From contig JAJFFG010000128.1 of NCBI GenBank assembly GCA_021776825.1, positions 353 to 64,352 of the forward strand: a stretch of DNA of 64,000 bases, in the 5' to 3' direction. Both the position numbers and the translations under genes were made by a program. Of this stretch, positions 1 to 64,000 are shown piece after piece. Source of the DNA: Planctomycetota bacterium. GTDB lineage: Bacteria; Planctomycetota; JAJSAM01; JAJVHW01. Under the pieces are notes generated by a model that saw only the letters and a program-made list of their open reading frames with translations, did no database searches and had not been told where the DNA came from. Position 1 is the stretch's first letter, and the number at the start of each line of letters is the position of its first letter.

Positions 1-361
1 CGCGGCGGCGATCGCTCCTGATCCGACACTGCCGTCAACCCCTACCTCGCCGCCCAGCGGGCGTCCACTTGGCGCGTGGTAGGTAGGACCGTCGACGCGT
101 CGATCGTTCGGGACGGGGGCGCTCGAGCGTTCTGGCGATTCGGCGGAGCAACCGTCGCCATCACCGCGCGGCTGCGCCCGACGTCCCGGCGCCGTGGCTC
201 CTGAGGGCAGACCGCGCGCGCCGAGACCCTCGACGCGTTCGGCGGCTGGTCCTTCGCGGTCCAGCTGGCGCTCGCCTACCTGGTGGGAGACGCGGGGCAC
301 TCCGGTTAGCGTGAGGCGCTGCCCGCGTCACCGGACCCTTCGGCGCGGGAGGGGAGACCGC

Positions 362-3265
362 ATGCGCCCGTTGTTCCGTCTTGTCGCTGCACTCGTCACC
401 GCCGTCACGATCACGGTCGGCTCCGCGACGCTCATCGAGGGCGTCCACGCCGACGACGGCAGTGGGCGCGAGTGGAACCAGATCCGCGGCGGAGCCGCTC
501 GCGACGGCTGGACGGCGCTGGCCCCCCTCAGCTCGGAGCCGACGATCGCGTGGCGCTCCGAGCTTCCCGGCCCGATCCTCTGCGAGCCGGTCACCTGGGC
601 CGGCACCTGCTACGTGATTGCCAAGGACAAGAAGGACATGCAGCTCATCGCGCTGCACGCCCGGACCGGCAAGGAGCTGACGCGCCGCAAGCTGAAGAAG
701 AGCACCTGGGCGCACGCGGCGACCTGGCAGGGACGCGTGATCGTCTGCAAGGAGGGCACCCTCGAGAGCTACCCGCTGAAGGATGGGAAGCTCGGCTCGC
801 CCTGGCGCAAGAAGGGCGACTTCGCGGGCGCGCCGCTCGTCTACGCGGGCCACGTGTTCGTGCGCGACGGCCGGGAGATCAAGGTCTTCGAGGCGAACCG
901 TGGCAAGGAGCTCGCGTCGACGGCGTGGCTGCCGAAGGACGACGACGAGAAGCAGTTCATGGGCTTCGCCATGCTCACCGTGCGCGAGACGGACAAGGAC
1001 GTGACCGTCGCCGGCGCGTACCACTCGGCGAAGGACGGCAAGCTCTACCTGCACACACACAAGGTGAGCGGCCTCGGCACGAAGAAGGTGTCGCTCGGCA
1101 TCGCGATCCCGCGCGAGCTCATGCCGCTCAAGGCGACGCGGGACCCGGAGTTTCAGCGCAAGGCCATCCTGGGCTGGTTCAAGGACGACCTGAGCACGTC
1201 GTGGCTCTTCACGGCGCCCGTCGGCGCCGGAGCGAGCAAGTGGGCCGGCAGCATGGCCGTGCACGTGACCGAGACGCGGAAGAAGAAGCAGTCGTCGATC
1301 TCCACGTTGCCCGCGGCCATGGGTGGCGAAGCGTTCGGATTTGGCTCCGACACCTCGCTCTATCGCCTGAGCGCGAAACGGAAGGAACGGTCGCTCACCG
1401 AACGCGGATCGCTGCCCCAGGGCGCGCGTCCCGGCCCGGCTGTGGCGTCCAGCGGAGTCGTCTGCTTCGGGAACTGGGCGATGGAGATCGAGAGCGGCCG
1501 CACGATGTGGTGCCTGCCCGACCTGCCGGAGATCCAGACCGTGACGCCCGTGGCGGACGGCTTCGTGCTGCTCGGGACGGAGACGAACGAGCTGGTCTGC
1601 CTGGCCGAGCCGGATCGCATCGTGTCGCAAGCCGAGGGCGACGACGCCACGGCCGCGACAGGTTCGGAGACCGGTCCGCCGCCACCGGCCGAGGGCGACG
1701 GCGTGCTGCTCGCCGACGGTCGCAAGATCACAGGTACGGCCGAGCTCAACCCCGACGAGGACGCGTTTCGCGTCACCCCGGCCGACGGTGAGGCCTTCGA
1801 GGTCTCGATCGACGAAGTGGCCCTGATCGAGGTCGACGGGGAGGTCGAGTGGAACGGCGAGGAGCCGGCGGTCCTGCGTGCGTGGCAGACCGTGATCGAC
1901 GGAGTGTTCGCTCGCGGACTGCTCGAGACGTTCGAGCTCTATCGCAAGGAGCGGCTGCTCACCGAGTGCCGGCGCGTGCTGAACGACGCGCGCACGTACG
2001 GAGCGTCGCCGCGTCTGATCGAGTCGCTCGAAGCGGGCCTGACGGGCAAGACCGAGAACCCGAATCCGAAGCTGAAGATGAAGCGCCTCCGACCGGAGGA
2101 GACAAAGCGCCGCAAGGCCGCCGTCGACCAGGTCTTCACCGCAATCGACTGGTGCAAGGAACGCGACTACGGTGGTGCCGCCACGGCCCTCCTGCAGTAC
2201 GCCTCGCGCGAGAAGGTCGACCCCGCTCGCGTCGAGTCGACGGCGAAGGAGTTGATCCCCGAGAGCTTCCCCTGGGCCGACGCGGACGACGCGTCGAAGC
2301 GGTGGATCACCTGGGCCAACGAGATCGTGCCGGCCGGAGGCGAGTTCCTCCACAAGAGCTCGGGCCACTGGAACCACGCGAAGCGGGCGCCGTGGAACGA
2401 GGACACGATCGCTCTCGTCACGAAGAACATGCTCCTGTTCTCGCGCACCGACGATCTGCGCGTCGTGGGCATGTGCCTCAGGACCGGTGAAGGCACGGTG
2501 CGCGCGCTCGAGAACATCCTCGGCAAGGGCGCGGCCAACCTGCGGCTGCCCCTACAGGTGAAGCTCCACAAGAACCGCAAGGACTACCTCGAGGAGAAGA
2601 CCCCGCACGGATCGGCGATGCCGTGGAGCGCGGGCTACTACTCCCCCGCCGAGAACGTCTCACGCTTCTACGTGCCGGACCCCGCGCGCAGTGTGGAGCC
2701 GCTCGGCCGCGGTCTGTCGAAGACGCTCGCGCACGAGATGACGCACCACTGGCTCTCGATGCGCTGGATCCCGAAGTCGGAGGCGCGCCGTCACATCGGA
2801 GTACCGGGCTACTGGATCGTGGAGGGCTTCGCGCGCTACGTCGAGGACCAGGCCGTCGAGATGGGCCGGCGCAGGGGCCGCATGGACGACACGACGGTCT
2901 CCTCCCTCGACGCGACGTCGCAGGTGGCGAAGCAGGAGAAGCTCTGGAGCGTGCCCGAGCTGCTCGAGATGAACCAGGCGGCGTTCGCGAAGATCCCGGA
3001 GGAGCGCGTCGCGGTCGTCGAGCTGCGCAACACCGTCGGCAACCGCGTGCTCGACAAGCGGGCGCTCTTCTACGAGCAGTCCGGAAGCATGGTCTTCTTC
3101 ATGATGACGATGCGGGGCGAAGAGGGCCGGGACGCGCTCATCAAGTACATGCGCCTCCACTACACGGGGCGCTCGCCCTCGGACCCGGCGGACCGCTTCG
3201 GCTTCGACGACGGGAAGGCGCTGCACGCCGCGTTCGAGACGTTCCTCCGGTCGCTGCTCGAGTAG
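362..3265 (+). CDS. Secreted multidomain protein: signal peptide, PQQ-like beta-propeller, C-terminal HExxH...EGFA gluzincin-like (DUF1570-like) domain
   Basis: ATG at 362 (codon 57 of ORF 194..3265) followed by hydrophobic signal MRPLFRLVAALVTAVTITVGSA. Repeated W/G propeller-like motifs. HEMTHH at the C-terminus with EGFARYVE about 25 aa downstream. Confidence 0.7.
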   Translation: MRPLFRLVAALVTAVTITVGSATLIEGVHADDGSGREWNQIRGGAARDGWTALAPLSSEPTIAWRSELPGPILCEPVTWAGTCYVIAKDKKDMQLIALHARTGKELTRRKLKKSTWAHAATWQGRVIVCKEGTLESYPLKDGKLGSPWRKKGDFAGAPLVYAGHVFVRDGREIKVFEANRGKELASTAWLPKDDDEKQFMGFAMLTVRETDKDVTVAGAYHSAKDGKLYLHTHKVSGLGTKKVSLGIAIPRELMPLKATRDPEFQRKAILGWFKDDLSTSWLFTAPVGAGASKWAGSMAVHVTETRKKKQSSISTLPAAMGGEAFGFGSDTSLYRLSAKRKERSLTERGSLPQGARPGPAVASSGVVCFGNWAMEIESGRTMWCLPDLPEIQTVTPVADGFVLLGTETNELVCLAEPDRIVSQAEGDDATAATGSETGPPPPAEGDGVLLADGRKITGTAELNPDEDAFRVTPADGEAFEVSIDEVALIEVDGEVEWNGEEPAVLRAWQTVIDGVFARGLLETFELYRKERLLTECRRVLNDARTYGASPRLIESLEAGLTGKTENPNPKLKMKRLRPEETKRRKAAVDQVFTAIDWCKERDYGGAATALLQYASREKVDPARVESTAKELIPESFPWADADDASKRWITWANEIVPAGGEFLHKSSGHWNHAKRAPWNEDTIALVTKNMLLFSRTDDLRVVGMCLRTGEGTVRALENILGKGAANLRLPLQVKLHKNRKDYLEEKTPHGSAMPWSAGYYSPAENVSRFYVPDPARSVEPLGRGLSKTLAHEMTHHWLSMRWIPKSEARRHIGVPGYWIVEGFARYVEDQAVEMGRRRGRMDDTTVSSLDATSQVAKQEKLWSVPELLEMNQAAFAKIPEERVAVVELRNTVGNRVLDKRALFYEQSGSMVFFMMTMRGEEGRDALIKYMRLHYTGRSPSDPADRFGFDDGKALHAAFETFLRSLLE

Positions 3266-3271
3266 TCGCGG

Positions 3272-4201
3272 ATGACTCGGCGATCTCCCTTCGGCTGCGC
3301 GACGGTCGCGCTGCTGTGCGTGGCCGCGGTCGCGTGTACGCGGACGCCCGGCACGACCGACCCGCTCCCGCAACCAACGCCACTCCCGCAGCTCTCGCCG
3401 CCCGAGACGCCGGTGCGCTATCGCCAGTCATTCACCGTTCCGGCCGCGTCCGACGCTGACCTGGCGATCCACGTCGAACAGACCGTGCTCGTGACCCACG
3501 CGGGATCGAAGGCGACGGTGAGGTACGAGGACGTTGCCGTGTGGCTGCAAGGGAAGTCAGGCCCCCCGGCGTGGCGCCACTCGGCTCCGGCGGCTGACCC
3601 GGAGGCCGAGCTCGAGCTCGAACTCGAGCTTGCCGAGACGTGGGGCTTCATGGGCGGGCTGGAGCTCGAGGTGACGCTCGACGATCGGGCACGCGTGGCT
3701 CGCGTCGAGGGGCTGAACGCGTCCGTCGCGGCGCTCGACGGGCTGCGGGACCCCATGTTCAGGGCGTCACTTCTCGAGGGTGCCCTCGCGCGGCCAGAAC
3801 TGTTGTGGCTCCCGCTGGACGGAGCCACGAGCGATGCACCGCGCTATCGGTTTCCGGCCCCCCTCTGGGGCCCGCGGGTCGAGGTCCCGGTGGAGCTGAC
3901 CCCCACCGTGACACGCGCCGATGCCATCGACATCGCGTTTGGCGGGACACCCGAAGTCCTGCGCGAGTGGTCGCCAAGCGCCGCTGCGGACCGGCGCGGG
4001 TTCGCGTCGGAACGCGCCGACCGCACGCAGCGCCTCGCGACGGCGACGCTGTCGTCGGGGGTGTTCTCCGGTGGTGCATCGATCGATCGTGCGACGGGAA
4101 TGCCGTCCACGATCTCGTGGACGCTCGCCGTCGACATTGCGTACGGCGACGGTTCGACCGACACGGCAGAGCTCGTCTACACCCTCGAGCGCATCGAGTG
4201 A
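3272..4201 (+). CDS. Putative lipoprotein (hypothetical)
   Basis: N-terminal signal with a lipobox-like VAAVAC. ELELELEL acidic tract. Starts 6 nt after the upstream gene, so likely co-transcribed. Confidence 0.55.
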   Translation: MTRRSPFGCATVALLCVAAVACTRTPGTTDPLPQPTPLPQLSPPETPVRYRQSFTVPAASDADLAIHVEQTVLVTHAGSKATVRYEDVAVWLQGKSGPPAWRHSAPAADPEAELELELELAETWGFMGGLELEVTLDDRARVARVEGLNASVAALDGLRDPMFRASLLEGALARPELLWLPLDGATSDAPRYRFPAPLWGPRVEVPVELTPTVTRADAIDIAFGGTPEVLREWSPSAAADRRGFASERADRTQRLATATLSSGVFSGGASIDRATGMPSTISWTLAVDIAYGDGSTDTAELVYTLERIE

Positions 4202-5145
4202 CCGACGCGCCGTCGCGGTGGACTCGTGTCCGCCGGCGGCTGCCGTTCGCGATGCTCATCGCTGCGGCCATCGCCATCGCCCTGCGCCTCACCGTGCGCG
4301 ACGGCATCGACCTGCTCGCTCCGTTCGTCCACGGCACTCCGCCTGCCGTGTGCGCCGGGGCCGCCGCCGTGGCGGGCCTGCTCCTGCTCCAGGACCGTCG
4401 ACGCCGCTGGGCGGCGGCGGCCGTGACGATCGCCGTCGGTCTGGCGGTCTGGCACCTCGCCGTGATGCACGTCATCGCCATCCGGCCACCGGCGCCGGAC
4501 GGCGCAGCTCGCGTCGTCGTTTGGAACGTCCGTCACGGCAAGCACGGCTTCGCCTCCATCGAGGACGAGCTCATCGACCTCGACCCCGACGTCATCGGGC
4601 TCATCGAGGGCGGTGACGACTCCGACCGACGCCGCGCCGCGTGGGCTGCCGCGTTCCCCGACCACGAGGCGTTCTACGGGAAGAGCGGCCTGATCCTGCT
4701 CGTGCGTGGCGCCATCGTCCGCTCTCGCGTCGAGCGCCTGGGCGACGAAGGACGGGCGATCGTCGCTGAGCTCGTCGTCGGATCTCAGCGCGTCCGCGTG
4801 GTGCTGGTCGACGTGAAGACCGATCGGTTCGACCCGCGTGGGCCCGTGTTCGAGGCGTTGGAGTCTCTCGTGGCCGCGCTGCCGGATGGCCCGCTGCTCG
4901 TCGCTGGCGACTTCAACACGCCGCACAACTCGGTGCACTTCGATCGATGGCGGAACGAGCTCAACCTCACGCACGCGTTCGAGTCGGCGGGGATCGCCGG
5001 CCGCGCCACGTGGCCGGATCCGTTCCCGGTCATCGAGATCGACCACGCGTGGGTGAACGGGAGCCTCTCCGTCCATCGCTGCCGCCACCCGGACGTCGCG
5101 TCGTCGGATCATCGGCCGGTCGTGTTCGATGTCGCGGTGAGGTGA
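4198..5145 (+). CDS. Membrane-anchored endonuclease/exonuclease/phosphatase (EEP) family protein
   Basis: GTG 4198 overlaps the upstream stop (GTGA). Two N-terminal TM helices, then an EEP-type fold with motifs VVWNVRHG...LVAGDFNTPH...SDHRPVVFD. Confidence 0.6.
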   Translation: MTDAPSRWTRVRRRLPFAMLIAAAIAIALRLTVRDGIDLLAPFVHGTPPAVCAGAAAVAGLLLLQDRRRRWAAAAVTIAVGLAVWHLAVMHVIAIRPPAPDGAARVVVWNVRHGKHGFASIEDELIDLDPDVIGLIEGGDDSDRRRAAWAAAFPDHEAFYGKSGLILLVRGAIVRSRVERLGDEGRAIVAELVVGSQRVRVVLVDVKTDRFDPRGPVFEALESLVAALPDGPLLVAGDFNTPHNSVHFDRWRNELNLTHAFESAGIAGRATWPDPFPVIEIDHAWVNGSLSVHRCRHPDVASSDHRPVVFDVAVR

Positions 5146-5213
5146 CTGGGCTGGATTGGGCTGGACGGAGCCGCAGCACAGGAACGGGTCTCGTCCGTTA
5201 CAAGACGGGATAG

Positions 5214-6758
5214 ATGCGCGTCCGCTCCGTTCTGATCGTCACGCTGCTCGGGCTGCTCCTGGCGGCGGTGCTGAGCGCCGTCGTGATCAGCCTGGGGGGC
5301 AACGAGCCCGGTGACCGCGACCCGCTAGTGGGCGGGAAGGGTGGTGCGGGCTCATCGGGCGTTGGGCCCGCGGAGCCCGCACGGCGAGGGGGCTCACAGC
5401 GCGGTGGGCCGGCGGAGCCCGCTGGCGACGCGAGAACGCAACCAGAGCCGGACGAGCCACCGGCACGCGCCCCGGAGACCTTCCCCGTCGCGGGCCGCGT
5501 CACCGACGCACGCGGGCGGGGTCTCGAGCGCGCCACGGTCGAGGTCGCTGGTCAGCGAGTGACGACGGACGGCCAAGGCCGCTTCAACATCCCGGGCGTC
5601 GCCGTCGGACGCCAGACCGTCACGGCGTGGGCCAAAGGCTACCTCCTCAAGTCCGTCGACATTCGCGTGCCGGATGCCTCCCAGGAGCTGCGCCTCTCGT
5701 CGTTCCGCACCGCGAGCGGCATCGTGAGGTTCCCGGACGGCGAGCCGGCGGCTGGCGTGCGCGTGGTCGTCAGTACGCGTGTCAGAGGCGAGTCGTTCGC
5801 GGTCGAAACGACGACCGACGCGGAGGGTCGCTACACGGTCGAACGGATGCCGCCCGGACGGCTTCACGTCCAGGTCGAGTCGTTCAAGCGCGACGGTACG
5901 CCATTCGTCCGGACGCACGGAAAGCGGGCGGGGACGCACGCCGAGGTCACTCTGCGCGAGGGCACGCTCTTCCTCGGTCGCGTGCTCGCGCCAGACGGGT
6001 CACCGGTCGCCGGCGCCGCGGTGTCGGTGCTGGCGTCCCGCGACAAGTCGTCGGGCGTTGCGCACAGTGCGACGAGCGACGAAGAGGGGCACTTCGAGCT
6101 GATCGTCCGGACGGGGACGCGCTACTCGCTCCACGTCGAGACGCCGACCGACGATGTGACGGGGTGGCGCTTTCCACGCTGGTTCCGACACGAGGTGACG
6201 GGCGGCGGCGAGGCGGTGGAGGCTGTCCTCGAAGCTGGCCACGAGATCGCGGGGCGCGTCACGGGATCGATCGGGGCCGTCGCGGGACGCAAGCTCGACG
6301 TGTATCGCGTGGCGGGCAACAACCGTGGCTTCCTCACCCGCGCCACGATCCAGGCGGACGGTACGTTCCGCGTCGGTGGCCTCTGGAAGGCCAAGTACGA
6401 GCTGCGTCTCGAGAAGACGGACGACAACGACCCGTGGATCATCGTTCGCCCGCGCGTCTTCTCGACGGGGACCAACGACGCGGCCCCGAAGGTCGTCCGC
6501 GGCCGCCCGATCTCCGGCGTGCTCGTCGACGCGGACGGCGTCGCGATGGAGGCGGCGTGGCTGCAGGTCGTCTCGATGGTGAACGAGGGCACCCGCCGCG
6601 CGAAGACCGACGCCAACGGTCGCTTCACGTTCGGCCTGCTCCCACCCGGCACCTGGGAGCTACGGCTGCTGGGCCGGAAGACGGGACCGGTCGCGATCGG
6701 GAAGTTCGAAGCCGGCGTGACGGGATTGCGGGCGGAGGCACCGGCCGACTCGCCGTAG
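5214..6758 (+). CDS. Signal-anchored protein with about 4 carboxypeptidase-regulatory-like (CarboxypepD_reg) beta-sandwich domains
   Basis: TM anchor MRVRSVLIVTLLGLLLAAVL. Repeated G(R/T)V.D..G.P...A.V.V...TDA.GRF motifs. Paralogous to the three tandem genes at 12.5-17.7 kb. Confidence 0.7.
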   Translation: MRVRSVLIVTLLGLLLAAVLSAVVISLGGNEPGDRDPLVGGKGGAGSSGVGPAEPARRGGSQRGGPAEPAGDARTQPEPDEPPARAPETFPVAGRVTDARGRGLERATVEVAGQRVTTDGQGRFNIPGVAVGRQTVTAWAKGYLLKSVDIRVPDASQELRLSSFRTASGIVRFPDGEPAAGVRVVVSTRVRGESFAVETTTDAEGRYTVERMPPGRLHVQVESFKRDGTPFVRTHGKRAGTHAEVTLREGTLFLGRVLAPDGSPVAGAAVSVLASRDKSSGVAHSATSDEEGHFELIVRTGTRYSLHVETPTDDVTGWRFPRWFRHEVTGGGEAVEAVLEAGHEIAGRVTGSIGAVAGRKLDVYRVAGNNRGFLTRATIQADGTFRVGGLWKAKYELRLEKTDDNDPWIIVRPRVFSTGTNDAAPKVVRGRPISGVLVDADGVAMEAAWLQVVSMVNEGTRRAKTDANGRFTFGLLPPGTWELRLLGRKTGPVAIGKFEAGVTGLRAEAPADSP

Positions 6759-6784
6759 GGGCGGACCCCCCGGTCCGCCCCGCC
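6759..6784 (+). terminator. GC-rich hairpin immediately after the stop codon (intrinsic-terminator-like, no U tract)
   Basis: GGGGCGGACCCCCCGGTCCGCCCC is a perfect 9-bp stem with a 6-nt loop, starting 1 nt after the TAG. Confidence 0.4.
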
Positions 6785-6804
6785 GACACGCGCCGCTCGG
6801 TCCA

Positions 6805-7025
6805 GGCAGGTGGATGGCGGACGGCGAGCGACGCGGGCGATCCGCACGGCGCCCGGCGAGAGACATCGCCACGCGACACCACGGCTGTAACGCCGTCGAC
6901 CGGGAGCCATCCGGATCGCCGGGAACGAACGACGAGCGCCGTCCACCCCATCGCCCGCGCGCACCCCAGCGGGCGGGGGGATCAGGAGATCCGCCCGTAC
7001 GAGGGCACTCGCATCGTCGACGGGG
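6805..7025. repeat. Intergenic direct repeat copy A (about 210 bp), ending in a GC hairpin
   Basis: Shares blocks gatccgcacNgcgccNggcgagag.catcgcc.cgcga / aacgccgtcgaccgg.agcc / cgcgcaccccagcgggcgggg with copy B. Confidence 0.6.
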
Positions 7026-7094
7026 GTGTCGTAGGGGTGGGTCTCCTGACCCACCCGCGCCGACGCGGGACCGCGCGGGCGATGTTGGTGGCTG

Positions 7095-7300
7095 GCGCAC
7101 GCGAGCGATGACCGCGATCCGCACCGCGCCGGGCGAGAGCCATCGCCCCGCGATCGATCAGCGCGCACATGGCGTCACGGCAGCAACGCCGTCGACCGGT
7201 AGCCGGCCGGATCACCGCGCCCGTCCGCCAAGCGCCGTCGGCCCCAACCGCCCGAGCGCACCCCAGCGGGCGGGGCGGACCAGGGGGTCCGCCCCTACGG
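7095..7300. repeat. Intergenic direct repeat copy B (about 205 bp, roughly 75-80% identical to copy A), ending in hairpin GGGGCGGACCAGGGGGTCCGCCCC
   Basis: By-eye alignment with 6805-7025. Confidence 0.6.
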
Positions 7301-7738
7301 CGCCGTTGACGAAGCGGACCCGTCGGAACGGAGGAGACCAAGCGCCTCCGGATCCCCACCCGGGGCGGGGCGGTTGCGCGTGAGCGCAAGCGCCGTGACG
7401 CGGGGAATGTGTGCGCGGAGGTCCTCGACCGGCGCCGATGGCCCTCGTCAGACGCGTGACGAGACCGAGCACACACCAGACAGCAACAGAGGGCGCGGCG
7501 ATTGCCGCATGTCCAGAGCTGCGTCACCAACCTGCCGCCCTGCAATCGCCGTGACCACCAACGAATCCGCTCAAGCGTACCGCTGTACTAGCCCGATAGG
7601 ACGGTCAGCCCCGGGGGAAGTGCCCCCGGGGATCCCCCACGGGGGGGGAAGAGCCCCCCCGCTGCCGAGGAGCCGACCATCCAGATCCACGTCGACCCGA
7701 AGGGCCCCACTCCTCCGAGTGAGCAGATCGCCGATCAG

Positions 7739-8071
7739 ATGCGATTCGCCGTCTCGAGTGGCCGCCTGACCGCGGGCGACAAGCTCCCCTCCGTGCGGAA
7801 GCTCGCCGCACAGGCTCTCGTGAACCCCAACACCGTCGCTCGCGCGTATCGAGAACTCGAGCGCGAGGGCACGGTGGAAACGCGTCCCGGATCCGGCGTC
7901 TTCGTCGCCCGGGATGCCTCGCGTCGCTGCCAACGGCAGACACGCAATCTTCTCTCGGAGCGAATTGGCCGTGCCGTCGAGGAAGCCCTCGCGGCCGGCC
8001 TCGCTCCCCACGAGATCGAAGAGATGGTCGGTCAGCTGCTCCACCGCGCCCCCCAGGAGTCGATCCGATGA
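7739..8071 (+). CDS. GntR-family (YtrA-subfamily-like) winged-helix transcriptional regulator. Annotated from the only in-frame ATG; the true N-terminus probably lies near 7620-7676
   Basis: KLPSVRKLAAQALVNPNTVARAYRELEREGTVETRPGSGVFV is a GntR HTH. The upstream in-frame sequence EEPTIQIHVDPKGPTPPSEQIADQ is the expected helix-1 but has no ATG/GTG/TTG back to the stop at 7589. The stop overlaps the ABC ATPase start (ATGA). Confidence 0.75.
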   Translation: MRFAVSSGRLTAGDKLPSVRKLAAQALVNPNTVARAYRELEREGTVETRPGSGVFVARDASRRCQRQTRNLLSERIGRAVEEALAAGLAPHEIEEMVGQLLHRAPQESIR

Positions 8072-9003
8072 CGCATGACCACGCGGACCCCATTGTCGTC
8101 CGCGCCCTCTCCCACCGTTTCGGCCGTCAGGAGATCCTGAAGGACGTGGACCTGCGCGTGCCTCGCGGCAGCGTGACCGCGCTCCTGGGTCGCAACGGCG
8201 AGGGCAAGACGACGCTCCTCCGACTCATGATCGGCTGGCTGAACGCCGCGCCCGGTCACATCCAGGTGCTGGGACTCGATCCCGCGCGCCGCGGCCCGGA
8301 CGTTCGGCGTCAGGTCGGCTACGTGCCGGACTCGCTCGAGCTGCCGAAGTGGATGCGCGTGAACGACTGGTTCCGCTTCCTCGAGCCGTTCTATCCCACG
8401 TGGAACCGGAGCGAGGAGGCGCGCCTTCTCGGCGCGCTCGACCTCGACGGGAACGCCAAGGTCACGACCCTCTCGAAGGGTCAGCGCGCCAAGCACGCCC
8501 TGATCGCCGCGCTCGCCCACGAGCCGCAGCTGCTGCTCATGGACGAGCCGTTCTCCGGCCTCGACCCGATCGTGCGGCACGAGGTTCTCTCTGCCGTCCT
8601 CGGCCATCTCAAGGACGAGGGCCGCACCGTGGTGGTCGTGTCGCACTCCATCACGGACGTCGAGCGCATCGCCGATCGCGTCGTGCTGCTCGAACAGGGC
8701 CGCGTTCGTCTGGACGCCGACTTCGAGGACCTGCAGCGCCATGCAGTGCGCCTCGCGGTCACGCTGTGGGACCCGTATGTGATCTGGTCGCCCCCGGGGC
8801 ACCCGGCCTCGGTGCGCGAGAACGAGGACGTGACGCTCACGTACATCGACTTCGACCAGCGCTACGAAGAGGCCCTCCGTAACGACCCGAGCGTGGCCTC
8901 CGTCCGCCGCGTCTCCCGCGACCTGAACGACGTCTTCCGCGCCGCCGTGGCGAACGAGTCGGCCACGCCGGCAGAGGAGGAAGCTCCGTGCGCTGCTTCC
9001 TAA
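8068..9003 (+). CDS. ABC transporter ATP-binding protein (ABC-2 / YtrB-like)
   Basis: Walker A GRNGEGKTT, signature LSKGQRAK, Walker B LLLMDEPFSGLD, H-loop VVSHS. Confidence 0.9.
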   Translation: MTHDHADPIVVRALSHRFGRQEILKDVDLRVPRGSVTALLGRNGEGKTTLLRLMIGWLNAAPGHIQVLGLDPARRGPDVRRQVGYVPDSLELPKWMRVNDWFRFLEPFYPTWNRSEEARLLGALDLDGNAKVTTLSKGQRAKHALIAALAHEPQLLLMDEPFSGLDPIVRHEVLSAVLGHLKDEGRTVVVVSHSITDVERIADRVVLLEQGRVRLDADFEDLQRHAVRLAVTLWDPYVIWSPPGHPASVRENEDVTLTYIDFDQRYEEALRNDPSVASVRRVSRDLNDVFRAAVANESATPAEEEAPCAAS

Positions 9004-10703
9004 CCCTGCTGCAGAAGGAGTGGCGCGACGCCCGCGCAATCACGCTGGCGTCGGCGATCCTGGCGCCCCTCGCGCTCGTCGCCGCGGAGCACTGGTTTCT
9101 TCGGGAGCAGTACGCCGAGTTCGCGGCGGTCGTGCTGGTGCCCGGCCTGATCGGACTGTTCGCCGCGGTCATCGCGTCGGACGTGATCGCTGCCGACGTC
9201 TCGACGCGCCGCTCCCATTCGATGGCCGCGCTGCCGACCAGCGCCCGCACGCTCTGGCTCTCCAAAGTGGTCGCGCTCGTCGCGTTGACGCTCCTCTTCG
9301 GCGCGTGGGTGCATCTGTTCGAGATTCTGCACTACGGGTTCGCTCAGTCGTGGGACCGCGCCTCCGCGTTCACCGCGGGCATCCCGGCCGGTCTCACGAA
9401 CCTGGTCATCGCCGTTCCCATCGTCGCGGCTGTGCTCCTGTTCTCGACACTCCTCGAACGCGGGTTCGCCTGCGTATGCGGCGGCGTGGTCCTCATCGTC
9501 GGCATCGCCGCCTCGGCGTTCCTGGTGGACTGGCACGCTCTCGAGTTCGTCCCGACCGAGACGGAGGCGCGCTGGGTCGGCGTGCTGCTGGCCGCGGTGT
9601 TCTTGGGCGGCTCTGCCATGGCGTTCATCCGCGGACCGGTGCATGTGGCGTCACTCCTGCGGCGCTCGGTGCTGGCGTTTGCTTTGCCCCTGGCCGTGCT
9701 CGTACCGACCACCGTCGCCACCGCCGCGGTGCTCGTCGAACGGCGCAGTGTCGAACCGGGTGACCCGGACGTCACCCTGAAGCTGATCGAGACGTCGGAC
9801 GACGGCGAGCATCTCATCCTGAACGCCTGGAGGCGCCGCCGAGACGCCCAGCACCGCACGTGGGTTCTGCACGTCCCGACCGGACGCATCACACAGCTAC
9901 CGCACACGAATCTCACTCTGGACCAGCGCATCCGCTGGACGGACGAGGGCCACCTCAGAATGTGGCAGCATGAGCGCCCCAGTCGCTTCAGTCGGAAGCT
10001 CGAACCGACGCTCCACCGCACGATCGATCTGGCGACGGGCCAGGTGGTGCGAACGCGCTCCTACGATCAGGTGGTCGCCGACGAAGGGAACAACCCGTTC
10101 GCCTACGACACCGGATGGGGACGGATCGAGCGTCGCCCCGAGAAGCAGATCATCCAGTGGCACGGTCACGACCTCGATGTCGAGGTCCAGCAGCGCGTTC
10201 CGGTGCAGCTGTCGCGCAAGCCCGGCTTCGCCGTGCACACGCAGTCCGCTGCGCGGGGCGCCGCGACGCAAGTGGTGCTTCACGACCTGCGTGCCGGGAC
10301 ATCCAAGGTCGTCGTCGAGCGGGCCGGCACCTGCAACACGTACTTCTCGCCGAAGGGGGAGTACCTGCGGGTCCTCTCGAGCTCGCGCTGCGTGATCGTG
10401 CGTGTGCGCGACGGCAACGTCGCGTGGGACGGCGCGCGCTCCGGGTGCTTCCCGCACTGGGGCGGCGGCTCCGTCGATCGGTTCGCGCTGCTCTTCGGAA
10501 GTGACGTCCCGACGCGAGTCCTCGACCTCGAAACCGGCCAGGAACGCGAGCTCGCCGAGAACCCCAATTCCTACGGCGCACCTTGGGACCTCGTCCACGC
10601 CCGTGCGTCGGGCGAGATCGTCCAGATCCACAGCGACGGCTCGATCCGGCTCCACGAGTCGGACGGCGATGAGCGAACCCTCTACAGCCCGAGAAAGGAG
10701 TAG
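8988..10703 (+). CDS. ABC-2-type permease-like 7-TM protein with a roughly 320-aa C-terminal periplasmic beta-propeller-like domain
   Basis: GTG 8988 lies 6 nt after a GAGGAGG Shine-Dalgarno. Seven hydrophobic helices, then a W/G/D-rich repeat domain. Paralog of the next gene. Confidence 0.7.
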   Translation: MRCFLTLLQKEWRDARAITLASAILAPLALVAAEHWFLREQYAEFAAVVLVPGLIGLFAAVIASDVIAADVSTRRSHSMAALPTSARTLWLSKVVALVALTLLFGAWVHLFEILHYGFAQSWDRASAFTAGIPAGLTNLVIAVPIVAAVLLFSTLLERGFACVCGGVVLIVGIAASAFLVDWHALEFVPTETEARWVGVLLAAVFLGGSAMAFIRGPVHVASLLRRSVLAFALPLAVLVPTTVATAAVLVERRSVEPGDPDVTLKLIETSDDGEHLILNAWRRRRDAQHRTWVLHVPTGRITQLPHTNLTLDQRIRWTDEGHLRMWQHERPSRFSRKLEPTLHRTIDLATGQVVRTRSYDQVVADEGNNPFAYDTGWGRIERRPEKQIIQWHGHDLDVEVQQRVPVQLSRKPGFAVHTQSAARGAATQVVLHDLRAGTSKVVVERAGTCNTYFSPKGEYLRVLSSSRCVIVRVRDGNVAWDGARSGCFPHWGGGSVDRFALLFGSDVPTRVLDLETGQERELAENPNSYGAPWDLVHARASGEIVQIHSDGSIRLHESDGDERTLYSPRKE

Positions 10704-10705
10704 AC

Positions 10706-12475
10706 ATGCGCGCGTTCTCGGCCCTGATCGACAAGGAGTGGCGCGCCGCGCGCCCGATCGTCTTCGCGTCGATGGTGCTCGCCGTGCTCTTCACGCTCGG
10801 CGTCAACCACTGGGCATTCCACTGGCAAGAGCCGGACCTCACCGGACGCTGGATCGTCCCCGGCCTCACCGCGCTGTTCACGGCAGTGATCGCCGCCGAC
10901 CTCGTCTCTGCGGAGCGCGGCGCCGGCCGTGACCGAGCGTTCGCCACGCTGCCGGTGCGCGGACGCACTCTGTGGGCCGCCAAGGTCGCGTTTCTGGTCG
11001 CGGCCGTGACGACGTTCGCCTCGTTCGCCATCCTCTTGCAGCTCGTCGGCCACGCATTTCTCGCGCAGCCGCAGATCGCGCTCGAGGTGTTCCCCGCGGC
11101 CGCAGACGGCATCCCGTTCATCCCCGTGATCATCGGCGTGGGCGGCACCGTGCTGTTCTTCTCGACCCTCGTGCCGCGCGGGTTCGCGGCCGCCGTCGCC
11201 GGGATGGTCGTCGTCGCCGCCGCCGTGTGGGCCCCGTTCCAGCCCGACTGGACCGCCTACGACCTCCAGCCGTCGAAGGCGATCCTGCTCACGGCATCCG
11301 GCGTGCTCGGGACCCTGCTCGCGATCGGCTCGCTGAACGTGTTCGCCCGCGGACCGATCCACTCCGCCGGCTGGGTCCGGCGCTCGTGCCTAGCCCTGAT
11401 CATCCCCGTCGCGGTGCTCGGCGTCGCCGGCACGGCAACCGCCGCGACGCTCTCGTCATGGATGGCGATGCCGCTCGGCGAGACCCCGATCGCCGCGATG
11501 GTCGCGTCCCCGGACGGGAAGCTCTTGGCGGTCACGTTGGCTCGCCAGGGTCGGCGCCAGCGACACGTCTGGATCGTGCCCACCGATGGCGGCGCCGCCG
11601 TCGCGGTCGATGGACACCGCGTCCTGTTCGACACGGACGCGTGGCAGCCGGACGGCACGCTGCGGGTGTGGACGCACCAGGTGAGTGTCAATGGTCACCA
11701 CTATCAGGATCCGCGCCCGGTGCTGCGCCAAGACGTCAACCCGCGAACGGGCATTCCCACGCGCAGCCTCACCGCGAACAAGCACGTCGAGGAGACCAAC
11801 CGCCACGCCGGGCCGCGGAAGCTCATCTACGGTGTCCGCGACTGGACGGACCGGGGCGTCTGGGGCCAGCTGCTTCCGGATCGGACAACCCGCGAGTACC
11901 GGATCGTCGCCAAGCATCTGAATCTCGACGTGACGGTGCGGAGCGTGGCCCATGCGCGCATCTCGGCCCGACCGGGCTGCCTGCTGTTCACGCCGGAACT
12001 CGGAGTACTCCTGCACCGCGATCTGCGGACTGGAGAGGACCTGCTCCGCATCGAGGGCACCGACTACATCTCGGCGACCACGTCGGGTGACGGGCGGCTG
12101 CTCCACGTGTTCGAACAATTTCCCGACGGTCGCAAGGTCGTCCGCATCCTGGACGCCGACACGGGCGCCCGAGTCGCGGGACCGTTCGGGGCCGTGAAGT
12201 CCGGAGACGACCCGCGGTCGGGTGTCCGCCCTTATCAGCTCGGACCCGATGTCAGTGACTGGGTGCTGCTGTACGACACGGCCGGCGGTCGCGGCAAGCT
12301 GCTCAACGTGCGCACGAAGGCCGAGCGGCCGTGGACATGGACCTCAGGCGGGAACGGTTGGCCGCCACCGATCGCCTGCACCGTCCCCGGCCTCGGGACC
12401 GCGTTCTCCGTGGACGGCCGCATCGAGATCCGCGACGACCGTGGCGAGCTCGTCCGCACGCTGCTCACCGACTGA
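10706..12475 (+). CDS. Paralogous ABC-2-type permease-like 7-TM protein with C-terminal periplasmic beta-propeller-like domain
   Basis: AAGGAG-tagac-ATG. N-terminus MRAFSALIDKEWRAARPI is parallel to MRCFLTLLQKEWRDARAI of the preceding gene. Confidence 0.7.
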   Translation: MRAFSALIDKEWRAARPIVFASMVLAVLFTLGVNHWAFHWQEPDLTGRWIVPGLTALFTAVIAADLVSAERGAGRDRAFATLPVRGRTLWAAKVAFLVAAVTTFASFAILLQLVGHAFLAQPQIALEVFPAAADGIPFIPVIIGVGGTVLFFSTLVPRGFAAAVAGMVVVAAAVWAPFQPDWTAYDLQPSKAILLTASGVLGTLLAIGSLNVFARGPIHSAGWVRRSCLALIIPVAVLGVAGTATAATLSSWMAMPLGETPIAAMVASPDGKLLAVTLARQGRRQRHVWIVPTDGGAAVAVDGHRVLFDTDAWQPDGTLRVWTHQVSVNGHHYQDPRPVLRQDVNPRTGIPTRSLTANKHVEETNRHAGPRKLIYGVRDWTDRGVWGQLLPDRTTREYRIVAKHLNLDVTVRSVAHARISARPGCLLFTPELGVLLHRDLRTGEDLLRIEGTDYISATTSGDGRLLHVFEQFPDGRKVVRILDADTGARVAGPFGAVKSGDDPRSGVRPYQLGPDVSDWVLLYDTAGGRGKLLNVRTKAERPWTWTSGGNGWPPPIACTVPGLGTAFSVDGRIEIRDDRGELVRTLLTD

Positions 12476-12533
12476 CGTCGTCTCCTGGCGGTGTCTCTCT
12501 TGACCGGGAGCGCCGCGGTATCCTCGACCCGCG

Positions 12534-14171
12534 ATGCGTCGCGCGCTCCCCCTCGTCATCCTGCTGCTTCTCGCTGGGATCGGAGTCTGGACCCTGCTCG
12601 GCCCCGACGACACGGGGCCGCCGCCACGCGACGCGCCGGCGACGACCGAGCGCGCCGAGCCTCCCGAACGACGCCGAGCGCAGCCCGATCCGGAACCGCC
12701 GCCGGAGCCTCCCCCACCTCCGAGCGAGCCAGGTGAGTGGACGGTCCGCGTGCTGGGACGCGACGACGTCCCGGTCCCCGGCGCCACCGTCGTCGTCGGC
12801 GTGGCGCGGTCAGACCTGGACCATCGCAACGCGAACGACGAGCGAGTCACCACCGGGCTGACCGACTCCGACGGAGCGCTGTCGTTCGAGGCGCCGGCGG
12901 ACGAGCGTGAGTACGAGGCCGCGACCGGTCTCGACCCGCAGGTGCGGGCGCCCTTCGCCAGCGGAGTGGCGACGCTGCGTGTGCCGCGCGGCGTGCCGAT
13001 GTCGATCCGTGTCGTCGACTCCGAGACCGGAGAGATCGTCGCGACCGACATCGATCTCGTGCGGACATCGTTCATCGGCACCGTGCTGGCGCGTCAGACA
13101 CTCCCCCGACGTGGCTCGGAGACGTACGTCGGCGCCACCACGGCCGAGCCCGGTGGGGAGATCGCGCTGAAGCTGCGGCCAGACGCCCAGGCGGGATACG
13201 TCGTTGCGTCGAATACCTCCCACTTCGCGAACCTGAGCATTCGGACGCGCGCGCTGCGCGTCACCGTACCGATCCGGCCCCAGGCGAAGCTGCGCGTGCG
13301 CGTTCTCGACCACCTCGATCAGCCCGTCGAGGGTGCCGAGATCAAGAGGGTGCAGATCTCGGGGACGCCGCATCCGTACCGCGCCGCCGCAACGGACGCC
13401 CGCGGCGAGACGGGGCTCCGTGACGTCATGTTCATCCGCGGCAACCGCATTCGTGTGCGCGCCGCAAAGGGGAGGCTCTGGGCGTGGTCTGCTCCGTTCC
13501 GTCCCGCACACAACGACGAGTCGCTGCTCCTCACGGTCCGCCTTCCCGAGGTGGAGCCGGTCGACTTCGGCGGCCCGAGCAACGGCATGATCGGGATCGG
13601 GGGCGGAGCCGGCCCGGACGCACGCACGGTCGCCGAGAAGGACCTGACCTCCATCACGCTCCGCGTCGTCGCCGCCGACGGTACGCGCCCCGAGAACGTG
13701 CGCGTCTGGATCAAGGCCGAGGGCCAACGACAACTCCGCCACGCCCGCACGGACGAGAACGGTGACGCGGTGTTCGAGCGGCTGCGGCCCGGCACGTACC
13801 ACGCCGCATCGGCCGATCCGGGCATGGTGCCGGCGTCGGGCACCGTCACGACAGAGCCCGGCGAGCACGCGTCGCTGCTGCTTCGCGAGACCGCAGGCCG
13901 CATGCTGAGCGTGCTCGTGCTCGACAAGGACGGCAACCCCTTCTCCCACGCACGGGTCTACGTCGGTGTCGACGTCCACGGGCAGCGTATCGCCGTCCAG
14001 CGCGTCGTCGATGGCGTCCAGGACGTGCCGCTGCTCGCCGACGCAGACGGGCGGGTGATCCTGACGAACGCCCCAGAGGGCACGCTCGTCGTCAACGCCA
14101 GCTACGGAGCTCTGAACGAGGGCACAGAGTCGGACGCCCAGGACGTCGAGATCACGCTCGGCGGCGACTGA
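12534..14171 (+). CDS. Secreted/signal-anchored CarboxypepD_reg-like repeat protein, tandem paralog 1
   Basis: Anchor MRRALPLVILLLLAGIGVW. Pro-rich linker, then repeated beta-sandwich motifs. C-terminus VDGVQDVPLLADADGRVILTNAPEGTLVVNASYG is shared with paralogs 2 and 3. Confidence 0.7.
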   Translation: MRRALPLVILLLLAGIGVWTLLGPDDTGPPPRDAPATTERAEPPERRRAQPDPEPPPEPPPPPSEPGEWTVRVLGRDDVPVPGATVVVGVARSDLDHRNANDERVTTGLTDSDGALSFEAPADEREYEAATGLDPQVRAPFASGVATLRVPRGVPMSIRVVDSETGEIVATDIDLVRTSFIGTVLARQTLPRRGSETYVGATTAEPGGEIALKLRPDAQAGYVVASNTSHFANLSIRTRALRVTVPIRPQAKLRVRVLDHLDQPVEGAEIKRVQISGTPHPYRAAATDARGETGLRDVMFIRGNRIRVRAAKGRLWAWSAPFRPAHNDESLLLTVRLPEVEPVDFGGPSNGMIGIGGGAGPDARTVAEKDLTSITLRVVAADGTRPENVRVWIKAEGQRQLRHARTDENGDAVFERLRPGTYHAASADPGMVPASGTVTTEPGEHASLLLRETAGRMLSVLVLDKDGNPFSHARVYVGVDVHGQRIAVQRVVDGVQDVPLLADADGRVILTNAPEGTLVVNASYGALNEGTESDAQDVEITLGGD

Positions 14172-14200
14172 GCGGGCGCGACGGCGTACGCTCGGGACGG

Positions 14201-15850
14201 ATGCGACGCCTGACTCTCCCGCTGCTGCTTGTGCTCCTCGCGGTGATCGTGGCGCTCGTGATGTGCGAGCCGACAGCGGTGGAGCCGGTCGACGGGCCGG
14301 CCGAGCGAGCCAGCGAAGCCGAGATCGATCCGAGCCCGGACGAACTACCTGGGCGACGTGAGCGCGCTCGCGCGCCGCGGGTTGCCACAGCCAACCGCGC
14401 GCCGGCGGCCGTCGACGAGACCGCGACCGGACAGTGGCGCATCCGCGTGCTCGGCCGCGACGACGCCCCGATCGCTGGCGTACGGGTCGAGGTCACGGAG
14501 GAGACCCCCGAGGAACAGGGGGCGGTCCTCGAGATGCAGTCGACCCACCGGACGGACGCCAACGGAGTCACGTACGCCGACCCACTGCCCGCCGGCAGCA
14601 CGGGGACCGTGCGTTGCGACAACCTCGAGACCGCGGCGGTGCCGTACGAGCCGGAGACCGTGCTCCGGATCGAAGACGCGTTGCCCGTGACCGTCGCGCC
14701 CGTCGACGGCTGGTCGGGCGCGCCCCTCCCGGTCGACGTCCTGCTCCTCGGTTCGGCCACTCCGCTCGCCCTCGAACGCGATGGCGCGCTTCGACGCGTG
14801 GCGGCGTCGCCCGTGCGGCCCGGTCGCACGGGCCACCTGGCGTTCCGCATCGAAGCCGCACCCGAACGGTCCATCCCGTGGACCACCGTCGCATGGGGCG
14901 AGATCAGCGCACTCGCGGACGAGCTGCACGTGACGGCGGCCGTGCCACGGGAGGTGCAGCTCACCGTGCGTGTCACCGACTCGAGCGATCTACCGGTGGC
15001 GGGCGCGGAGCTCGCCGACGTGCACCGAGGCGGCTGGATCGACGACGTGATGGCCGGCGTGGCGAGCGACGCGGCCGGAGTCCTCGTCGTGCGTCGGACG
15101 CCGTTCTTTCGCGGGGACCGCATCGCCGTCGGTGTGTTCCTCGCCAATCGCTACGCGGTCTCGAACGAGATCGTGCTGCGCGAGGTCGATCAGGCGATCA
15201 GGCTCCACGCCCACGTCCCCGACGACGCGGACCCGAAGGTCTCCGATCACAACGAGGTCGACGTCGAGAGCCCCGACTACCGGAGGCCGTCGCGGTGGCT
15301 CGATGAGGCCGGAGCCGCATCACTGCACGTCCAGGTGAGGACGCGTCGGGGAGAGCGCGCGTGGATACCCGTCTCGGTCCTGACGGACGGCCAGCCGCGC
15401 GATCGCGGGTGGCGTGTCTGGACGGATGCTCACGGCGTCGCCGAGTTCCGTGGACTCCCGCCAGGACGCTGCAAGGTCATCGTGACCGACCCCGGGCTGA
15501 CGTGCTCGGTCACGGACGTCACGCTCGGCACCGGAGAAGCGCGGCGACTCGAGGTGCGCGATCCCGCGGGTCGACCACTCACCATCCGTGTCGTCGACCA
15601 CGATGGCGTCGCGCTCCCGTTTGCGGAGCTCCGCCTCTCCCGCGACGTTGCGGTGGGGTTCCCCAACGTGCGTGTCGCGCACGTGGTCGACGGGGTCCAA
15701 CACCTTCCCATCGTGACGGACCAGCATGGCGTGCTGCGCCTGACGGACGCTCCGCCGGGCGAGATCGAGATCATGGCTCGCTACGGGCATCGCTCTGCCA
15801 CCGTCGACGGGGCAGCGTCGGAGATCGTCGTGCGGCTGCCCGAGCGCTGA
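14201..15850 (+). CDS. CarboxypepD_reg-like repeat protein, tandem paralog 2
   Basis: MRRLTLPLLLVLLAVIVALVMCEP. C-terminus VDGVQHLPIVTDQHGVLRLTDAPPGEIEIMARYGHRS. Confidence 0.7.
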   Translation: MRRLTLPLLLVLLAVIVALVMCEPTAVEPVDGPAERASEAEIDPSPDELPGRRERARAPRVATANRAPAAVDETATGQWRIRVLGRDDAPIAGVRVEVTEETPEEQGAVLEMQSTHRTDANGVTYADPLPAGSTGTVRCDNLETAAVPYEPETVLRIEDALPVTVAPVDGWSGAPLPVDVLLLGSATPLALERDGALRRVAASPVRPGRTGHLAFRIEAAPERSIPWTTVAWGEISALADELHVTAAVPREVQLTVRVTDSSDLPVAGAELADVHRGGWIDDVMAGVASDAAGVLVVRRTPFFRGDRIAVGVFLANRYAVSNEIVLREVDQAIRLHAHVPDDADPKVSDHNEVDVESPDYRRPSRWLDEAGAASLHVQVRTRRGERAWIPVSVLTDGQPRDRGWRVWTDAHGVAEFRGLPPGRCKVIVTDPGLTCSVTDVTLGTGEARRLEVRDPAGRPLTIRVVDHDGVALPFAELRLSRDVAVGFPNVRVAHVVDGVQHLPIVTDQHGVLRLTDAPPGEIEIMARYGHRSATVDGAASEIVVRLPER

Positions 15851-15929
15851 GTGGCGAGGCTCCGGCGTCCTGCCCAATGCCCCGCCGAGAACGCGCGTCG
15901 GTCGCGCGGGCTGAAGCGCCCCCAACGAA

Positions 15930-16060
15930 GGCGCGGAGCCGGACGCGGGGGCGTCGAGATCACGCTCGGCGGCGACGAAGCGGGCGCGGGGCCGTACGCT
16001 CGGGACCGATGCGACGCCTGACTCTTCCGCTGCTGCTCGTGCTCCTCGCGGTCATCGCCG
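15930..16060. repeat. Duplication junction: relic of the 3' end of paralog 1 plus the paralog 2 leader, repeated upstream of paralog 3
   Basis: ...gtcgagatcacgctcggcggcgac[t/g]a[g/a]cgggcgcg...gtacgctcgggac.gatgcgacgcctgactct.ccgctgctgct.gtgctcctcgcggt is present at both 14140-14260 and 15945-16060. Confidence 0.75.
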
Positions 16061-17676
16061 CACTCGTCACGTGCGAGCCGACCCCGGTGGACAACCAGCG
16101 CGAACCGGCAGGCGAGGCTCACGCGTCAGCCGTCACTCCGGACCGTGCCGAACGGAATCGGGTCGCTGTCGCGGAGCAGCCGGCATCGTCTTCCCCCGCA
16201 CGGGACACCGACACGGAGGACAACGGCCCGGAACCGTGGCGCATCCGCATCGTCGGCCCGCACGGCGACCCGCTGTCTGGGGTCATCGTGGACGCATTCG
16301 CGCTGAAGCCGACCGACGATGGAGAGTTCATCGAGGACCAGATCGCGCGTCGCGCCACGAACTCCGAGGGTATCGCGTACGCGGCCGCTCTCCCGGCGGG
16401 CATGACGGGCGTCGTCCGCTGTAACTGGCTTGGCATGCTGACGGCGCCCTACGAGCGCGAGACGCTCCTGCGGGTCGAGGGGGCCCTTCGCGTGACGGTG
16501 GCGCCGGTGGACGCCAGCACCGGCCGGGCCGTCGACGCCGACATCGTCCTGGTGCAACGCGACTTCCCGCACGAACGCGGGGAGATCGAGACGACGCTCG
16601 CACGAGAGGGGGCACTGCGCGTGCTCGCGGCGGCGCCGCTCCAGGCGGGCGGTCATGCGAGTCTGACGTTCCGCGTCACGCCGACCGCCGGGTATCTCAC
16701 CGGGCACGGCGTCTGGGTGTCTGAGGAACTCAGTGCCCTCGCCGAGGAGCTCCACATCAGCGCTCCGATCCGACGGGAGGTGCAGCTCAGAGCACGTGTC
16801 TCGGACGACGACGGATCGGCTGTTGCCGGCGCGCGCCTCCGCGGCGTACTGCGCAATGGCGTGGCAATCCACTTCCTCGCCGCTGAGACCGGCGCTGACG
16901 GCGTCCTGGTCGTCCGGGGGCTCTCCTTCTTCCGCGGCGACCGGTTCGCGGTCGTCGCCGGGACCGATGAGCGCTGGGCGCAGTCGGAGACCTTCCTGCT
17001 CACCGACCCGGACCAGGAGTTCGACCTTCCGATTCGACTGCCAGAGACCTCGCCGGAGGCGTCGTGGCGGCCGCCGGAAAACGAGGACTTCTACGGGCCC
17101 GGTTGCGGGAGGCGCGGCGGGAACTGGCTCGGCGAGGACGACGACGCCGTGTTGCGCGTCCTCGCGCTCACACGCCGCGGGGAGCGCGCGGGCGTCGAGG
17201 TGGTGGTCGTCACGTCCGGGCAACCTCCCGATCGGCGCTGGAGGGTCGACACGGGCGCCGACGGCCTGGCGCTCTTCCCGAGACTCCCGCCGGGGCAGTT
17301 CGACATCATCGTCTCCGACCCGGGGATCACGGCGTCGCACACGCGGATCGACCTCGGCCCGGGCGAGCAACGCCATCTCACGCTGCGAGAGCCGGCCGGC
17401 CGGCCGCGGACGATCCGTGTCCTCGACAACGACGGCGCAGCCATCCCGTTCGCGCGGCTATCTCTCTCGCGGGAGGTTCACGAGATCGGCACCGTCCGTG
17501 TGGCCCACCTCGTCGACGGAGTGCAGCATCTGCCCATCGTGACGGACGCGCTCGGCGTCCTCCGCCTCACGAACGCGCCCCCCGGCGAGCTCCGCGTGGT
17601 GGCCCGCTACGGATCTCGCTCATCCGAGGCGACGAGCGAAGCGAGCGAGATCGTCATCCGGCTGCCCGAACGCTGA
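16009..17676 (+). CDS. CarboxypepD_reg-like repeat protein, tandem paralog 3
   Basis: ATG at 16009 (internal to ORF 15361..17676). MRRLTLPLLLVLLAVIAALVTCEP. C-terminus VDGVQHLPIVTDALGVLRLTNAPPGELRVVARYGSRS. Confidence 0.7.
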   Translation: MRRLTLPLLLVLLAVIAALVTCEPTPVDNQREPAGEAHASAVTPDRAERNRVAVAEQPASSSPARDTDTEDNGPEPWRIRIVGPHGDPLSGVIVDAFALKPTDDGEFIEDQIARRATNSEGIAYAAALPAGMTGVVRCNWLGMLTAPYERETLLRVEGALRVTVAPVDASTGRAVDADIVLVQRDFPHERGEIETTLAREGALRVLAAAPLQAGGHASLTFRVTPTAGYLTGHGVWVSEELSALAEELHISAPIRREVQLRARVSDDDGSAVAGARLRGVLRNGVAIHFLAAETGADGVLVVRGLSFFRGDRFAVVAGTDERWAQSETFLLTDPDQEFDLPIRLPETSPEASWRPPENEDFYGPGCGRRGGNWLGEDDDAVLRVLALTRRGERAGVEVVVVTSGQPPDRRWRVDTGADGLALFPRLPPGQFDIIVSDPGITASHTRIDLGPGEQRHLTLREPAGRPRTIRVLDNDGAAIPFARLSLSREVHEIGTVRVAHLVDGVQHLPIVTDALGVLRLTNAPPGELRVVARYGSRSSEATSEASEIVIRLPER

Positions 17677-17694
17677 CCGGAGACGACGCTCCCC

Positions 17695-18474
17695 TCAGCG
17701 ACGTCGGCGACGGCGCGAGCGACCCGCGGACGCGGCGGGGCCGTAGGCCTGCGCGCAGCCCACGATCATCAGCAGCGACCAGGCGGCCCACGACATCAGG
17801 ATCAGCAACATGAACTGGCCGACCATGCCGATCTCGGCGAGCAGCTCGCGCGGCGTGAAGATGAAGACGACCGCGCAGAACCCGAACGACAAGACGAGCG
17901 TCGCGATGCGCACGGCGATCGCCCACCCCTGCATCAGGAAGCAGCCGACGTCGAGCAGCAGGCACACGAGCGCGTACATCATCGCGAGGATGTTGAACGT
18001 GAGCATCGAGCTCACGAGCGTCAGGCCCAGCACTAAGCAGTCGAGCACCAGCAGCACCGCCATGAAGAGTGGCGGAGTGGGCCGGATGGGCGCGCGATCG
18101 TCGAGAGGGCGCCGCCGGGGGCGCTCACGCGCTGCGGGCGCCGCGGCCGGAGCCGGCGCCTGACGCTGCGTGTTCGCCGCGGACTCGAACCGGACCACGC
18201 GCTTGGCCGGATACTCGTGCACGGGCTCTCGGTCTGGCTCGCGTGCTGGCTCGACGCGACTGCGCGCGGCGGCGGGCTGCTCCGTGCTCGGCTGGTCAGC
18301 GCTGGGTTGGTCGGCGCTGGACTGGTCGGCGCTGGGCTGGGCTGGGCTGGGCTGGGCGACGCTGGATTCGGCTGGGCTGGGCTGGTCGGGCCCGTAGTGC
18401 TCGACGAACCCGTCGTCGGTCTCCTCGACCCGACGGACGTTCCTCTTCTTCGGTCGGCGTCTGCGTTCGTCCAC
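17695..18474 (-). CDS. Membrane protein with a low-complexity (Q/S)PSADQ repeat N-terminus and 4-5 C-terminal TM helices (hypothetical)
   Basis: QPSPAQPSADQSSADQPSADQPSTEQP is encoded by the gctgggctg / ctggtcggcgctgg tandem DNA repeats at 18285-18395. Convergent with paralog 3. Confidence 0.5.
   Translation of the reverse strand: MDERRRRPKKRNVRRVEETDDGFVEHYGPDQPSPAESSVAQPSPAQPSADQSSADQPSADQPSTEQPAAARSRVEPAREPDREPVHEYPAKRVVRFESAANTQRQAPAPAAAPAARERPRRRPLDDRAPIRPTPPLFMAVLLVLDCLVLGLTLVSSMLTFNILAMMYALVCLLLDVGCFLMQGWAIAVRIATLVLSFGFCAVVFIFTPRELLAEIGMVGQFMLLILMSWAAWSLLMIVGCAQAYGPAASAGRSRRRRRR
18285..18395. repeat. Tandem short DNA repeats (ctggtcggcgctgg / gctgggctg units) encoding the QPSADQ tract
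   Basis: Visible as iterated gctgg units. Confidence 0.7.
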
Positions 18475-18487
18475 GTCGCCGCTCAGC

Positions 18488-18961
18488 CTACCAACGGTGA
18501 TACGCCGGGTGCCCCGGCTTCACGGCCACGAACACGCCACGACACGATGCCGTCACCTTGCCGTCGGCCTCGAGCGTCCCCTCGACGGTGGCGCGGTCGG
18601 CCCCAGCCTCGACGACCCGGGCACGAAGCGTCAGTTCCTCGCCGAGCGGCGTGGGGCGCCGCAGCTTGATCGTGTACTCGGCCGTCACGGTGCACGGCGG
18701 CCCGTCCGCGCTGGTCTCCGAATTGGCCGCCGCACGCAGGTGTTCGGCAGCGGTCCAGTTGCAGTGGCAGTCCAGCAGCGCCCCGACGATGCCGCCGTTC
18801 AGCATGCCCGGGAACGCCTGGTGGTGCTCGGCGGCGGTCCAGCGGCAGACGACCTCGTCGCCCTCGACGAAGCTCTTGATGCGCAGGCCGACCTCGTTGG
18901 CCGGTCCGCATCCGAAGCAGGCACTCTGCGGTGCGTAGGTGTCCTGCAGGCTCGTGCTCAT
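18488..18961 (-). CDS. PaaI/4HBT-type hotdog-fold thioesterase
   Basis: ATG at 18961 (MSTSLQ). MLNGGIVGALLD motif. Confidence 0.75.
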   Translation of the reverse strand: MSTSLQDTYAPQSACFGCGPANEVGLRIKSFVEGDEVVCRWTAAEHHQAFPGMLNGGIVGALLDCHCNWTAAEHLRAAANSETSADGPPCTVTAEYTIKLRRPTPLGEELTLRARVVEAGADRATVEGTLEADGKVTASCRGVFVAVKPGHPAYHRW

Positions 18962-19016
18962 GCGCTGTCTCCCGTCGACGCGTAGCATCGCACGCAGCGA
19001 GGAAGGGGCGCGATCG

Positions 19017-19763
19017 ATGAGCGACGGCGGACTGTGGTGGGAGACCTTCTTCGGCGGTCTCTGGCTCGAGGTGCAGCGCGATGCCTTCTGGCACGAGCGT
19101 GCCGACGCTGGAGCGGACTGCGTCGAGAAGGCACTCGGCCTCGAGCCCGGCGCTGCCGTGCTGGACGCGCCGTGCGGTGACGCGCGCATCGGTCGCGCAC
19201 TCGCGGCACGTGGCTACGCGGTCACGGGCATCGACCTCTGCCAGCCGCTCCTCGACGACGCCCAGCGCCTCGCCGACGACGCCGGAGTGGCGATCCGGCT
19301 CGCGCGGCACGACCTACGGGACCTCCCGTACGAGGCCGAGTTCGACGGCGTCGTCTGCTACTGGGGCAGTTTCGGGTACTTCGACGACGTCGGGAACATC
19401 GAGCAAGCCCGCGCGGCGGCGCGCGCGCTGAAGCCTGGTGGCCGCTACCTGATCGACGGGTACGTGGCCGAGTCGCTCCTCCCGAAGTTCGCCGAGCGGA
19501 GCTGGTCGCGCGCCGGTGACATCCTCCTGGCCGAGAAGCGCAACTGGGACGCCCCGCCGGGGCGCGTCGAGACGGAGTGGACGCTGATCCGGGGCGAAGT
19601 CCATGAGACGCGCCACACCTCGATCCGCATCTACACGGTGCGCGAGACGCTGCATCTGCTGGAGTCGGCTGGGTTCGGGGACGTCACGATCTACGGGGAT
19701 CGGGACCTCTCGCCGTTCGAGCTGGGATCGCCGCGCGCGGTCGTCGTCGCCACGAAGGCCTGA
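19017..19763 (+). CDS. Class I SAM-dependent methyltransferase
   Basis: ATG 19017 (MSDGGLWW). Motif I VLDAPCGDARIG, FGYFDD, post-I acidic residues. Paralogous to the MT at 46117..46884. Confidence 0.8.
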   Translation: MSDGGLWWETFFGGLWLEVQRDAFWHERADAGADCVEKALGLEPGAAVLDAPCGDARIGRALAARGYAVTGIDLCQPLLDDAQRLADDAGVAIRLARHDLRDLPYEAEFDGVVCYWGSFGYFDDVGNIEQARAAARALKPGGRYLIDGYVAESLLPKFAERSWSRAGDILLAEKRNWDAPPGRVETEWTLIRGEVHETRHTSIRIYTVRETLHLLESAGFGDVTIYGDRDLSPFELGSPRAVVVATKA

Positions 19764-19776
19764 GCAGTCCGCGCTG

Positions 19777-20451
19777 TCAGTCCGCGCCGGCGACGAGCGA
19801 GCGGATCAACTCCGGCGTCAACTCGTCGATCGAGTCGAGCACGCGGTCGGCGAGCGAGAAGTCGTTCTGCGCGGTCAACGCGTGCGGGATCGCCACGATG
19901 CGGCAGCCGGCTACGTGCGCGGCCTTCACGCCCTTCCAGGCGTCCTCGATCACGACACAGCGCTTGGGCGGCAGTCCGAGGGCGGCGGCGGCGGTGGCAA
20001 AGGCATCCGGCGCCGGCTTCGAGCTCTCGTACCGATCCCGCGTGATCAGGTCGTCGAAGTAGCCCGCGAGCCCGAACTTCTCCATCACGAACGTGACGTC
20101 GGGCTGGCGCGCGTTCGTGGCGAGCGCGATCGGAAACCGGCCCTTCAGACGCTCGAGCGCTGCCACCGCGCCAGGCATCAGCTCGACCTCGTTGCGGAGC
20201 AGTCGATGGAAGATTGGGTTCTTGCGAGAGCGGATCTCGTCGGGCGGCACAGGCAGGCCGAACGTCCGCACGGCGTATTCGGGCCCCGTGCCGGAGGCGA
20301 TCCACTCGCGGCCGTAGACCTCGGGTGTCACGGACACCCCGAACTCGGCGAGCACCTCGGAGTAGGCTCGGTAGTAGAGGTTCTCGGAGTCGATGACGAC
20401 GCCGTCGAAGTCGAACAGAACCCCGCACGCCGCGATTTCGGCCTTCGCCAA
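19777..20451 (-). CDS. HAD-superfamily hydrolase (beta-phosphoglucomutase-like subfamily)
   Basis: TTG start preceded by GGGGAGA. Motif I FDFDGVVIDSE, motif III K, motif IV GD-like. This is the C-terminal end of the long spurious ORF 19777..22869. Confidence 0.75.
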   Translation of the reverse strand: MAKAEIAACGVLFDFDGVVIDSENLYYRAYSEVLAEFGVSVTPEVYGREWIASGTGPEYAVRTFGLPVPPDEIRSRKNPIFHRLLRNEVELMPGAVAALERLKGRFPIALATNARQPDVTFVMEKFGLAGYFDDLITRDRYESSKPAPDAFATAAAALGLPPKRCVVIEDAWKGVKAAHVAGCRIVAIPHALTAQNDFSLADRVLDSIDELTPELIRSLVAGAD

Positions 20452-20565
20452 TGGACAGTCTCCCCGGTAGTGAATGAGGAACCCGGACCGGAACGATGAA
20501 GCGGTAGAGCATACGGCGGCGAAGCGCGCGGCCGTACGACCGGGCGACGAGGAGGAGACGGCGCG

Positions 20566-22653
20566 ATGTCCACGATCACGTGTCCCGGATGTGGCGGGGT
20601 CTTCCCGCTCGAAGCCGTCGCCGGCTTCGCGAGCTTCCAGTGCAGCCAGTGCGGCACCAACGTGGCGGTACCGACCGCCCAGCCAGCAGCCCCGCCGGCG
20701 ACCCCAGCTCAGAGACCCACGCAGAGGCCAGCCCAGAAGCGAGGCTCGCCGAAGCGAGCCGCGCGACAGAGCGCACAGCGTCGGACGCGAGCGGCTCCGG
20801 AACACGAGGAGCCCCTGCCGGCCGCTGAGCCGGCTCGCCGTGGACGTCAGCGGCGCGGTGACGGCGACGCCGACGACCTGGCACCGAAGGACCGCTCGCC
20901 GCCGATCGGACTCTTCATCGGCATCGGCGTCGTGGTGCTCGCCGTCGTGGCGTTCGCGCTGACGCGCGGCGACGACATCCCCGAGCCGGTGCGCATCGGC
21001 GCCGACGGAGAGCCGATCACCGCGCCGGCCGTTGCGGACAACGGAGGTCAGCCGGCCGCCGACCCGAATACCGACCCCATCGCGTGGCGCGCCCTCCCAG
21101 CTCAGTCGCGCAAGGACCGCATCACACTGCTGCTCGCCCGCGCCGACACCGAAACAGAGAGCGTGGTTCGTCAGACCGCGGACTTCCTCCGCGAGCGCGG
21201 CGAGATCGCGGCGATCGAGGACCTCGCGCGGCGCTTCCTGAAGCGCGAGCCCACGAACCCCTGGGCCGCCCAGATCGCCGGGCGCCAGGAGGTGACCGCT
21301 CTGATCGACCAGACGCTCCGCAAGTGCGAGATGGCCGACGAAGTCGGCATCGCGTCGGTCATGCGTCTGCGGGAACTGAAGCGGTCCAAGGCGGACGAGA
21401 AGGGCAAGTGGTGGGCTGAGGGCGCGGACCTCGAGGAGGTCACGAAGCTCCTGGCAGAGGTCGAGGCGGAGGAGAAGGCGCTCGAGAACGACGGCGAGTA
21501 CGGCCGCGCTCGCTGGCGCGTCTACCAGGCCTCGACCGAGCCCATCAACCAGTACCCGTTCCTCGACGCGGCCGTCGGGCCCTACCTGATCTTCGTGCAG
21601 GTCGCGGCCGAGAAGGGCACGGCACTCGAGGACTGCGATCCCGAGGCGCGGGCCAACGCCGAGAAGGTGCTGGCGAAGAGCGTGAAGCTCTTCGAGACCT
21701 TCTACGAAGGCTGGATGACCGAGTTCGCCCCGCACTTCGGGTTCGAGCGCTACGACGAGAAGAACGTCGATCACTCGACCATCCTGAAGGCGATCATCTT
21801 CGCGTCGGAGAAGGACTACGCGACGTACAACGCATCGATCGGCTCCCGCCTCGCGAGCTCGGCGCGTGCGTACTACTCGAAGCGCGAGCCCCGTTTCATC
21901 TGCAGCTATGAGGGCGGCGACGAGGAGGACGAGGCGTACACGAACCACGTGCAGGCCCACGAAGCCACGCACCAGCTCGTGCACTTCTTCACGTGGGACA
22001 CGACGCGCAAGGCGATCGGCCGCGAACCCCGCTGGCTCGACGCGCTGCACCGCCCGCTGTGGAGCACCGAGGGATTCGCCGAGTTCTTCTCGGCCTACAC
22101 GGTCGAGGGCGACACGTACTCGTGGATGCAGCCGCTCGACAACCGCATGCAACACCTGTGGATCTTCGGCGGCATCCTCGAGAAGAAGGAGTGGAAGCGC
22201 TGGCCGCTCGATCAGATCCTGCGCATCCGCCACGGCGGCGAGCTCCAGGTGCAGGGCGCCGCGCGCGCGAAGCCTGCTGAGCAGGGGATGGCCGCCAACG
22301 TGATGGCGAACCTCTTCTATGCCGAGGCGTGGAGCTTCGTGCACTTCCTGTGGTACGCCGACGCTGGCGGGGCGCCGAAGTACCGCGATCGACTCATCGA
22401 GTACTTCAAGCTGGAGTTCGAACTCGACTACGGCCAGAGGGGCAAAGAGGGCGCGCCGACGCGCAGGGGGGCGCGCGTCATGACGGATAAGCACTTCAAG
22501 CGCGTGTTCGGGCTCATGGACTCGCCCGCGAAGATGCAGGCGCTCTACGAGGAGTGGAAGGCCTTCGAGAAGGCGCTCCTCGCGAAGCACAAGTCCCCGA
22601 AGTGGGACGAAGAGAAGAAGAAGATCTACAAGAACCTCGGCCTGAAGGAGTAG
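20566..22653 (+). CDS. Zinc-ribbon (CPxCG...CSQCG), single-TM, large exported domain with HExxH...EGFA gluzincin-like (DUF1570-like) motif
   Basis: MSTITCPGCGG...FQCSQCGT. TM PIGLFIGIGVVVLAVVAFAL. HVQAHEATHQLVHF ... STEGFAEFF. Confidence 0.7.
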   Translation: MSTITCPGCGGVFPLEAVAGFASFQCSQCGTNVAVPTAQPAAPPATPAQRPTQRPAQKRGSPKRAARQSAQRRTRAAPEHEEPLPAAEPARRGRQRRGDGDADDLAPKDRSPPIGLFIGIGVVVLAVVAFALTRGDDIPEPVRIGADGEPITAPAVADNGGQPAADPNTDPIAWRALPAQSRKDRITLLLARADTETESVVRQTADFLRERGEIAAIEDLARRFLKREPTNPWAAQIAGRQEVTALIDQTLRKCEMADEVGIASVMRLRELKRSKADEKGKWWAEGADLEEVTKLLAEVEAEEKALENDGEYGRARWRVYQASTEPINQYPFLDAAVGPYLIFVQVAAEKGTALEDCDPEARANAEKVLAKSVKLFETFYEGWMTEFAPHFGFERYDEKNVDHSTILKAIIFASEKDYATYNASIGSRLASSARAYYSKREPRFICSYEGGDEEDEAYTNHVQAHEATHQLVHFFTWDTTRKAIGREPRWLDALHRPLWSTEGFAEFFSAYTVEGDTYSWMQPLDNRMQHLWIFGGILEKKEWKRWPLDQILRIRHGGELQVQGAARAKPAEQGMAANVMANLFYAEAWSFVHFLWYADAGGAPKYRDRLIEYFKLEFELDYGQRGKEGAPTRRGARVMTDKHFKRVFGLMDSPAKMQALYEEWKAFEKALLAKHKSPKWDEEKKKIYKNLGLKE

Positions 22654-22733
22654 CGGGCGGCGCCCTGCGAGCGGCGCGAACTGCGCAACCCGGCGTCCCC
22701 GGTGCGGTTCCACCTCCCCATGGAGGCGACACG

Positions 22734-23201
22734 ATGACTCGTTCGGAGCCCGGCGGTTACACGCGGACGCAGCGCGGCATCTTCCACTGGCTCCTGATCC
22801 TGGCCGGGATCGCCATCGCTGTGCCGGCGGTCGTGATCTCCGACGAGAACCCGCTCGTGCTCGTGGCACTCCTCGTGCCGGCGCTCTTCCTCCTCATCTC
22901 GGCCTGCTTCGCGCGCCTGACCGTGCGAGACGACGGCGACGCGCTCGAGATCGCGTTCGGGCCGCTCGAGCTCTTCCGACGCCGCGTGCCCTACGCGGAC
23001 ATCGAGACCGCGACCCGCGATCGTTCGATCCTGCTCGAGGGCTGGGGCATCCACTACATCCCCGGTCGCGGCGGCTGGATCTGGAACATCCACGGGTTCG
23101 ACTGCGTCCGGCTCTCGCTGCGAGGCGGCAAGCTCCTGCGCGTCGGGACAGGTGATCCCGACGGACTCGCCGCGTTCGTGCAGTCTCGGCTCCCGGGCTG
23201 A
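22734..23201 (+). CDS. Small membrane protein with 2 TM helices and a PH-like C-terminal domain (hypothetical)
   Basis: GGAGG 7 nt upstream of ATG 22734. Hydrophobic helices FHWLLILAGIAIAVPAVVI and LVLVALLVPALFLLISACF. Confidence 0.5.
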   Translation: MTRSEPGGYTRTQRGIFHWLLILAGIAIAVPAVVISDENPLVLVALLVPALFLLISACFARLTVRDDGDALEIAFGPLELFRRRVPYADIETATRDRSILLEGWGIHYIPGRGGWIWNIHGFDCVRLSLRGGKLLRVGTGDPDGLAAFVQSRLPG

Positions 23202-23310
23202 GCGTCACCTGGCCAGGCCGGGCGGGGCGGGGCGGGGCGGGCGGTCCTGGCCGAGGTGGTTCTGGGCCCGGCGGTCCCGGGCCGGATGGGCGTCTCTCGC
23301 CGCGCGACTC

Positions 23311-23652
23311 CTACGGCGCGGGGGCGAGGGCGGCGATCACGAGCAACCGCTCCGCTCCGGTGTTCCGGATGCCGTGCGGAGTCCCAGAGGGTGCCACCAG
23401 GAGCGTCCCGGCCGACATGGGCTCTTCGCGCCCCTCGAGCAGGAACGCCCCCTCGCCGCTGACCACGACGTAGAGCTTGTCCATGCCCTCGTGGGCGTGG
23501 AGCGCGTGTGACTGGCCCGGCTCGAACGCGTTGAGCCCGACCAGCAGACGCTCGCTCTTGAAGAGCGTGGCCTTGCCCATCTTGTCCGGCCGATAGACCG
23601 CGTGGTCCTCGGGTCGCCGTGGCGTCGGGTGCTCCATCTCGTTCTCCTCCAA
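23311..23652 (-). CDS. Cupin-domain protein
   Basis: HAHEGMDKLYVVVSGEG...GTPHGIRNTG cupin_2 motifs. Alternative start at 23637. Confidence 0.7.
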   Translation of the reverse strand: MEENEMEHPTPRRPEDHAVYRPDKMGKATLFKSERLLVGLNAFEPGQSHALHAHEGMDKLYVVVSGEGAFLLEGREEPMSAGTLLVAPSGTPHGIRNTGAERLLVIAALAPAP

Positions 23653-24062
23653 ACCGCTCGCCCGAGGCTACGCCGGGCCGGACCGCGGGCTCACACCAGA
23701 TCACGCCACCCCGCGCCAGCACCCCTACGCCGAGCCCGGCGGGCCCATCCCCCGCCTCCACCTCCTGTCGCCGCAGAATCCGCCCGGAGCCGGACCCCAA
23801 CCGTCCCGCGGCACGTGTCGTGCCGCGGCGCGTCGCACCGGTGAAGGCTCTCCAGCAGCGCGCGCGCACCGCCGGACTGCCGCCTGGTAAGAGAAGGACG
23901 CGTGAGATCGCCGAAGGTTACAGCGACCCCAGTCTCGTACCTTGGTCTCGTACCTTGGTCCCCTACCCGGGCCCGGTTCGGCGGGGTAGACTCCAGTTTC
24001 ACGTCGCACCGGCACCTCGCACCGGCAGCGTGAGGGAGACCGCCCGTCGCAGGAGGATGAGG

Positions 24063-25271
24063 ATGACCCGACCGCACCCCAATCGACTCCACCGTGCCGC
24101 AGGACTGCGTCGCCGCGACTTCCTCCGGACGTCCGCGATCGCCGGTGCTGGAGCCGTGGCCGGCGGGACGCTCCTCGGTCACGCCGCCGAAGCAGCGGCG
24201 GCGGGCAAGCGCGTCTACAAGACGAAGCACGTCATCCTGGTCGCCTTCGCTGGCGGTGTGCGCAGCCGCGAGTGCATCGGGACGATGTCGAACATCCCGA
24301 ACATGGCGGCCATCGCCGAGAGTGGCGTGGTCTGCCCCAACGTGCGGGCGGCGAACCTCGGTCACTACGGCGCCGCGCTCGCCATCTTCACCGGCTGCCC
24401 CGAGGCCCGCGGCATCCGCGAGAACGCCCGCGGCCCGCGGCCGACCATCTTCGAGTACCTGCGCAAGGATGCGGGACTGTCGGCGGACCAGGTGTGGCTC
24501 TCGACGACTGCCGGCGCCCAGACCCTGAATTACGCCTACAGCAACAACGACGACTACGGCGCGGCGTACGGCGCCAATCTCATCAGCACGGACGGCCTGT
24601 TCAACGCCGAGTTCCGGGATCTGATCGGCAAGTTCGGGCGCGCATCGCTGCCGAGCGACGAGGAGTCGAAGCGAGTCGAGCGGCTCATGAAGTCGCTCGA
24701 CGAGACCTGGGTGAAGAACGTCCGCGATCCGAAGTTCGCGAACAACCCCGAGACGCAGCTGCGCATCCAGCGCTACATCCTCGAGGAACTCCGCGGCGAC
24801 ACGGCGCGGATCACCGGACCGGGCGCCGGCGACGCCAAGTCGATCCGGGTCGCCCGCAATCTACTGCGGCTGTTCCGGCCGAAGCTGATCTCGATCGTCC
24901 TGCAGAACGCCGACACCGCCCACGGCAGCTACAACGGCTACGTCGACGTCATCCGCCGGAACGACCAGGAGCTCGGACTGCTCTGGCAGTCGGTCCAGGC
25001 CGATCCCGAGCTGCGGGACTCGACCTCGATCTTCATCCTGCCGGAGTTCGGGCGTGACGCGAACCTGAACGAGCGCAACGGCCTCGATCACGGGGACGGC
25101 TCCGAGGATCTCCGCAAGGTGTTCCTGATCGCCGCCGGACCGGACTTCAAGTCGGGCAAGACCATCGCCAAGCCGCTCGACTCGTTCGACGTCTGTCCGA
25201 CGATCGCCCAGATCTTCTCGACAGATCCCGACGAAGCGCGCGGCAAGGCCATGAAGGCCCTCTTCGTCTAG
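24063..25271 (+). CDS. Tat-exported DUF1501-family (sulfatase/alkaline-phosphatase-superfamily-like) protein
   Basis: AGGAGG N6 ATG. Twin-arginine motif RRDFLRTSAIAGAGAVA. C-terminal EFGRD...NGLDHGDG signature typical of DUF1501. Confidence 0.7.
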   Translation: MTRPHPNRLHRAAGLRRRDFLRTSAIAGAGAVAGGTLLGHAAEAAAAGKRVYKTKHVILVAFAGGVRSRECIGTMSNIPNMAAIAESGVVCPNVRAANLGHYGAALAIFTGCPEARGIRENARGPRPTIFEYLRKDAGLSADQVWLSTTAGAQTLNYAYSNNDDYGAAYGANLISTDGLFNAEFRDLIGKFGRASLPSDEESKRVERLMKSLDETWVKNVRDPKFANNPETQLRIQRYILEELRGDTARITGPGAGDAKSIRVARNLLRLFRPKLISIVLQNADTAHGSYNGYVDVIRRNDQELGLLWQSVQADPELRDSTSIFILPEFGRDANLNERNGLDHGDGSEDLRKVFLIAAGPDFKSGKTIAKPLDSFDVCPTIAQIFSTDPDEARGKAMKALFV

Positions 25272-25274
25272 CCC

Positions 25275-28208
25275 GTGCTGCGCGGCGGCCGCGTCGCCCT
25301 CGCCCTCGTGTTGGCCGCCGCGTTCGCGTGGGCGACCGCCGCAGTCGTGGCCCCTCGGGTCCTCGGGGGCGCCGAGGACGACATGCCGCGCGCGCCGGGC
25401 AACGGGACGTGCGGCACGTGTCACGAGGGACTCGAGGACATGCATCCGTCCTCGCCCGTGACGTGCGTGCAGTGCCACGGCGGCGACGCCACCCAAGGCG
25501 ACATGACGAAGGCGCACGTGACGCCCAGATCACGAGTCCCGGGTGACGAGCGCACGCTCGGCCAGTCATTCGATCCGGAGTATCTACGCTTCCGCGACCC
25601 GGGCGACCTGCGTGCAGCGCCGACGTCCTGCGGCCCGTGTCACCAGCGTGCCGTCTACGACGTGCGCCACTCGCTGCACGCGTCGACGGCCGGTCACCTC
25701 GGGGACGGCCTCTACGAGAACGGCGTCGTCGATCGCAAGGGCCCCGCATTCTCGGTGTTCCCGGTGCGCGACGAACTCCCGCCGGACCTCGAGCGCCCCG
25801 AGGGGGCCGTACCGTTCCTCAAGCAGATCCCCGGGTTCCGCACCGGCGGCGATCCGATGCGCGTCTCGACGCACTTCACAGATCTTCCCCGCAAGACGTG
25901 CATGCAGTGCCACCTCTGGTCTCGTGGCCGCGCCGTGCGCGGACGAGCCGGCATGGACGGTGACTACCGCGGCGAGGGCTGCTCAGCGTGTCACGTGCCG
26001 TACGCCGACGACGGCCTGTCGCTCTCCCGTGACCGCACCATCGACAAGTACGAGCCGGGTCACCCGAAGGAGCACCGAATGGTGCGCTTCCCCGAGACGA
26101 GCACGTGCACGCGCTGTCACTACGGGGATGCGTCGATCGGACTCTCGTTCCGCGGGCTCGCCCAACCCGTCCCCGGGATGCCGCAGTCACCCGACGCGCC
26201 TGGCCTGCATCGCAAGCGCCTGAACGGCGTCTACTACATCGACGATCCCGCCTCGACGCCCGCTGACGTCCATCACCAGCGAGGGATGCACTGCGTCGAC
26301 TGCCACACGCGCAACGACACGATGGGTGACGGGTTCCTCTACACGCGGATGGAGGATGCGACCGAAATCCAATGTCAATCGTGTCACGGTGATTGGACGG
26401 CGTACGCGACGGGACTCACGCGAAAGGGATCGCGTCTTCCGCACCTCGAGATGACCGATGGGAAGGTCTTCTTGAAGAGTCGCGTCACCGGCAAACGGCA
26501 TCGAGTCAAGCAGGCGCGCGACGTCGTTCGGCCCGGTAGCGACGACTTCAACGCGAGCGCCGCGATGGCGATGACCGGCGACCACGGCAATCTCGAGTGC
26601 TACACGTGCCACAGCGGCTGGAACCCGAACTTCTTCGGCTTCCACTTCGACCGAAACGAAGCATTCACTCAGCTCGACGTCCTGTCCGGCAATCGCACGA
26701 CCGGGCGCGTCACGACGCAGGAGAAGGTGTTCTCCACGTTCAAGCACTTCTACCTGGGCTGGAACAGTCACGGGCGGATCGCGCCCTACATGGTCGGCTT
26801 CTCGAGCATGGCGACGGTGCACGACGACGAGAACGAGTTGCTGCTCGATCAGGCTCTCCCGACGACTCGAGCGGGTCTGTCGGGGATGACGATGATCCAC
26901 CACCAGACGCACACGACGACGGCGCGGGCGCGCGAGTGCGTCGAGTGTCATCGCTCGCCGACGACCTACGGCCGCGGGAGCGTGAACTTCCGGCTGACGC
27001 GGGACTTCATGTACGCCGTCGGCAACCAGGGTGTCCGCGCCATCAGCCTGGACCGCAAGAACCCCGGGAACTCGGCGCTGCTCGCGTCGATCGCGATCGA
27101 GGAGGCGCGGACGGTTGCGATCGACCTCGACAAGACGACGGGCTACGCGAAGACGCTCTTCGTCGGCTCGCGCGTCGAAGGGCTGATCGCCGTGTCCTGC
27201 ACGATCCCCGGCTTCCCACGCGTGATCTCGCGGGAGAAGGACGCGTTCGATGACCCGCGGCGCATGCTGTTCGCCGATGGCACGCTCTACGTCGCCGAGG
27301 GGCTCGACGGCGTCCGCGTGTTCGATGTCGGCAATCCGTCGCGGCCGCGAGAGATCGCCCACGTGGCCGACTTCCCGGCGTTCGATCTACACCTCGACGG
27401 GACGACGCTCTACGTGGCCGCCGGCACGAAGGGGCTGATCGCACTCGACGTCCGTACCCCGAGCGAACCGACATCCGTCAGCGCCGGCTTCGACCTGAAC
27501 GGCGGGAGCACGACGACGGTCGACGTGCGGAACGTCTCGCTGCTGTTCCAATACAGCCGCCCGAATGCCGAGCAGACGGAGAAGCGGCGCACGCGGGCTC
27601 GCAACCTGGCCGTAGTCGGCACTCTGCGCCGCGGGCTGTGGCTCGTCGACCTCACGGAGCCCAAGCGACCGAGCGTGATCATGCAGGTCGGAAACGGCCT
27701 TGTGAGCGACGTCGCGATGGGCACGATCTACGAACTCGGCAGCGAGGGCGGCGCGATCCCGACGCAGGAACGCGACTTCGTGTTCGCCATCAATAACAAC
27801 GCGCTGGCGCTGGTCGACGTGACCGACCCGACCGCTCCACAGTTCAAGGGAGCGGTGGGCATCGCCGCCGGTGCACGCAGCCTGCGGGTAGCGCGGATCT
27901 ACAACCCTCCGTTCCTGCAGACCATGGTGATCGTCACCGGCAACGCCGGCGTACAGATCATCGACGTGACCCGCCCGACCAAGCCTGAGATCGTCGCGAC
28001 ACTCAACACCGCGATCGAGTCGTTCGACCTAGCGCTGGAGGAGTTCCCACTCGACCGCACCGTGGACTCCACCGGAGCGCCTATCATGGACGTCAGCCAC
28101 GCCGACGCACGGTGGCTGAGTCAGGCAGAGTTCCTCCGCGTGATGAGTGTCCCCGTGCTCGACTTCGCTCTGCCGCCACCGCGGCGAAAGACAGGAGACG
28201 ATCGATGA
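25275..28208 (+). CDS. Decaheme c-type cytochrome with a C-terminal LVIVD-repeat beta-propeller; signal-anchored
   Basis: GTG 4 nt after the DUF1501 stop. Ten CxxCH motifs: CGTCH, CVQCH, CGPCH, CMQCH, CSACH, CTRCH, CVDCH, CQSCH, CYTCH, CVECH. Five or more LVIVD-like blades: LYVAEGLDGVRVFDV, LYVAAGTKGLIALDV, LWLVDLT, LALVDVT, VQIIDVT. Confidence 0.85.
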   Translation: MLRGGRVALALVLAAAFAWATAAVVAPRVLGGAEDDMPRAPGNGTCGTCHEGLEDMHPSSPVTCVQCHGGDATQGDMTKAHVTPRSRVPGDERTLGQSFDPEYLRFRDPGDLRAAPTSCGPCHQRAVYDVRHSLHASTAGHLGDGLYENGVVDRKGPAFSVFPVRDELPPDLERPEGAVPFLKQIPGFRTGGDPMRVSTHFTDLPRKTCMQCHLWSRGRAVRGRAGMDGDYRGEGCSACHVPYADDGLSLSRDRTIDKYEPGHPKEHRMVRFPETSTCTRCHYGDASIGLSFRGLAQPVPGMPQSPDAPGLHRKRLNGVYYIDDPASTPADVHHQRGMHCVDCHTRNDTMGDGFLYTRMEDATEIQCQSCHGDWTAYATGLTRKGSRLPHLEMTDGKVFLKSRVTGKRHRVKQARDVVRPGSDDFNASAAMAMTGDHGNLECYTCHSGWNPNFFGFHFDRNEAFTQLDVLSGNRTTGRVTTQEKVFSTFKHFYLGWNSHGRIAPYMVGFSSMATVHDDENELLLDQALPTTRAGLSGMTMIHHQTHTTTARARECVECHRSPTTYGRGSVNFRLTRDFMYAVGNQGVRAISLDRKNPGNSALLASIAIEEARTVAIDLDKTTGYAKTLFVGSRVEGLIAVSCTIPGFPRVISREKDAFDDPRRMLFADGTLYVAEGLDGVRVFDVGNPSRPREIAHVADFPAFDLHLDGTTLYVAAGTKGLIALDVRTPSEPTSVSAGFDLNGGSTTTVDVRNVSLLFQYSRPNAEQTEKRRTRARNLAVVGTLRRGLWLVDLTEPKRPSVIMQVGNGLVSDVAMGTIYELGSEGGAIPTQERDFVFAINNNALALVDVTDPTAPQFKGAVGIAAGARSLRVARIYNPPFLQTMVIVTGNAGVQIIDVTRPTKPEIVATLNTAIESFDLALEEFPLDRTVDSTGAPIMDVSHADARWLSQAEFLRVMSVPVLDFALPPPRRKTGDDR

Positions 28209-28981
28209 TGCGCACCTCTCTCGTAGCCCTTGCAGTGCTGCTCATGGCCAGCGGGACCGGCCTCGCCGCCTCCGAGTACGAGAAGCAGCTCACCGAGCGC
28301 TTTGCCAAAGTCGACAAGAACCGCGACGGCGCGCTGCGTGGCGCGGAGCTCCCGGAGAAGTGGGTCGATCGGTTCGATCGCAACGGCGACGAGAAGATCA
28401 CGAAGCGCGAGTTCATGGTGGTCATGACGCGACCCGAGGGTCTGCGTCGACTGTTCGTGCTGCGCGATACACGTGCTCGTGCCCGCAACTCATTGAACTT
28501 CGATCAGGACAAGAATGGCGTCGTCTCCGAGGAGGAGTACCCCGGCGACCGCAACGTGTTTCGCAAGGCGGACCGCGATCGCGATGGCTCACTCGAATGG
28601 AAGGAGCTCCTGCGACTCGCGGACTCTGAGCTGGACGACATCCGCAAGCGAATGAAGAACCCGACACGTTACGAGATGATGAACCTGTTCGATTTGAACT
28701 ACGACCGCAAGGTCACGTCGAATGAGTACGACGGCCCGACCAAGGCATTCAAGAAGTACGACACGAACAACGACGGCACGGTCGGCTACTACGAGGTCTA
28801 CCCCGATCGCATGGAACGGGAGATGCCGAAGCCGAAGCCCGAGGATCTCAACGTGCTGAAGGCGATGGATCAGAACGACGACGGTCGTGTTTCGCGCAAG
28901 GAGTGGAAGGGAACCGCGTCGGCATGGCGGCGTCTCGACCGCAACGACGACGGCTGGATCACGCTCGCCGACGCGCGCTGA
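28205..28981 (+). CDS. Secreted calcium-binding protein with 8 EF-hand loops
   Basis: ATGATGA overlaps the cytochrome stop. Signal MMRTSLVALAVLLMASGTGLAA. Loops DKNRDGAL, DRNGDEKI, DQDKNGVV, DRDRDGSL, DLNYDRKV, DTNNDGTV, DQNDDGRV, DRNDDGWI. Confidence 0.85.
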   Translation: MMRTSLVALAVLLMASGTGLAASEYEKQLTERFAKVDKNRDGALRGAELPEKWVDRFDRNGDEKITKREFMVVMTRPEGLRRLFVLRDTRARARNSLNFDQDKNGVVSEEEYPGDRNVFRKADRDRDGSLEWKELLRLADSELDDIRKRMKNPTRYEMMNLFDLNYDRKVTSNEYDGPTKAFKKYDTNNDGTVGYYEVYPDRMEREMPKPKPEDLNVLKAMDQNDDGRVSRKEWKGTASAWRRLDRNDDGWITLADAR

Positions 28982-29164
28982 CCCCCGCAGTCCTGACCCC
29001 AGAGCACCGGAGCGGGCATGGACGTAGCGCTCCCGCATGGGCCCACCCCCGCCACCGCCGCCTGAACGTCCCCATGGACTCCGCGTCAGGCCCATAGGTC
29101 CGCGGCGGGCCCATGGAACCGCGTCAGGTCGGAGCAGCTCGTCGAGCGCGTGCGCAGCGCGCGG

Positions 29165-30067
29165 CTACTTGAAGCCGAGCAGCGCCCGGAAGACGTGCCC
29201 CGCGATCTGCGGGTTCTCCTTCAGCCGCCGGGTGCTGTAGCCGTACCAGTTCGCGCCGAACGGGACGTAGATGCGCACGCGGTGCCCCTTGGCGATCAAC
29301 TCATCGCGCATCCACTCGCGCACTCCGAGCAGCATCTGGAACTCGACGCGCGACGGATCGGGTGAGAGCTCCTCGATCAACGCCAGGGCGTCCGCGACGA
29401 GCACCTCGTCATGCGTGGCGATGCCCACCGCGCTCTCGCCTTCGAGCAGCGCCCGCAGACTCTGCCGATAGCTGTCGCGGATCTCTTCGCGGTCCTTGTA
29501 GGCGATCGTCTCTGACTCGTTGTAGATGCCCTTGCATAGGCGGACAGGGATGCCCTCCGCAGCCAGCGCGATCGCGTCGTCGAGGGTGCGAAACAGATAG
29601 GCCTGGAGCACGGCACCCACGGGATGTCCCTCGCCGCGGAGGCGGCGGACGAGTGCCAGCGTGGAGTCCGTGACGGGCGAATCCTCCATGTCCACTCGGA
29701 CGAATCCGTCGTCGAGGGGCGCGGCACGGACCACCAGGTCGCGCACGAGACTGGTGCACACCTCCTCGTCGAGCAGGAGCCCGAGGGCGGTCAGCTTCAC
29801 GGAGATGTTGCACTTCAGGGACTCGCGCTCGATCGCGTCGAGCATCGCCGAGTAGTCCCGCGCGGTGGCCTTGGCCTCGGAGAGGTCCTCGATGAACTCC
29901 CCGAGCACGTCCACCGTGCACGTCGCGCCCTTCGCGTTCAGGGCGCGGATCGTGCGCACGGCGTCGTCGACGGTCTCACCGGCGATGTAGCGCTGCGCGA
30001 CCCGACCGATCACGAAACGGGGCGTGATCGGCAGTGAGGCAGCAAGAAAGCGATCGAAGACGGACAC
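29165..30067 (-). CDS. Proline dehydrogenase (monofunctional PRODH)
   Basis: GGAGGG N5 GTG start. C-terminal RIYVPFGANWYGYSTRRLKENP signature. Alternative upstream ATG at 30157. Confidence 0.8.
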   Translation of the reverse strand: MSVFDRFLAASLPITPRFVIGRVAQRYIAGETVDDAVRTIRALNAKGATCTVDVLGEFIEDLSEAKATARDYSAMLDAIERESLKCNISVKLTALGLLLDEEVCTSLVRDLVVRAAPLDDGFVRVDMEDSPVTDSTLALVRRLRGEGHPVGAVLQAYLFRTLDDAIALAAEGIPVRLCKGIYNESETIAYKDREEIRDSYRQSLRALLEGESAVGIATHDEVLVADALALIEELSPDPSRVEFQMLLGVREWMRDELIAKGHRVRIYVPFGANWYGYSTRRLKENPQIAGHVFRALLGFK

Positions 30068-30186
30068 ACAAGCCCTCCGCGAGACTAGGGACGCGCAGGT
30101 TCTCCAGCGAGGGCACCCCGGCGAAAGAGGAATCGCTGCGCGCCCGAGCGGCGCCACTGCGCCAGTCGCGTATCCTCCTCCGCTTC

Positions 30187-31899
30187 ATGCGGGCAGACGC
30201 ACCCCCTCTGGTCCTCGGCTTCAACTCGACGCATGACGCGGCCGCAGCCATCGTGCGCGGCGGCGAGGTCATCATGGCGGTCGAGGAAGAGCGCCTCTCG
30301 CGCGTGAAGCACCACTTCGGGATGCCGCTCCGGGCCATGGATCTCTGCCTCGAGGCCGCGGGCTCCGACTGGGCGAGCCTCCGCCACCTCGCGTTCTACA
30401 TGGATCCGGGACTCTGGCTGCGCAGCTCCGGCGTCTACTTCCTCCGGCACCTCCCCGCCAGCGCGTCCTACCTCGGCCGCAAACCGGCGTTGTGGCGCAG
30501 TTTTCTCGGAGTGAAGCGCCAGGTCCGGCGGGCGACGGGCTTTCGGGGTCGGTTCCACGTGGTCGAGCACCACAGCGCGCACATCGACAGCGCGTTCTGG
30601 CCGAGCGGCTTCGAGGAGGCGGCGGCGCTGACGGTTGACGGGGCGGGCGAGTCCGTCACGACAGTGCTGGCGCGAGTCGACGAGCGGCGACAGCAGCGGC
30701 TGCTCACGACCCGCTACCCGATCTCGATCGGCAAGCTCTGGGAAGCTGTCACGGACTGGCTGGGCTGGCGCCCGACGCAGGACGAAGGGAAGCTCATGGG
30801 CCTGGCCCCCCACGGCGACGCTCGCTTCGTCGACGCCTTCGCGAAGGTTGTGGCACCCGACGAGCGACGTGGATTCAGGCTCAATCTCGACTACATGGCG
30901 TTCCAGCGTGGGTCCTCGCGCCTGGTCTCCGACCTCTTCGAGGCCGAGTTCGGGCCGGCCCGGCGTCCGGAAGAGGAGATCGGCGACCACCACCGCGCCG
31001 TCGCTCGCGCCCTTCAGCACCACACCGAGGAGGTCGTGCTCTCGCTCGCGCGCCGCCTCCACCGCGAGACCGGACTCTCGCGCCTCGTCATGGCGGGCGG
31101 TGTCGCGCTCAACTGCGTGGCCAACGGACGGCTTCTCACCGAGGGCCCGTTCGACGAGATCTTCATCCAACCGGCCGCCGGGGACAACGGGGCGTGTCTG
31201 GGCGCCGCATTCCACGTGGCACACCGCCGACTCGGGGCGCCGCGAGGCGAACCGCAGCGTCACGCGTTCCTGGGACCGGCCTTCACGGAGGCCGAGGTCA
31301 CCGCGGCGGCGGCCGAGAGGGGCCTGGTCGCCGAGGAGCCGGAGGACGTCGTCGAACGCACCGCGGAGCTTCTCGCCGACGGGGTCATCGTCGGCTGGAT
31401 GCAGGGACGAATGGAGTACGGGCCTCGGGCGCTCGGCAATCGCTCGATCCTGGCCGACCCGCGCTCGGCGTCGATGACCGAGACCGTCAACCGTCTCGTG
31501 AAGTTCCGCGAGCCGTTCCGACCGTTCGCTCCGTCCGTGACGCTTGCCGCAGCCAACGAGTGGTTCGAGAGTGCGGCGCGATCGCCGTACATGCTGCTGG
31601 CGTTCCGCGCCCGCGAGTCGGTGCGAGAGCAGATCCCTGCGGTGATCCACGTCGATGGGAGCGCTCGCGTCCAGACCGTCACTCCCGCCGAGAACCCTCG
31701 CTTCCATGCGCTCCTCGAGGCGTTCGCGGCGCGGACGGGTGTCCCGGTGCTGCTCAACACATCGTTCAACATCCGGGGCGAGCCCATCGTCGCGACCGCC
31801 GGTCAAGCGCTGGAAGCCCTTATCCGGACGGGACTTGGGGCTGTCGTCATCGGCGACCGGGTGTTCATCGACCCGGCTTCGGACACACCACGCAGCTGA
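30187..31899 (+). CDS. Carbamoyltransferase (NodU/CmcH family)
   Basis: LVLGFNSTHDAAAAIVRGGEVIMAVEEERLSRVKHH N-terminal domain plus carbamoyltransferase C-terminal domain. Confidence 0.85.
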   Translation: MRADAPPLVLGFNSTHDAAAAIVRGGEVIMAVEEERLSRVKHHFGMPLRAMDLCLEAAGSDWASLRHLAFYMDPGLWLRSSGVYFLRHLPASASYLGRKPALWRSFLGVKRQVRRATGFRGRFHVVEHHSAHIDSAFWPSGFEEAAALTVDGAGESVTTVLARVDERRQQRLLTTRYPISIGKLWEAVTDWLGWRPTQDEGKLMGLAPHGDARFVDAFAKVVAPDERRGFRLNLDYMAFQRGSSRLVSDLFEAEFGPARRPEEEIGDHHRAVARALQHHTEEVVLSLARRLHRETGLSRLVMAGGVALNCVANGRLLTEGPFDEIFIQPAAGDNGACLGAAFHVAHRRLGAPRGEPQRHAFLGPAFTEAEVTAAAAERGLVAEEPEDVVERTAELLADGVIVGWMQGRMEYGPRALGNRSILADPRSASMTETVNRLVKFREPFRPFAPSVTLAAANEWFESAARSPYMLLAFRARESVREQIPAVIHVDGSARVQTVTPAENPRFHALLEAFAARTGVPVLLNTSFNIRGEPIVATAGQALEALIRTGLGAVVIGDRVFIDPASDTPRS

Positions 31900-32007
31900 G
31901 GCCGACGCGCCCGCGACGACGTGGGAGTTCTTCCCGCCGCTGATACAATCCCGGGCTTCCGGCGCCGGATGGGAGTCCGTGCGCACCGCCCCCATCGAGG
32001 AACCCAG

Positions 32008-33234
32008 ATGTCCGATCCCCTTCTCTCCACCGAGAACCTCGACTGGCAGTCGCGCGCGCGTGAAGTGGCCGACAAGTACATTCGGCCCGTCGCGTGGAAG
32101 TACGACCGCCTGCAGGAGTACCCCTGGGAGGTTCAGGCTCGCCTGAAGGAGTATGAGCTCTTCAAGGTGTTCGTGCCGGTCGAGTACGGAGGCGGGTCCG
32201 GGAGTGCCTTGAACCTCTGCCTCGTCGTCGAGGAGCTGGCGCGAGCCTGTGGCGGCATCGGCGTCGGCTTCGCGGTCAACGCGCTCGGCTCATTCCCGAT
32301 CATGATCGGCGGCACGGAGGAGCAGAAGGAGCGCTGGCTTCCGAGCATCGCTGCGGGCGATCGGCTGGTGGCCTTCGGGCTGTCGGAGAAGAACGCGGGC
32401 TCCGACGCCGGCGGCATGGCGTGCACGGCGGTCCAGGACGGCGACGACTGGGTCCTGAACGGCGAGAAGAAGTGGAACACGAACGGCCTCGTGGCTCACA
32501 TCAACACGATCTTCGCGGTGACCGATGCGAACTCGCGCTCGCGACGCATCAGTCCGTTCGTCGTGGAGCGCCCGGGCTCGGGCGAGACGGTCGGCGACAT
32601 CGACGGCTTCCGGATCGGCAAGATCGAGGACAAGATGGGCATCCGCGCCATCCCCGTCGTCGAGCTCGAGATGGAGAACCTCCGCCTCTCATCGGACCAT
32701 TTGGTCGGAGGTCGCCCGGGCCTCGGCTTCAAGCACGCGATGATGACGCTCGACAAGGCCCGGCCGGGTGTGGCGGCGCAGGCCGTCGGGTGCGCGCAGG
32801 GTGCGCTGGACTTCGCGCTCGTCTACACGACGCAGCGCGTGCAGTTCGGGGGCCCGATCTCCTCGAAGCAGATGGTCCAGAAGCTCCTCGCCGATGGTGC
32901 GCAGAAGGTCGAGGCGGCGCGCCAGCTCGTCCACGCGGCCGCGCGGCACATCGACGCCGGCTCCCCGAAGGGCAACAAGTTCGCTGCCATGGCGAAGTGC
33001 TTCGCCACGGACATCGCCATGGAGGTCACCACCGACGCCGTGCAGCTCTTCGGCGGCTACGGCTTCATGCGGGACTACCCGGTCGAGAAGTTCATGCGAG
33101 ACGCGAAGATCACTCAGATCTACGAGGGCACCAATCAGGTGCAGCGGCTCGTGATCGCGCGGAACCTCATCAAGGAGGCGGCGGGACTGGCGCACCTGAA
33201 GGAGTACTTCCCGATCCCGGAGGACCGTCGCTAA
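32008..33234 (+). CDS. Acyl-CoA dehydrogenase
   Basis: ACAD N/M/C domains. GGSGSALNLCLVVEELARACGG...QLFGGYGFMRDYPVEKFMRDAKITQIYEGTNQVQ. Confidence 0.9.
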   Translation: MSDPLLSTENLDWQSRAREVADKYIRPVAWKYDRLQEYPWEVQARLKEYELFKVFVPVEYGGGSGSALNLCLVVEELARACGGIGVGFAVNALGSFPIMIGGTEEQKERWLPSIAAGDRLVAFGLSEKNAGSDAGGMACTAVQDGDDWVLNGEKKWNTNGLVAHINTIFAVTDANSRSRRISPFVVERPGSGETVGDIDGFRIGKIEDKMGIRAIPVVELEMENLRLSSDHLVGGRPGLGFKHAMMTLDKARPGVAAQAVGCAQGALDFALVYTTQRVQFGGPISSKQMVQKLLADGAQKVEAARQLVHAAARHIDAGSPKGNKFAAMAKCFATDIAMEVTTDAVQLFGGYGFMRDYPVEKFMRDAKITQIYEGTNQVQRLVIARNLIKEAAGLAHLKEYFPIPEDRR

Positions 33235-33293
33235 CTCGCTCTGCTACACGGAGTTACGATCCGGCGCTGCGTGAGGCGGGAGTCAATCGACGA

Positions 33294-34052
33294 TCAAGAC
33301 GCGTCGGGCTGACGACCGGGCGTGACCAGCTCCCAGAGCGGCCGCAGCACGAGCGCGGCGAACGCCACCCCGAGCAGGCCGCCGCCGGCGACCACGCCGA
33401 CGGCAAACCCTGCGTGAAGTTTCGTCAGCCACCAGCAGCCGATGTCGAGGAGCATCGCGACGAACGGCAGGGCGACGCAGATGCCCTTCCAGCGCGGTCG
33501 TGTATCGGTCATCAAGAACACGAGACCCGCCAGCGCGTACAGCGTGCCCATCCCGAAGAGATGCGCGTGACTCGAGCGCGCCAGAGCGGACCAGCTCATC
33601 CCACCGTCTGGAGCCGTCACGGGCTCGACGAGCTGGAAGCTCGCGCCGTCGGCGCGGCTGGACGCGAAGGGCACCCCCGCCATCTCCCCGCCGGGGTGGT
33701 GACAGCGCACGCACAGTCGATCCAAGACCTCGGCCGGGGCCTCGAACTCCGCCTCGGAGGCGCCGGACTCGACCCACGCGAAGAGGACCCCGCGGTCGCT
33801 CGGCCGCGGGATGTACTTCTCCATCGAGCCTCCGTCGATCTTCGACGTGACGATCGAATACCCCGCGCGACCGTGGAACGCCGCCTCCACATCGGCGAGC
33901 GAGAGACCCGGCTCCCCATCCAGTGCGCCGTGCTGGAGACGCAGATTCACCTGGGCCGCGACGAAGCCGAGACCCATAGCAAGAAGGAACCCGGCGACGA
34001 GGAGTCGGGCCGGTCCCGGAAGCGAACGGAGGCGGTACCCTGGAGACGACAT
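33294..34052 (-). CDS. Membrane protein with one N-terminal TM, a periplasmic segment carrying a single CxxCH heme-c motif, and 3 C-terminal TM helices (hypothetical)
   Basis: ATG 34052 (MSSPGYRLRSLPGPARLLVAGFLLAMGLGFVAA). LCVRCHHPGG motif. Confidence 0.5.
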   Translation of the reverse strand: MSSPGYRLRSLPGPARLLVAGFLLAMGLGFVAAQVNLRLQHGALDGEPGLSLADVEAAFHGRAGYSIVTSKIDGGSMEKYIPRPSDRGVLFAWVESGASEAEFEAPAEVLDRLCVRCHHPGGEMAGVPFASSRADGASFQLVEPVTAPDGGMSWSALARSSHAHLFGMGTLYALAGLVFLMTDTRPRWKGICVALPFVAMLLDIGCWWLTKLHAGFAVGVVAGGGLLGVAFAALVLRPLWELVTPGRQPDAS

Positions 34053-34205
34053 CGCAGGAGAAGATACCCGACGCGCCTGCGAACCTTGCCAGAGCCCGAG
34101 CCGGGTGTGTACCCTCGGCGGTTCTAGGCTGCGGCGACTTTTATAACCTGTTGCCGGCCAACGACTTACGCGCCTCGGCGCGGTCTGCCGAAGCGAGGCT
34201 ACCGG

Positions 34206-35543
34206 ATGCCCATCTACCCCGAAGACCAGGTCGGCGAGAACTTCTTCGACCTGTACTACTACCCCTTCAAGAAGCAGATCTGGGGCGCCGCAGCCATCGT
34301 GGCCGTCGTCGTGCTCGGAAGCCTGACCATCCGGCAGATGCACCGGGGTCGCCTTGACGATCAGTGGGACCGCTACCGAGCGGCCATCGAGATTCGGCAG
34401 CCCTCGCTCTTCGGCAAGGCCGATGCCGCCATTGCGCGTCAGCAGATCGAGACGCTGCGGCAGCTCATCAACGACTACCCGGCGGACAGCGTTACCCCCT
34501 CAGCCTGGCGTGCTGTCGTCGACGCACAGGCAGCCGCAGGCGACTACGACGAAGCGATCACGACGCTCGACCAGCTCGGGGAGGACTTCCCGGACTACCC
34601 GCTGAACACGCTCGCCGCGAGCGGTGAGGCGGGCAGCCGATCACTCTCCGCCGAGCTCCGCGCGAATCTCGTGAAGGAGCGCGACTGGGAGGCAGAGACG
34701 ACGTACGTCCACCCCACGACCGACCCCTCCCGGATGGTGCTGGTCGAAACCGACAAGGGTGCGTTCTGGATGGGGCTCTTCACTGAGGCATCGTCCGAGC
34801 GCGTGGCGGCGTTCGTCGACCATGCGAAGGCTGGAGACTTCAATGGGACTCAGATCTACGAGGTGCGGCTGAGCGCGGACGGCGCTCCGCAGCAGTTCCG
34901 AGCCGGCTCGAGGGCGTCGATCACCGAGCGCAACCCCAAGGATCACGATCGGGCCGAGCCCCTTCACGCGATGGAGCCCGGCGAGTCGCGCCACTCGATC
35001 CGGCACCTCTACGGTGTGGTCTCGTCGGTCGAGACGGCCGGCGGCGAGGACGACCAGTCCTTCATGGTGATCACCGCGAAGGAGGGCCTGAATCGGTACA
35101 ACGGCACGAACACGCCGTTCGGTCAGATTCTCGACCGTGAAGACTCGCTAGCTGTGATCGACCGGATCGCCCGAGCTCAGACGTACTCGACCAACCCAGA
35201 GACGACCACGCTCGACGGCTCGTTCGACATGCGGGATCACCCGTACCCGCGACTGCTGATCCGACGGGTCTCCATCTGGGCGGACGAGAAGCTCGAGGGT
35301 GGCCACGCTGACTTCGGTGTGCGTGCTGGATCAGCGACCCCGGAGCCGTGGGAAGCCGACCTTGCCCCGGCACCGCTCCCGACCGAGTTCCAGCCGAAGA
35401 AGGAAGATGCTCCGGGCGCCCCCGGGGCCGACGAGCCGGAGGTGCCCGAGACTCCGAAGGACTCGGACTCCGGTGATGAGCCTGCTGACGAGACCGGTGA
35501 CGACGGGGACGCGAGCGACGAGGCGCCAAGCGGCGACGAGTAG
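34206..35543 (+). CDS. Membrane-anchored protein with a cyclophilin-like (PPIase-fold) domain and an acidic C-terminal tail
   Basis: TM WGAAAIVAVVVLGSL. VETDKGAFWMGLFTEASSERVAAFVDHAKAGDFNGTQIYEV resembles the cyclophilin N-terminal pattern. D/E-rich tail. Confidence 0.45.
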   Translation: MPIYPEDQVGENFFDLYYYPFKKQIWGAAAIVAVVVLGSLTIRQMHRGRLDDQWDRYRAAIEIRQPSLFGKADAAIARQQIETLRQLINDYPADSVTPSAWRAVVDAQAAAGDYDEAITTLDQLGEDFPDYPLNTLAASGEAGSRSLSAELRANLVKERDWEAETTYVHPTTDPSRMVLVETDKGAFWMGLFTEASSERVAAFVDHAKAGDFNGTQIYEVRLSADGAPQQFRAGSRASITERNPKDHDRAEPLHAMEPGESRHSIRHLYGVVSSVETAGGEDDQSFMVITAKEGLNRYNGTNTPFGQILDREDSLAVIDRIARAQTYSTNPETTTLDGSFDMRDHPYPRLLIRRVSIWADEKLEGGHADFGVRAGSATPEPWEADLAPAPLPTEFQPKKEDAPGAPGADEPEVPETPKDSDSGDEPADETGDDGDASDEAPSGDE

Positions 35544-35573
35544 CAGCCCGGGCGGCCGCGCCGAGCGGGCGTG

Positions 35574-35589
35574 TGTTTCACGTGAAACA
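35574..35589. promoter_or_regulatory. parS: parS centromere site (TGTTTCACGTGAAACA) embedded in a perfect 34-bp palindrome at 35565-35598
   Basis: Exact match to the canonical 16-bp parS consensus. Flanks GCGGGCGTG / CACGCCCGC extend the palindrome. Confidence 0.85.
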
Positions 35590-36131
35590 CACGCCCGCTT
35601 CTTGATTCGAGCCTAGATCCTCCGCAGGAGCCTGAACGCACACCCCCACCGCCGCCAACCGGAGACACCACAGGGAACGCGGGGAACCATATCGCCATCC
35701 GCACCGCGTCCATCGCGGCGGCCACAGCGGCCCCTCCCCAGCCCGGGCGGCAAGGCGGAGCGGGCCGCGAGTGCCGGAGCACCGCTGGCAGCGCAGCCCC
35801 GTGCGAGACACGCCCCCAATGCCCGATCCCCCAGGGCACTCGCACCGCGGAGTCGCCAGCGTCTCGACAGACGCACCTACTGGCCCGCATCTCTCACAGG
35901 GGCGCCGCGCCTAGCCGTCCCGAGCCCGCGATCTCCCGCTCCGGATCCGCTTCACCTGTTTCATCCAGACGGGCGCATCGAGAGGGTGCATGCGCGGCTC
36001 CGGAACGAGACCTCACGCACTCGGAGCCGCCAGGACACCTCACGACGGGCGAACACGCAACGTCACGCGGTTCACCCATGCCGTTCCTCGATCCCGCCGC
36101 GTCCGCGCGACGCCCGCGTGAGCGAACCGGG

Positions 36132-37025
36132 CTAGCCGAGCAGGCGCTCCAGCAGCGACTCGAACTCGGCGGCCGAGAAGTAGTCAATCGTGACGCGCCC
36201 CCTCTCACCCCGGGGGAACAGCCTGACGCGGGTCCCGAGCGCGAGCCGCAACTGGTCCTCAAGATCCTGTAGGTGGGGCGAGAGCTCGGGGCGCTTCGAC
36301 TCGGGAGTCCGAGCGGCGGGCGCGTCCGTGGTCTTTGGGCCACGGACCTCCGCCTCGAGCGCACGGACAGACAGCCCCTCTGCAGCCACACGAGCGGCCA
36401 GGCGAGCCTGCTCACCCGGTTCCGTCACCGCGAGAAGCGCGCGAGCGTGGCCCGCCGACAGGGCGCCAGATGCCACGGTCTCCTGGAGCTCCACGGGCAG
36501 ATCGAGCAGCCTGAGCGTATTCGCAACGGCGGCGCGACTCTTCCCGACCCGCTCCGCGGCCTTGGCCTGCGTCAGGCCGAGGCGCTCGATCAGGGCGCGG
36601 TAGGCCAGAGCCGCCTCGATGGGGTCGAGGGCCTCTCTCTGGATGTTCTCAACCAGCGCGAGCTCGAGCATCTGGTCGTCCGTCGCCGCGCGCACGAGCG
36701 CCGGAATGTCCGCCCGCCCCAGACTCTGCGTTGCTCTGAAGCGACGCTCGCCAGCGATCAGCTCGTATCCGACGCGCGTGGCCCGCACGACGACAGGCTG
36801 CAGGAGGCCATGCTCACGGATGGAGTTCGCGAGCTCGTCCAGCTCGGCCGCTGCAAACACGCGCCGAGGCTGATGAGGATTGGGCCGGATCTCATCGAGT
36901 CGAATCACCTGGATCTCATCGTCCGTGACCGGCGCCCCACCGCCTGAGATCAGATAGTCGAGCCCGCGCCCCAGTCTGCGTTGCACCACTCGGCACCTCC
37001 AACTCACCGTTGTCTCAGTCGTCAT
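36132..37025 (-). CDS. parB: Chromosome partitioning protein ParB (Spo0J)
   Basis: RRLGRGLDYLI N-terminal box. GERRFRA (CTP-binding/ParB box). HTH LTQAKAAERVGKSRAAVANTLRLL. Confidence 0.92.
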   Translation of the reverse strand: MTTETTVSWRCRVVQRRLGRGLDYLISGGGAPVTDDEIQVIRLDEIRPNPHQPRRVFAAAELDELANSIREHGLLQPVVVRATRVGYELIAGERRFRATQSLGRADIPALVRAATDDQMLELALVENIQREALDPIEAALAYRALIERLGLTQAKAAERVGKSRAAVANTLRLLDLPVELQETVASGALSAGHARALLAVTEPGEQARLAARVAAEGLSVRALEAEVRGPKTTDAPAARTPESKRPELSPHLQDLEDQLRLALGTRVRLFPRGERGRVTIDYFSAAEFESLLERLLG

Positions 37026-37101
37026 CGCGCGGGACTCCTCGGCCCGTCACGGAGAATCCTAGCGACCCTCAGGGACACGCGCACAAAGACGACGGGCGGT
37101 G

Positions 37102-37117
37102 TGTTTCACGTGAAACA
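37102..37117. promoter_or_regulatory. parS: parS site (TGTTTCACGTGAAACA), about 77 bp upstream of the parB start
   Basis: Exact 16-bp parS core. Confidence 0.85.
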
Positions 37118-37161
37118 TCACCAGGGGTAGCCACAAGTGCAGAGAATCGGGATACTCCGCG

Positions 37162-37906
37162 CATGAGCGCTTCGACCCGCATCGACGCCCTAGCACGTGC
37201 CACTGCGCGCGATCTCTTCAGGCGTCCGGGTCTCATGCTCGCCCTCGCCGGCGCGGGCCTGACGACGCTGCTTCTTCCCCGGCTCACGTCGAGAGCACTG
37301 GACGACGGAGGGTCCCTCTTCGTCGAGCTGCTCCTCACGAGCGCTGCGCTCTACCTTTGCGTGCTCGCGGGCCTCTGCGGCGTGGTGGTGGCCGCCAAGG
37401 AGTCCCCGCTCGGGCCGTCGCTCGAGCTGAGCGTCACGCCTGCCACCTGGCTGGAGGGGGTTGCTGGGCGGTTTGCGGGCGTCCTAGCCGTGCTCAGTCT
37501 TCACCTCAGCCTCATCACGCTCGTGGCGATCACGGTGGGCGCCCTCGAGACGGCGACCCCCTCGCTGCTCGCAGTTGGGCTCTGCGGGGTTCTCAGTCAG
37601 GCGATCGTGCTGGGAGCCACCGGAGTGCTCCTCGGGAGCATCCTCCCCCAGCAGCTCGCCGGCGCTGGTGTGCTCCTGGTTCTCGTGCTGACACGACTCG
37701 TGCCGCCCGGCAGCCTGGACGGCATTCCCGGCCTCCTCGCCGCGGCACTCCCCGACCCGGCCGCCCTCGACCTCGGACGCGAGGTGGGTTTCCAGCGGCC
37801 AATCGCCGTCCACGCGCTGGCGCTTGCCGCGCTCGGAGGACTCCTGCAGGCGAGCGGATACCTACTCGGCGCCGCGGGACTCCAGAGGTGGCGGGCCACT
37901 CGATAG
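37162..37906 (+). CDS. Polytopic membrane protein (hypothetical, roughly 6 TM)
   Basis: Uniformly hydrophobic, A/L/G-rich helices. Divergent from parB. Confidence 0.5.
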
Positions 37907-38094
37907 CGTAACCCGTTATCGGGCAGTTCGTTACGACTGGCGAGCTGGCGCCGTCCCGCTCGATGGTCGATCCGCTTGGAGGGCGCCCAGGCCTTCCCTC
38001 TTCCGCACCGCGGAGACGTGACGTAGTCTTCCGGTCCGCGCTTCGCCGGCGGCTCCATGGGCCATCGGGGTGGCGTCCTTTGCACTGACGTCAC

Positions 38095-38820
38095 GTGCGT
38101 TACGCCATCCTTGCCGACATCCACAGCAACCTCGAGGCACTCGAGGCTGTGCTGACCTCCCTGGAACGGGAGCGGATTGATCATTACGTGTGCGTCGGCG
38201 ACGTCGTTGGCTACGGAGCAGATCCGAAGCCGTGCCTCGATCGGGTTCGCGATCTCTGCGACGTCATCGTCGCCGGAAATCACGACTGGGCCGTCGCGGG
38301 TACGCTCTCGCTCGAGTTCTTCAACGACTACGCGAAGGCAGCCGTCTACTGGACGCGCGAGCAGCTCGAGGACGACGACATTGCCTGGCTCCGCGATCTG
38401 CCGCTCACGGCCGACGTCGACCGCCACACGCTGCTCGTCCACAGCACGCTTCACGACCCCCCGGCGTTCGACTACCTGCTGACCTCGTACGACGCGCATC
38501 TCTCGATGCGCGTTCTCAAGAAGTCGCTCTGCTTCGTCGGGCACTCCCACATCCCGATCACGTTCATGGAGCGCGGCGGGCTCGGCTTCACGTTCGCCGA
38601 CTCGATCGATCTCTCGAAAATCGAGAAGGCGATCATCAACCCGGGGAGCGTCGGCCAGCCCCGAGACGAGAACCCCGAGGCGGCGTACGCGATCTACGAC
38701 ACGGTCAAGCGCCGGGTCACCCTGCATCGCGTCAGCTACGACATCGATACCGCCGCCGCGAAGATCTCGGATGCGGGCCTTCCGCAGCCCCTCGCCGACC
38801 GGCTCCGCGTCGGCAAGTAG
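38095..38820 (+). CDS. Metallophosphoesterase (calcineurin-like, YfcE/MJ0936 type)
   Basis: ILADIHSN, VCVGDVVGYG, GNHD, GHSH motifs. Confidence 0.85.
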   Translation: MRYAILADIHSNLEALEAVLTSLERERIDHYVCVGDVVGYGADPKPCLDRVRDLCDVIVAGNHDWAVAGTLSLEFFNDYAKAAVYWTREQLEDDDIAWLRDLPLTADVDRHTLLVHSTLHDPPAFDYLLTSYDAHLSMRVLKKSLCFVGHSHIPITFMERGGLGFTFADSIDLSKIEKAIINPGSVGQPRDENPEAAYAIYDTVKRRVTLHRVSYDIDTAAAKISDAGLPQPLADRLRVGK

Positions 38821-38871
38821 GCCGGCCTCGGGGCCGGGGGGTAGATTCCCTGCACCCCCAACGGGTGCTCG

Positions 38872-40266
38872 ATGATGCGTCGCCACGGCCACCTCCATCG
38901 CTCGTCCCTGCTGGTTGCCGACATCGTCGCAGCGACCGCAGCCGCGGTGATCGCGTACATCGTTCGGTTCGAGAGCGGCTGGATCGCCGTCGAGGGCCGC
39001 TTAGATGTGCTCCCCGCGCAGTACCTCCGGGCGCTGCCGGCGACGGTGGCCGTGCTGGTCATCGCAGCGCGCCTGCGCAACCGGGAGCCGCCGGGGACGC
39101 GGCGCGACAGCATCGCGCACGCGATGCGAGCGGGGCTGCTCGGCGCGCTGCTCCTCGCAACGCTGGTCCTCTTCTATCGCGACGTGTTCCAGTACAGCCG
39201 ACTCGCCGTCGTGATCGTGGCAGGGCTCTACGTTCCCTCGCTTCTGGCAGCTCGGGCAGGCGCGCGAGCGATCGTGAGGCGGCTACGACAAGCCCGGCAG
39301 TTCCGCACTCCGGCCGCCGTCGTCGCCGGCGGCGCCCCAGCAATGCGCCTCGCGCGCGCTCTCGCCTCGACGCCCTGGAGCGGCGTGCACGTCGTCGCGG
39401 TGCTCGAGCTCGGAGGCGAGGTCGGGGCATGGCCAGCGGCGGAGAGGCTCGACGGCCTGGGCGCGCTGTTCCGGCAGGCGCAAGGCAGCGACGTAACTGA
39501 GGTCTACGTGGCCCTCCCGGCCGAGCGCGCCGCGGAGCTCCCCTCACTCCTGGAGGGGCTCGCCCAGACGACGGTGGACGTGCGTGTCGTGCCCGATCTC
39601 GGCGATGCCGTGCTGCTGAACGCGGATGCCCACGTCCTGGCGGGGCTCCCCATGGTCTCCGTACGCGAGCGGCCGCTCTACGGTGCGCATGCGGCGGCCA
39701 AGCGAGCGGTCGACGTGCTCGTCGCTGCGATGCTGCTGGTCGCGCTGCTGCCACTCCTCTTGCTCATCGCCGCGATCGTGCGCCTCACGTCGGTCGGCCC
39801 CGTGCTGTTCCGCCAAGAGCGAATGGGCCTCGATGGCCGCGCCTTCGAGATGCTCAAATTTCGGTCGATGCCAGTGGACGCTGAGGCCAACACCGGGCCG
39901 GTCTTCGCGACCATCAACGACCCCCGCGCGACTCGCGTGGGTCGTGTCCTGCGGCGTCTCTCACTCGACGAACTCCCTCAGCTCTGGAACGTCCTCAGGG
40001 GTGAGATGAGCCTCGTGGGACCTCGTCCCGAACGACAGTCGTTCATCGACGACTTTCGGCGACGGTTCCCGGGATACATGCTTCGGCATGCCGTGCGCTC
40101 GGGGATGACCGGCTGGGCGCAGGTGAACGGCCTACGTGGCGACTCGTCCCTCGAGGACCGGCTGCAGTACGACATCGAGTACATCGACAGCTGGAGCCTG
40201 CTGTTGGACGCAGAGATCCTCGGTCGGACCGCTGTGCAGGTCGTGATCGGGAAGAACGCCTACTGA
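38872..40266 (+). CDS. Polyprenyl-phosphate hexose-1-phosphate transferase (WbaP/exopolysaccharide priming sugar transferase)
   Basis: Five N-terminal TM helices. C-terminal bacterial sugar transferase domain RLTSVGPVLFRQERMG...FEMLKFRSM...DELPQLWNVLRGEMSLVGPRPE. Confidence 0.88.
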   Translation: MMRRHGHLHRSSLLVADIVAATAAAVIAYIVRFESGWIAVEGRLDVLPAQYLRALPATVAVLVIAARLRNREPPGTRRDSIAHAMRAGLLGALLLATLVLFYRDVFQYSRLAVVIVAGLYVPSLLAARAGARAIVRRLRQARQFRTPAAVVAGGAPAMRLARALASTPWSGVHVVAVLELGGEVGAWPAAERLDGLGALFRQAQGSDVTEVYVALPAERAAELPSLLEGLAQTTVDVRVVPDLGDAVLLNADAHVLAGLPMVSVRERPLYGAHAAAKRAVDVLVAAMLLVALLPLLLLIAAIVRLTSVGPVLFRQERMGLDGRAFEMLKFRSMPVDAEANTGPVFATINDPRATRVGRVLRRLSLDELPQLWNVLRGEMSLVGPRPERQSFIDDFRRRFPGYMLRHAVRSGMTGWAQVNGLRGDSSLEDRLQYDIEYIDSWSLLLDAEILGRTAVQVVIGKNAY

Positions 40267-40352
40267 CCGCGCACGGCTGCCAGAATGGAACGACCGACGG
40301 TCGGCTTGGGCCGCCCGTTCGATGTCCCCAAATCGACCGCCAAGGGTGACCG

Positions 40353-41210
40353 TTGCCGCGCCAGCCCGACTCCGCCCTTGAGAGCTACCTGCGCGAGATT
40401 GGGCAGGTGCCGCTCCTTACCGCCGAGCAGGAGCACCTGCTGGCGATCGAGGTTCGTGACGGCGACCCCGCCGCACGTGAGCGCATGATCCGCTCGAACC
40501 TGCGGCTCGTGGTCTCGATCGCGAAGCGGTACCGACGGCGCGGCCTGACGCTCCTCGATCTGATCGAAGAGGGCAACGTCGGGCTCGTCAAGGGCGTCGA
40601 GCGCTTCGATCCGGATGCCGAGACTCGGTTCAGCACGTACGCCACGTGGTGGATCAAGCAGGCCATCCGACGCGCACTCGTGAACACGGCGAAAACCGTC
40701 CGCGTCCCGTCCTACATGGTCGAGATCATCTCCAACTTCAAGCGCGCCTCCACCCGGTTCGAGGAGGAGCACGGTCGGCCGCCGACCGTCAACGAGGTCG
40801 CGAAGGAGATGGGTTACGACGACTCCAACCTGCGCCTGGTGAAGCGGGCGATCCGCGCCGCGCACAACGATGGCGACGCGATCTCGCTCGAAGCGATCTC
40901 CGAGCAGCGGGACACCCTCGAAGACACGCGAACGAACGCTCCGGACGCCGAGATCCTCGACGACGAGGAGCTGTCGAAGCTGCAGGAACTTCTCGACTCG
41001 ATCGAGCCCCGCGAGGCCGAGATCCTCCGCCTGCGCTTCGGGCTGGACGACGACGGGCCGATGACGCTGCGGGAGATCGGCGAGCGGTTCGGCGTCTCGC
41101 GCGAGCGTGTGCGCCAGATCGAAAGCCGGGCGCTGCGCAAGCTCGAGGCCCGCTTCAGCGGTCGCCGTGGAACCGGTCGCCCTGGAACCCCTCCTGCTGG
41201 AGCGCCGTGA
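40353..41210 (+). CDS. Sigma-70 family RNA polymerase sigma factor (group 2/3-like; regions 2, 3, 4)
   Basis: TTG start. Region 2 RLVVSIAKRY...DLIEEGNVGLVKGVERFD. Region 4 LTLREIGERFGVSRERVRQIESRALRKL. Confidence 0.88.
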   Translation: MPRQPDSALESYLREIGQVPLLTAEQEHLLAIEVRDGDPAARERMIRSNLRLVVSIAKRYRRRGLTLLDLIEEGNVGLVKGVERFDPDAETRFSTYATWWIKQAIRRALVNTAKTVRVPSYMVEIISNFKRASTRFEEEHGRPPTVNEVAKEMGYDDSNLRLVKRAIRAAHNDGDAISLEAISEQRDTLEDTRTNAPDAEILDDEELSKLQELLDSIEPREAEILRLRFGLDDDGPMTLREIGERFGVSRERVRQIESRALRKLEARFSGRRGTGRPGTPPAGAP

Positions 41211-41214
41211 CGAC

Positions 41215-42486
41215 GTGACCGCTGGCCCCGTCGCCGGTGGCGCTGACACCACCCGCCTCGACCCGGTCGGACCGGGCCTCTACGTCCACGTTCCGTTCTG
41301 CGAAGCCCGCTGCAGCTACTGCGACTTCTACGCCGTGGCGCGCGATCAGGCACCGCGCCGCCAGATCGCCGAGGCGCTCGCGGTCGAGGCCGCCGCACGC
41401 ACGCCGACCGACTTCGCCCCCGTCACGACGTTCGTGGGTGGTGGCACGCCGACGGCGCTCACCGACGAGGAGCTCCGCGACGTGTTGGACGTCGTGTCTG
41501 GCGTCGCACAACCGGGAGGTCGGCTCAGCGAGTGGACGGTCGAGTGCAATCCCGGGTCGTTCACGCCGACGAAGGCCCGATTGATGCGGGCGGCGGGGGT
41601 CAATCGCGTCTCCATCGGGGTGCAGAGTTTCGATGATGCCGTGTTGCGATCGGTCGGGCGGGTCCACGACGCCGCGACGGCTCGAGACGCCGTCCGTATC
41701 GCTCGGGACGCAGGGATCGAGCAGGTCTCCGTGGACCTACTCTTCGCTGTTCCCGGGCAGGGGCTGGAGACGTTCCGGCGCGACCTCGACGAGGCCGTGG
41801 TCCTCGGCACAGATCACGTCTCGGCGTACGCGCTGATCTTCGAGCCCGGGACACCGCTGCGCAAGCACCTGGACGCCGGCCGGGTCGTCGCTGAGGACGA
41901 GGTGGTCGAGCTGACGATGATGCGCGTTGCGCGCGAGGTGCTCGCCGCTGCGGGGTTCGAGCGGTACGAGGTCTCCAACTTCGCCCGTCCGGGCTCCGCA
42001 TGCCGTCACAACCTGAACTACTGGCGCAATGGCGAGTACCTCGGGCTCGGGCCATCCGCGGTGAGCTATCTGAACGGCGTCCGGCGCGGCAACGTCGCCG
42101 ACTGGCAGGAGTGGGAGCGGATCGTGCTCAGCGGGGACGATGCGGCGGTGAGCGGTGAGCGGCTCGACCCCACAGGGGCCGCGGCGGAAGAGTTGATGGT
42201 CCGCCTCCGCCTGGCCGAGGGAGCCGACCTCGCGGCGGTCGGGCGCCGCTACGACATCGATGCGGAGGGGACGTTCGGGCCGGTGATGCATCGCTTCCGT
42301 GGCTACGACCTCCTCGCGGAGGACGAAGGGCGGTGGAGCTTCACGGATCAGGGACTCGAGGTGGCCGACGGCGTGCTCGCTGAGATCATCGCCGCGGCCC
42401 GGTGTAACCTTTCGGGGTGCTCGACCGTCCCTCTTCCTGTGGACGCCTCGCGCACGGCGCCCACAACACGGCCGCGCACTCAATGA
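41215..42486 (+). CDS. hemW: Radical SAM HemW/HemN-like protein (heme chaperone / coproporphyrinogen-III-oxidase-like)
   Basis: GTG 4 nt after the sigma factor stop. LYVHVPFCEARCSYCDFY CX3CX2C cluster plus HemN C-terminal domain. Confidence 0.8.
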   Translation: MTAGPVAGGADTTRLDPVGPGLYVHVPFCEARCSYCDFYAVARDQAPRRQIAEALAVEAAARTPTDFAPVTTFVGGGTPTALTDEELRDVLDVVSGVAQPGGRLSEWTVECNPGSFTPTKARLMRAAGVNRVSIGVQSFDDAVLRSVGRVHDAATARDAVRIARDAGIEQVSVDLLFAVPGQGLETFRRDLDEAVVLGTDHVSAYALIFEPGTPLRKHLDAGRVVAEDEVVELTMMRVAREVLAAAGFERYEVSNFARPGSACRHNLNYWRNGEYLGLGPSAVSYLNGVRRGNVADWQEWERIVLSGDDAAVSGERLDPTGAAAEELMVRLRLAEGADLAAVGRRYDIDAEGTFGPVMHRFRGYDLLAEDEGRWSFTDQGLEVADGVLAEIIAAARCNLSGCSTVPLPVDASRTAPTTRPRTQ

Positions 42487-42630
42487 ACCGTCGATTCGCG
42501 ATTCGTCGCCGAACGGCCGTGGAGGTGGCGGCGGGGGAGGGCCCGCTGGGATCGGGTGTGGCGCTCGCTTCGCTGCGGGGGGCGGTGAGGTCCCGGCCGA
42601 GGATGGGGCAGGATGATCGGGCAGGGGGAG

Positions 42631-43839
42631 TCAGGAACTCGCCTGGTCTGGATCTGACGGGCCGGAATCTGACCGGGCCGGGTCTCCCCGGGCCGGGTCT
42701 CCCCGGGCGGGGCCGAGCGGGGCGTCCAGTACCTCGCCGTAGAGCGCTTCGTACTGCGAGACGACGTCCTCTTCCGCGAAGCGGTCGACCGCGCGGCGCC
42801 GAGCCTCGGCGCCCATCGCGCGGCGCCGGGCAGGGTCCTGCAGGAGCGCGATCGAGCGACGGGCAGCGGTCTCGACGTCGCCGACGTCGACCAGCAACCC
42901 GGTGACCTCGTCGTCAACGACCTCCGGCAGCCCACCGGAGCGTGTGCCGAGTACCGGCACGGCGCACGACATCGCCTCCAGCGCAGCGAGACCGAAGGAC
43001 TCGTGGTCGCTCGGCAGGAGAAACAGGTCGGAGCACCCGAGCACCCGCTCGACGGCCTCCTGCTCCCCCAGGAACCTCACGCGCTCGAACACACCCTCGT
43101 CGCGCGCGACCTTCTCCGCGCGCGGGCGTTCGGGGCCATCCCCAGCGAGCACGAGCCGAGCCGGCATCGCGCGGGACACGCGAGCGAAGATGCGGACCAC
43201 GTCGGCCAGTCGCTTCACCGGCCGGAAGTTCGAGACGTGGGCGAGCACGACCTCGTCGTCGGAGCCGAGCCCGCGTCGAGTGTCCACGCAGTCGTGAGGC
43301 CGAAAGCGGTCGGTGTCGACGAAGTTGTGGACGACACGGATCGCGCGGTCGGGTTGGAAGATCCGCAGCGACTCGTCGCGCAGCCAGTTCGACACGGTCG
43401 TCACGGCGTCGCTCGACTCGATGCCGTACCGCGTCGGGTGGAAGTACGCGCCATCCGCGCCAACAATCGTGATGTCGGTCCCGTGCAGCGTGGTGACGAT
43501 GCGCGGACCTCCACCGCCCAGCATGGCACGCGAGAGGATCGCGGAGATCGCGTGCGGGATGGCGTAGTGGACGTGCATCACATCGAGCCGATGCACTTCC
43601 GACACCTCCCGCATCACCGAGGCGAGCGCCAGGTCATACGGCGGGTACCGAAACAGCGGGTACGACGAGACGCGGGCCTCGTGGAACGAGATGTTCGGAT
43701 GGAAGTCCGCGAGCCGGGCGGGGCGCGCGTACGAGAGGAAGTGGACCTCGTGGCCACGATCGGCGAGCGCCACGCCGAGTTGGGTCGCGAGAGCGCCGGA
43801 CCCGCCGTAGGTGGGGTGGCAGCTGATCCCGATGCGCAT
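42631..43839 (-). CDS. bshA: GT4 glycosyltransferase BshA (N-acetyl-alpha-D-glucosaminyl L-malate synthase)
   Basis: MRIGISCHPTYGGSG...RGHEVHF...YPPYDLALASVMREV...HVHYAIPHAI...TTLHGTDITIVG. Colinear with Bacillus BshA (from memory). Confidence 0.8.
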   Translation of the reverse strand: MRIGISCHPTYGGSGALATQLGVALADRGHEVHFLSYARPARLADFHPNISFHEARVSSYPLFRYPPYDLALASVMREVSEVHRLDVMHVHYAIPHAISAILSRAMLGGGGPRIVTTLHGTDITIVGADGAYFHPTRYGIESSDAVTTVSNWLRDESLRIFQPDRAIRVVHNFVDTDRFRPHDCVDTRRGLGSDDEVVLAHVSNFRPVKRLADVVRIFARVSRAMPARLVLAGDGPERPRAEKVARDEGVFERVRFLGEQEAVERVLGCSDLFLLPSDHESFGLAALEAMSCAVPVLGTRSGGLPEVVDDEVTGLLVDVGDVETAARRSIALLQDPARRRAMGAEARRRAVDRFAEEDVVSQYEALYGEVLDAPLGPARGDPARGDPARSDSGPSDPDQASS

Positions 43840-43841
43840 GG

Positions 43842-44582
43842 CTAGAGGGACTCGCCCGGCCGGGCGCCGCGCCCGAGCAGCGCCCGTGGATCGACGATGT
43901 CGAGCGCGCCCCGCGTGACCAACGGTTCGCCGAGCTCGACTCCGGCCAGGCGCCCCCAGACCCGCGCCCGCGCCTCCAGTCGTGGGAGGAAGTCGCCGCG
44001 CGAAATCATCGTGACGAAGTCGTCACCGGCAGCGTCCGTGGGAGATCGGTGCAGTTGGCTCGTGAAGCACTGGGCGAGCGCGATCCGCTCGTCCCAGACG
44101 TCGGTGACATCCATCACGATCGTCGTGGGGGCCTCGTCGTGCATGACGTAGTGCAGCAGTCGATGCGGGCGGTGCGGCTCGCCGTCCGCGGTGACGTTCT
44201 TCATGCCGCTCGGGTAGAACGCCTCCTGCACGACGCGGCCCGCAGCGTCGTGATCGGGGTGCAGGTCCCCGGGCAACGGCGCCAGCACGAGCGTCGGCTG
44301 ATGACGGCGAATGGCCTCGATGACGGCCCGGCGCACGTCGAGCGAGGCCGTCAGCTCCGTGTCGGGAAAGCCGAGCGTCTCTCGCACGGCGAGCCCCATC
44401 ATCGCAGCGGCACGCTCGGCCTCGGCGGCGCGGGTCGCGGCGGTTCCCCGGCTCCCTCGCTCGCCCGCGGTCAGATCGACGACCCCGGTGCGCAGTCCGG
44501 CGTCGCGAAAGCGCAGCATGGTGCCGCCCATGCCGAGCTCCACGTCATCGGGGTGGGCGCCGAACGCCAGCACGTCGAGCAT
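43842..44582 (-). CDS. bshB: LmbE/PIG-L family deacetylase BshB (GlcNAc-malate deacetylase)
   Basis: ATG 44582 overlaps the bshC stop (ATGA). MLDVLAFGAHPDDVELGMGGT zinc-site motif. Confidence 0.75.
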   Translation of the reverse strand: MLDVLAFGAHPDDVELGMGGTMLRFRDAGLRTGVVDLTAGERGSRGTAATRAAEAERAAAMMGLAVRETLGFPDTELTASLDVRRAVIEAIRRHQPTLVLAPLPGDLHPDHDAAGRVVQEAFYPSGMKNVTADGEPHRPHRLLHYVMHDEAPTTIVMDVTDVWDERIALAQCFTSQLHRSPTDAAGDDFVTMISRGDFLPRLEARARVWGRLAGVELGEPLVTRGALDIVDPRALLGRGARPGESL

Positions 44583-46120
44583 CAGATGTCCTCCTCGAAC
44601 AGCAGCACGTGATCGCCGCCGGCAACGGCGTCCTTCAAGCGGTCGAAGAAGGCCATGCCATGGCGCGCGAGCCACGGTAGCGGGGAGAGCGAGCGCTCGG
44701 CGAACGCGCCCCGAGGCCGCAGGCCCGCCAACGCGACGACGCGGCGACGCGTGTCGACGGCGTCCCGGTCCGCCACGGCACGGGACCACGCCTCCGCGTA
44801 CAGATCGAGTTGACGTCCGAGCTCGCGCCGACGCCGGGTCACGGAGGGCGACGGGTCCGACGGGAGCGCGTCGAGCGCGGCGCGCAGGGCGGCGATCTCC
44901 GGCGGGGGAGGGGGCCGCGAGGGCAGCGCCGCCGTCCCGTGACGAACGACCGCCTCCGGCTCGACCTCGAGTCGGCGACACGCCCGCTCTACATCACGAT
45001 CGACCAGCGTCGCGCCGGGACGCAGGAGCGCCGCCGGCTGCGGGACGCCGAGCAAGTCGTGCGCCTCCCGGAGGAGCGACACGTACCCGAGCTCCGCTGG
45101 GCCGCAGACCTGCGCGGCGACCGGCAGCGCCAGGTCCTGCGCCAGTGCACGCGTGACGACGTTCCATGAGACGGCGGTCGGGTCGGCCGCAAGACGCTCC
45201 CGCAGACGGTCGGCATGGCCCGTCGTGCCGTCCTCGGCAACCAGATCGCCGTCCCTCACGTCGAAGCGCCGGCGCACGCCATCTTGCACCTCGAACACGA
45301 GCGCGCGGCGCGCGAGGGAGAGCGCGGGTGGGTACCCGGCTGCCAGCACTCGCTCCTGAGCCCGCCCGACCGAGTCGAACAGCGCGCCAGGAGAACGAAG
45401 CTCGAACTCGGCGACAGCACGGGCGGCGCTGCGAAGCGTCGATGGCTCCACGACGACGACACCCAGGGCGCCGAGATGGGCGGCGAGGTAGCGTCCGGTC
45501 CACGATCCGAATGTGTCGCCGTCGCGCGGCCGGAGCATCGCGAGGGCGAGGTCAGCCCGCTCCCCGAGCAGCTCCGATGCAGCCTCCATCACTCCGGCGA
45601 GGTCCTGTGGCAACGGCGTGTCCGCCAGCATCCGACGGCCGCCGGGAAGTGATACCTGGAGCCTGTGGAGCTCGGCGCCGTCCCGGATCAGAACGTGGTT
45701 GGCTTCGGCATGATCGTCATCTTCGGATGCGTGCCAGAACACCGGCACCGCGGGGATGCCCGCGGCCTCGAGGCGCTCGCATGCCGCGAGTGCGCCAAGC
45801 GCCTTCACGAGCACCATCAAGGCGCCCCCGAGCAGTCCTGGCTGCTGGCCCGTCACGACCGTCACGACGCCCGGCTCGCGAAGACGCTCCGCGGACGCGA
45901 ACGCCGCGGGGGGCGCCTCGAGCCGACGGAGACCACCCGAGATCGCATCGACGAGGGCCGCGCGAGGGAGCTCGCGTTGGGCCGCCAGGCGTGCGGACGC
46001 CAGCAACCCCGCGTCGTCGACGGAGTGGGTCAGAAGCCCCGCCAACGCCGGATCTCCCTCGACCAGCCCGCGCGCGAGCCCTCCGACGGGGAGCAGGTCC
46101 GACCACGGGATGCGCTTCAT
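44582..46120 (-). CDS. bshC: Bacillithiol biosynthesis cysteine-adding enzyme BshC
   Basis: ATG 46120 (MKRIPWSDLLP). TGQQPGLLGGALMVLVKAL...AVPVFWHASEDDDHAEANHV and WNVVTRALAQDLALPVAAQVCGPAELGY are colinear with Bacillus BshC/YllA motifs. Confidence 0.8.
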   Translation of the reverse strand: MKRIPWSDLLPVGGLARGLVEGDPALAGLLTHSVDDAGLLASARLAAQRELPRAALVDAISGGLRRLEAPPAAFASAERLREPGVVTVVTGQQPGLLGGALMVLVKALGALAACERLEAAGIPAVPVFWHASEDDDHAEANHVLIRDGAELHRLQVSLPGGRRMLADTPLPQDLAGVMEAASELLGERADLALAMLRPRDGDTFGSWTGRYLAAHLGALGVVVVEPSTLRSAARAVAEFELRSPGALFDSVGRAQERVLAAGYPPALSLARRALVFEVQDGVRRRFDVRDGDLVAEDGTTGHADRLRERLAADPTAVSWNVVTRALAQDLALPVAAQVCGPAELGYVSLLREAHDLLGVPQPAALLRPGATLVDRDVERACRRLEVEPEAVVRHGTAALPSRPPPPPEIAALRAALDALPSDPSPSVTRRRRELGRQLDLYAEAWSRAVADRDAVDTRRRVVALAGLRPRGAFAERSLSPLPWLARHGMAFFDRLKDAVAGGDHVLLFEEDI

Positions 46121-46884
46121 GCGGCTCTCCCGACCAGCACCGTACGAGGAGCCTCCGAGCTCCACGTCACACCGGCCAGGTCGCCATGCACCGAGACGAC
46201 CTCGAGCCCGGCGGATCGGAACAGAGACTCGAGCTCCTCGCGTGCATACAGGCGAACGGACTCGCGCCATGTCCGTGGGGGGGCGTGGCGCGTCTGCAGC
46301 CGGACGTCCTTCTCGACGCGTCCGTCGCGAATTGCGCGGACCTCGACGATGCGGTTGCCCGCCAACTCGCGCTCCGATCGGGGCACCAACGTGGCGCGGA
46401 CCCGATCGGCGTTGAGGAAGTCGAGGACCAGGTGGCCGCCGGGAGCAAGAACGCGTCGTGCCTCGGCCAGTTGCGCGCTGTTCTCCGCGTCGTCGAAGTA
46501 GCCGAACGTGGTGAACAACGAGGCGACGCCCACGAAGCAGCCGTCCACAAACGGCAGGCGCCGCAGATCCCCACGGACGTACGCGGGGCACTCCGTGACT
46601 GCCTGAGGCGGTCCGGCATGGCCGACGGCGGACCGCAGCAGATCGAGGCTCAGATCGAAGCCGACGACGCGCACGCCCCGCGCCGAGAGCGCGCGCGTGT
46701 GCCGGCCGGCGCCACAGCCCGCGTCCAGAACGAGCCCACCCGGCGGCGCAGCGAGCGCGTCGACGACGAACTCGATCTCGGCGGCGGCGGCCGCGTCACT
46801 ACGGTGCGCGTAGACCTCGAGGTACTCCGCCCGGAACGCCTCGGCGAACCACGGCCCAGGGTCGCCCTCGGCGCCTTCGCTCAT
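46117..46884 (-). CDS. Class I SAM-dependent methyltransferase embedded in the bsh operon (candidate N-methyl-bacillithiol methyltransferase)
   Basis: ATG 46884 overlaps the pyrF stop. Motif I LVLDAGCGAGRHT, FGYFDD. Paralog of the MT at 19017. Confidence 0.75.
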   Translation of the reverse strand: MSEGAEGDPGPWFAEAFRAEYLEVYAHRSDAAAAAEIEFVVDALAAPPGGLVLDAGCGAGRHTRALSARGVRVVGFDLSLDLLRSAVGHAGPPQAVTECPAYVRGDLRRLPFVDGCFVGVASLFTTFGYFDDAENSAQLAEARRVLAPGGHLVLDFLNADRVRATLVPRSERELAGNRIVEVRAIRDGRVEKDVRLQTRHAPPRTWRESVRLYAREELESLFRSAGLEVVSVHGDLAGVTWSSEAPRTVLVGRAA

Positions 46885-47804
46885 GCCGTCTCCGGCGCCG
46901 CCACAGCCCGCAGCGCGTCGCGCATCTCGACCGCCGCCGCGTGGACCGAGTCGCGCCACCGGGCGTCGCCGAACCGCTCCGCGTGGTCGCCCTTCCGGAA
47001 CGCGAACGAGATCCCGCGCGAGGAGTTCACGACGGCGCCGAGGCCGTTCGCCCCGAAGCCCGCGCGGCAGTCCTCGGCGCCGCCGCCCTGCGCTCCGTAT
47101 CCGGGCACCAGCAGCGGCGTGCGGGGCATGAGTGCGCGCAGGCACGCCAGCTCCTCGGGGTACGTGGCGCCGACGACGGCGCCGACGGCCGTCCAGCCGT
47201 CCTCATCCAAGGGTGTCTCGTCACCGATGTCGCGCACGGCGGCGGCGACCCGTTCATGCAGTGGGGCCTGCCCGCCGTGGTCGTCGACCGTCTGCCGACC
47301 CTGGAAGTCCGCCGACCCGGGGTTGCTCGTCTTGACCAGCACGTAGATGCCCTTCCCCGCGTCGCGACATCGGTCAAGGAAGGGTGCGAGGGTGTCCAGG
47401 CCGAGGTACGCATTGACCGTCAGCGCATCCGCTTCGACCACATCGAAGTGAGCCTGAGCGTAGGCCTCGGCAGTGCTCCCGATGTCGCCGCGCTTCGCAT
47501 CGGCGATCACGAGCAGCCCGCGCTCCCGCGCCGCTGCGACCGTGCGCTGGTAGGCGCGGACTCCGGCCCACCCCTCCGCCTCGAAGAACGCCACCTGGGG
47601 CTTCACCACCGGAGCCAGCGGCGCGACCACATCGAGAAGCTCGCGAGCCCAGAGCTCGATCGCCTCCGCGCGGGCCTCGGCGGAGCCCTCGCGGCCGGTT
47701 GTGAACTCAGTCGGAAGCATGGCGAAGCGGGGGTCGATGCCGACACAGACGGCAGAGCCCTTCTCGCGGGTGGCGGCATGGAGTCGGGCGGCGTAGCTCG
47801 TCAC
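46881..47804 (-). CDS. pyrF: Orotidine 5'-phosphate decarboxylase (type 2, long form)
   Basis: GTG start overlaps the upstream stop (GTGA). VCVGIDPRF...KPQVAFFE...VIADAKRGDIGST motifs. Confidence 0.8.
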   Translation of the reverse strand: MTSYAARLHAATREKGSAVCVGIDPRFAMLPTEFTTGREGSAEARAEAIELWARELLDVVAPLAPVVKPQVAFFEAEGWAGVRAYQRTVAAARERGLLVIADAKRGDIGSTAEAYAQAHFDVVEADALTVNAYLGLDTLAPFLDRCRDAGKGIYVLVKTSNPGSADFQGRQTVDDHGGQAPLHERVAAAVRDIGDETPLDEDGWTAVGAVVGATYPEELACLRALMPRTPLLVPGYGAQGGGAEDCRAGFGANGLGAVVNSSRGISFAFRKGDHAERFGDARWRDSVHAAAVEMRDALRAVAAPETA

Positions 47805-48517
47805 GTGATCTCTCCGGGGGCGTCGGCGGGTGGGGGAATGACCGTCTGTGGGGGGATGACTGCCTGTGGGGGGATGACAGCCTGTGAGGGGATGACTGGG
47901 GTTCCGAGGCTGGCGGGGGTCGGACGTTCCCGCGCGGCGTGCTCGAGGAAGCGCGCGAGGAGGGCGGGGCCGTCAGGGGTCATGAACGACTCGGGATGGA
48001 ACTGCACTCCCGTGATCGGGAGCTCGCGGTGGCGGAGAGCCATCAACTCGGGGGCTGCCGAACCCGCACGCTCGGTCCACGCGCAGCGCTCCAGGCATGC
48101 TGGGAGGGGCTCCTCGACCACGAGCGAGTGGTATCGCATGGCGGTCAACGGTTGCGGCAGCCCGGCGAACAGGCCGCGACCGTCGTGATGGACCTCGCTC
48201 GTCTTGCCGTGCAGGAGTCGGTCGGCGGCGGCGACTCGCCCCCCGAACGCCACGCCGATCGCCTGATGACCGAGGCAGACGCCCAGCAGCGGGAGGCGCG
48301 CGGCGGCGGCGGCGCGCACCAGGTCGACGGAGATCCCAGCCTCCGCGGGCGTGCAGGGTCCCGGCGAGAGGAGGATCGCATCCGGGGCCTCGGCGAGCGC
48401 GGCGGGCACGTCCACGGCATCGTTGCGATGCACGACAACGGCGGCACCCAGGGACCTCAACGCTTGGACGAGGTTGTAGGAGAACGAGTCGTAGTTATCG
48501 ACGAGCAGGACGCGCAC
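47801..48517 (-). CDS. Class I glutamine amidotransferase (anthranilate/aminodeoxychorismate synthase component II, TrpG/PabA) with a C-terminal (A/T)VIPPQ repeat tail
   Basis: MRVLLVDNYDSFSYNLVQ...GVCLGHQ...GVQFHPES catalytic triad context. Tail VIPSQAVIPPQAVIPPQTVIPP. Confidence 0.8.
   Translation of the reverse strand: MRVLLVDNYDSFSYNLVQALRSLGAAVVVHRNDAVDVPAALAEAPDAILLSPGPCTPAEAGISVDLVRAAAAARLPLLGVCLGHQAIGVAFGGRVAAADRLLHGKTSEVHHDGRGLFAGLPQPLTAMRYHSLVVEEPLPACLERCAWTERAGSAAPELMALRHRELPITGVQFHPESFMTPDGPALLARFLEHAARERPTPASLGTPVIPSQAVIPPQAVIPPQTVIPPPADAPGEIT
47815..47905. repeat. About 21-bp tandem repeats (ctgtggggggatgac.gc) x4, encoding the VIPPQ tail
   Basis: gaccgtctgtggggggatgactgcctgtggggggatgacagcctgtgaggggatgactgg. 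Confidence 0.7.
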
Positions 48518-48556
48518 CGGCGCCGAGCATACGCCGCAAGGGTGGCGAGCCGGTGT

Positions 48557-50725
48557 TTATCGCGGCGCCGCGACGCGGGTCGGGAGCATCAGTGCGAACA
48601 CGCTTCCGGCCTTCGCGCCGGGCTCGTACCAGACCGTGCCGCCGAGTCGCTCGATCGCCAGGCGGGCCGTCGGCAGGCCGAGACCGAGGCCGGTCGGCTT
48701 GTCGGTGAGGATGTCCCCGAGCTGCTTGAACTTCTCGAAGATCACCGGCCGCAACGTCTCCGGCACGCCGGAGCCGGTATCCGCGATGGCGACGACGGCG
48801 GATTCCGACTCCGCGTAGATCGTGACGTGCACCTCACCGTCAGCCGGGCTGAACTTCGCCGCATTCGAGAGAAGGGCATCGAGCGCCTTGGCGAGCCAGC
48901 GATGGTCTGCCACGGCGGCCGGCATGCCCTCATCCACCCGCACGCGCACCTTGACGCCGCGCTCCTTGAACGCCGGCCGCTGGCGCCTGTACGCCTCGGC
49001 GAGCGCGTCGCGCAGGTCGACGTCCTCGAGCTGGAGCTCGAGGCGGCCGGACTCGAGGACGGACAGGTCGATGACGGACTGCAGGGTCTGCGTCAGGCGC
49101 CCGGACTCCTGCTGGATGATGGCGGCGAACTCCGCGCGGTCCGTGGCGGAGGCCGCGCCGTCATCGGCCGCGGTCGTCCCCAGGATCTCGGCGAACCCAT
49201 TGATCGACGTCAGGGGCGTCATCAGCTCGTGGCTCATCGACGCCAGGAAGTCGTCCTTCATGCGGTCGAGCTGCTTCAGCTCGCGGTTGGCCTGCTCCAG
49301 CTCCTGCGTGCGCTCGGCGACCGTGCGCTCCAGCTCGCGATTGAAGCCCTCGATCCGGCTGTAGAGCCGGACGTTCTCGATGGCGACCGCGGCCTGCGCG
49401 GCGACGGCACCCAGGAAGCGGAGCCGATCGTCACTCTCTGCTCCGCGCGCGCGAACCAGAAGGTAGGCGGTGAGCGCGCCGAGCACCTCGCCCTGGTGCA
49501 CAAGGGGAGCGACCAGCGCGGCCAACGGCCCGGGCTCGTCGACGCCAGGTGGCTGTAGGAGCGCCGGGTCCTCGGACGCCGTGATCATGAACGGATCACC
49601 GGCCAGAACGCGCTGCACGAGCGCCGGCTCGGCACCGCCGCGACGCGCGATCGGGTCCTGAGAGAACCCGCGAACGAGTCGCTCCTCGAGGCGTCCGCCG
49701 TCGCGGTCGAGGAGCAGCACGCTCCCGTGCGTGGTGCCCACCGTCTTGGTCGCCTGTTCGAGAACCCGCTCGAGGAGCCGGTCGCTGTCGAGCTCACTGG
49801 CGATGACGACGCCCGTCGCATGCAGCCCAGCGAGGTGATTGACGTGATCGGAGAGTTGGGTGCGCGTCTCGTTCAACTCGGTGAGCAGTCGAGCGGACTC
49901 CATGTTCGTCTCGACGGCCCGCTCGAGGAGTTCCTCGACGTCGGGCACCTCCTGCTCACCCGTGACGGTGGCCACCTCGATGACCGCCGGTCGGCGCGCG
50001 GTGAAGGCCGCCGCCCCGGCCAGCGAGTGGGGCGCGGGGACGTCGGCGGGATGGGCGCCGCCGAGGCGCTCGTAGTCCTCGCGGAACTCGCCGAAGCGCT
50101 CTGCGACGTTCGCCGCGAGCACCGTCGGGTCGGCCAGGCGATGCTCTGTAGCCAGCCGCACCAGCATGTCGCCGGTGAGACTCGAGAACGCCTCGAAGAC
50201 ACCCTCACCCGTCGTCGCGATGGTCGCGATGTCCGACACGCCGGCCGGGTTCAACGCCTCGCGTAGGTGCTCGACCGGGACCGGCGCGGGGACGTCGCGC
50301 TTGTTGTACTGAATGAAGATCGGCACGATCCGGCGGTCGATGCCGTTCACCTCGAGGTTCTCCTCGAGGTTGCGCAGCGCCACGATGTTGTCCTCGAAGG
50401 CTTCCGGGCGTGAGTCGGCGACGAAGATGATCCCGTCGGCGCCGCGCAGCACGTAGCGACGGGTGAGCGCGTACTTGACCTGGCCGGGCACGGTGAACGC
50501 CTGCAGCTTCACGTGGAAGCCGCCCAGGGACCCGAGCGGGATCGGCAGGAAGTCGAAGAACAGGGTCCGGTCGCCCTGGGTGTTCAGCGAGACGAGCTCG
50601 GTGCGGCCCTGCGGATCGATCACGCGGTGCACGTGCTTCAGGCTGGTGGTCTTGCCTGACAGCGCCGTGCCGTAGTAGACGATCTTCGCGTTGATCGTCC
50701 GGTCCCGCAGATTGATGAGGCTCAT
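48557..50725 (-). CDS. Fusion protein: MglA-like Ras-superfamily GTPase domain + GAF domain + histidine kinase (HisKA + HATPase_c)
   Basis: ATG 50725 (MSLINLRDRTINAKIVYYGTALSGKTTS). G1 GTALSGKTT, switch I TDRTLFFDF, G3 YTVPGQ, G4 QYNKRD, collinear with M. xanthus MglA. Then GAF (GSVLLLDRDGG...VLGALTAYL), H-box SMSHELMTPL, N/G boxes LLSNAAKFS...IADTGSGV...GLGLGL. Confidence 0.8.
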   Translation of the reverse strand: MSLINLRDRTINAKIVYYGTALSGKTTSLKHVHRVIDPQGRTELVSLNTQGDRTLFFDFLPIPLGSLGGFHVKLQAFTVPGQVKYALTRRYVLRGADGIIFVADSRPEAFEDNIVALRNLEENLEVNGIDRRIVPIFIQYNKRDVPAPVPVEHLREALNPAGVSDIATIATTGEGVFEAFSSLTGDMLVRLATEHRLADPTVLAANVAERFGEFREDYERLGGAHPADVPAPHSLAGAAAFTARRPAVIEVATVTGEQEVPDVEELLERAVETNMESARLLTELNETRTQLSDHVNHLAGLHATGVVIASELDSDRLLERVLEQATKTVGTTHGSVLLLDRDGGRLEERLVRGFSQDPIARRGGAEPALVQRVLAGDPFMITASEDPALLQPPGVDEPGPLAALVAPLVHQGEVLGALTAYLLVRARGAESDDRLRFLGAVAAQAAVAIENVRLYSRIEGFNRELERTVAERTQELEQANRELKQLDRMKDDFLASMSHELMTPLTSINGFAEILGTTAADDGAASATDRAEFAAIIQQESGRLTQTLQSVIDLSVLESGRLELQLEDVDLRDALAEAYRRQRPAFKERGVKVRVRVDEGMPAAVADHRWLAKALDALLSNAAKFSPADGEVHVTIYAESESAVVAIADTGSGVPETLRPVIFEKFKQLGDILTDKPTGLGLGLPTARLAIERLGGTVWYEPGAKAGSVFALMLPTRVAAPR

Positions 50726-50824
50726 GAGTTCTCGTAGGTCTGGTACCCGGGGCGGCGAAGACACCACCTCGGTTCCATATCGAGACGGCACCCACTCGCG
50801 CTTGAGGCGCGGCGAGGACCCCCG

Positions 50825-52018
50825 ATGAGCACCACGCCCGCGCGAGAGCGCTACCTGGACCACAACGCCTCTGCTCCGCTGCTCCCCGAGGCTCGCGAAG
50901 CGCTCCTGCGGTCGCTCGAGCTCGGTCCAGGAAACCCGTCGAGCGCGCACGCGGCCGGTCGGCGGCTGCGGAGCGCACTGGAGTGTGCCCGGGAGGAGAT
51001 CGCCGAGCTCGTCGGCGCCGACCCTCGCCAAGTGGTTCTGACCTCCGGCACAACGGAGTCCAACGTCCTGGGGGTCCGTGGTGCGCTCGGCGCCCATCCC
51101 GGCCCCGGTCGCGGACTCGTGACGACCGCCGCCGCCCACGCGTCGCTCCGTCAGCTCGCGGACCGTCTCGCGCTGGAGGGCGTGCCCGTCCAGGAGGTGG
51201 GCGTCAGCCCGACGTTCCGGCACGATCCGGACGACATCGGGCGGGCAGCGCGTGGAGCGGCGGTCGTGGCGTTGACGCTCGCGGAGTCGGTCACCGGCAC
51301 CCTGCAGCCAGTCACCGAGTCCGCGGCGCGGGCGCGGGCGGCCGGAGCACGGGTCCACGTCGACGCGGCACAGGCCGTGGGCCGCCTCCCCGTCTCGCTC
51401 GCCAGCACCGGAGCGGACCTACTCGCCATCTCCTCCCACAAGATCGGCGGCCCGGCCGGGATCGGCGCGCTCATCGTCGCCAATGACGTTCCGATCGCCA
51501 GTCCGGCGGGTCTCGGCGCACAGGAGCGGGGACGTCGACCAGGAACGGAGTCGGTGGCGCTGGCCGCCGCCTTTGGCGCCGCCGCGCGCGTCGTCGCGGC
51601 GCGCCGAGACGAGTCCGCGCGACATACTCGAGACGTCCTCGCGCCACTGCGTGACTACGTCGACGTCGCACCGGGGGCCGCGTGGTGCACACCCCGCGAC
51701 GCGCTGCCGAACACGGCGCTCATCACATTCGCCGGGTGTCCGGGGGAGGCCATCCTCGCCGCACTCGATGGACGCGGAATCCGGGTCTCCACGGGATCGG
51801 CGTGCGCCAGCGGAGCGCGCACTGCGCCACACGTGCTGCTCGCCGCGGGGTGGACGGCTGCGCGGGCGAGCGAAGCTGTGCGCGTCTCTGTCGGGTGGAG
51901 CACGCAGCGCGAGGACGTCACGGCGTTGGTCGGTGCGTTGCGCGATGTCACGGCGACGGTGCGCGGTGCGTTCGCCGTCGCCGACGTCGGCCCCGAAAAA
52001 AGTTTGCCAAATCCATGA
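50825..52018 (+). CDS. Cysteine desulfurase (IscS/NifS, class V aminotransferase)
   Basis: SSHKIGGPAGIGALIV PLP-lysine motif, TSGTTESN. Divergent from the GTPase-HK gene. Confidence 0.88.
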   Translation: MSTTPARERYLDHNASAPLLPEAREALLRSLELGPGNPSSAHAAGRRLRSALECAREEIAELVGADPRQVVLTSGTTESNVLGVRGALGAHPGPGRGLVTTAAAHASLRQLADRLALEGVPVQEVGVSPTFRHDPDDIGRAARGAAVVALTLAESVTGTLQPVTESAARARAAGARVHVDAAQAVGRLPVSLASTGADLLAISSHKIGGPAGIGALIVANDVPIASPAGLGAQERGRRPGTESVALAAAFGAAARVVAARRDESARHTRDVLAPLRDYVDVAPGAAWCTPRDALPNTALITFAGCPGEAILAALDGRGIRVSTGSACASGARTAPHVLLAAGWTAARASEAVRVSVGWSTQREDVTALVGALRDVTATVRGAFAVADVGPEKSLPNP

Positions 52019-52228
52019 CGTCCGAAGAGGCGCGATCTCGCTGAGATGCAGGGTTCATCTAGGTGTTGGGCGAATCGCATCTCTCTCGTGCGCCCTTTGA
52101 CACCGCTCGTCGTGTGGCTATATTTGTCCTTCCCCAACGCGGTGGCGCACAGCGACTCCGGCAGGAAGGCGCGGCGCGGAACGGGCTCCATCGCGAGTGA
52201 TCGTGATGCTCATTTGGCGGCTTGAGGT

Positions 52229-53761
52229 ATGTCCCGATTCGAAGTGCAATGCACTCCGTCTCGTGACGCAACGCGACAGCCCGACAACGGTTCGGGCGGC
52301 GGGAGGAACGCTGGGCGAATGGCGGGTGAGAACGCCGGCACCGGCTCTGGTCGCACGATCCTCGAGATCGTCCGCGAGCGCGTCTCGCGGCAGCAGTTCC
52401 AGACCTGGTTCCGTGACCTCGATCTGTCGCGCATCGACGGCAAGACGTATGTCTTCTCCGCGCCGAACGCGTTCGTGAAGCAGTGGATCGAGAGCTACTA
52501 CCTCGACGCCTTGCGTGACGCGGTCGAGGCGACGGCTGGCATGCCCCACGATGTCCGCGTGGACGTCGGTGATGACGCTCTTCCCACGCCGGCTGAGCGC
52601 CGCGAGCGGCGTCCTCGCGCCGAAGCGGCGCCAGCGACCCCCGTCCGCCCGGCCATCCCGGCGGCGCCCCGCATCACCACCCGTCGCCACGGCGCCGAAC
52701 TCTTCGGGCACCCCCGCTATCGTCACTTCCTGTCGGACGTGATCCTGAACGACGACTACGTCTTCGAGAACTTCGTCGTCGGGCCGAGTAATCACCTCGC
52801 CCACGCCGCGTCGAGCGCCGTCGCGAACGCGCCGGGTGACGCCTACAACCCGCTCTTCCTGCACGGCGCCGTCGGCCTCGGTAAGACACACCTGCTCCAG
52901 GCGCTCTGCCACCGCGTCCTCTCGAAGCGCCCCGACGCGAAGATCATCTACCTCTCCTGCGAGTCGTTCGTGAACCAGTTCATCGCCGGCGTCGCGGAGG
53001 GGGGTCTCCAGGACTTCCGCTACCGCTACCGGCACGTGGACATGCTGCTGATCGACGACATCCACTTCCTCGCGCGGAAGGAGCGGACGCAGGAGGAGTT
53101 CTTCCACACGTTCAACACGCTCTACAACTCGAAGAAGCAGATCATCCTGTCGTGCGACAGCCCGCCACGGGAGATCCCGACGCTCGAGGACCGCCTCGTC
53201 AGCCGGTTCAAGTGGGGCCTGGTCACCCAGATCCTCGAGCCGGACCACGAGACGCGTGTGTCGATCGTGCGACAGAAGGCCCAGCGTCGCGGCTACGAGT
53301 TGCCGGACGACGTGACCGACCTCATCGCGGACCACATCACCGCCAATGTCCGAGAGCTCGAGGGTGCGGTCCTCCGCGTCTCGAGTTACGCCTCGCTCTC
53401 CGGTCGCCCGCTCACGCTCGAGCTGGCGCGGGAGGCTCTGCGCGACCTGATTCAGCCGAAGACGCGCAAGGTCACGATCGAGACCATCATCCGTGTCACG
53501 TCCGAGCACTTCGGTGTGAAGCCGTCCGAGATGATGGGCAAGCGGCGACACAAGTCGATCTCGCGCCCGCGTCAGATGGCGATGTACCTCGCCCGCCGCA
53601 TGACGGATCACTCGCTCGTCGAGATCGGGGCTCACTTCGGTGGCCGTGACCACACCACGGTCATCTACGCGAACGAGAAGATCGCGCGCGAACTCGAGAC
53701 GCTTCCTCGCCTGAAGGAAGACCTCGAGATCGTCATCCGCCGGATTCGCGCGGGAGAGTAG
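52229..53761 (+). CDS. dnaA: Chromosomal replication initiator DnaA
   Basis: AAA+ GAVGLGKTHLLQA, LLIDDIHFL, C-terminal DNA-binding domain RPRQMAMYLAR. Confidence 0.97.
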   Translation: MSRFEVQCTPSRDATRQPDNGSGGGRNAGRMAGENAGTGSGRTILEIVRERVSRQQFQTWFRDLDLSRIDGKTYVFSAPNAFVKQWIESYYLDALRDAVEATAGMPHDVRVDVGDDALPTPAERRERRPRAEAAPATPVRPAIPAAPRITTRRHGAELFGHPRYRHFLSDVILNDDYVFENFVVGPSNHLAHAASSAVANAPGDAYNPLFLHGAVGLGKTHLLQALCHRVLSKRPDAKIIYLSCESFVNQFIAGVAEGGLQDFRYRYRHVDMLLIDDIHFLARKERTQEEFFHTFNTLYNSKKQIILSCDSPPREIPTLEDRLVSRFKWGLVTQILEPDHETRVSIVRQKAQRRGYELPDDVTDLIADHITANVRELEGAVLRVSSYASLSGRPLTLELAREALRDLIQPKTRKVTIETIIRVTSEHFGVKPSEMMGKRRHKSISRPRQMAMYLARRMTDHSLVEIGAHFGGRDHTTVIYANEKIARELETLPRLKEDLEIVIRRIRAGE

Positions 53762-54214
53762 TGGTCAAGGCCCCAGTCGCCCGCGTCGGTCGACGCGGGC
53801 GGTATGGCGCCTTCCACCGGCGACGCCACAAAGTTATCCACCACGTAAGTCAATCCGATAGAGCGACTTACGTGTCCTTCTCGAGCACCGACCCCACCAT
53901 GTCTCCACCGGTCACGGACACGTTGTGCCCGGCGCCGCCCGCGACGGCTTCCGCCCTGTGGGAAGTGTCTTCGGAAGGGTCTTTGGGGCTGGGTAGAATC
54001 GTCCATCTGTCCACAGGCGTGACGCGCCCTCGCCAACTCTCGGTCAAGTCGGCACAGTTCGTCCGCTTGCCTTCCACCGTGGACAACTCGGTGGAGAAAC
54101 GGATCGGGGGCACGGGTCTGGCCTCGTGTCGCCTCTCTGAGCACTGTGGATCCCCAACATCCACCGACCATATGAATACGATTACAGAACAAGAACCCCT
54201 CATAGGAGGGGCTC
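53762..54214. promoter_or_regulatory. oriC: Candidate oriC (dnaA-dnaN intergenic) with several DnaA-box-like 9-mers and a locally AT-richer stretch next to dnaN
   Basis: TTATCCACC (about 53833), CTGTCCACA (about 54017), TTGTCCACG on the minus strand (about 54080), TGTGGATCC (about 54140). catatgaatacgattacagaacaagaa is the most AT-rich 27-mer in the region. Confidence 0.6.
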
Positions 54215-55336
54215 GTGGAGAGAACTCAGATGCGCTTTACCTGTGATCGCGATGATCTCCTGAAGGCAGTCCAGTCGGTGTCGGGTGTCGTGGCGAGTAA
54301 GGGCGTCCACCCCGTCTACGAGAGCGTTCAGATCACCGCCGAAAACGATGCCCTCACGCTCTCAGCCACTGATCTGGAGATCGGCATGCGTGTGCATGTC
54401 GGCCCAGGCGAGTCGCTCCGCATCGAGCGACCGGGCACCGCGGTTGTGCCGGCCCAGCGTCTGGGCGCCATCTGCCGCGAGCTCTCCAAGGGCGAGCTGA
54501 TCTTCGACTGGGACGCCGAGCGTCGCGAGTGCACGCTGCAGGCGGGAAGGGGACGCTTCCAACTGCAGGGCCCCTCGCCCGAGGACTTCCCGGAGATCCC
54601 GGACGTCGGCGGAGCCGAGGAGGTCGCGATCAACGCGGGCGTGCTGCGCCAGATGATCAAGCGCACTGCGTTCGCGGCGGCCAAGGAGCGGATGCGCTTC
54701 GCGCTGAACGGACTGCTCCTGAAGGTGGAAGGGGAGTCCCTCGAACTCGTCGCCACCGATGGACGACGCCTGGCGGTGGACCAGGGAGCGTGCACGAACC
54801 CCGGCGGTGTCTCACTGCGCGCGATCGTTCCGACGAAGGGCCTGCAGCAGTTGGACAAGGCGCTGAGTGATCCCGCCTCGAGCGTCTGGATCTCGATCGG
54901 CAACAACCACTTCCGCGGCCGTACCGAACGAGTCACGGTGGTCTCGCGTCTCGTCGAGGGAAGCTTCCCTGGCTACAAGGAAGTCATCCCCGCGAACTGC
55001 TCGCACGGAGCGACCATTCCGCGCGACGAGTTGGTCTCCACGTTGCGCCGAGCGTCGCTCGTGACGAGTCGTGACGCCCAATGTGTGCGCCTGCGCTTCC
55101 ATACTGAGGGCCTGACGGTGTCTGCGCGCTCCGCCGAGGGTTCGGCCGAGGAGACGCTTTCGTGCGCGTACGAGGGCGAGGAGGAGCTGCTGGGGTTCAA
55201 CCCGGACTTCCTCCTCGAGGCGCTCGCCGTCCTGCCCGCCGGAGACATCGCGTTCGCATGGAACGGCAAGGCCTCTCCGGGCAAGATCACGGAGGGGTCG
55301 TACACGTACGTTGTGATGCCCGTCAGCATCGAGTGA
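54215..55336 (+). CDS. dnaN: DNA polymerase III beta sliding clamp
   Basis: GTG 54215 (alternative ATG 54230). MRFTCDRDDLLKAVQSV. Three-domain clamp. Confidence 0.95.
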   Translation: MERTQMRFTCDRDDLLKAVQSVSGVVASKGVHPVYESVQITAENDALTLSATDLEIGMRVHVGPGESLRIERPGTAVVPAQRLGAICRELSKGELIFDWDAERRECTLQAGRGRFQLQGPSPEDFPEIPDVGGAEEVAINAGVLRQMIKRTAFAAAKERMRFALNGLLLKVEGESLELVATDGRRLAVDQGACTNPGGVSLRAIVPTKGLQQLDKALSDPASSVWISIGNNHFRGRTERVTVVSRLVEGSFPGYKEVIPANCSHGATIPRDELVSTLRRASLVTSRDAQCVRLRFHTEGLTVSARSAEGSAEETLSCAYEGEEELLGFNPDFLLEALAVLPAGDIAFAWNGKASPGKITEGSYTYVVMPVSIE

Positions 55337-55434
55337 GTGCCGCCCACGGGGGTGGTGGCGGTGGAGCGCCTGGCCATGGCGGGCGTCGCCGCGGGGGTGA
55401 TCCGGAGTCGCTCCAGAACATCCTCTCGCGGGTC

Positions 55435-58289
<2,855 letters not shown>

Positions 58290-58444
58290 CCCGGATCGTC
58301 CACGCGGGCGTCGCGAGACCGCGTGAGCACCGCCGTTCGCGCAGAGTTCCGCATGCTGCGCTCAGGCTCCCGCCGCTCGGCGTCCGATAGGGGTGAGACG
58401 GTCGCGGTCTCCGTTGGGACCGCCTCACCCTGCCGAGCCCACCC

Positions 58445-59296
58445 ATGTACCGACGCCACCTCGAGAAGCTCGCCCGAACCCGCCTCGATGATGTCCTCCT
58501 CGACGAGGGCCTGATCGAGCGTTCGCATATCGAGGACGCTCAGGCCGAGCAGGAGATGACTGGGAACCAGTTGTCCCACGTGCTCTTCGAGCGCGAGGCG
58601 CTGGATGAGTGGGAGCTCGCGAAGATCGTCTCGACGCACTACTCGTTGCCGTTCATCGACGTCTCCAACTACGCCATCCCTCGCCCGGCGGTGGACCTGC
58701 TCCCCCGCGAGTTCTGCGAGAGCTACAGCATCGTGCCGATCGACGTGTTCGGCGAGGCCATGGCCTTGGCTGTGTGCGAGATGCCGTCGCCCGAGCTGCT
58801 CAAGGAGATCATCGAGCGATCCAAGCGGACGCCGTTCCTCTACGTCGCCGTGCGGCGAGCCATCCATGACGCGCTCAAGGACCAGGCCAAGGATGCGGCG
58901 AAGGCCGCGAAGCGTCGGCCGAAGGCAGCCGTGAAGCCAAAGCCGGTCCCGGTCGAGAAGCCGACCGAAGCGACGGCCGTGGCCGTCGCCGAACCGGAGC
59001 CGCAGATCGAACTCGTGACGCCCTCTGAGCCAGAAGCGCCCGCGCCACCGCGACGCGTGACGGCTCCGCTCGGAGAGCTCCCCCCGATCACGATGAAGCT
59101 CGGTTCCTCGATGCACGGACCGTCGGCGGCAGCGCCGGTGCGGACCCCATCGGCGAAGCCGGTCGTCTCGAGGTTCGGTGGCGGGGCGAAGAAGAAGCCA
59201 GCGGCGAAGACCGCGAAGACCGGGAAGCCTGGGGAGCCCGGCGACGGAAGCTGGGAGTCGATCTTCGACTTCGGCGACGACGCCATCGGCAAGTAG
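58445..59296 (+). CDS. Type II secretion system protein E N-terminal (T2SSE_N/MshEN-like) domain protein with a Lys/Ala/Pro-rich C-terminal tail
   Basis: LDDVLLDEGLIERSHIEDAQAEQ...QLSHVLFEREALDEWELAKIVSTHYSLPFIDVSNYAI...LLPREFCESYSIVPID fits the T2SSE_N pattern. Confidence 0.6.
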   Translation: MYRRHLEKLARTRLDDVLLDEGLIERSHIEDAQAEQEMTGNQLSHVLFEREALDEWELAKIVSTHYSLPFIDVSNYAIPRPAVDLLPREFCESYSIVPIDVFGEAMALAVCEMPSPELLKEIIERSKRTPFLYVAVRRAIHDALKDQAKDAAKAAKRRPKAAVKPKPVPVEKPTEATAVAVAEPEPQIELVTPSEPEAPAPPRRVTAPLGELPPITMKLGSSMHGPSAAAPVRTPSAKPVVSRFGGGAKKKPAAKTAKTGKPGEPGDGSWESIFDFGDDAIGK

Positions 59297-59385
59297 CCGG
59301 TCGCGCTAGGAGTCCGTCCCGGTCGACTCGTCGGAGCGGCCACTCCGCCCAGGCACGCCGTCCGCCGCATTTGTCAGGCTCGAGG

Positions 59386-59770
59386 TTACTCAGGAGTTGG
59401 TCTGGGCTCGTCGGCCAGCCTGTCCTCCGTCTCGCCTGACCCGTGCTCCGTCTGCTCGTGTTCCGTCCGAACCGGCCCGGCCTCCGACGGGACCGAGATG
59501 TCCTCCGTCGCGACCTCTGTCGGGGCGCTCGCTCCGGGCGCGGGCAATGCGGTGAGCGCCTGTTCGATCGGCGCCCTCGCATCGTCCCACGCGCGGCGCA
59601 CGCTGCGTCGCGGATCGAGGTCGCGAACGTCCACCCCGACCGCGTCGGTGGTCTCCTTCAGCCCGCGCTTCAGCTCGGCGAGGCTTCGTCCGACCGCTGC
59701 GGCGACCTCGGGGAGCTTGCCGCCGTAGACGAGGAGCGCCACGAAGAGGATGAGGGCGATCTCTCCCATC
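59386..59770 (-). CDS. tatA: Twin-arginine translocase TatA/TatE family protein
   Basis: MGEIALILFVALLVYGGKLPEVAAAVGRSLAELKRG. GGAG N6 ATG. Alternative start at 59781. Confidence 0.8.
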
Positions 59771-59909
59771 CCGAGCTCCATGGTGGCGCGTGCTCCTTTG
59801 TCTGCCGGATAGCAACCGGTGTCTCTCAGCGAGCGACTGGCTCTCTCGGGCGGCGACGGGCGACACGGCGGGTGAGGTCGCCCCCGGCCCGGCTCCGCCC
59901 CAGCCGGTC

Positions 59910-62855
59910 TCAGTAGAGCCGGAAGCGCCGGAACTCGCGCCACTCGCGCGTACGGTAGTTCCAGTCCCCCTGCGTACAGTCGAACTCTCTCGCGCGCCCC
60001 TTCTCGGGGTCATTCTCGACGACGTGCACGAGGTTGCTCGAGCGCGAGCGTAACAGCAGCCACGATCCACGGACCTCGACCCGATCGGAGGTGGCCCGTA
60101 GGCCACGCGATGACGTGAGAACCACGTTCCTCCGAGCGGACCCCTCCGCGATTGCGTACGTGACGCGATCCTGAAGGCGCCCCGTGGCCTTCGGGTCGAA
60201 CGTCAGGCTGACGCGTTCACACGTGAGTTGCGCGTCCTGGACCCATCGGTGGCCAGCGTCGAGCGACTCCCACCGCATCTGCACATTCCCGGATGCGCGG
60301 CCACCGCTGGGCTTCAGCTCAATCGGGCCCTCCGCATCGATGCGGAGGCGTTCCGGAAGCGGGCGCGGCGTCTCGGGCGTCGGGTCGTCGAACAGGTATC
60401 GGATGATCCGACCACCCTGGCAGGTGATCCGCTTGACCTCTCGTCGCTGTCCCTCTCGCGCTGGGGCGAGCTCGACCTCGATGCGATCGGAGTGGACGAA
60501 GCTGTCGTACGACACGTTCGCGTCGGGCGCGAGGCCGGGGTCGGACAGCGCGGGATCGGACATCACAGGGTTCGTGGCTCGTAGCAGCGCGCGGGCCGGC
60601 CGGCCCGTCACGACAGCGCGGCCACCGACGTGGTCATAGGTCAGGTCGGCGCCGGTCACGACGGTCCGGCGACTCTCGAGCGTCACGCCACCGGAGGCTG
60701 CGATACCGAGGAGGTCGTCGGTTCGGCGGGGGGTCGCGCTGCCGTCCGACTCGCGTAGCGTGGCTCGGATCTCGCTCGCGAGGATCGAGATCTCGCCGGA
60801 GAGGGCGTCGCCCTCTGTGGCGTCGGCGCTGCGGTTGATCACAGCGCGGGCTCCGCGTCGCGCGATCAGTTGTGTGCCGCCGTCCTGGTAGCGGAGCTCG
60901 ACGGCCCGCAACTCGTGGACGCGCGCCGGGCGGCCATCGATGCGCGCTTCCTCGAGGCGGGCGCTGGCCGGTCGGCGGGGTTCGCCAACCACCACCACGT
61001 TGGTGCTGGTCGTGGGGTCGGCGGTCGCGTCGCCCATCCGGCTCGCTGACAGTCGGTCACCCCGGAGCGTGACATGGCGATCGCCCGGCCGCTCCCCACG
61101 GCCCGTGACGAGTACATCGCCGTGCGCGCGCAGGCTGCTCGGCCGCCGGTCCTGCGCGACGCGGACATCCGTCGTTTGCGCGCTCATGCGATACGACTCG
61201 CGCTCTCCAACGATGCGCCGGACCACGACCCCGCCGGTCGCCGAGACGAGCGCGAGTGGTTGCTCGGGCGCGAGATCCTCGGGGCGGTAGTAGGTCGCGT
61301 TGATCTCGTTGCTCGCCGTCAGAAGCAGCCGCGCCGGCTGATCGTCGCGCGCGACGCCGGTGAGGTTCATGCCGCCGGTGTCATCGAAACTCGCCGTCGG
61401 CGTCCCGGTCAGGATCAGCCGCTCGATCCCCTGCTCCGGGTGCACCGTCCACGTGACGTTGCCGCTCTGCGCCCGGAGCGCGAGCCGCTTCAGGTGCACT
61501 CGCTCGGCGTCGCTGCCTGTGGCGGTCAGTGCCTCGGGAACCAGCCGACCGCCGGCCGCCGCGTCGCGGGCTCCGAGCAGGCTGACGACAGGTGCCGCGA
61601 TCTCCGTCTCGAGGTCGCCCGTCTTGGCGTTCCACTGCTTGGCGACGACGCCGTCGCGGAAGGTCGCGTGACTGCGCACGGGTCGGTCGGGTCGCGAGGC
61701 GGCGCCGTCGGTGTGGAACACCGCCGGCCCAGCGCAGGTGACCTCGACACGACCGGTGCCCGAGGTGCTGAGCACACCCTCGAAGATGGCCTGCGTCCCA
61801 CCGAGGAACGTGACGTCGTTGCCGCCCTTGGCGTCGCGCGTGGTTTCGGCGCTTACGGCCCGGATCGAGTATGTCGACGCTCCGTCCTCCCGGAGGCCCT
61901 CGGCAAGCACATTGCCATCCGCGACGGAGCGCAGGATCTCGAGGCCATCACGGGTGCCGCTCGCCAGTCGAAACTCGATCTCCAGCCGCCCGCACCGCAG
62001 CGTGCGGTCGCCCTGCACGACGGTCACGTTCTCGCGGAACTCGACGCGCCAGCGCTTCTGGGATTTGCCAACGCCGTGGACCTCCGCCGATCCAGAGCAC
62101 GTGATCGTGGCTGGAACGGGCGCGGCGCCGGGCACGCCCCCCTCGCCCGCGAGCTCCCCGGGTCGGGTGAGGAACGTCCCGGTCACGTCGCGCTTGAGGA
62201 GCGCGCGGGGTGTGTCGAGGTCGGCGTCCAGGCCCGTGCCCTCGATGTGAGCTCCGCGACCTTCGACGACGACGTGCTCCTCGGTCGAGGCCTGCCGCGT
62301 CTCGGCGTCGACGAACAGACGCTCACTGCGGAGTGTCAGGTCCCCATCCACAGCGTGACGGGTGACGGTGACGTCGCCGACGAGGTCTGCTCGGAACTCC
62401 TCTCCCTCGCGGATGGAGAGCTCGGCTTCGCGCGCGTCGATCCGCGTCGTGTCCGGACCCTCGATGGCTCGCGGTCGCGGCTCAGTGGGTGTCGGGCGGA
62501 GGTGGAAGAGCAGAAGCGCGAACTGCTCGGCGTGCAGTCTTCGCTGCTCGCTCGAGGATCCAGGGCGTGGCTTCTGGCGCGCCCAGCGCGCCTCAAATGC
62601 CCGGTACGGCAGCGGCTGGCCGTCGACGACCTCGGTCCCGTCGCGCGTGACGTGCACACCGGAGCCATCTCCGACGGAGAACCCCCCTCGCATCGGGAGG
62701 ACGCTGCCCGTGTCGTCTGGGCGCGCGACCGGCGTGACGCGCGGCCCCTCGTACCCGCTGGTGACACCGCCCGCACTCCAGATGACGACGGCCATGATGC
62801 CGCCGAAGACAACACCGAAGATCGCGACGCGCCGCAGTCCCGCCAGGCGACTCAT
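59910..62855 (-). CDS. Giant (981 aa) membrane-anchored protein built of repeated LptC/LptA (OstA_N)-like beta-jellyroll modules
   Basis: N-terminal TM VAIFGVVFGGIMAVVIW. Repeated units such as ITCSGSAEVHG...NVTVVQGDRTLRCGRLEIEF. Start overlaps the kdsC stop (ATGA). Occupies the lptC-lptA position after kdsD-kdsC. Confidence 0.6.
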   Translation of the reverse strand: MSRLAGLRRVAIFGVVFGGIMAVVIWSAGGVTSGYEGPRVTPVARPDDTGSVLPMRGGFSVGDGSGVHVTRDGTEVVDGQPLPYRAFEARWARQKPRPGSSSEQRRLHAEQFALLLFHLRPTPTEPRPRAIEGPDTTRIDAREAELSIREGEEFRADLVGDVTVTRHAVDGDLTLRSERLFVDAETRQASTEEHVVVEGRGAHIEGTGLDADLDTPRALLKRDVTGTFLTRPGELAGEGGVPGAAPVPATITCSGSAEVHGVGKSQKRWRVEFRENVTVVQGDRTLRCGRLEIEFRLASGTRDGLEILRSVADGNVLAEGLREDGASTYSIRAVSAETTRDAKGGNDVTFLGGTQAIFEGVLSTSGTGRVEVTCAGPAVFHTDGAASRPDRPVRSHATFRDGVVAKQWNAKTGDLETEIAAPVVSLLGARDAAAGGRLVPEALTATGSDAERVHLKRLALRAQSGNVTWTVHPEQGIERLILTGTPTASFDDTGGMNLTGVARDDQPARLLLTASNEINATYYRPEDLAPEQPLALVSATGGVVVRRIVGERESYRMSAQTTDVRVAQDRRPSSLRAHGDVLVTGRGERPGDRHVTLRGDRLSASRMGDATADPTTSTNVVVVGEPRRPASARLEEARIDGRPARVHELRAVELRYQDGGTQLIARRGARAVINRSADATEGDALSGEISILASEIRATLRESDGSATPRRTDDLLGIAASGGVTLESRRTVVTGADLTYDHVGGRAVVTGRPARALLRATNPVMSDPALSDPGLAPDANVSYDSFVHSDRIEVELAPAREGQRREVKRITCQGGRIIRYLFDDPTPETPRPLPERLRIDAEGPIELKPSGGRASGNVQMRWESLDAGHRWVQDAQLTCERVSLTFDPKATGRLQDRVTYAIAEGSARRNVVLTSSRGLRATSDRVEVRGSWLLLRSRSSNLVHVVENDPEKGRAREFDCTQGDWNYRTREWREFRRFRLY

Positions 62856-63427
62856 CGCGAGTCCTCACGATCCGGAAGGTAGAGATCCAGGACGGCCACG
62901 CGATCACCGCGCGCCTCCAGGATCAGATCGGCCACCTCGCGTACCGCGCCCGCGCCACCACGGCGCCGCGTCACGTAGTCAGCGGCGCGGCGCACCTCGA
63001 CCGTGCCGTCCGCGACGGACAGGGCGAGCCCGGCCAACGAGAGCGCCGGGCCGTCGAGTAGGTCATCTCCGATGTACGCGATCCTCTCGAGGGGGATGCC
63101 CCAGCTCTCGCTCATCGCGCGCAGCGCGCCGGCCTTCTCCCGGCAACCCTCGACGACTTCGTCGACCTTCATCGCGCCGCGGCCGCCGCTCGGAATCCCG
63201 GTACTGCGCCCAGTGATCAGTCCGACGCGCAGGCCCGCCTTGTGGAGCATCCATGTGCCGGAGCCATCGCGGACGTGGAACGACATGGACTCCGAGCCAT
63301 CGCTCGAGACGTGAATGCGGCCGTCGGTCAGGACGCCGTCGACGTCGCAGACGAGAGCCTCCACCCGGGCGAACGCTTCCCGCACCGAGCTGTCGAGCGC
63401 TCCCAGGATCGCCTCAGTCGACGTCAT
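62852..63427 (-). CDS. kdsC: 3-deoxy-D-manno-octulosonate 8-phosphate phosphatase KdsC (HAD)
   Basis: ALVCDVDGVLTDGRIHV, GLITGRS, AYIGDDLLDGPAL, GGAGAVREVADLILEARG. Confidence 0.85.
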   Translation of the reverse strand: MTSTEAILGALDSSVREAFARVEALVCDVDGVLTDGRIHVSSDGSESMSFHVRDGSGTWMLHKAGLRVGLITGRSTGIPSGGRGAMKVDEVVEGCREKAGALRAMSESWGIPLERIAYIGDDLLDGPALSLAGLALSVADGTVEVRRAADYVTRRRGGAGAVREVADLILEARGDRVAVLDLYLPDREDSR

Positions 63428-63488
63428 CGAGAGCGCCGGATCAGCGTGGGCAGAATCGTCAGCCCGGGCGGAGTCGGAGGGGTCGCGA

Positions 63489-64000
63489 TCAGAGCGCAAC
63501 ACCCCACTCCACGACGTCCTGGACATCGAGTAGCCCGATGACGCGACCGGTGTCGTCGACAACCGGGATCTCGTCGATCTGGTGCTCCTTGATGAGCCGG
63601 TACGTCTCTGCGAGTAGGTCGCTGGTTCTCGCCACCTTGGGTCCCGCGGTCATCACGGCCGAGACCTCGAGGTCGAGCAGCCCGGGCTTCTCGAGTAGGC
63701 CGCGGCGCAGGTCGCCATCCGTGAGGATGCCCAGCAGCGTACCCCCGGGCTCCGCCACGAGGAGGGCGCCGGAGCGGGGTCGAAGCGGGTCGGACATCTC
63801 ACGCAGGGCGGTCGCAATCGTCGTGCCGGGAGCGACGGTGGTGACGGCCTCGAGCGGCCGCATCACCTCCCCGACGGTCACCAGTGAGCGCCCGAGCGCG
63901 CCACCGGGGTGGAACAGCGCGTAGTCCTCTCTGCGAAAGGACTTACGGTGCGCCACCGCCATCGCCAGAGCGTCACCGAGGGCGAGCATTGCGGTGGTGC
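63489..64000 (-). CDS. kdsD: Arabinose-5-phosphate isomerase KdsD/KpsF, C-terminal CBS-domain portion (gene continues beyond the window end)
   Basis: Tandem CBS domains VGEVMRP...IDEIPVVDDTGRVIGLLDVQDV. SIS C-terminal residues. Confidence 0.75.
   Translation of the reverse strand, partial: TTAMLALGDALAMAVAHRKSFRREDYALFHPGGALGRSLVTVGEVMRPLEAVTTVAPGTTIATALREMSDPLRPRSGALLVAEPGGTLLGILTDGDLRRGLLEKPGLLDLEVSAVMTAGPKVARTSDLLAETYRLIKEHQIDEIPVVDDTGRVIGLLDVQDVVEWGVAL

What the first reader, a model, noticed from the sequence alone, without database searches (positions are those of the whole stretch)
7739..17676. Ten-kb operon: YtrA-type GntR, ABC ATPase, two 7-TM permeases with periplasmic beta-propellers, and three tandemly duplicated secreted CarboxypepD_reg-like proteins
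The genes are contiguous, with ATGA overlap, a 16-nt overlap, and 2-58 nt gaps. The two permease-like proteins are paralogs (MRCFLTLLQKEWRDARAI versus MRAFSALIDKEWRAARPI). Each ends in a roughly 320-aa W/G/D-rich periplasmic domain, which is atypical for ABC-2 permeases. The three secreted proteins share anchors and a conserved C-terminal VDGVQ(H/D)(L/V)P...L(T/R)(D/N)APPGE...YG motif. A fourth family member lies at 5214-6758. The layout resembles a YtrA-controlled export/remodelling module for a family of beta-sandwich envelope proteins. I know of no characterised function for it.
Basis: partly seen in the sequence, partly recalled or inferred. Interest (0 to 1): 0.6.

Follow-up and report, generated by a model that had tools for sequence, protein, structure and literature searches.

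The report
Repressor-controlled ABC transporter with periplasmic propellers
This is a conserved, uncharacterised gene cassette of Planctomycetota: a small repressor, an ATPase and two membrane subunits that each carry a propeller-shaped domain outside the cell membrane; the three neighbouring beta-sandwich protein genes are a recent local add-on, not part of the conserved machine.

Summary
The region encodes, on one strand:
- a YtrA-type GntR repressor;
- one DrrA/PmtA-like ABC ATPase;
- two paralogous 7-TM permeases;
- three paralogous N-terminally anchored proteins with a CarboxypepD_reg domain.

A confident AlphaFold2 model of permease 1 (pLDDT 92) shows seven TM helices. The TM part is closest to NosY and PmtCD, which are type V (ABC-2) exporters. 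The C-terminal 305 residues form a beta-propeller. Pfam does not recognise the propeller, but a family profile matches TolB (6e-11). The positive-inside rule places it outside the cytoplasm.

About 205 sequence clusters share this architecture. The few that carry an organism label are Planctomycetota MAGs, and the only names given are "hypothetical protein". In every related locus with enough flank, GntR and the ATPase sit directly upstream of one to three propeller-permeases. A covarying dyad element precedes GntR.

The beta-sandwich genes are not conserved partners. Three of four syntenic relatives with readable downstream flank lack them, one has a single copy, and the window's three copies carry a duplication scar.

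The core is therefore a new variant of the YtrA-regulated ABC-2 exporter. The proposed link to beta-sandwich proteins is weakly supported. The substrate is unknown.

The parts
7570..7606 (+). Conserved dyad element (CTCAAGCGT-N5-TGTACTAGCCCGATAGGACGGTC). It is the predicted promoter and YtrA operator of the cassette.
   Evidence: Present upstream of the GntR gene in all 13 loci with enough flank, including distant ones. The half-sites covary: CACCGT..ACGGTG, GGGTGT..ACACCC, GACCGT..ACGGTC. It occurs once in the 64-kb window. Binding has not been tested.
7607..7678 (+). 5' leader with a GC hairpin (CCCCGGGGG/CCCCCGGGG), G8 and C7 runs, and a GAGGAG Shine-Dalgarno motif.
   Evidence: A hairpin at the same place, with a different sequence, is seen in five relatives. 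The z-score is significant only for the window copy.
7679..8071 (+). YtrA-type GntR repressor, 130 aa from an ATC start (110 aa if it starts at the ATG at 7739).
   Evidence: PF00392 E 4e-17. The Rv1152-family and PmtR models are the best small-regulator hits, both below cutoff. Relatives are 129-132 aa and start with ATG or GTG at the position of the ATC.
8068..9003 (+). ABC ATPase of the DrrA/PmtA-like subfamily, 311 aa.
   Evidence: PF00005 E 5e-24. PmtA model E 6e-45 and DrrA E 5e-37, both below cutoff. Motifs: Walker A GRNGEGKT, signature LSKGQ, Walker B LLLMDE, H-loop SH.
8988..10703 (+). Permease 1, 571 aa. Residues 1-255 form seven TM helices (ABC-2/type V fold plus an extra TM7). Residues 262-566 form an extracytoplasmic beta-propeller.
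   Evidence: AlphaFold2 pLDDT 92.4, pTM 0.86. Foldseek propeller hits at E about 1e-7. The TM-only model is closest to NosY and PmtCD. Positive-inside rule holds in 80 of 80 members. TolB profile hit 6e-11.
10706..12475 (+). Permease 2, 589 aa, a paralogue of permease 1 with the same architecture.
   Evidence: 30% identity over the full length; seven hydrophobic segments. Position-2 permeases form their own clade in syntenic genomes.
12534..14171 (+). sec1, 545 aa: N-terminal hydrophobic anchor, Pro-rich linker, then several beta-sandwich domains.
   Evidence: PF13620 E 3e-16, MG4 E 8e-10. One N-terminal hydrophobic segment.
14201..15850 (+). sec2, 549 aa, a paralogue of sec1 and sec3.
   Evidence: PF13620 E 1e-15. 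45% identical to sec3 and 29% to sec1.
15868..16008 (+). Duplication scar: a degenerate copy of the sec1 3' end plus the sec1-sec2 spacer.
   Evidence: The aligned block 15868-16091 is 80% identical to 14059-14283. It includes a stop-less remnant ..VEITLGGD.
16009..17676 (+). sec3, 555 aa, a tandem duplicate of sec2.
   Evidence: PF13620 E 8e-13. The start is supported by homology to sec2 and by the shared upstream CGTACGCTCGGGAC.
5214..6758 (+). Upstream anchored protein with four CarboxypepD_reg repeats. It is a neighbour, not part of the cassette and not a sec paralogue.
   Evidence: PF13620 E 2e-47 in four stretches. No BLASTP hit to sec1-3. hhalign aligns one domain only. Homologues sit upstream of GntR in L004 and L007.

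Best explanation
The conserved unit is a four-gene cassette at 7570-12475. It consists of a promoter/operator, a YtrA-type GntR repressor, one DrrA/PmtA-like ATPase, and two paralogous type V (ABC-2) permeases.

Shown:
- Each permease has the six-helix ABC-2 core plus a seventh helix.
- That helix carries a C-terminal beta-propeller of probably seven blades, related to TolB, to the extracytoplasmic side.

Inferred mechanism:
- Two ATPase copies and the perm1/perm2 heterodimer form an ATP-driven exporter or extruder of the PmtCD, YtrBCD or NosFY kind.
- It removes an amphipathic or envelope-associated substrate from the inner membrane. Alternatively, it transmits ATP-driven movement to the two periplasmic propellers, which act as a binding or hand-off platform.
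- The repressor binds the dyad element over its own promoter. It is released when the transporter or its substrate signals demand.

The three sec genes are a lineage-specific addition. One gene was present in the ancestor shared with L007 and was then duplicated twice here. They may be read through from the cassette, but they are not an obligatory component.
For: Family:
- 205 representative clusters at E <= 1e-3, most of 550-620 aa.
- The few labelled loci and proteins are Planctomycetota MAGs, and the only names given are 'hypothetical protein'.

Structure:
- Full-length model pLDDT 92.4.
- All top Foldseek hits for the C-terminal part are propellers.
- Family profile against PDB sequences gives TolB at 6e-11.
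- The TM-only model is closest to NosY, PmtCD, ABCG2 and CcmB, with TM-scores 0.45-0.53.

Topology: mean K+R is 11.8 on the predicted inside against 3.3 outside, in 80 of 80 members.

Synteny and coupling:
- GntR plus ATPase lie directly upstream in 13 of 13 distinct loci with enough flank.
- The 16-nt ATPase/perm1 overlap is conserved in five loci.
- Position-1 and position-2 permeases form separate clades.
- The covarying dyad element occurs once per locus.

sec genes:
- Absent in syntenic L002, L003 and L004; single copy in L007.
- Duplication scar.
- No Shine-Dalgarno motif before sec1-3, the L007 sec gene or g0 (0 of 5), against 19 of 21 core genes.

Precedents for YtrA-controlled ABC modules: MbrRAB (bioRxiv 10.64898/2026.02.18.706565), ytrGABCDEF (PMC12772383), PmtCD (PMC7527219, PMC9974410).
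Against: - No substrate, transcript or binding data exist.
- The TM-domain fold matches are weak by E-value (0.035-0.1).
- Pfam ABC-2 models score below their gathering thresholds on the window proteins (17-19 bits against 27).
- A sec-like gene directly after perm2 in L007, and a TIG-domain protein after the permease in L009, leave room for a real link to beta-sandwich proteins.
- No terminator separates perm2 from sec1.
- The repressor gene lacks a canonical start codon. In this genome it may be truncated and inactive.
Confidence: 0.55

Rival explanations
1. All seven genes form one functional operon, and the propeller-bearing ABC complex exports, anchors or remodels the three anchored beta-sandwich proteins.
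For: - Same strand, with gaps of 58, 29 and 158 nt and no terminator-like site between the genes.
- The closest relative, L007, has a full-length sec homologue directly after perm2.
- L009 has a TIG (Ig-like) protein after its permease.
- TolB-type propellers are protein-binding platforms (established knowledge).
Against: - sec genes are absent in syntenic L002, L003 and L004 and in distant L012/L013.
- sec1-3 have their own Sec-type hydrophobic N-termini, so they do not need an ABC exporter.
- There is no dyad element or Shine-Dalgarno motif before them.
- Beta-sandwich repeat proteins occur elsewhere in the neighbourhood (g0), so adjacency alone is weak evidence.
Confidence: 0.15
2. The complex is mainly a sensor. 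The propellers detect a periplasmic ligand or envelope damage, and the ATPase captures the YtrA repressor to induce the cassette, as MbrA does with MbrR. Transport is secondary.
For: - The same gene logic (YtrA repressor, ATPase, permease) occurs in MbrRAB, where the ATPase sequesters the repressor (bioRxiv 10.64898/2026.02.18.706565).
- The large extracytoplasmic domains resemble the sensing domains of BceB-type permeases (established knowledge).
- L012 places BlaI/BlaR1-type envelope signalling genes next to the cassette.
Against: - The dyad element occurs only once in each locus examined, so no regulon beyond the cassette is visible.
- The MbrR mechanism has been shown only in Bacillota.
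- The ATPase-repressor contact was not tested here.
Confidence: 0.15
3. The cassette is decaying or deregulated in this genome. The repressor lost its start codon (ATG to ATC) and is truncated, so the transporter is constitutive or the locus is on its way to loss.
For: There is no ATG, GTG or TTG between the upstream stop and 7739. Relatives have ATG or GTG at the ATC position. Gene callers report 110 aa.
Against: - ATC is an allowed, if rare, bacterial start codon, and a GAGGAG lies 6 nt upstream.
- The 20 upstream codons remain open and conserved.
- All other genes are intact and keep strong codon bias.
Confidence: 0.1

Closest known systems
PmtR-PmtABCD of Staphylococcus aureus (phenol-soluble modulin exporter)
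   Same: - A YtrA-type GntR repressor is encoded with a DrrA-like ATPase and ABC-2 permeases.
- The PmtA and PmtR models are among the best NCBIfam hits.
- PmtCD is among the top structural matches of the TM domain.
   Different: - Pmt has two ATPases and two six-TM permeases without an extracytoplasmic propeller.
- All NCBIfam scores here are far below the equivalog cutoffs.
- Pmt is from a Gram-positive host and its peptide substrate is known.
YtrABCDEF (Bacillus subtilis), MbrRAB (streptococci) and ClnRAB (C. difficile): YtrA-repressor/ABC modules
   Same: A small autoregulating YtrA repressor that binds a palindrome upstream of its own ABC operon. These systems have envelope or antimicrobial-peptide themes (PMC12772383; bioRxiv 10.64898/2026.02.18.706565; bioRxiv 10.1101/347286).
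   Different: Their permeases have no seventh helix and no propeller. They occur in Bacillota, not Planctomycetota. The operator sequences are unrelated.
NosDFY (ABC-2 machine that powers a periplasmic partner for copper delivery)
   Same: NosY is the best structural match of the TM domain. It is a precedent for a type V ABC transporter that works through a large periplasmic domain.
   Different: NosD is a separate beta-helix protein, not a fused propeller. No nos genes or copper chaperone are adjacent. Sequence identity is 15-19%.
TolB (periplasmic beta-propeller of the Tol-Pal system)
   Same: It is the best sequence-profile match of the C-terminal domain (6e-11). It is a periplasmic propeller with SPDG-like blade motifs.
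   Different: TolB is a soluble six-bladed protein with an N-terminal alpha/beta domain. Here the propeller has about 26 strands (probably seven blades) and is fused to a transporter. PF07676 does not hit it.
MacB/FtsEX/LolCDE/BceAB mechanotransmission ABC systems
   Same: These are ABC permeases with large extracytoplasmic domains whose movement is driven by cytoplasmic ATP hydrolysis.
   Different: They have a different TM fold (type VII, four TM helices, or ten in BceB). Their extracytoplasmic domain sits between TM helices rather than at the C-terminus. This comparison was not tested by structure here and rests on established knowledge.

Membership tests
YtrA subfamily of GntR regulators | N-terminal GntR winged helix-turn-helix | tested here: met
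   PF00392 E 4.2e-17.
YtrA subfamily of GntR regulators | Very short C-terminal region (about 50 aa; total length about 120-130 aa) | tested here: met
   130 aa from the ATC at 7679. Relatives are 129-132 aa. The PmtR model covers positions 26-118 of 125.
YtrA subfamily of GntR regulators | Encoded with ABC transporter genes and binds a palindrome at its own promoter | tested here: inconclusive
   Adjacency is met in every locus. A covarying dyad element is found. Binding cannot be tested with these tools.
ABC-2 / type V ABC exporter | Nucleotide-binding subunit with Walker A, signature, Walker B and H-loop motifs | tested here: met
   Motifs found. PF00005 E 4.7e-24.
ABC-2 / type V ABC exporter | Permease matches a Pfam ABC-2 membrane model above its gathering score | tested here: not met
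   ABC2_membrane_4 scores 17.3 and 18.8 bits against a cutoff of 27. 27 of 80 family members match weakly. Of the distant relatives, P0151 passes PF12679 (32.9 against 27.2); P0138 falls just short at 26.8.
ABC-2 / type V ABC exporter | TM fold like solved type V exporters, with the N-terminus in the cytoplasm | tested here: met
   Top Foldseek hits are NosY, PmtCD, ABCG2 and CcmB, with TM-scores 0.45-0.53 and probabilities of 0.94-1.00 for those families, but E only 0.035-0.1. Positive-inside rule holds in 80 of 80 members.
ABC-2 / type V ABC exporter | ATP-dependent export of a substrate | not testable with these tools
   Needs biochemistry.
TolB/PD40-type beta-propeller | Closed all-beta propeller fold | tested here: met
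   About 26 strands in residues 262-566 at high confidence. 492 Foldseek matches at E <= 0.001, and all 50 listed are propellers or propeller-containing assemblies.
TolB/PD40-type beta-propeller | PD40 repeat model PF07676 | tested here: not met
   No hit at E <= 0.1 on the window permeases. 1 of 80 family members hits.
TolB/PD40-type beta-propeller | Profile-level sequence similarity to TolB propellers | tested here: met
   TolB chains at E 6e-11 to 1e-6.
CarboxypepD_reg-like beta-sandwich proteins (sec1-3) | PF13620 above its gathering score | tested here: met
   60.0, 58.2 and 49.1 bits against a cutoff of 32.3.
PmtRABCD / MbrRAB repressor-extruder modules | Same subunit composition and equivalog-level similarity | tested here: not met
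   PmtA model 153.6 bits against a cutoff of 350. PmtR model 40.6 against 200. The cassette has one ATPase gene, not two, and the permeases carry an extra helix and a propeller.
PmtRABCD / MbrRAB repressor-extruder modules | Repressor controlled by contact with the ATPase or by the substrate | not tested
   Would need interaction assays or complex modelling.
Anti-phage defence systems (PADLOC) | Any subunit matching a defence model beyond generic ATPase similarity | tested here: not met
   Only the ABC ATPase hits, and only generic ATPase models.

The most novel reading that the evidence does not exclude
The propeller-permease pair is a new kind of ATP-driven periplasmic machine in Planctomycetota. 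A type V ABC motor moves two fused propellers. The propellers handle envelope proteins, such as the anchored beta-sandwich proteins, or another envelope component. This would be analogous in logic to NosDFY, Lol or Lpt but built from different parts.
Probability: 0.12. Interest if true: 0.75.

Novelty: new variant of a known kind. Interest (0 to 1): 0.45.

Why it matters
YtrA-controlled ABC-2 modules have been studied almost entirely in Gram-positive bacteria, where they deal with membrane-active peptides and cell-wall stress.

This work defines a compact family of about 205 sequence clusters. The few labelled members are Planctomycetota, and the only names given are 'hypothetical protein'. 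In this family the permease has gained a seventh helix and a periplasmic propeller that Pfam does not cover. A recognisable operator precedes the cassette.

The result gives:
- a concrete annotation for these genes;
- a testable regulatory site;
- a candidate system for studying how type V ABC transporters couple to periplasmic domains in a phylum whose envelope biology is poorly understood.

It also shows that the neighbouring beta-sandwich genes should not be annotated as part of the system.

Tried and rejected
- The word-index protein searches were of little use. The two permease searches returned essentially only the query; the sec search found only the window's own sec2 plus a few generic CarboxypepD_reg repeat proteins. 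The full HMMER representative search was needed.
A 5-sequence alignment worked.
- The metagenome scan gave mostly short contigs.
- Rfam and tRNA scans of the window found nothing.
- The sigma-70 promoter scan found nothing, and the terminator scan found only intragenic chance matches.
- TRF found nothing in the g0-gntR gap.
- tblastx of that gap gave only compositional noise.
- PADLOC gave no defence system.
- Single-sequence PDB searches were empty.
- A lipoprotein reading of sec2, sec3 and the L007 homologue (conserved Cys after the hydrophobic segment: VMC, VTC, VTC) was considered. It was not adopted because position -1 is atypical and sec1 has no Cys.
Full report
**What is in the sequence**

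The window has about 70% G+C. Between 7.6 and 17.7 kb the + strand carries seven contiguous genes with strong third-position GC bias:

| Gene | Coordinates |
|---|---|
| GntR regulator | ORF from 7739; see below for the real start |
| ABC ATPase | 8068-9003 |
| perm1 | 8988-10703 (GTG start) |
| perm2 | 10706-12475 |
| sec1 | 12534-14171 |
| sec2 | 14201-15850 |
| sec3 | 16009-17676 |

The exception is the sec2-sec3 gap, which is 158 nt when sec3 starts at the homology-supported ATG.

Pfam and NCBIfam give the following:
- PF00392 for the regulator.
- PF00005, with all NBD motifs, for the ATPase.
- Only sub-threshold ABC-2 membrane hits on the N-terminal 180 residues of the permeases.
- Nothing on the C-terminal 320 residues of the permeases.
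- One clear CarboxypepD_reg domain in each of sec1-3, plus weaker Ig-like and macroglobulin-like hits.

**The permeases**

perm1 and perm2 are 30% identical end to end. Their C-terminal domains alone align at E 2e-7. Hydropathy gives seven segments in each.

A profile of the two proteins, searched with HMMER against 1.84 billion representative proteins, found 205 clusters at E <= 1e-3 and 47 at E <= 1e-30. Nearly all complete members are 550-620 aa, so the whole architecture is conserved. Scanning 80 members against Pfam again recognised only weak ABC-2 membrane signals (27 of 80). The C-terminal domain was essentially unrecognised: PD40 in 1 of 80 and WD40 in 1 of 80.

With those 80 sequences as the alignment, AlphaFold2 gave a confident model of perm1 (mean pLDDT 92.4, pTM 0.86). 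It has seven long helices in residues 2-253 and about 26 beta-strands in residues 262-566.
- Foldseek against the PDB returned 492 matches at E <= 0.001. All 50 listed are propellers or propeller-containing assemblies: S9 peptidase propellers, eIF2A, WD40 proteins, TolB and YncE.
- The family profile hits TolB propeller sequences at 6e-11.
- About 305 residues and 26-27 strands suggest seven blades. I could not check this on coordinates.
- A separate model of residues 1-257 (pLDDT 91.9) is closest to NosY, PmtCD, ABCG2 and CcmB. TM-scores are 0.45-0.53 and the probabilities for those families are 0.94-1.00, but E-values are only 0.035-0.1. This is the type V (ABC-2) exporter fold with one extra helix.
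- Basic residues are concentrated on the predicted cytoplasmic loops in 80 of 80 members (11.8 against 3.3 on average). The N-terminus is therefore inside and the propeller is outside the cytoplasmic membrane.

**The conserved unit**

I fetched related loci by exact protein look-up and by pattern scans and compared them with the window proteins by tblastn.

- In every distinct locus with enough upstream flank (L002, L003, L004, L006, L007, L008, L009, L010, L012 (L013 is a near-identical copy of L012), L015, L017, L018, L019), a 129-132-aa GntR and the ATPase lie directly upstream of the propeller-permease.
- Most loci have two permeases. L004 has one, and L020 has three in a row.
- The 16-nt ATPase/perm1 overlap with a GTG start recurs in L002, L008, L010, L012 and L019.
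- Within the syntenic group, first-position and second-position permeases form separate clades. The duplication is therefore old and the order is fixed, which fits a heterodimer.
- The labelled genomes are Planctomycetota MAGs, and the only names attached to members are 'hypothetical protein'.

**Regulatory region**

The GntR reading frame is open for 49 codons upstream of the ATG at 7739 but contains no ATG, GTG or TTG. Relatives start with ATG or GTG exactly where the window has ATC (7679), 6 nt after GAGGAG. The 20 codons in between are conserved. I therefore take 7679 as the probable start. The alternative is an N-terminally truncated repressor.

About 75 nt further upstream lies a roughly 37-nt element, CTCAAGCGT-N5-TGTACTAGCCCGATAGGACGGTC (7570-7606).
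- It is found before the GntR gene in all 13 loci, including distant ones.
- Its half-sites change in a compensatory way: CACCGT..ACGGTG, GGGTGT..ACACCC, GACCGT..ACGGTC.
- It occurs once in the 64-kb window and once in each locus where the pattern scan finds it.
- This is what an autoregulatory YtrA operator overlapping a promoter should look like. Binding is inferred, not shown.

**The sec genes**

The region is syntenic in five Planctomycetota relatives: the thioesterase and HAD genes on the opposite strand (seen in L002, L003, L004 and L007) and, variably, the 1023-aa BamB-like protein, the 695-aa protein and the multihaem cytochrome.
- In L002, L003 and L004 the last permease abuts the thioesterase gene with no room for another gene.
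- In L007, the closest relative by ATPase and GntR identity, a single full-length sec homologue (about 30% identical) sits there.
- L006 is cut at the permease.
- In distant L012/L013 the next genes are BlaI, a BlaR1-type M56 peptidase and a PDZ protein.
- In L009 the next gene is a TIG-domain protein.

In the window, sec2 and sec3 are 45% identical, and sec1 is 29-31% identical to each. A block running from the sec2-sec3 spacer into the start of sec3 (15868-16091) is 80% identical to the sec1 3' end, the sec1-sec2 spacer and the start of sec2 (14059-14283). The spacer part, 15868-16008, holds the remnant of the sec1 3' end and is a clear tandem-duplication scar.

sec1-3, the L007 homologue and g0 all lack Shine-Dalgarno-like motifs, whereas 19 of 21 core genes have one. 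The gene at 5214-6758 has four strong PF13620 repeats. It matches the sec family in one domain only.

The sec genes are therefore a lineage-specific, recently expanded neighbour. Read-through transcription from the cassette is possible, since no terminator-like site lies between them, but it is untested.

**Mechanism**

Shown: the parts, their folds, the membrane topology, and the conservation of the four-gene core and of the dyad element.

Inferred:
- An ATPase2-perm1-perm2 type V ABC complex either extrudes an amphipathic or envelope-associated substrate, or drives the two periplasmic propellers as a binding and hand-off platform.
- Expression is autorepressed by the YtrA regulator.
- The known YtrA-controlled ABC modules deal with membrane-active peptides or cell-wall stress (PmtCD, PMC7527219 and PMC9974410; ytrGABCDEF, PMC12772383). 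In MbrRAB the repressor is captured by the ATPase (bioRxiv 10.64898/2026.02.18.706565).
- NosDFY shows that the NosY-type fold can power a periplasmic partner (structures listed).
- The substrate here is unknown.

**Rivals**

- A mainly sensory role (0.15).
- A deregulated cassette with a truncated repressor (0.10).

**Comparison and novelty**

The cassette works like a YtrA-regulated ABC-2 exporter. It is not a member of any equivalog family: the PmtA, PmtR, DrrA and GldA models all score far below their cutoffs. The permease Pfam test is not met on the window proteins.

I did not find the fusion of a type V permease to a C-terminal periplasmic propeller through a seventh helix described anywhere. 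Two full-text searches bearing on it turned up nothing relevant: the stricter one returned no papers, and the 15 listed of the 88 from the looser one did not describe such a fusion.

I rate it a new variant of a known kind, of moderate interest.

Noticed in passing
window 7676-7741: The GntR gene has ATC where five relatives have ATG or GTG. A good Shine-Dalgarno motif lies 6 nt upstream. This is either a rare ATC start or a truncated repressor that begins at the ATG at 7739.
   Followed up: partly
window 7570-7606, and upstream of GntR in L002-L019: A conserved dyad element with covarying half-sites lies upstream of every GntR gene of the family. In L010, L017, L018 and L019 it ends 3-9 nt before the start codon, which suggests leaderless transcripts. 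In the syntenic clade it is followed by a 40-76-nt leader.
   Followed up: partly
window 7607-7678: The leader has a strong GC hairpin plus G8 and C7 homopolymer runs. Hairpins with different sequences sit at the same place in five relatives, but only the window copy has a significant z-score.
   Followed up: partly
window 6751-7302: An element of about 550 bp is bounded by 34-nt inverted repeats that are 97% complementary. Each arm is itself a GC palindrome, GGGGCGGACC-N4-GGTCCGCCCC, and the first arm overlaps the stop codon of the gene at 5214-6758. The element contains internal direct repeats of 33-71 nt (79-91% identical) spaced about 280-300 bp apart. It may be a MITE-like insertion or a duplicated terminator region. 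It accounts for much of why the g0-gntR gap is about 920 nt here and about 125 nt in L007.
   Followed up: partly
window 14185-14198 and 15993-16006: An identical CGTACGCTCGGGAC lies directly upstream of sec2 and sec3. The upstream region and signal-peptide-coding region are more similar (80%) than the gene bodies (65-68% where alignable). This suggests gene conversion or selection on the 5' region.
   Followed up: partly
L020 1-4481: Three propeller-permease genes lie in a row on one contig. Copy number in the family therefore ranges from one (L004) to three.
   Followed up: no
L012 9889-12077: In a distant family member the cassette is followed, on the same strand, by BlaI, a BlaR1-type M56 peptidase and a PDZ protein. 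It is preceded by Rce1-like and PrsW proteases. This neighbourhood has an envelope-stress flavour.
   Followed up: no
window 194-3265, 20566-22653 and 25275-28208: A 1023-aa BamB/PQQ_2-like protein, a 695-aa protein with no Pfam hit, and a 977-aa multihaem cytochrome with LVIVD repeats flank the locus. Each has homologues in several related Planctomycetota MAGs.
   Followed up: no
L002 8720-8745: A run of about 21 C interrupts the start of the GntR gene in the 2-Mb MAG contig. It is probably an assembly or long-read artefact, and it explains why that gene was called at 110 aa.
   Followed up: no
window sec2 and sec3, and the L007 sec homologue, N-termini: A Cys directly after the hydrophobic segment is conserved in three of the four sec proteins (LVMC, LVTC, VVTC). 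This hints at lipoprotein processing with an atypical lipobox. sec1 has no Cys.
   Followed up: no

What the first reader, a model, noticed from the sequence alone, without database searches (positions are those of the whole stretch)
24063..28981. Coupled triad: Tat-exported DUF1501 protein, decaheme cytochrome with LVIVD propeller, and secreted 8x EF-hand protein
Three genes are joined without intergenic space: GTG 4 nt after the first stop, and an ATGATGA overlap into the third. (1) The first product has a twin-arginine signal and the C-terminal EFGRD...NGLDHG signature of DUF1501. In Planctomycetes and Verrucomicrobia this family is almost always partnered with single-heme DUF1549/DUF1553 (PSCyt) proteins. 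(2) Here its partner is a 977-aa protein with ten canonical CxxCH motifs followed by an LVIVD-repeat beta-propeller. (3) The third product is a signal-peptide protein made of eight EF-hand loops. The motifs are read directly from the translation. The pairing of DUF1501 with a true multihaem cytochrome plus a Ca-binding module is not an arrangement I know to be described. It suggests an extracytoplasmic redox/hydrolytic machine, possibly Ca-regulated. The leader at 23933-24030 also carries two perfect 13-bp tandem duplications.
Basis: partly seen in the sequence, partly recalled or inferred. Interest (0 to 1): 0.78.

Follow-up and report, generated by a model that had tools for sequence, protein, structure and literature searches.

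The report
Conserved planctomycete cytochrome–DUF1501–EF-hand operon
The three tightly packed genes are real and form a gene module conserved in at least 164 uncultured Planctomycetota species, where it is annotated only as hypothetical; it combines a Tat-exported phosphatase-fold protein, a ten-haem cytochrome with a propeller domain and a calcium-binding protein, and its chemistry is unknown.

Summary
g1 (24063-25271) is a Tat-signal protein with an alkaline-phosphatase-superfamily fold. It is DUF1501-like, but this copy scores below Pfam's threshold. g2 (25275-28208) has ten conserved CxxCH motifs in an ExtM-like haem domain, followed by a confidently modelled 7-bladed LVIVD propeller. g3 (28205-28981) has a signal peptide and eight canonical EF-hand loops. 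The junctions are a 3-nt gap and an ATGA overlap.

The triad is not peculiar to this genome. Among 80 species-level loci, all from uncultured Planctomycetota or unclassified MAGs, g1 lies directly upstream of g2 in 73. An EF-hand module follows g2 in 75 of 77 assessable loci, and in 22 of these it is fused in frame to the cytochrome. This fusion indicates that the two proteins physically associate. Most relatives also carry a fourth gene, DUF1549/DUF1800-like, upstream of g1. The window and its five closest GTDB loci lack it.

I read the triad as a multihaem, Ca-binding variant of the known but uncharacterised DUF1501–cytochrome c modules of PVC bacteria. It is probably a periplasmic redox complex. 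The substrate and chemistry are unknown. The leader repeats are not conserved and are probably slippage. Interest is moderate.

The parts
23932..23960 (+). 13-nt tandem duplication GTCTCGTACCTTG x2.2 in the region upstream of g1
   Evidence: TRF reports 100% matches. The repeat finder family D2 confirms it. The region is not conserved upstream of g1 in relatives. No Rfam match was found.
24000..24027 (+). Second 13-nt tandem repeat, imperfect (12 of 13)
   Evidence: TRF reports 93% matches. The repeat finder family D3 reports 92%.
24051..24056 (+). Shine-Dalgarno-like AGGAGG, 6 nt before the g1 ATG
   Evidence: Read directly from the sequence.
24063..25271 (+). g1: Tat-exported, DUF1501-like protein of the alkaline-phosphatase superfamily (402 aa). 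The RR is at residues 17-18. Invariant candidate metal or active-site residues are H101, D284, H287, E328, D342, H343 and D345.
   Evidence: Family models: Pfam DUF1501 18.1 bits (below cut-off 27) and TIGR01409 19.6 bits (above 16.7). All 21 family members hit PF07394. Invariant columns come from alignment A2. The PDB profile search gives sulfatase and NPP. The AF2 model has pLDDT 70.5 with a confident core. Foldseek top hits are sulfatases, NPP and PafA.
25275..25400 (+). g2 N-terminal hydrophobic signal peptide or signal anchor (residues 1 to about 30)
   Evidence: Translation. The model shows a helix at residues 4-29. This segment is poorly conserved.
25401..26999 (+). g2 decahaem domain (residues about 43-575). 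It carries ten CxxCH motifs. A very conserved non-haem block (residues about 449-546, NFFGFHFDRNE...) lies between haems 9 and 10.
   Evidence: All ten motifs are conserved in relatives. NCBIfam ExtM scores 191.6 bits over residues 43-374 (cut-off 800), and ExtN/ExtO hit weakly over residues 436-564. Conservation is 0.75-0.81, against 0.54 for the propeller. Stand-alone homologues of 600-700 aa exist.
27000..28208 (+). g2 C-terminal 7-bladed LVIVD beta-propeller (residues about 577-925) plus a short tail
28205..28981 (+). g3: Sec-signal protein with eight canonical EF-hand loops in four closely spaced pairs. Its start overlaps the g2 stop (ATGA).
   Evidence: EF-hand_1, _6 and _7 score 86-91 bits. 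The module is a separate downstream gene in 53 relatives and is fused to g2 in 22.

Best explanation
The three genes form one operon that encodes a three-part complex outside the cytoplasm, in the periplasm. It is a variant of the DUF1501–cytochrome c modules that are typical of Planctomycetota and Verrucomicrobia.

Shown:
- g1 is exported folded by the Tat pathway and has an alkaline-phosphatase-superfamily fold.
- g2 is a Sec-type exported protein whose N-terminal half carries ten c-type haem sites, enough for an electron wire. Its C-terminal half is a 7-bladed propeller.
- g3 is a Sec-exported protein with eight Ca-type EF hands.
- The order g1, g2, EF-hand and the tight junctions are conserved across many species.
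- In about a quarter of species the EF-hand module is part of the cytochrome polypeptide, attached after the propeller.

Inferred:
- The EF-hand subunit binds Ca2+ and sits on the propeller end of the cytochrome as a stoichiometric structural or docking subunit.
- g1 is the catalytic subunit. It has a His-rich metal site, and H101 sits where sulfatases and phosphatases carry their Cys, Ser or Thr nucleophile.
- The decahaem domain carries electrons between g1 (or a substrate held by the propeller) and the general periplasmic electron carriers.

The substrate is unknown.
For: Synteny.
- g1 is adjacent to g2 in 73 of 80 species-level loci. An EF-hand module is present in 75 of 77 assessable loci.
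- The reciprocal test agrees: 64 of 71 assessable g1-anchored metagenome loci have g2 directly downstream.
- Gaps of -4 to about +13 nt recur between the genes.

Fusion. Proteins of 1235-1368 aa in the order haem domain, LVIVD, EF-hand occur in 22 loci.

Compartment. The twin arginines R17 and R18 are invariant, and TIGR01409 is above its cut-off. g2 and g3 have hydrophobic N-termini.

g1 fold. The AF2 core is confident and Foldseek returns sulfatases, NPP and PafA. H101 lies at the N-terminus of helix 100-110, just after strand 88-95. It is invariant and is also kept in a 25%-identical Acaryochloris homologue.

Haems. All ten CxxCH motifs are conserved. At least 13 further conserved His residues lie in the haem domain, which is consistent with bis-His electron-transfer haems.

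Precedent. Kamneva et al. 2012 (PMC3542564) described DUF1501 modules with PSCyt partners, including a haem c + WD40 propeller protein, and proposed a role in electron transport.
Against: - No chemistry is demonstrated for any DUF1501 protein.
- g1 scores below the Pfam DUF1501 threshold.
- The assignment of H101 to the nucleophile position rests partly on a non-significant stretch of a profile alignment (4.1 bits) and on model topology.
- The haem domain was modelled poorly (pLDDT below 50), so haem packing and any catalytic haem cannot be judged.
- No quinol dehydrogenase, porin or other electron entry or exit component is conserved next to the module. The redox partners are therefore unknown.
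- The propeller is less conserved than the haem domain.
- No expression data are available.
Confidence: 0.45

Rival explanations
1. The cytochrome is the functional core. g2 would be a periplasmic or cell-surface electron conduit, for example to or from metals, humics or a partner complex, like Geobacter ExtM-type cytochromes. The propeller and EF-hand module would serve as Ca-dependent surface or matrix anchoring. g1 would be an accessory protein, not the catalyst.
For: - The haem domain is homologous to the N-terminal part of the Geobacter 12-haem ExtM (NF040943, 191.6 bits; ExtM is described in PMC5877670).
- Stand-alone haem-domain homologues of 600-700 aa exist.
- The haem domain is the best-conserved part of g2.
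- The propeller resembles S-layer YVTN propellers and hits the 'choice-of-anchor B' model weakly.
- The EF-hand region gives a weak dockerin hit.
Against: - No porin or outer-membrane component and no quinol oxidase is conserved nearby.
- The g1 subfamily is almost never found without g2. This argues that g1 is integral to the module rather than accessory.
- ExtM itself is uncharacterised.
Confidence: 0.2
2. The module is a hydrolytic nutrient-scavenging system. g1 would be a sulfatase- or phosphoesterase-like hydrolase acting on a polymer or ester. The propeller would bind the substrate, and Ca2+/EF-hands would stabilise the assembly. The haems would play a secondary role, such as sensing or maturation.
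For: - g1 has the alkaline-phosphatase-superfamily fold, and its closest solved relatives are sulfatases and NPPs.
- A related Acaryochloris protein is annotated 'sulfatase-like hydrolase/transferase'.
- PSCyt/DUF1501 genes often neighbour sulfatase and carbohydrate-binding genes in Verrucomicrobia (PMC5615132).
Against: - No Cys, Ser or Thr sits at the inferred nucleophile position; it is an invariant His.
- Ten strictly conserved haems are an expensive feature for a non-redox role.
- No sulfatase-maturating enzyme and no transporter is conserved in the loci.
Confidence: 0.2
3. The EF-hand protein is a lanmodulin-like lanthanide or other metal chaperone. It would deliver a metal to the propeller or to g1.
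For: - The NCBIfam lanmodulin model is hit at 49.7 bits.
- Adjacent EF loops are unusually close: 21-23 residues between loop starts within a pair. From memory, lanmodulin also has short spacing.
Against: - The score is far below the 135-bit cut-off.
- None of the eight loops has the Pro at position 2 that I recall as typical of lanmodulin. The loop residues are canonical for Ca2+.
Confidence: 0.05
4. The adjacency is incidental and the three proteins do not work together.
For: No direct evidence for it. No experimental data on co-expression exist.
Against: - The gene order is conserved down to 43-49% identity in 80 species.
- Overlapping or near-touching junctions recur.
- In-frame g2–EF-hand fusions occur in 22 loci.
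- The flanking genes differ between clades while the module stays intact.
Confidence: 0.03

Closest known systems
DUF1501–PSCyt (planctomycete-specific cytochrome c) gene modules of the PVC superphylum (Kamneva et al. 2012, PMC3542564; Studholme-type PSCyt/PSD domains)
   Same: - A Tat-signal DUF1501-type protein is encoded next to exported c-type cytochrome proteins.
- One published four-gene variant includes a haem c + WD40 propeller protein.
- Most relatives of this locus also carry a DUF1549 (PSCyt2)-like gene directly upstream.
- The function is unknown in both cases.
   Different: - The cytochrome here has ten haems in an ExtM-like domain, not a single PSCyt1 haem. Its propeller is the LVIVD type.
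- A multi-EF-hand module is an obligatory third part.
- The g1 subfamily lies at the edge of PF07394; this copy is below the cut-off.
- The window and its five closest GTDB loci lack the DUF1549-like gene.
Geobacter sulfurreducens ExtM (GSU2935), the 12-haem cytochrome of the extHIJKLMNOPQS cluster (PMC5877670)
   Same: Residues 43-374 of g2 (eight haem motifs) match the N-terminal half of the ExtM model, E 2e-56. Both proteins are exported multihaem cytochromes of unproven function.
   Different: - The score is 191.6 against an 800-bit equivalog cut-off, so g2 is not an ExtM orthologue.
- g2 has ten haems, not twelve, and adds a propeller.
- No ExtN-S partners (Rieske protein, cytochrome b) or porin lie nearby.
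Alkaline-phosphatase superfamily hydrolases (S1 sulfatases, NPP/ENPP phosphodiesterases, PafA)
   Same: g1 shares the core fold (Foldseek E 1e-10 to 1e-8). It also shares the C-terminal metal-binding strand motif, where g1 PEFGRD aligns with sulfatase GDHGR.
   Different: - Sequence identity is 10-17%.
- The N-terminal Asp-Asp metal ligands are replaced by GG.
- The nucleophile position carries His101 instead of Cys (formylglycine), Ser or Thr. This is an inference.
Haem c + beta-propeller redox enzymes (cytochrome cd1 nitrite reductase, hydrazine synthase, quinohaemoprotein dehydrogenases). This is an analogy drawn from general knowledge.
   Different: - There is no sequence-level relationship.
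- The best structural neighbours are lactonase- or YVTN-type propellers without cofactors.
- No cofactor-binding motif was identified in the propeller.
Bacterial secreted multi-EF-hand proteins (XopAW family, lanmodulin)
   Same: The protein has a signal peptide and tandem EF-hand pairs. It gives sub-threshold hits to NF041410 (54.5 bits) and NF053806 (49.7 bits).
   Different: - Both scores are well below their cut-offs (120 and 135).
- g3 has eight loops.
- The loop chemistry is canonical for Ca2+.
- It is genetically coupled, and sometimes fused, to a cytochrome.

Membership tests
DUF1501 (Pfam PF07394) | Whole-protein score at or above Pfam's gathering cut-off (27 bits) | tested here: not met
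   The window protein scores 18.1 bits (E 0.0016), over residues 282-346 only. All 21 aligned subfamily members hit PF07394 at E<=0.01, the best at 9.9e-9. The subfamily is therefore a divergent relative of DUF1501.
DUF1501 (Pfam PF07394) | Twin-arginine (Tat) signal peptide, common in the family | tested here: met
   TIGR01409 scores 19.6 bits against a 16.7 cut-off. R17 and R18 are invariant in A2.
DUF1501 (Pfam PF07394) | Neighbouring PSCyt/DUF1549/DUF1553-type partner gene | tested here: not met
   tblastn with five such partners found none in the 64-kb window. A DUF1549/DUF1800/DUF4214-like gene is adjacent in 51 of 80 related loci.
Alkaline-phosphatase superfamily | Core alpha/beta fold shared with sulfatases and NPPs | tested here: met
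   AF2 gives a confident core. Foldseek against the PDB gives probability 1.00 for sulfatases, NPPs and PafA. The PDB profile search gives E 5e-6 to an S1_8 sulfatase.
Alkaline-phosphatase superfamily | Cys, Ser or Thr nucleophile at the N-terminus of the active-site helix | tested here: inconclusive
   The invariant His101 occupies that position by register with the sulfatase CxxxR...TG motif and by model topology. The aligned stretch is not significant on its own.
Multihaem cytochrome c | Several CxxCH motifs in an exported protein, conserved in homologues | tested here: met
   g2 has ten CxxCH motifs, all conserved in 22 aligned homologues and in every full-length locus copy. Cytochrome_C7 and Cytochrom_c3_2 score above their cut-offs. 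Haem attachment itself cannot be tested here.
ExtM (NCBIfam NF040943, equivalog) | Score of at least 800 bits over the full 599-position model | tested here: not met
   The score is 191.6 bits and covers model positions 19-302 only.
LVIVD-repeat beta-propeller (PF08309) | Score above the cut-off and a propeller fold | tested here: met
EF-hand Ca-binding proteins | Canonical 12-residue loops (D-x-[DN]-x-[DN]-G...E) in pairs, with Pfam scores above the cut-offs | tested here: met
   g3 has eight loops. EF-hand_1 scores 91.3 bits, EF-hand_7 89.4 and EF-hand_6 86.3. Metal binding itself cannot be tested here.
Lanmodulin (NF053806) | Score of at least 135 bits, and a Pro at loop position 2 | tested here: not met
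   The score is 49.7 bits. Position 2 of the eight loops is K, R, Q, R, L, T, Q, R.
Porin–cytochrome extracellular electron-transfer conduits (Mtr/Pcc type) | A gene for an outer-membrane beta-barrel next to the multihaem cytochrome | tested here: not met
   Clustering of all ORFs across 81 loci found no conserved neighbour beyond the 3-4 module genes. The conserved flanks examined are housekeeping genes.

The most novel reading that the evidence does not exclude
The module would be a new type of periplasmic oxidoreductase. Its catalytic subunit would be an alkaline-phosphatase-fold metalloprotein with a His in place of the usual nucleophile, wired by a decahaem cytochrome and assembled with a Ca-binding subunit. 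If so, it would give the first mechanistic handle on the very large DUF1501/PSCyt gene families of Planctomycetota and Verrucomicrobia, marking them as redox enzymes rather than hydrolases.
Probability: 0.15. Interest if true: 0.8.

Novelty: new variant of a known kind. Interest (0 to 1): 0.5.

Why it matters
DUF1501 and its cytochrome partners are among the most expanded gene families in Planctomycetota and Verrucomicrobia. The papers held here, from 2012 and 2017, still list their function as unknown (PMC3542564, PMC5615132).

This variant pairs a DUF1501-like protein obligatorily with a true ten-haem electron wire. It is the clearest genomic hint so far that the family works in electron transfer. 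The g2–EF-hand fusions also give a concrete, testable prediction of subunit contacts.

The module is compact (3-4 genes), self-contained and widespread, so it is a practical target for heterologous expression. The limitation is that every carrier found so far is an uncultured MAG.

Tried and rejected
Leader region.
- An Rfam scan at E<=1 found nothing.
- The sigma-70 promoter scan found no site in 23300-29300, and terminator-like sites were no more frequent than in shuffles.
- blastn of the 410-nt upstream region against 82 loci found no conserved element. Only L007 and L004 gave matches, each about 30 nt. I therefore treat the 13-nt duplications as probable slippage, not a regulatory element.

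Structure.
- The g2 haem domain was modelled at pLDDT below 50. No conclusion could be drawn about haem packing or a catalytic haem. Both fold searches for g2 effectively report only the propeller.
- The afdb50 fold library was unavailable. I could not look for cultured-organism homologues that way.

PDB profile search for g2. It gave only marginal matches (E about 7e-4) to octahaem nitrite reductase haem motifs. I rejected these as evidence of NrfA/ONR-type catalysis.

Canonical DUF1501.
- A search for canonical DUF1501 genes (EFGR...G[RTK]DH) in the fetched loci and the window found none. A direct profile-to-profile comparison with canonical DUF1501 was therefore not done.
- tblastn of g1 against plasmids found a 25%-identical Tat-signal homologue in Acaryochloris marina pREB3. 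Its partner there is a multi-pass membrane protein without haem motifs, so that locus is not the same module.

Other.
- The upstream 695-aa ORF (20566-22653) is unrelated to the fourth-gene family.
- Literature searches for DUF1501 function, LVIVD + cytochrome, DUF1501 + DUF1800 and multihaem + propeller + EF-hand found no description of this arrangement.
Full report
**1. What is in the window**

The region holds three same-strand ORFs with GC3 of 0.83-0.90 in a window of 69% G+C.
- g1 (24063-25271, 402 aa) starts 6 nt after an AGGAGG. It opens with a twin-arginine motif (RRRDFL).
- g2 (25275-28208, 977 aa, GTG start) begins 3 nt after the g1 stop.
- g3 (28205-28981, 258 aa) starts inside the g2 stop codon (ATGA).

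g2 has ten CxxCH motifs and only one other cysteine. g3 has a signal peptide and eight canonical EF-hand loops in four close pairs.

Family models confirm most labels: LVIVD 37.1 bits, Cytochrome_C7 42.4, Cytochrom_c3_2 42.5, EF-hand_7 89.4 and TIGR01409 Tat signal 19.6, all above their cut-offs. DUF1501 is the exception. It scores 18.1 bits against a cut-off of 27, and only over residues 282-346.

In the upstream region, one 13-nt tandem duplication is perfect and the other matches 12 of 13.

**2. The triad is a conserved module, not a local oddity**

Protein searches found 894 relatives of g1 and 609 of g2. Almost all are unnamed or 'hypothetical', and those with an organism name come from Planctomycetota MAGs.

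A scan of one genome per GTDB species with a g2 profile found 164 loci. The 80 best are all uncultured Planctomycetota or unclassified MAGs. In these 80 loci:
- g1 lies directly upstream of g2 in 73. In two more it lies within 4 kb, two are cut by contig ends, and three lack it.
- An EF-hand module follows g2 in 75 of 77 assessable loci. It is a separate gene in 53 and is fused in frame to the C-terminus of the cytochrome in 22.
- Every full-length g2 homologue keeps ten CxxCH motifs.
- Junctions of -4 to about +13 nt recur.

The reciprocal test agrees. Of 71 assessable metagenome loci anchored on g1, 64 have g2 directly downstream and three more have it within 3.6 kb.

One fused protein (P0236, 1305 aa) shows the order haem domain, LVIVD, EF-hands. 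Its tail aligns with g3. Such fusions are the classic indication that two proteins associate physically.

**3. A fourth gene in most relatives**

Clustering all ORFs of the loci revealed one more conserved gene, directly upstream of g1 in 51 of 80 loci.
- Its product gives weak to moderate Pfam hits to PSCyt2/DUF1549, DUF1800 and DUF4214.
- Most versions are 340-400 aa and lack haem motifs. A few long versions add an N-terminal CxxCH and a PKD domain.
- It is absent from the window and from the five closest GTDB loci, L003-L007. It also does not appear among the cluster members for L002.

The multihaem protein is therefore an addition to the usual DUF1549-type partner of DUF1501 proteins, not a substitute. 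The lineage of the window has lost or moved that partner.

Beyond these three or four genes, nothing is conserved. Flanks differ between clades: a thioesterase, a methyltransferase, a HAD hydrolase, proline dehydrogenase, a carbamoyltransferase and an acyl-CoA dehydrogenase lie around the window. Sigma-70, lipoyl synthase and 2-oxoacid dehydrogenase genes lie in the fused clade. No porin, quinol dehydrogenase or cytochrome-maturation gene travels with the module.

**4. The parts**

*g1.*
- All 21 aligned members of its subfamily hit PF07394 at E<=0.01, the best at 1e-8. Some also hit Sulfatase or Phosphodiest.
- A profile of the subfamily finds S1 sulfatases and NPPs in the PDB.
- The AF2 model has a confident core. 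Foldseek places it in the alkaline-phosphatase superfamily.
- Invariant polar residues include H101, D284, H287, E328, D342, H343 and D345.
- By register with the sulfatase C-x-x-x-R...T-G motif, and by its place at the N-terminus of helix 100-110 after strand 88-95, H101 sits where the superfamily normally has its Cys, Ser or Thr nucleophile. This is an inference, because that stretch of the alignment is not significant on its own.
- The same His, the PT(I/L)FEYLRK motif and the GRD motif are kept in a 25%-identical Tat-signal homologue on an Acaryochloris marina plasmid. Its partner there is a membrane protein, not a cytochrome.

*g2.*
- Residues 43-374 match the N-terminal half of the NCBIfam model for Geobacter ExtM at 191.6 bits. 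This shows homology but is far below the 800-bit equivalog cut-off. Residues 436-564 match ExtN/ExtO weakly.
- ExtM is a 12-haem cytochrome of unproven function in the extHIJKLMNOPQS cluster (PMC5877670).
- An exhaustive profile search shows only about ten 50%-identity clusters with the full architecture. It also finds many stand-alone haem-domain proteins of 600-700 aa and very many LVIVD-repeat proteins.
- Within the family the haem domain is better conserved (0.75-0.81 in the haem 4-8 and haem 9-10 blocks) than the propeller (0.54). A non-haem block around residues 453-487 is among the most conserved stretches.
- At least 13 conserved His residues outside the CxxCH motifs lie in the haem domain. 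That is enough for bis-His ligation of all ten haems, so I see no sign of a catalytic haem, although I cannot exclude one.

*g3.* The loops are canonical for Ca2+. The lanmodulin and XopAW models are hit only far below their cut-offs, and none of the loops has a Pro at position 2.

**5. How it most likely works**

Shown:
- One operon-like unit encodes three exported proteins, one through Tat and two through Sec-type signals.
- They co-occur obligatorily across a phylum-level range of species.
- Two of the three are a single polypeptide in a quarter of species.

Inferred:
- The proteins form a periplasmic complex.
- The EF-hand subunit binds Ca2+ and attaches at the propeller end of the cytochrome.
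- The ten haems move electrons.
- The Tat-exported g1, folded and probably metal-loaded in the cytoplasm, is the catalytic subunit.

I give this about 0.45. The 'they work together' part is much firmer (about 0.8-0.9) than the 'g1 is a redox catalyst' part. The rivals are:
- a cytochrome-centred electron conduit with g1 as accessory (0.2);
- a hydrolytic scavenging system with a non-catalytic cytochrome (0.2);
- a lanmodulin-like metal chaperone role for g3 (0.05);
- incidental adjacency (0.03, effectively excluded).

**6. Comparison with what is known**

The nearest described thing is the set of DUF1501–PSCyt modules of the PVC superphylum. Kamneva et al. 2012 noted the Tat signals, the cytochrome partners and a four-gene variant containing a haem c + WD40 propeller protein. 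They proposed an unknown electron-transport role (PMC3542564). He et al. 2017 still state that nothing is known of the function (PMC5615132). I found no later paper on DUF1501 function and none describing a DUF1501 + multihaem/LVIVD + EF-hand arrangement.

The present module is therefore a new variant of a known, uncharacterised kind. It has a divergent DUF1501-like subunit, a ten-haem ExtM-like domain in place of a single PSCyt haem, an LVIVD propeller and an obligatory EF-hand module. It is not an ExtM orthologue, not a porin–cytochrome conduit and not a lanmodulin system; the membership table gives the tests.

**7. The leader**

The upstream region has no Rfam match and no consensus promoter. 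It is not conserved in relatives. The closest relative, L002, has only 189 nt of unrelated sequence between g1 and a divergent HAD gene. A perfect tandem duplication of period 10-20 occurs twice in the window, against about 0.3 per shuffle. I regard the repeats as replication slippage without demonstrated function.

**8. Verdict**

The lineage is Planctomycetota by similarity (69-84% identity) and shared flanking genes with named MAGs.

Interest is moderate (0.5). The module is a solid, widespread and undescribed variant that bears on an old open question, the function of DUF1501/PSCyt. However, it is not rare, its chemistry remains unknown, and all carriers found so far are uncultured.

Noticed in passing
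window 20566-22653 (+): A 695-aa ORF with an N-terminal double CxxC zinc-ribbon-like motif, a hydrophobic stretch and a C-terminal HEATH (HExxH) motif. The only Pfam hit is a weak one to Peptidase_M9 (E 0.006). Homologues also lie upstream of the module in L004 (57% identity) and L006. It may be a membrane-anchored metalloprotease of an undescribed family.
   Followed up: partly
window 23806-23828: A perfect 10-nt inverted repeat, CCGCGGCACG-tgt-CGTGCCGCGG. It lies in the divergent intergenic region between the cupin gene (23311-23652, minus strand) and g1. It could be an operator or a hairpin.
   Followed up: no
window 42673-42702: The only other perfect tandem duplication of period 10-20 in the window: 15 nt, CCGGGCCGGGTCTCC x2. 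It lies within or next to the ORF 42631-43839 (minus strand).
   Followed up: no
window 8988-15850 (+): Four consecutive same-strand ORFs of similar size (571, 589, 545 and 549 aa). At least the last two carry CarboxypepD_reg-type Pfam marks, mostly weak or faint, in the matching Logan contig. This looks like a tandem paralogue array.
   Followed up: no
L009-L082, directly upstream of the g1 homologue (e.g. L036 5592-6659, L009 1864-3954): A fourth conserved module gene, DUF1549 (PSCyt2)/DUF1800/DUF4214-like. It is usually 340-400 aa and lacks haem motifs; long forms add an N-terminal CxxCH and a PKD domain. It is absent from the window and from its closest relatives.
   Followed up: yes
L163 6887-9252 (Acaryochloris marina MBIC11017 plasmid pREB3): A cultured cyanobacterium carries a 25%-identical, Tat-signal homologue of g1, annotated 'sulfatase-like hydrolase/transferase'. 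It keeps the His at the putative nucleophile position. It is followed by a multi-pass membrane protein of unknown family and preceded divergently by DUF1326/DUF2182 genes. This may be an experimentally tractable relative of g1.
   Followed up: partly
g2 residues 449-546 (window about 26619-26912): A non-haem block between haems 9 and 10 (W..FFGFHFDRNE.F.QLD..G.RT.GR..T.EKVF...GLSG.T..HQ.H). It is among the most conserved stretches of the whole protein and weakly matches the ExtN/ExtO NCBIfam models. Its role is unknown.
   Followed up: partly
L093, L094, L127: In three g1-anchored metagenome loci, 1.3-3.6 kb lie between g1 and g2 instead of a few nt, which suggests an inserted gene. I did not examine the content.
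   Followed up: no

Follow-up and report, generated by a model that had tools for sequence, protein, structure and literature searches.

A compact six-gene unit with nmbA and bshCBA predicted to encode the known route to N-methyl-bacillithiol

Bacillithiol (BSH) is a protective thiol, and the pathway to its N-methylated derivative (N-Me-BSH) has been described in Chlorobaculum tepidum, where it is encoded by bshA (CT0548), bshB (CT1419), bshC (CT1558) and nmbA (CT1040) (Hiras et al., 2018, PMC6282198; Hammerstad et al., 2025, PMC12719100). [quoted passage not shown] In the crystal structure of NmbA, the Cap domain has the topology of a narrow "molecular basket", and AlphaFold was reported to mis-model this cap (PMC12719100). 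Published surveys predict the pathway in approximately 1,765 species, two of them Planctomycetota, and the cultured Planctomycetota Engelhardtia mirabilis and Saltatorellus ferox are listed with NmbA, BshA, BshB and BshC (Supplementary Dataset 1, PMC12719100). In vitro reconstitution of the cysteine-adding reaction has not been achieved with any BshC, including that of Bacillus (PMC5790435).

In the window analyzed here, a 64,000-nt stretch of DNA from an uncultured bacterium with the label Planctomycetota, six co-directional ORFs read from the sequence fill positions 42631-48517 of the minus strand, confirming the six-gene chain described in the first-pass annotation. Their order from 5' to 3' is a trpG/pabA-type gene, pyrF, a class I SAM-dependent methyltransferase gene, bshC, bshB and bshA. 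We consider it probable that the locus is a compact operon encoding the full known route to N-Me-BSH, and production of this thiol is well predicted for the host from the sequence. The unit and its neighbors are as follows:

48557..50725, minus strand: fusion of MglA-type GTPase, GAF, HisKA and HATPase_c in a single continuous ORF, upstream neighbor
47801..48517, minus strand: trpG/pabA-type glutamine amidotransferase, 238 aa, GTG start (TIGR00566, PF00117)
46881..47804, minus strand: pyrF, orotidine-5'-phosphate decarboxylase type 2, 307 aa, GTG start (TIGR02127)
46117..46884, minus strand: nmbA candidate, class I SAM-dependent methyltransferase of the NmbA family, 255 aa (PDB 9RI2)
44582..46120, minus strand: bshC, putative cysteine-adding enzyme, divergent, 512 aa (TIGR03998, PF10079, PDB 4WBD)
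43842..44582, minus strand: bshB, BshB1-type GlcNAc-malate deacetylase, 246 aa (TIGR04001, PF02585)
42631..43839, minus strand: bshA, N-acetyl-alpha-D-glucosaminyl L-malate synthase, GT4, 402 aa (TIGR03999)
41107-42486, plus strand: HemN-like gene, convergent on bshA, which ends the unit

The lengths of the methyltransferase, BshC and BshA were matched by independent gene calls in a protein collection, and the HMM alignments of TrpG, PyrF, BshB and BshA begin at residues 1-5, thus supporting the chosen start codons. Direct reading of the sequence showed 4-nt overlaps at the trpG/pyrF (GTGA), pyrF/methyltransferase (ATGA) and methyltransferase/bshC (ATGA) junctions. The claim that every junction from trpG to bshB is of this type therefore stood for three of them but not for bshC/bshB, which overlap by 1 nt in TGATG (stop at 44584-44582, ATG at 44582-44580), while the short spacing reported between bshB and bshA proved to be a 2-nt gap (TAG-CC-ATG). 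GGAG-type Shine-Dalgarno-like motifs are located 5-7 nt 5' of the pyrF, methyltransferase, bshC and bshB starts, and no terminator-like or sigma-70-like sites above chance were found within the unit. In 51 related loci from at least eight phyla, the methyltransferase gene and bshC could overlap by 4 nt in 31 cases and by 1 nt in five others, counts that are biased upwards as the script takes the candidate start closest to the stop. The overlaps at the other junctions differ among close relatives; in locus L001, pyrF and the methyltransferase gene are separated by 22 nt and bshC and bshB by 83 nt. Compactness of the unit is thus partly conserved, and tight translational coupling is plausible or likely from the spacing, whereas the "obligatory co-translation" proposed earlier is an overstatement. 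The same spacing suggests a single transcript. The MglA-GAF-histidine kinase gene, which stops 39 nt before trpG and is kept upstream of it in L001-L003, may be co-transcribed with trpG.

BshA scored 503.7 bits against TIGR03999 (cut-off 273.7), with residues 1-371 covering profile positions 1-374 of 375, and carries the Glyco_transf_4 and Glycos_transf_1 domains of the two-domain GT4 architecture. Its C-terminal tail consists of GDPAR repeats, which stem from tandemly repeated 15-nt units at 42650-42712. BshB matched the BshB1 model TIGR04001 with 242.7 bits (cut-off 182.5) and PIG-L (PF02585) with 98 bits, and its metal-binding AHPDD motif is present at residues 7-17 (FGAHPDDVELG). The BshC candidate reached 217 bits against TIGR03998, under the NCBIfam equivalog cut-off of 265.8 and with profile positions 19-399 of 529 aligned, and 161 bits against the Rossmann-like BshC domain PF10079 (cut-off 27), whereas the match to the C-terminal coiled-coil PF24850 was weak (E 2.9e-4) and under the gathering score. 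It aligned to the BshC structure 4WBD with E 1.8e-22, contains the motifs TGQQPGLLGG and VFWHASEDDDHAEANHV, and matched BshC families and this BshC structure only. Judged by these scores, BshC is divergent, with a clear Rossmann-like BshC domain and a missed equivalog cut-off. Moreover, bshC adjoins bshB and bshA here as well as in many surveyed loci. The original assignment of the three proteins, for which the motifs AHPDDVELG and GQQPGLL had been quoted, was therefore upheld, both motifs being found in the sequence, with BshA and BshB1 above curated cut-offs and BshC identified below its own.

Among solved structures, the best match of the operon methyltransferase was CtNmbA (9RI2), with 110 bits, E 1.2e-30 and 95% coverage by phmmer, residues 10-253 aligning with residues 14-260 of 9RI2, while the next PDB match reached only 44 bits. 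By BLASTP, the two proteins (255 and 266 aa) share 34.5% identity along 249 aa, with residues 12-253 of the operon enzyme aligned. NmbA orthologs have been defined by E<=1e-20, similar length, >80% coverage and >25% identity (PMC12719100), and the operon enzyme falls within these limits, its E-values having been calculated against a database smaller than RefSeq, which was searched in that paper. The SAM-binding motifs I-III are kept compared to 9RI2 (VLDAGCGAG/VLDIACGAG, FDLS/NDLS, RGDLR/RQDMR), as is the aromatic pair equivalent to Y134/F135 of CtNmbA (FGYFD vs. FGYFE). An HMM built from bshC-adjacent methyltransferases gave 275 bits for the operon enzyme and 232 bits for CtNmbA, compared to 145 and 160 bits, respectively, with the HMM of a sister family, and neighbor joining separated this sister family, the one outgroup used, from all other sequences including both proteins in 100 of 100 bootstraps. 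In addition, Paenibacillus homologs are 37-44% identical to the operon enzyme. None of the NCBIfam methyltransferase models reached its cut-off with this protein (best 61 bits vs. 155). Hence, when compared with characterized NmbA as the first-pass annotation had proposed, the methyltransferase clusters with NmbA, and by sequence it is an NmbA-family enzyme, found in one unit with bshA, bshB and bshC. It was placed within the NmbA clade rather than in a ubiquinone/menaquinone-type or other family.

With only 34.5% identity to CtNmbA, the operon enzyme may have shifted to a different substrate, and the host could make plain BSH only, with the methyltransferase acting on another amine, a small molecule or a BSH conjugate and being merely co-located. 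According to published work, NmbA is missing from most of the Myxococcota, Deinococcota and Acidobacteriota that have the BSH pathway, so BSH without methylation is common. Furthermore, the AF2 model of the enzyme (pLDDT 93.9) matched 9RI2 best in Foldseek (E 3e-20) but was equally close to CcbJ (1.5e-19), CypM (2e-19) and other natural-product methyltransferases, and the fold comparison thus does not tell NmbA apart from other N-/C-methyltransferases whose cap has four strands. On the other hand, the sequence match to CtNmbA lies far above that to any other solved methyltransferase, the enzyme nests in a clade with CtNmbA and homologs from Paenibacillus, the source genus of the other validated NmbA, and homologs of its gene immediately precede bshC in the same orientation, often with an overlap, in 52 of the 81 surveyed loci from at least eight phyla (labeled Planctomycetota, Gemmatimonadota, Acidobacteriota, Chloroflexota, Latescibacterota, Lentisphaerota, Hydrogenedentota and Fibrobacterota). 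The latter count also shows that a methyltransferase gene beside bshC is not the unusual feature it had been taken for. We therefore regard production of plain BSH alone as unlikely and retain N-Me-BSH as the predicted product.

A second methyltransferase ORF is located at 19017-19763 on the plus strand, divergent from a 4HBT thioesterase ORF (18488-19189, minus strand). It could be the real or an additional bacillithiol methyltransferase, adding for instance a second methyl group, as the activity of NmbA on a secondary amine would allow; it is 35% identical to the operon enzyme, and CtNmbA is its top PDB match as well, aligned near full length with 89 bits (E 2.3e-24) and 32% identity. However, it scored 336 bits on the sister-family HMM compared to 145 bits on the HMM of bshC-adjacent methyltransferases, falls on the sister side of the bootstrap split described above, and lacks the conserved GxGRH of motif I, where it reads CGDARIG. 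Those members of the family that carry a name belong to Actinomycetota and Binatia MAGs, and bsh genes adjoined it in none of three neighborhoods examined, those in the window, L082 and L083. A role for this gene in bacillithiol methylation is thus very improbable. By sequence, it belongs to a sister family distinct from NmbA and without bsh linkage; the gene and its divergent arrangement were correctly recognized at first.

The full order trpG-pyrF-methyltransferase-bshC-bshB-bshA was found in L001, L003, L006 and L017, and L002 has the same order up to bshB, where the contig ends; all are uncultured genomes (MAGs) labeled Planctomycetota. The nearest named GyrB, like the syntenic relatives, belongs to MAGs labeled Planctomycetota or Planctomycetes, with GyrB identities of 63-74% inside the clade of uncultured relatives and at most 54% outside it. 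Nothing in synteny or GyrB comparison points to Myxococcota, the group that the first-pass annotation had named for a survey of bsh genes.

The amidotransferase scored 217.7 bits against TIGR00566 (trpG_papA; subfamily cut-off 121) and 184.6 bits against PF00117 (GATase), with no equivalog model at cut-off (best 246.6 bits vs. 308), and its partner may be either TrpE or PabB, forming anthranilate synthase or aminodeoxychorismate synthase. Its C-terminal tail is a lineage-specific (V/A)IPPQ(A/T) repeat, corresponding in the gene to 3.7 tandem copies of an 18-nt unit at 47830-47896. PyrF matched TIGR02127 (pyrF_sub2) with 274.7 bits (equivalog cut-off 110.6). The presence of these two genes in the unit had been noted as unusual; both are indeed there, but as a conserved feature of the clade, trpG being upstream of pyrF in L001-L003, L006 and L017. 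As the trpG-pyrF-nmbA-bshCBA order is kept with overlapping junctions in these loci, and as the BshC reaction may require an extra protein (PMC5790435), we considered a role of the amidotransferase and/or PyrF in thiol synthesis, for instance as the missing partner of BshC. Yet both proteins score as ordinary TrpG/PabA and PyrF, both genes are absent from the nmbA-bshC neighborhood in all other phyla sampled, and neighbor clustering gave no partner conserved across phyla. B. subtilis, moreover, produces BSH without linkage of trpG or pyrF to its bsh genes. Participation of either protein in thiol synthesis is hence hardly to be expected, and we propose that trpG/pabA and pyrF are housekeeping genes sharing a transcription unit with the thiol genes in the clade labeled Planctomycetota.

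The prediction of N-Me-BSH is consequently supported, at the level of sequence comparison, by the Bsh family scores, the NmbA-clade methyltransferase and the conserved synteny. We infer the enzymatic activities and the thiol actually made from family membership: BshA would join UDP-GlcNAc to L-malate, BshB1 would remove the acetyl group to give GlcN-malate, BshC would add cysteine to give BSH, and the NmbA-family enzyme would transfer a methyl group from SAM to the amino group of the cysteine in reduced BSH, yielding N-Me-BSH. The gene order nmbA-bshC-bshB-bshA would then be the reverse of the reaction order. With overlaps of 4, 4, 4 and 1 nt followed by a 2-nt gap, and with internal GGAG motifs, coupling would hold the enzymes in fixed proportion. 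A more speculative view, to which we give little credence, is that the overlapping nmbA-bshC pair reflects a physical or kinetic partnership of NmbA with BshC, in this clade perhaps together with the TrpG-type amidotransferase; if so, the "missing protein or cofactor" needed to reconstitute the BshC reaction would have its context in compact operons of this kind.

Compared with known systems, the locus is a new but ordinary example of an already known pathway. The same four enzyme families make up the N-Me-BSH pathway of C. tepidum (PMC6282198, PMC12719100, PDB 9RI2), but there the four genes have widely separated locus tags, whereas in the window they form one head-to-tail, overlapping unit together with pyrF and trpG. 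The proteins also differ, the methyltransferase being only 34.5% identical to CtNmbA and BshC falling below the NCBIfam cut-off. Engelhardtia and Saltatorellus share the phylum label of the syntenic MAG relatives, and the Engelhardtia methyltransferase is a 39% identical homolog of the operon enzyme; however, its gene is not beside bsh genes but next to genes for an acyl-CoA dehydrogenase and a MauG-like peroxidase, and in contrast to these cultured species, the closest relatives of the window are uncultured genomes only. Bacillus subtilis has the same BshA, BshB1 and BshC families and reaction order, but with an mgsA-bshB1-bshA operon and with bshC at a separate locus, where it is transcribed with panE; lacking nmbA, Bacillus makes unmethylated BSH, whereas the window combines all steps and the methyltransferase gene in one unit. 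A similar arrangement occurs in MAGs of Acidobacteriota, Gemmatimonadota, Chloroflexota and other groups, in which nmbA lies directly 5' of bshC on one strand, often with an ATGA/GTGA overlap. In Gemmatimonadota the linkage is limited to this pair, while the full nmbA-bshC-bshB-bshA order also occurs in loci labeled Acidobacteriota/Thermoanaerobaculia, Chloroflexota, Lentisphaerota and Fibrobacterota, and only the clade labeled Planctomycetota carries trpG, pyrF and the MglA-GAF-histidine kinase gene upstream.

In the window (G+C ~70%), positions 42631-48517 are filled by six co-directional genes on the minus strand, laid out as follows:

48517..47801, minus strand: trpG/pabA-like gene, GTG start
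47804..46881, minus strand: pyrF, GTG start
46884..46117, minus strand: class I SAM methyltransferase gene (MT)
46120..44582, minus strand: bshC
44582..43842, minus strand: bshB
43839..42631, minus strand: bshA

The start codons of the operon are well supported, since independently called products in a protein collection match the MT, BshC and BshA exactly in length (255, 512 and 402 aa) and the HMM alignments of TrpG, PyrF, BshB and BshA start at residues 1-5. The first-pass annotation had described the junctions from trpG to bshB as 4-nt ATGA/GTGA overlaps that make co-translation obligatory. Read from the sequence, 4-nt overlaps are present at trpG/pyrF (GTGA), pyrF/MT (ATGA) and MT/bshC (ATGA), whereas bshC and bshB overlap by only 1 nt (TGATG); bshB and bshA are separated by a gap of 2 nt (TAG-CC-ATG). 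The starts of pyrF, MT, bshC and bshB are preceded at 5-7 nt by GGAG-type motifs, and bshA is the last gene of the operon, with a HemN-like gene converging on it. A scan of 42000-52300 revealed no terminator-like or promoter-like site above shuffle expectation inside the operon, the sole strong promoter-like site being an 11/12 sigma-70-like match before dnaA (52097-52124, plus strand). Translational coupling within the operon is plausible, but not obligatory.

Four of the products scored above their NCBIfam cut-offs, namely BshA (503.7 bits, cut-off 273.7), BshB1 (242.7, cut-off 182.5), type 2 PyrF (274.7, cut-off 110.6) and TrpG/PabA in its subfamily model (217.7, cut-off 121), and the BshB and BshC motifs quoted previously were found in the sequence. 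The sole NCBIfam match of BshC was the BshC model, at 217 bits below the cut-off of 265.8 and covering only profile positions 19-399. In Pfam, its Rossmann-like domain scored 161 bits and the C-terminal BshC coiled-coil was weak (E 2.9e-4), while its sole PDB sequence match was B. subtilis BshC (4WBD, E 1.8e-22). The predicted protein is thus a divergent yet recognisable member of the BshC family. The BshC reaction itself is described as still unreconstituted, possibly for want of a partner protein or cofactor. Both TrpG and BshA carry C-terminal low-complexity tails, consisting of (V/A)IPPQ(A/T) repeats in TrpG (in-frame tandem repeat of 18 nt x 3.7, 47830-47896) and GDPAR repeats in BshA (15 nt x about 4, 42650-42712). 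At 204 and 379 aa, the homologues in the related locus L001 are shorter, an indication that the repeat tails are absent from them.

No NCBIfam methyltransferase model attained its cut-off with the MT. Among all PDB sequences, however, its best match was 9RI2 (E 1.2e-30, 110 bits, residues 10-253 against 14-260), with the second-best match at 44 bits. This entry is the crystal structure of Chlorobaculum tepidum NmbA (CtNmbA), which, like Paenibacillus polymyxa NmbA, N-methylates reduced bacillithiol (BSH) in vitro (PMC12719100). The MT is 34.5% identical to CtNmbA residues 14-260 over 249 aa, falls within the ortholog thresholds of the same study, and keeps motif I and an FGYF pair equivalent to Y134/F135 of CtNmbA. 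Its AF2 model (pLDDT 93.9) also had 9RI2 as the top Foldseek match, but the fold does not discriminate, because the margin over CcbJ and CypM was negligible; since these and other proteins scored almost alike, the PDB fold search was dropped as a discriminating test. Two HMMs were compared, one built from bshC-adjacent MTs of related loci, leaving out the window MT, and one from the family of a second NmbA-like methyltransferase in the window (the paralog, 19017-19763, plus strand). Against the former and the latter, respectively, CtNmbA scored 232 and 160 bits, the window MT 275 and 145 bits, and the paralog 145 and 336 bits. In a neighbour-joining tree of 56 sequences, the paralog's family was split from all other sequences at 100/100 bootstrap. 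On the other side stood CtNmbA together with the homologues from Paenibacillus and Bacteroidota and the MTs adjacent to bshC; the window MT was also there, grouped with its counterparts in L001-L003 at 99/100. The MT thus groups with CtNmbA in both tree and HMM scores, apart from the paralog's family, and therefore does not cluster with unrelated methyltransferases. Overall, the initial reading of an N-methyl-bacillithiol (N-Me-BSH) operon is supported, with corrections, and we assign the MT to the NmbA family. From its sequence, the organism is predicted to produce N-Me-BSH.

The paralog had been put forward as a paralog of the operon MT. It is indeed NmbA-like, with 35% identity to the MT and 9RI2 as its best PDB match (89 bits), but it belongs to a distinct sister family, a large one whose named members derive from MAGs of Actinomycetota and Binatia. 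It did not adjoin bsh genes in the window, L082 or L083, the three contexts that were inspected, and it was rejected as a second NmbA for its profile scores, its place in the tree and its gene neighbours. A 4HBT thioesterase ORF (18488-19189, minus strand) is divergent from it, and the neighbourhood kept in L082 includes an ABC transporter, two ORFs of ~580-600 aa that matched no Pfam family and a multihaem cytochrome protein.

Gene context was compared across 81 related loci, obtained by scanning one genome per species and adding L001. In 52 of these, an MT homologue directly precedes bshC, both genes being on the same strand, and in many of the linked loci bshB and bshA come after the pair. 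The linked loci are labelled Planctomycetota, Gemmatimonadota, Acidobacteriota, Chloroflexota, Latescibacterota, Lentisphaerota, Hydrogenedentota and Fibrobacterota; the arrangement is widespread rather than unusual. In the Gemmatimonadota-labelled loci (L004, L012, L018, L019, L026 and others) nmbA and bshC are the only linked genes, the stop of one often overlapping the start of the other, and bshB and bshA were not within the fetched flank; no nmbA-bsh linkage was seen in the Paenibacillus and Bacteroidota loci. An MT/bshC overlap of 4 nt is possible in 31/51 loci and one of 1 nt in 5 more, counts that are biased upwards by a start-picking heuristic favouring tight junctions. Clustering of ORFs (>=90 aa and no more than 3.5 kb from the MT and bsh genes) over the 52 loci yielded no further partner conserved across phyla, only Gemmatimonadota-specific synteny and high-GC shadow ORFs.

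The entire trpG-pyrF-MT-bshC-bshB-bshA order recurs in L001, L003, L006 and L017, and L002 follows it up to bshB, where its contig ends; in L011 it is partly conserved. An upstream histidine kinase gene is common to L001-L003 and the window, and downstream L001 additionally has the HemN-like, sigma-factor and sugar-transferase genes in common with the window. Every labelled locus with the whole or partial order is labelled Planctomycetota. The relatives nearest to the window GyrB form a tight, uncultured group with 63-74% identity, beyond which identity is <=54%; the group takes in the L002 and L003 contigs, one of them named 'Planctomycetes bacterium'. On these two grounds, the labels of syntenic MAGs and the GyrB neighbours, the lineage points to Planctomycetota, whereas the Myxococcota origin initially assumed was not supported by any search.

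Just upstream of trpG, after a 39-nt gap, a single ORF (48557-50725, minus strand) encodes an MglA-type small GTPase with GAF, HisKA and HATPase_c domains. The GTPase domain is full-length, with TVPGQ and NKRD motifs, and matches M. xanthus and T. thermophilus MglA at E 2e-52; the fusion is kept as one continuous match in L001-L003. A survey from 2014 of prokaryotic small GTPases of the Ras superfamily defines the family as single-domain proteins, and its passages found by keyword mention histidine kinases only as separate genes adjoining MglA homologues (PMC4316618). L081, which comes from a Thermoanaerobaculia MAG, has a free-standing MglA-like gene (6227-6871) just upstream of nmbA-bshC-bshB-bshA, with a product 40% identical to the window MglA domain; this may be coincidence. 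The bsh unit adjoins a likely replication origin region (51358-58289), an arrangement also found in L001. In the window, G+C falls to 0.65 at 52-54 kb of this region, which contains:

52229-53761: dnaA
54215-55336: dnaN
55710-58289: gyrB

Among ~30 other genes in these 64 kb of genome, Pfam revealed no bacillithiol disulfide reductase, bacilliredoxin or S-transferase type. Large proteins, several rich in CarboxypepD_reg/Ig-like domains, are encoded at 5214-6758, 12534-15850 and 25275-28208, including one of 977 aa with multihaem cytochrome c motifs and LVIVD repeats.

N-Me-BSH and nmbA were defined in 2018, when Planctomycetes were listed among lineages without a predicted low-molecular-weight thiol (Hiras et al., 2018; PMC6282198). 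The main redox-buffer thiol can now be predicted confidently and testably for a deep, uncultured lineage with the Planctomycetota label. The physical linkage of nmbA and bshC in many phyla, on which no discussion was found by keyword in PMC6282198 or PMC12719100, lends independent genomic-context support to the NmbA assignment, and the single six-gene unit would be a convenient cassette for heterologous N-Me-BSH production and attempts at BshC reconstitution. Since earlier publications already cover the pathway, the enzyme family and how widely it is distributed, the gain is incremental, its value as a compact experimental cassette and as genomic-context support for NmbA being modest. The full BSH pathway was reported in 3,842 RefSeq species, 1,765 of them also with NmbA, and these predicted producers include the Planctomycetota Engelhardtia mirabilis and Saltatorellus ferox (Hammerstad et al., 2025; PMC12719100). 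In cultured E. mirabilis, the MT homologue does not adjoin the bsh genes, whereas the window MT does.
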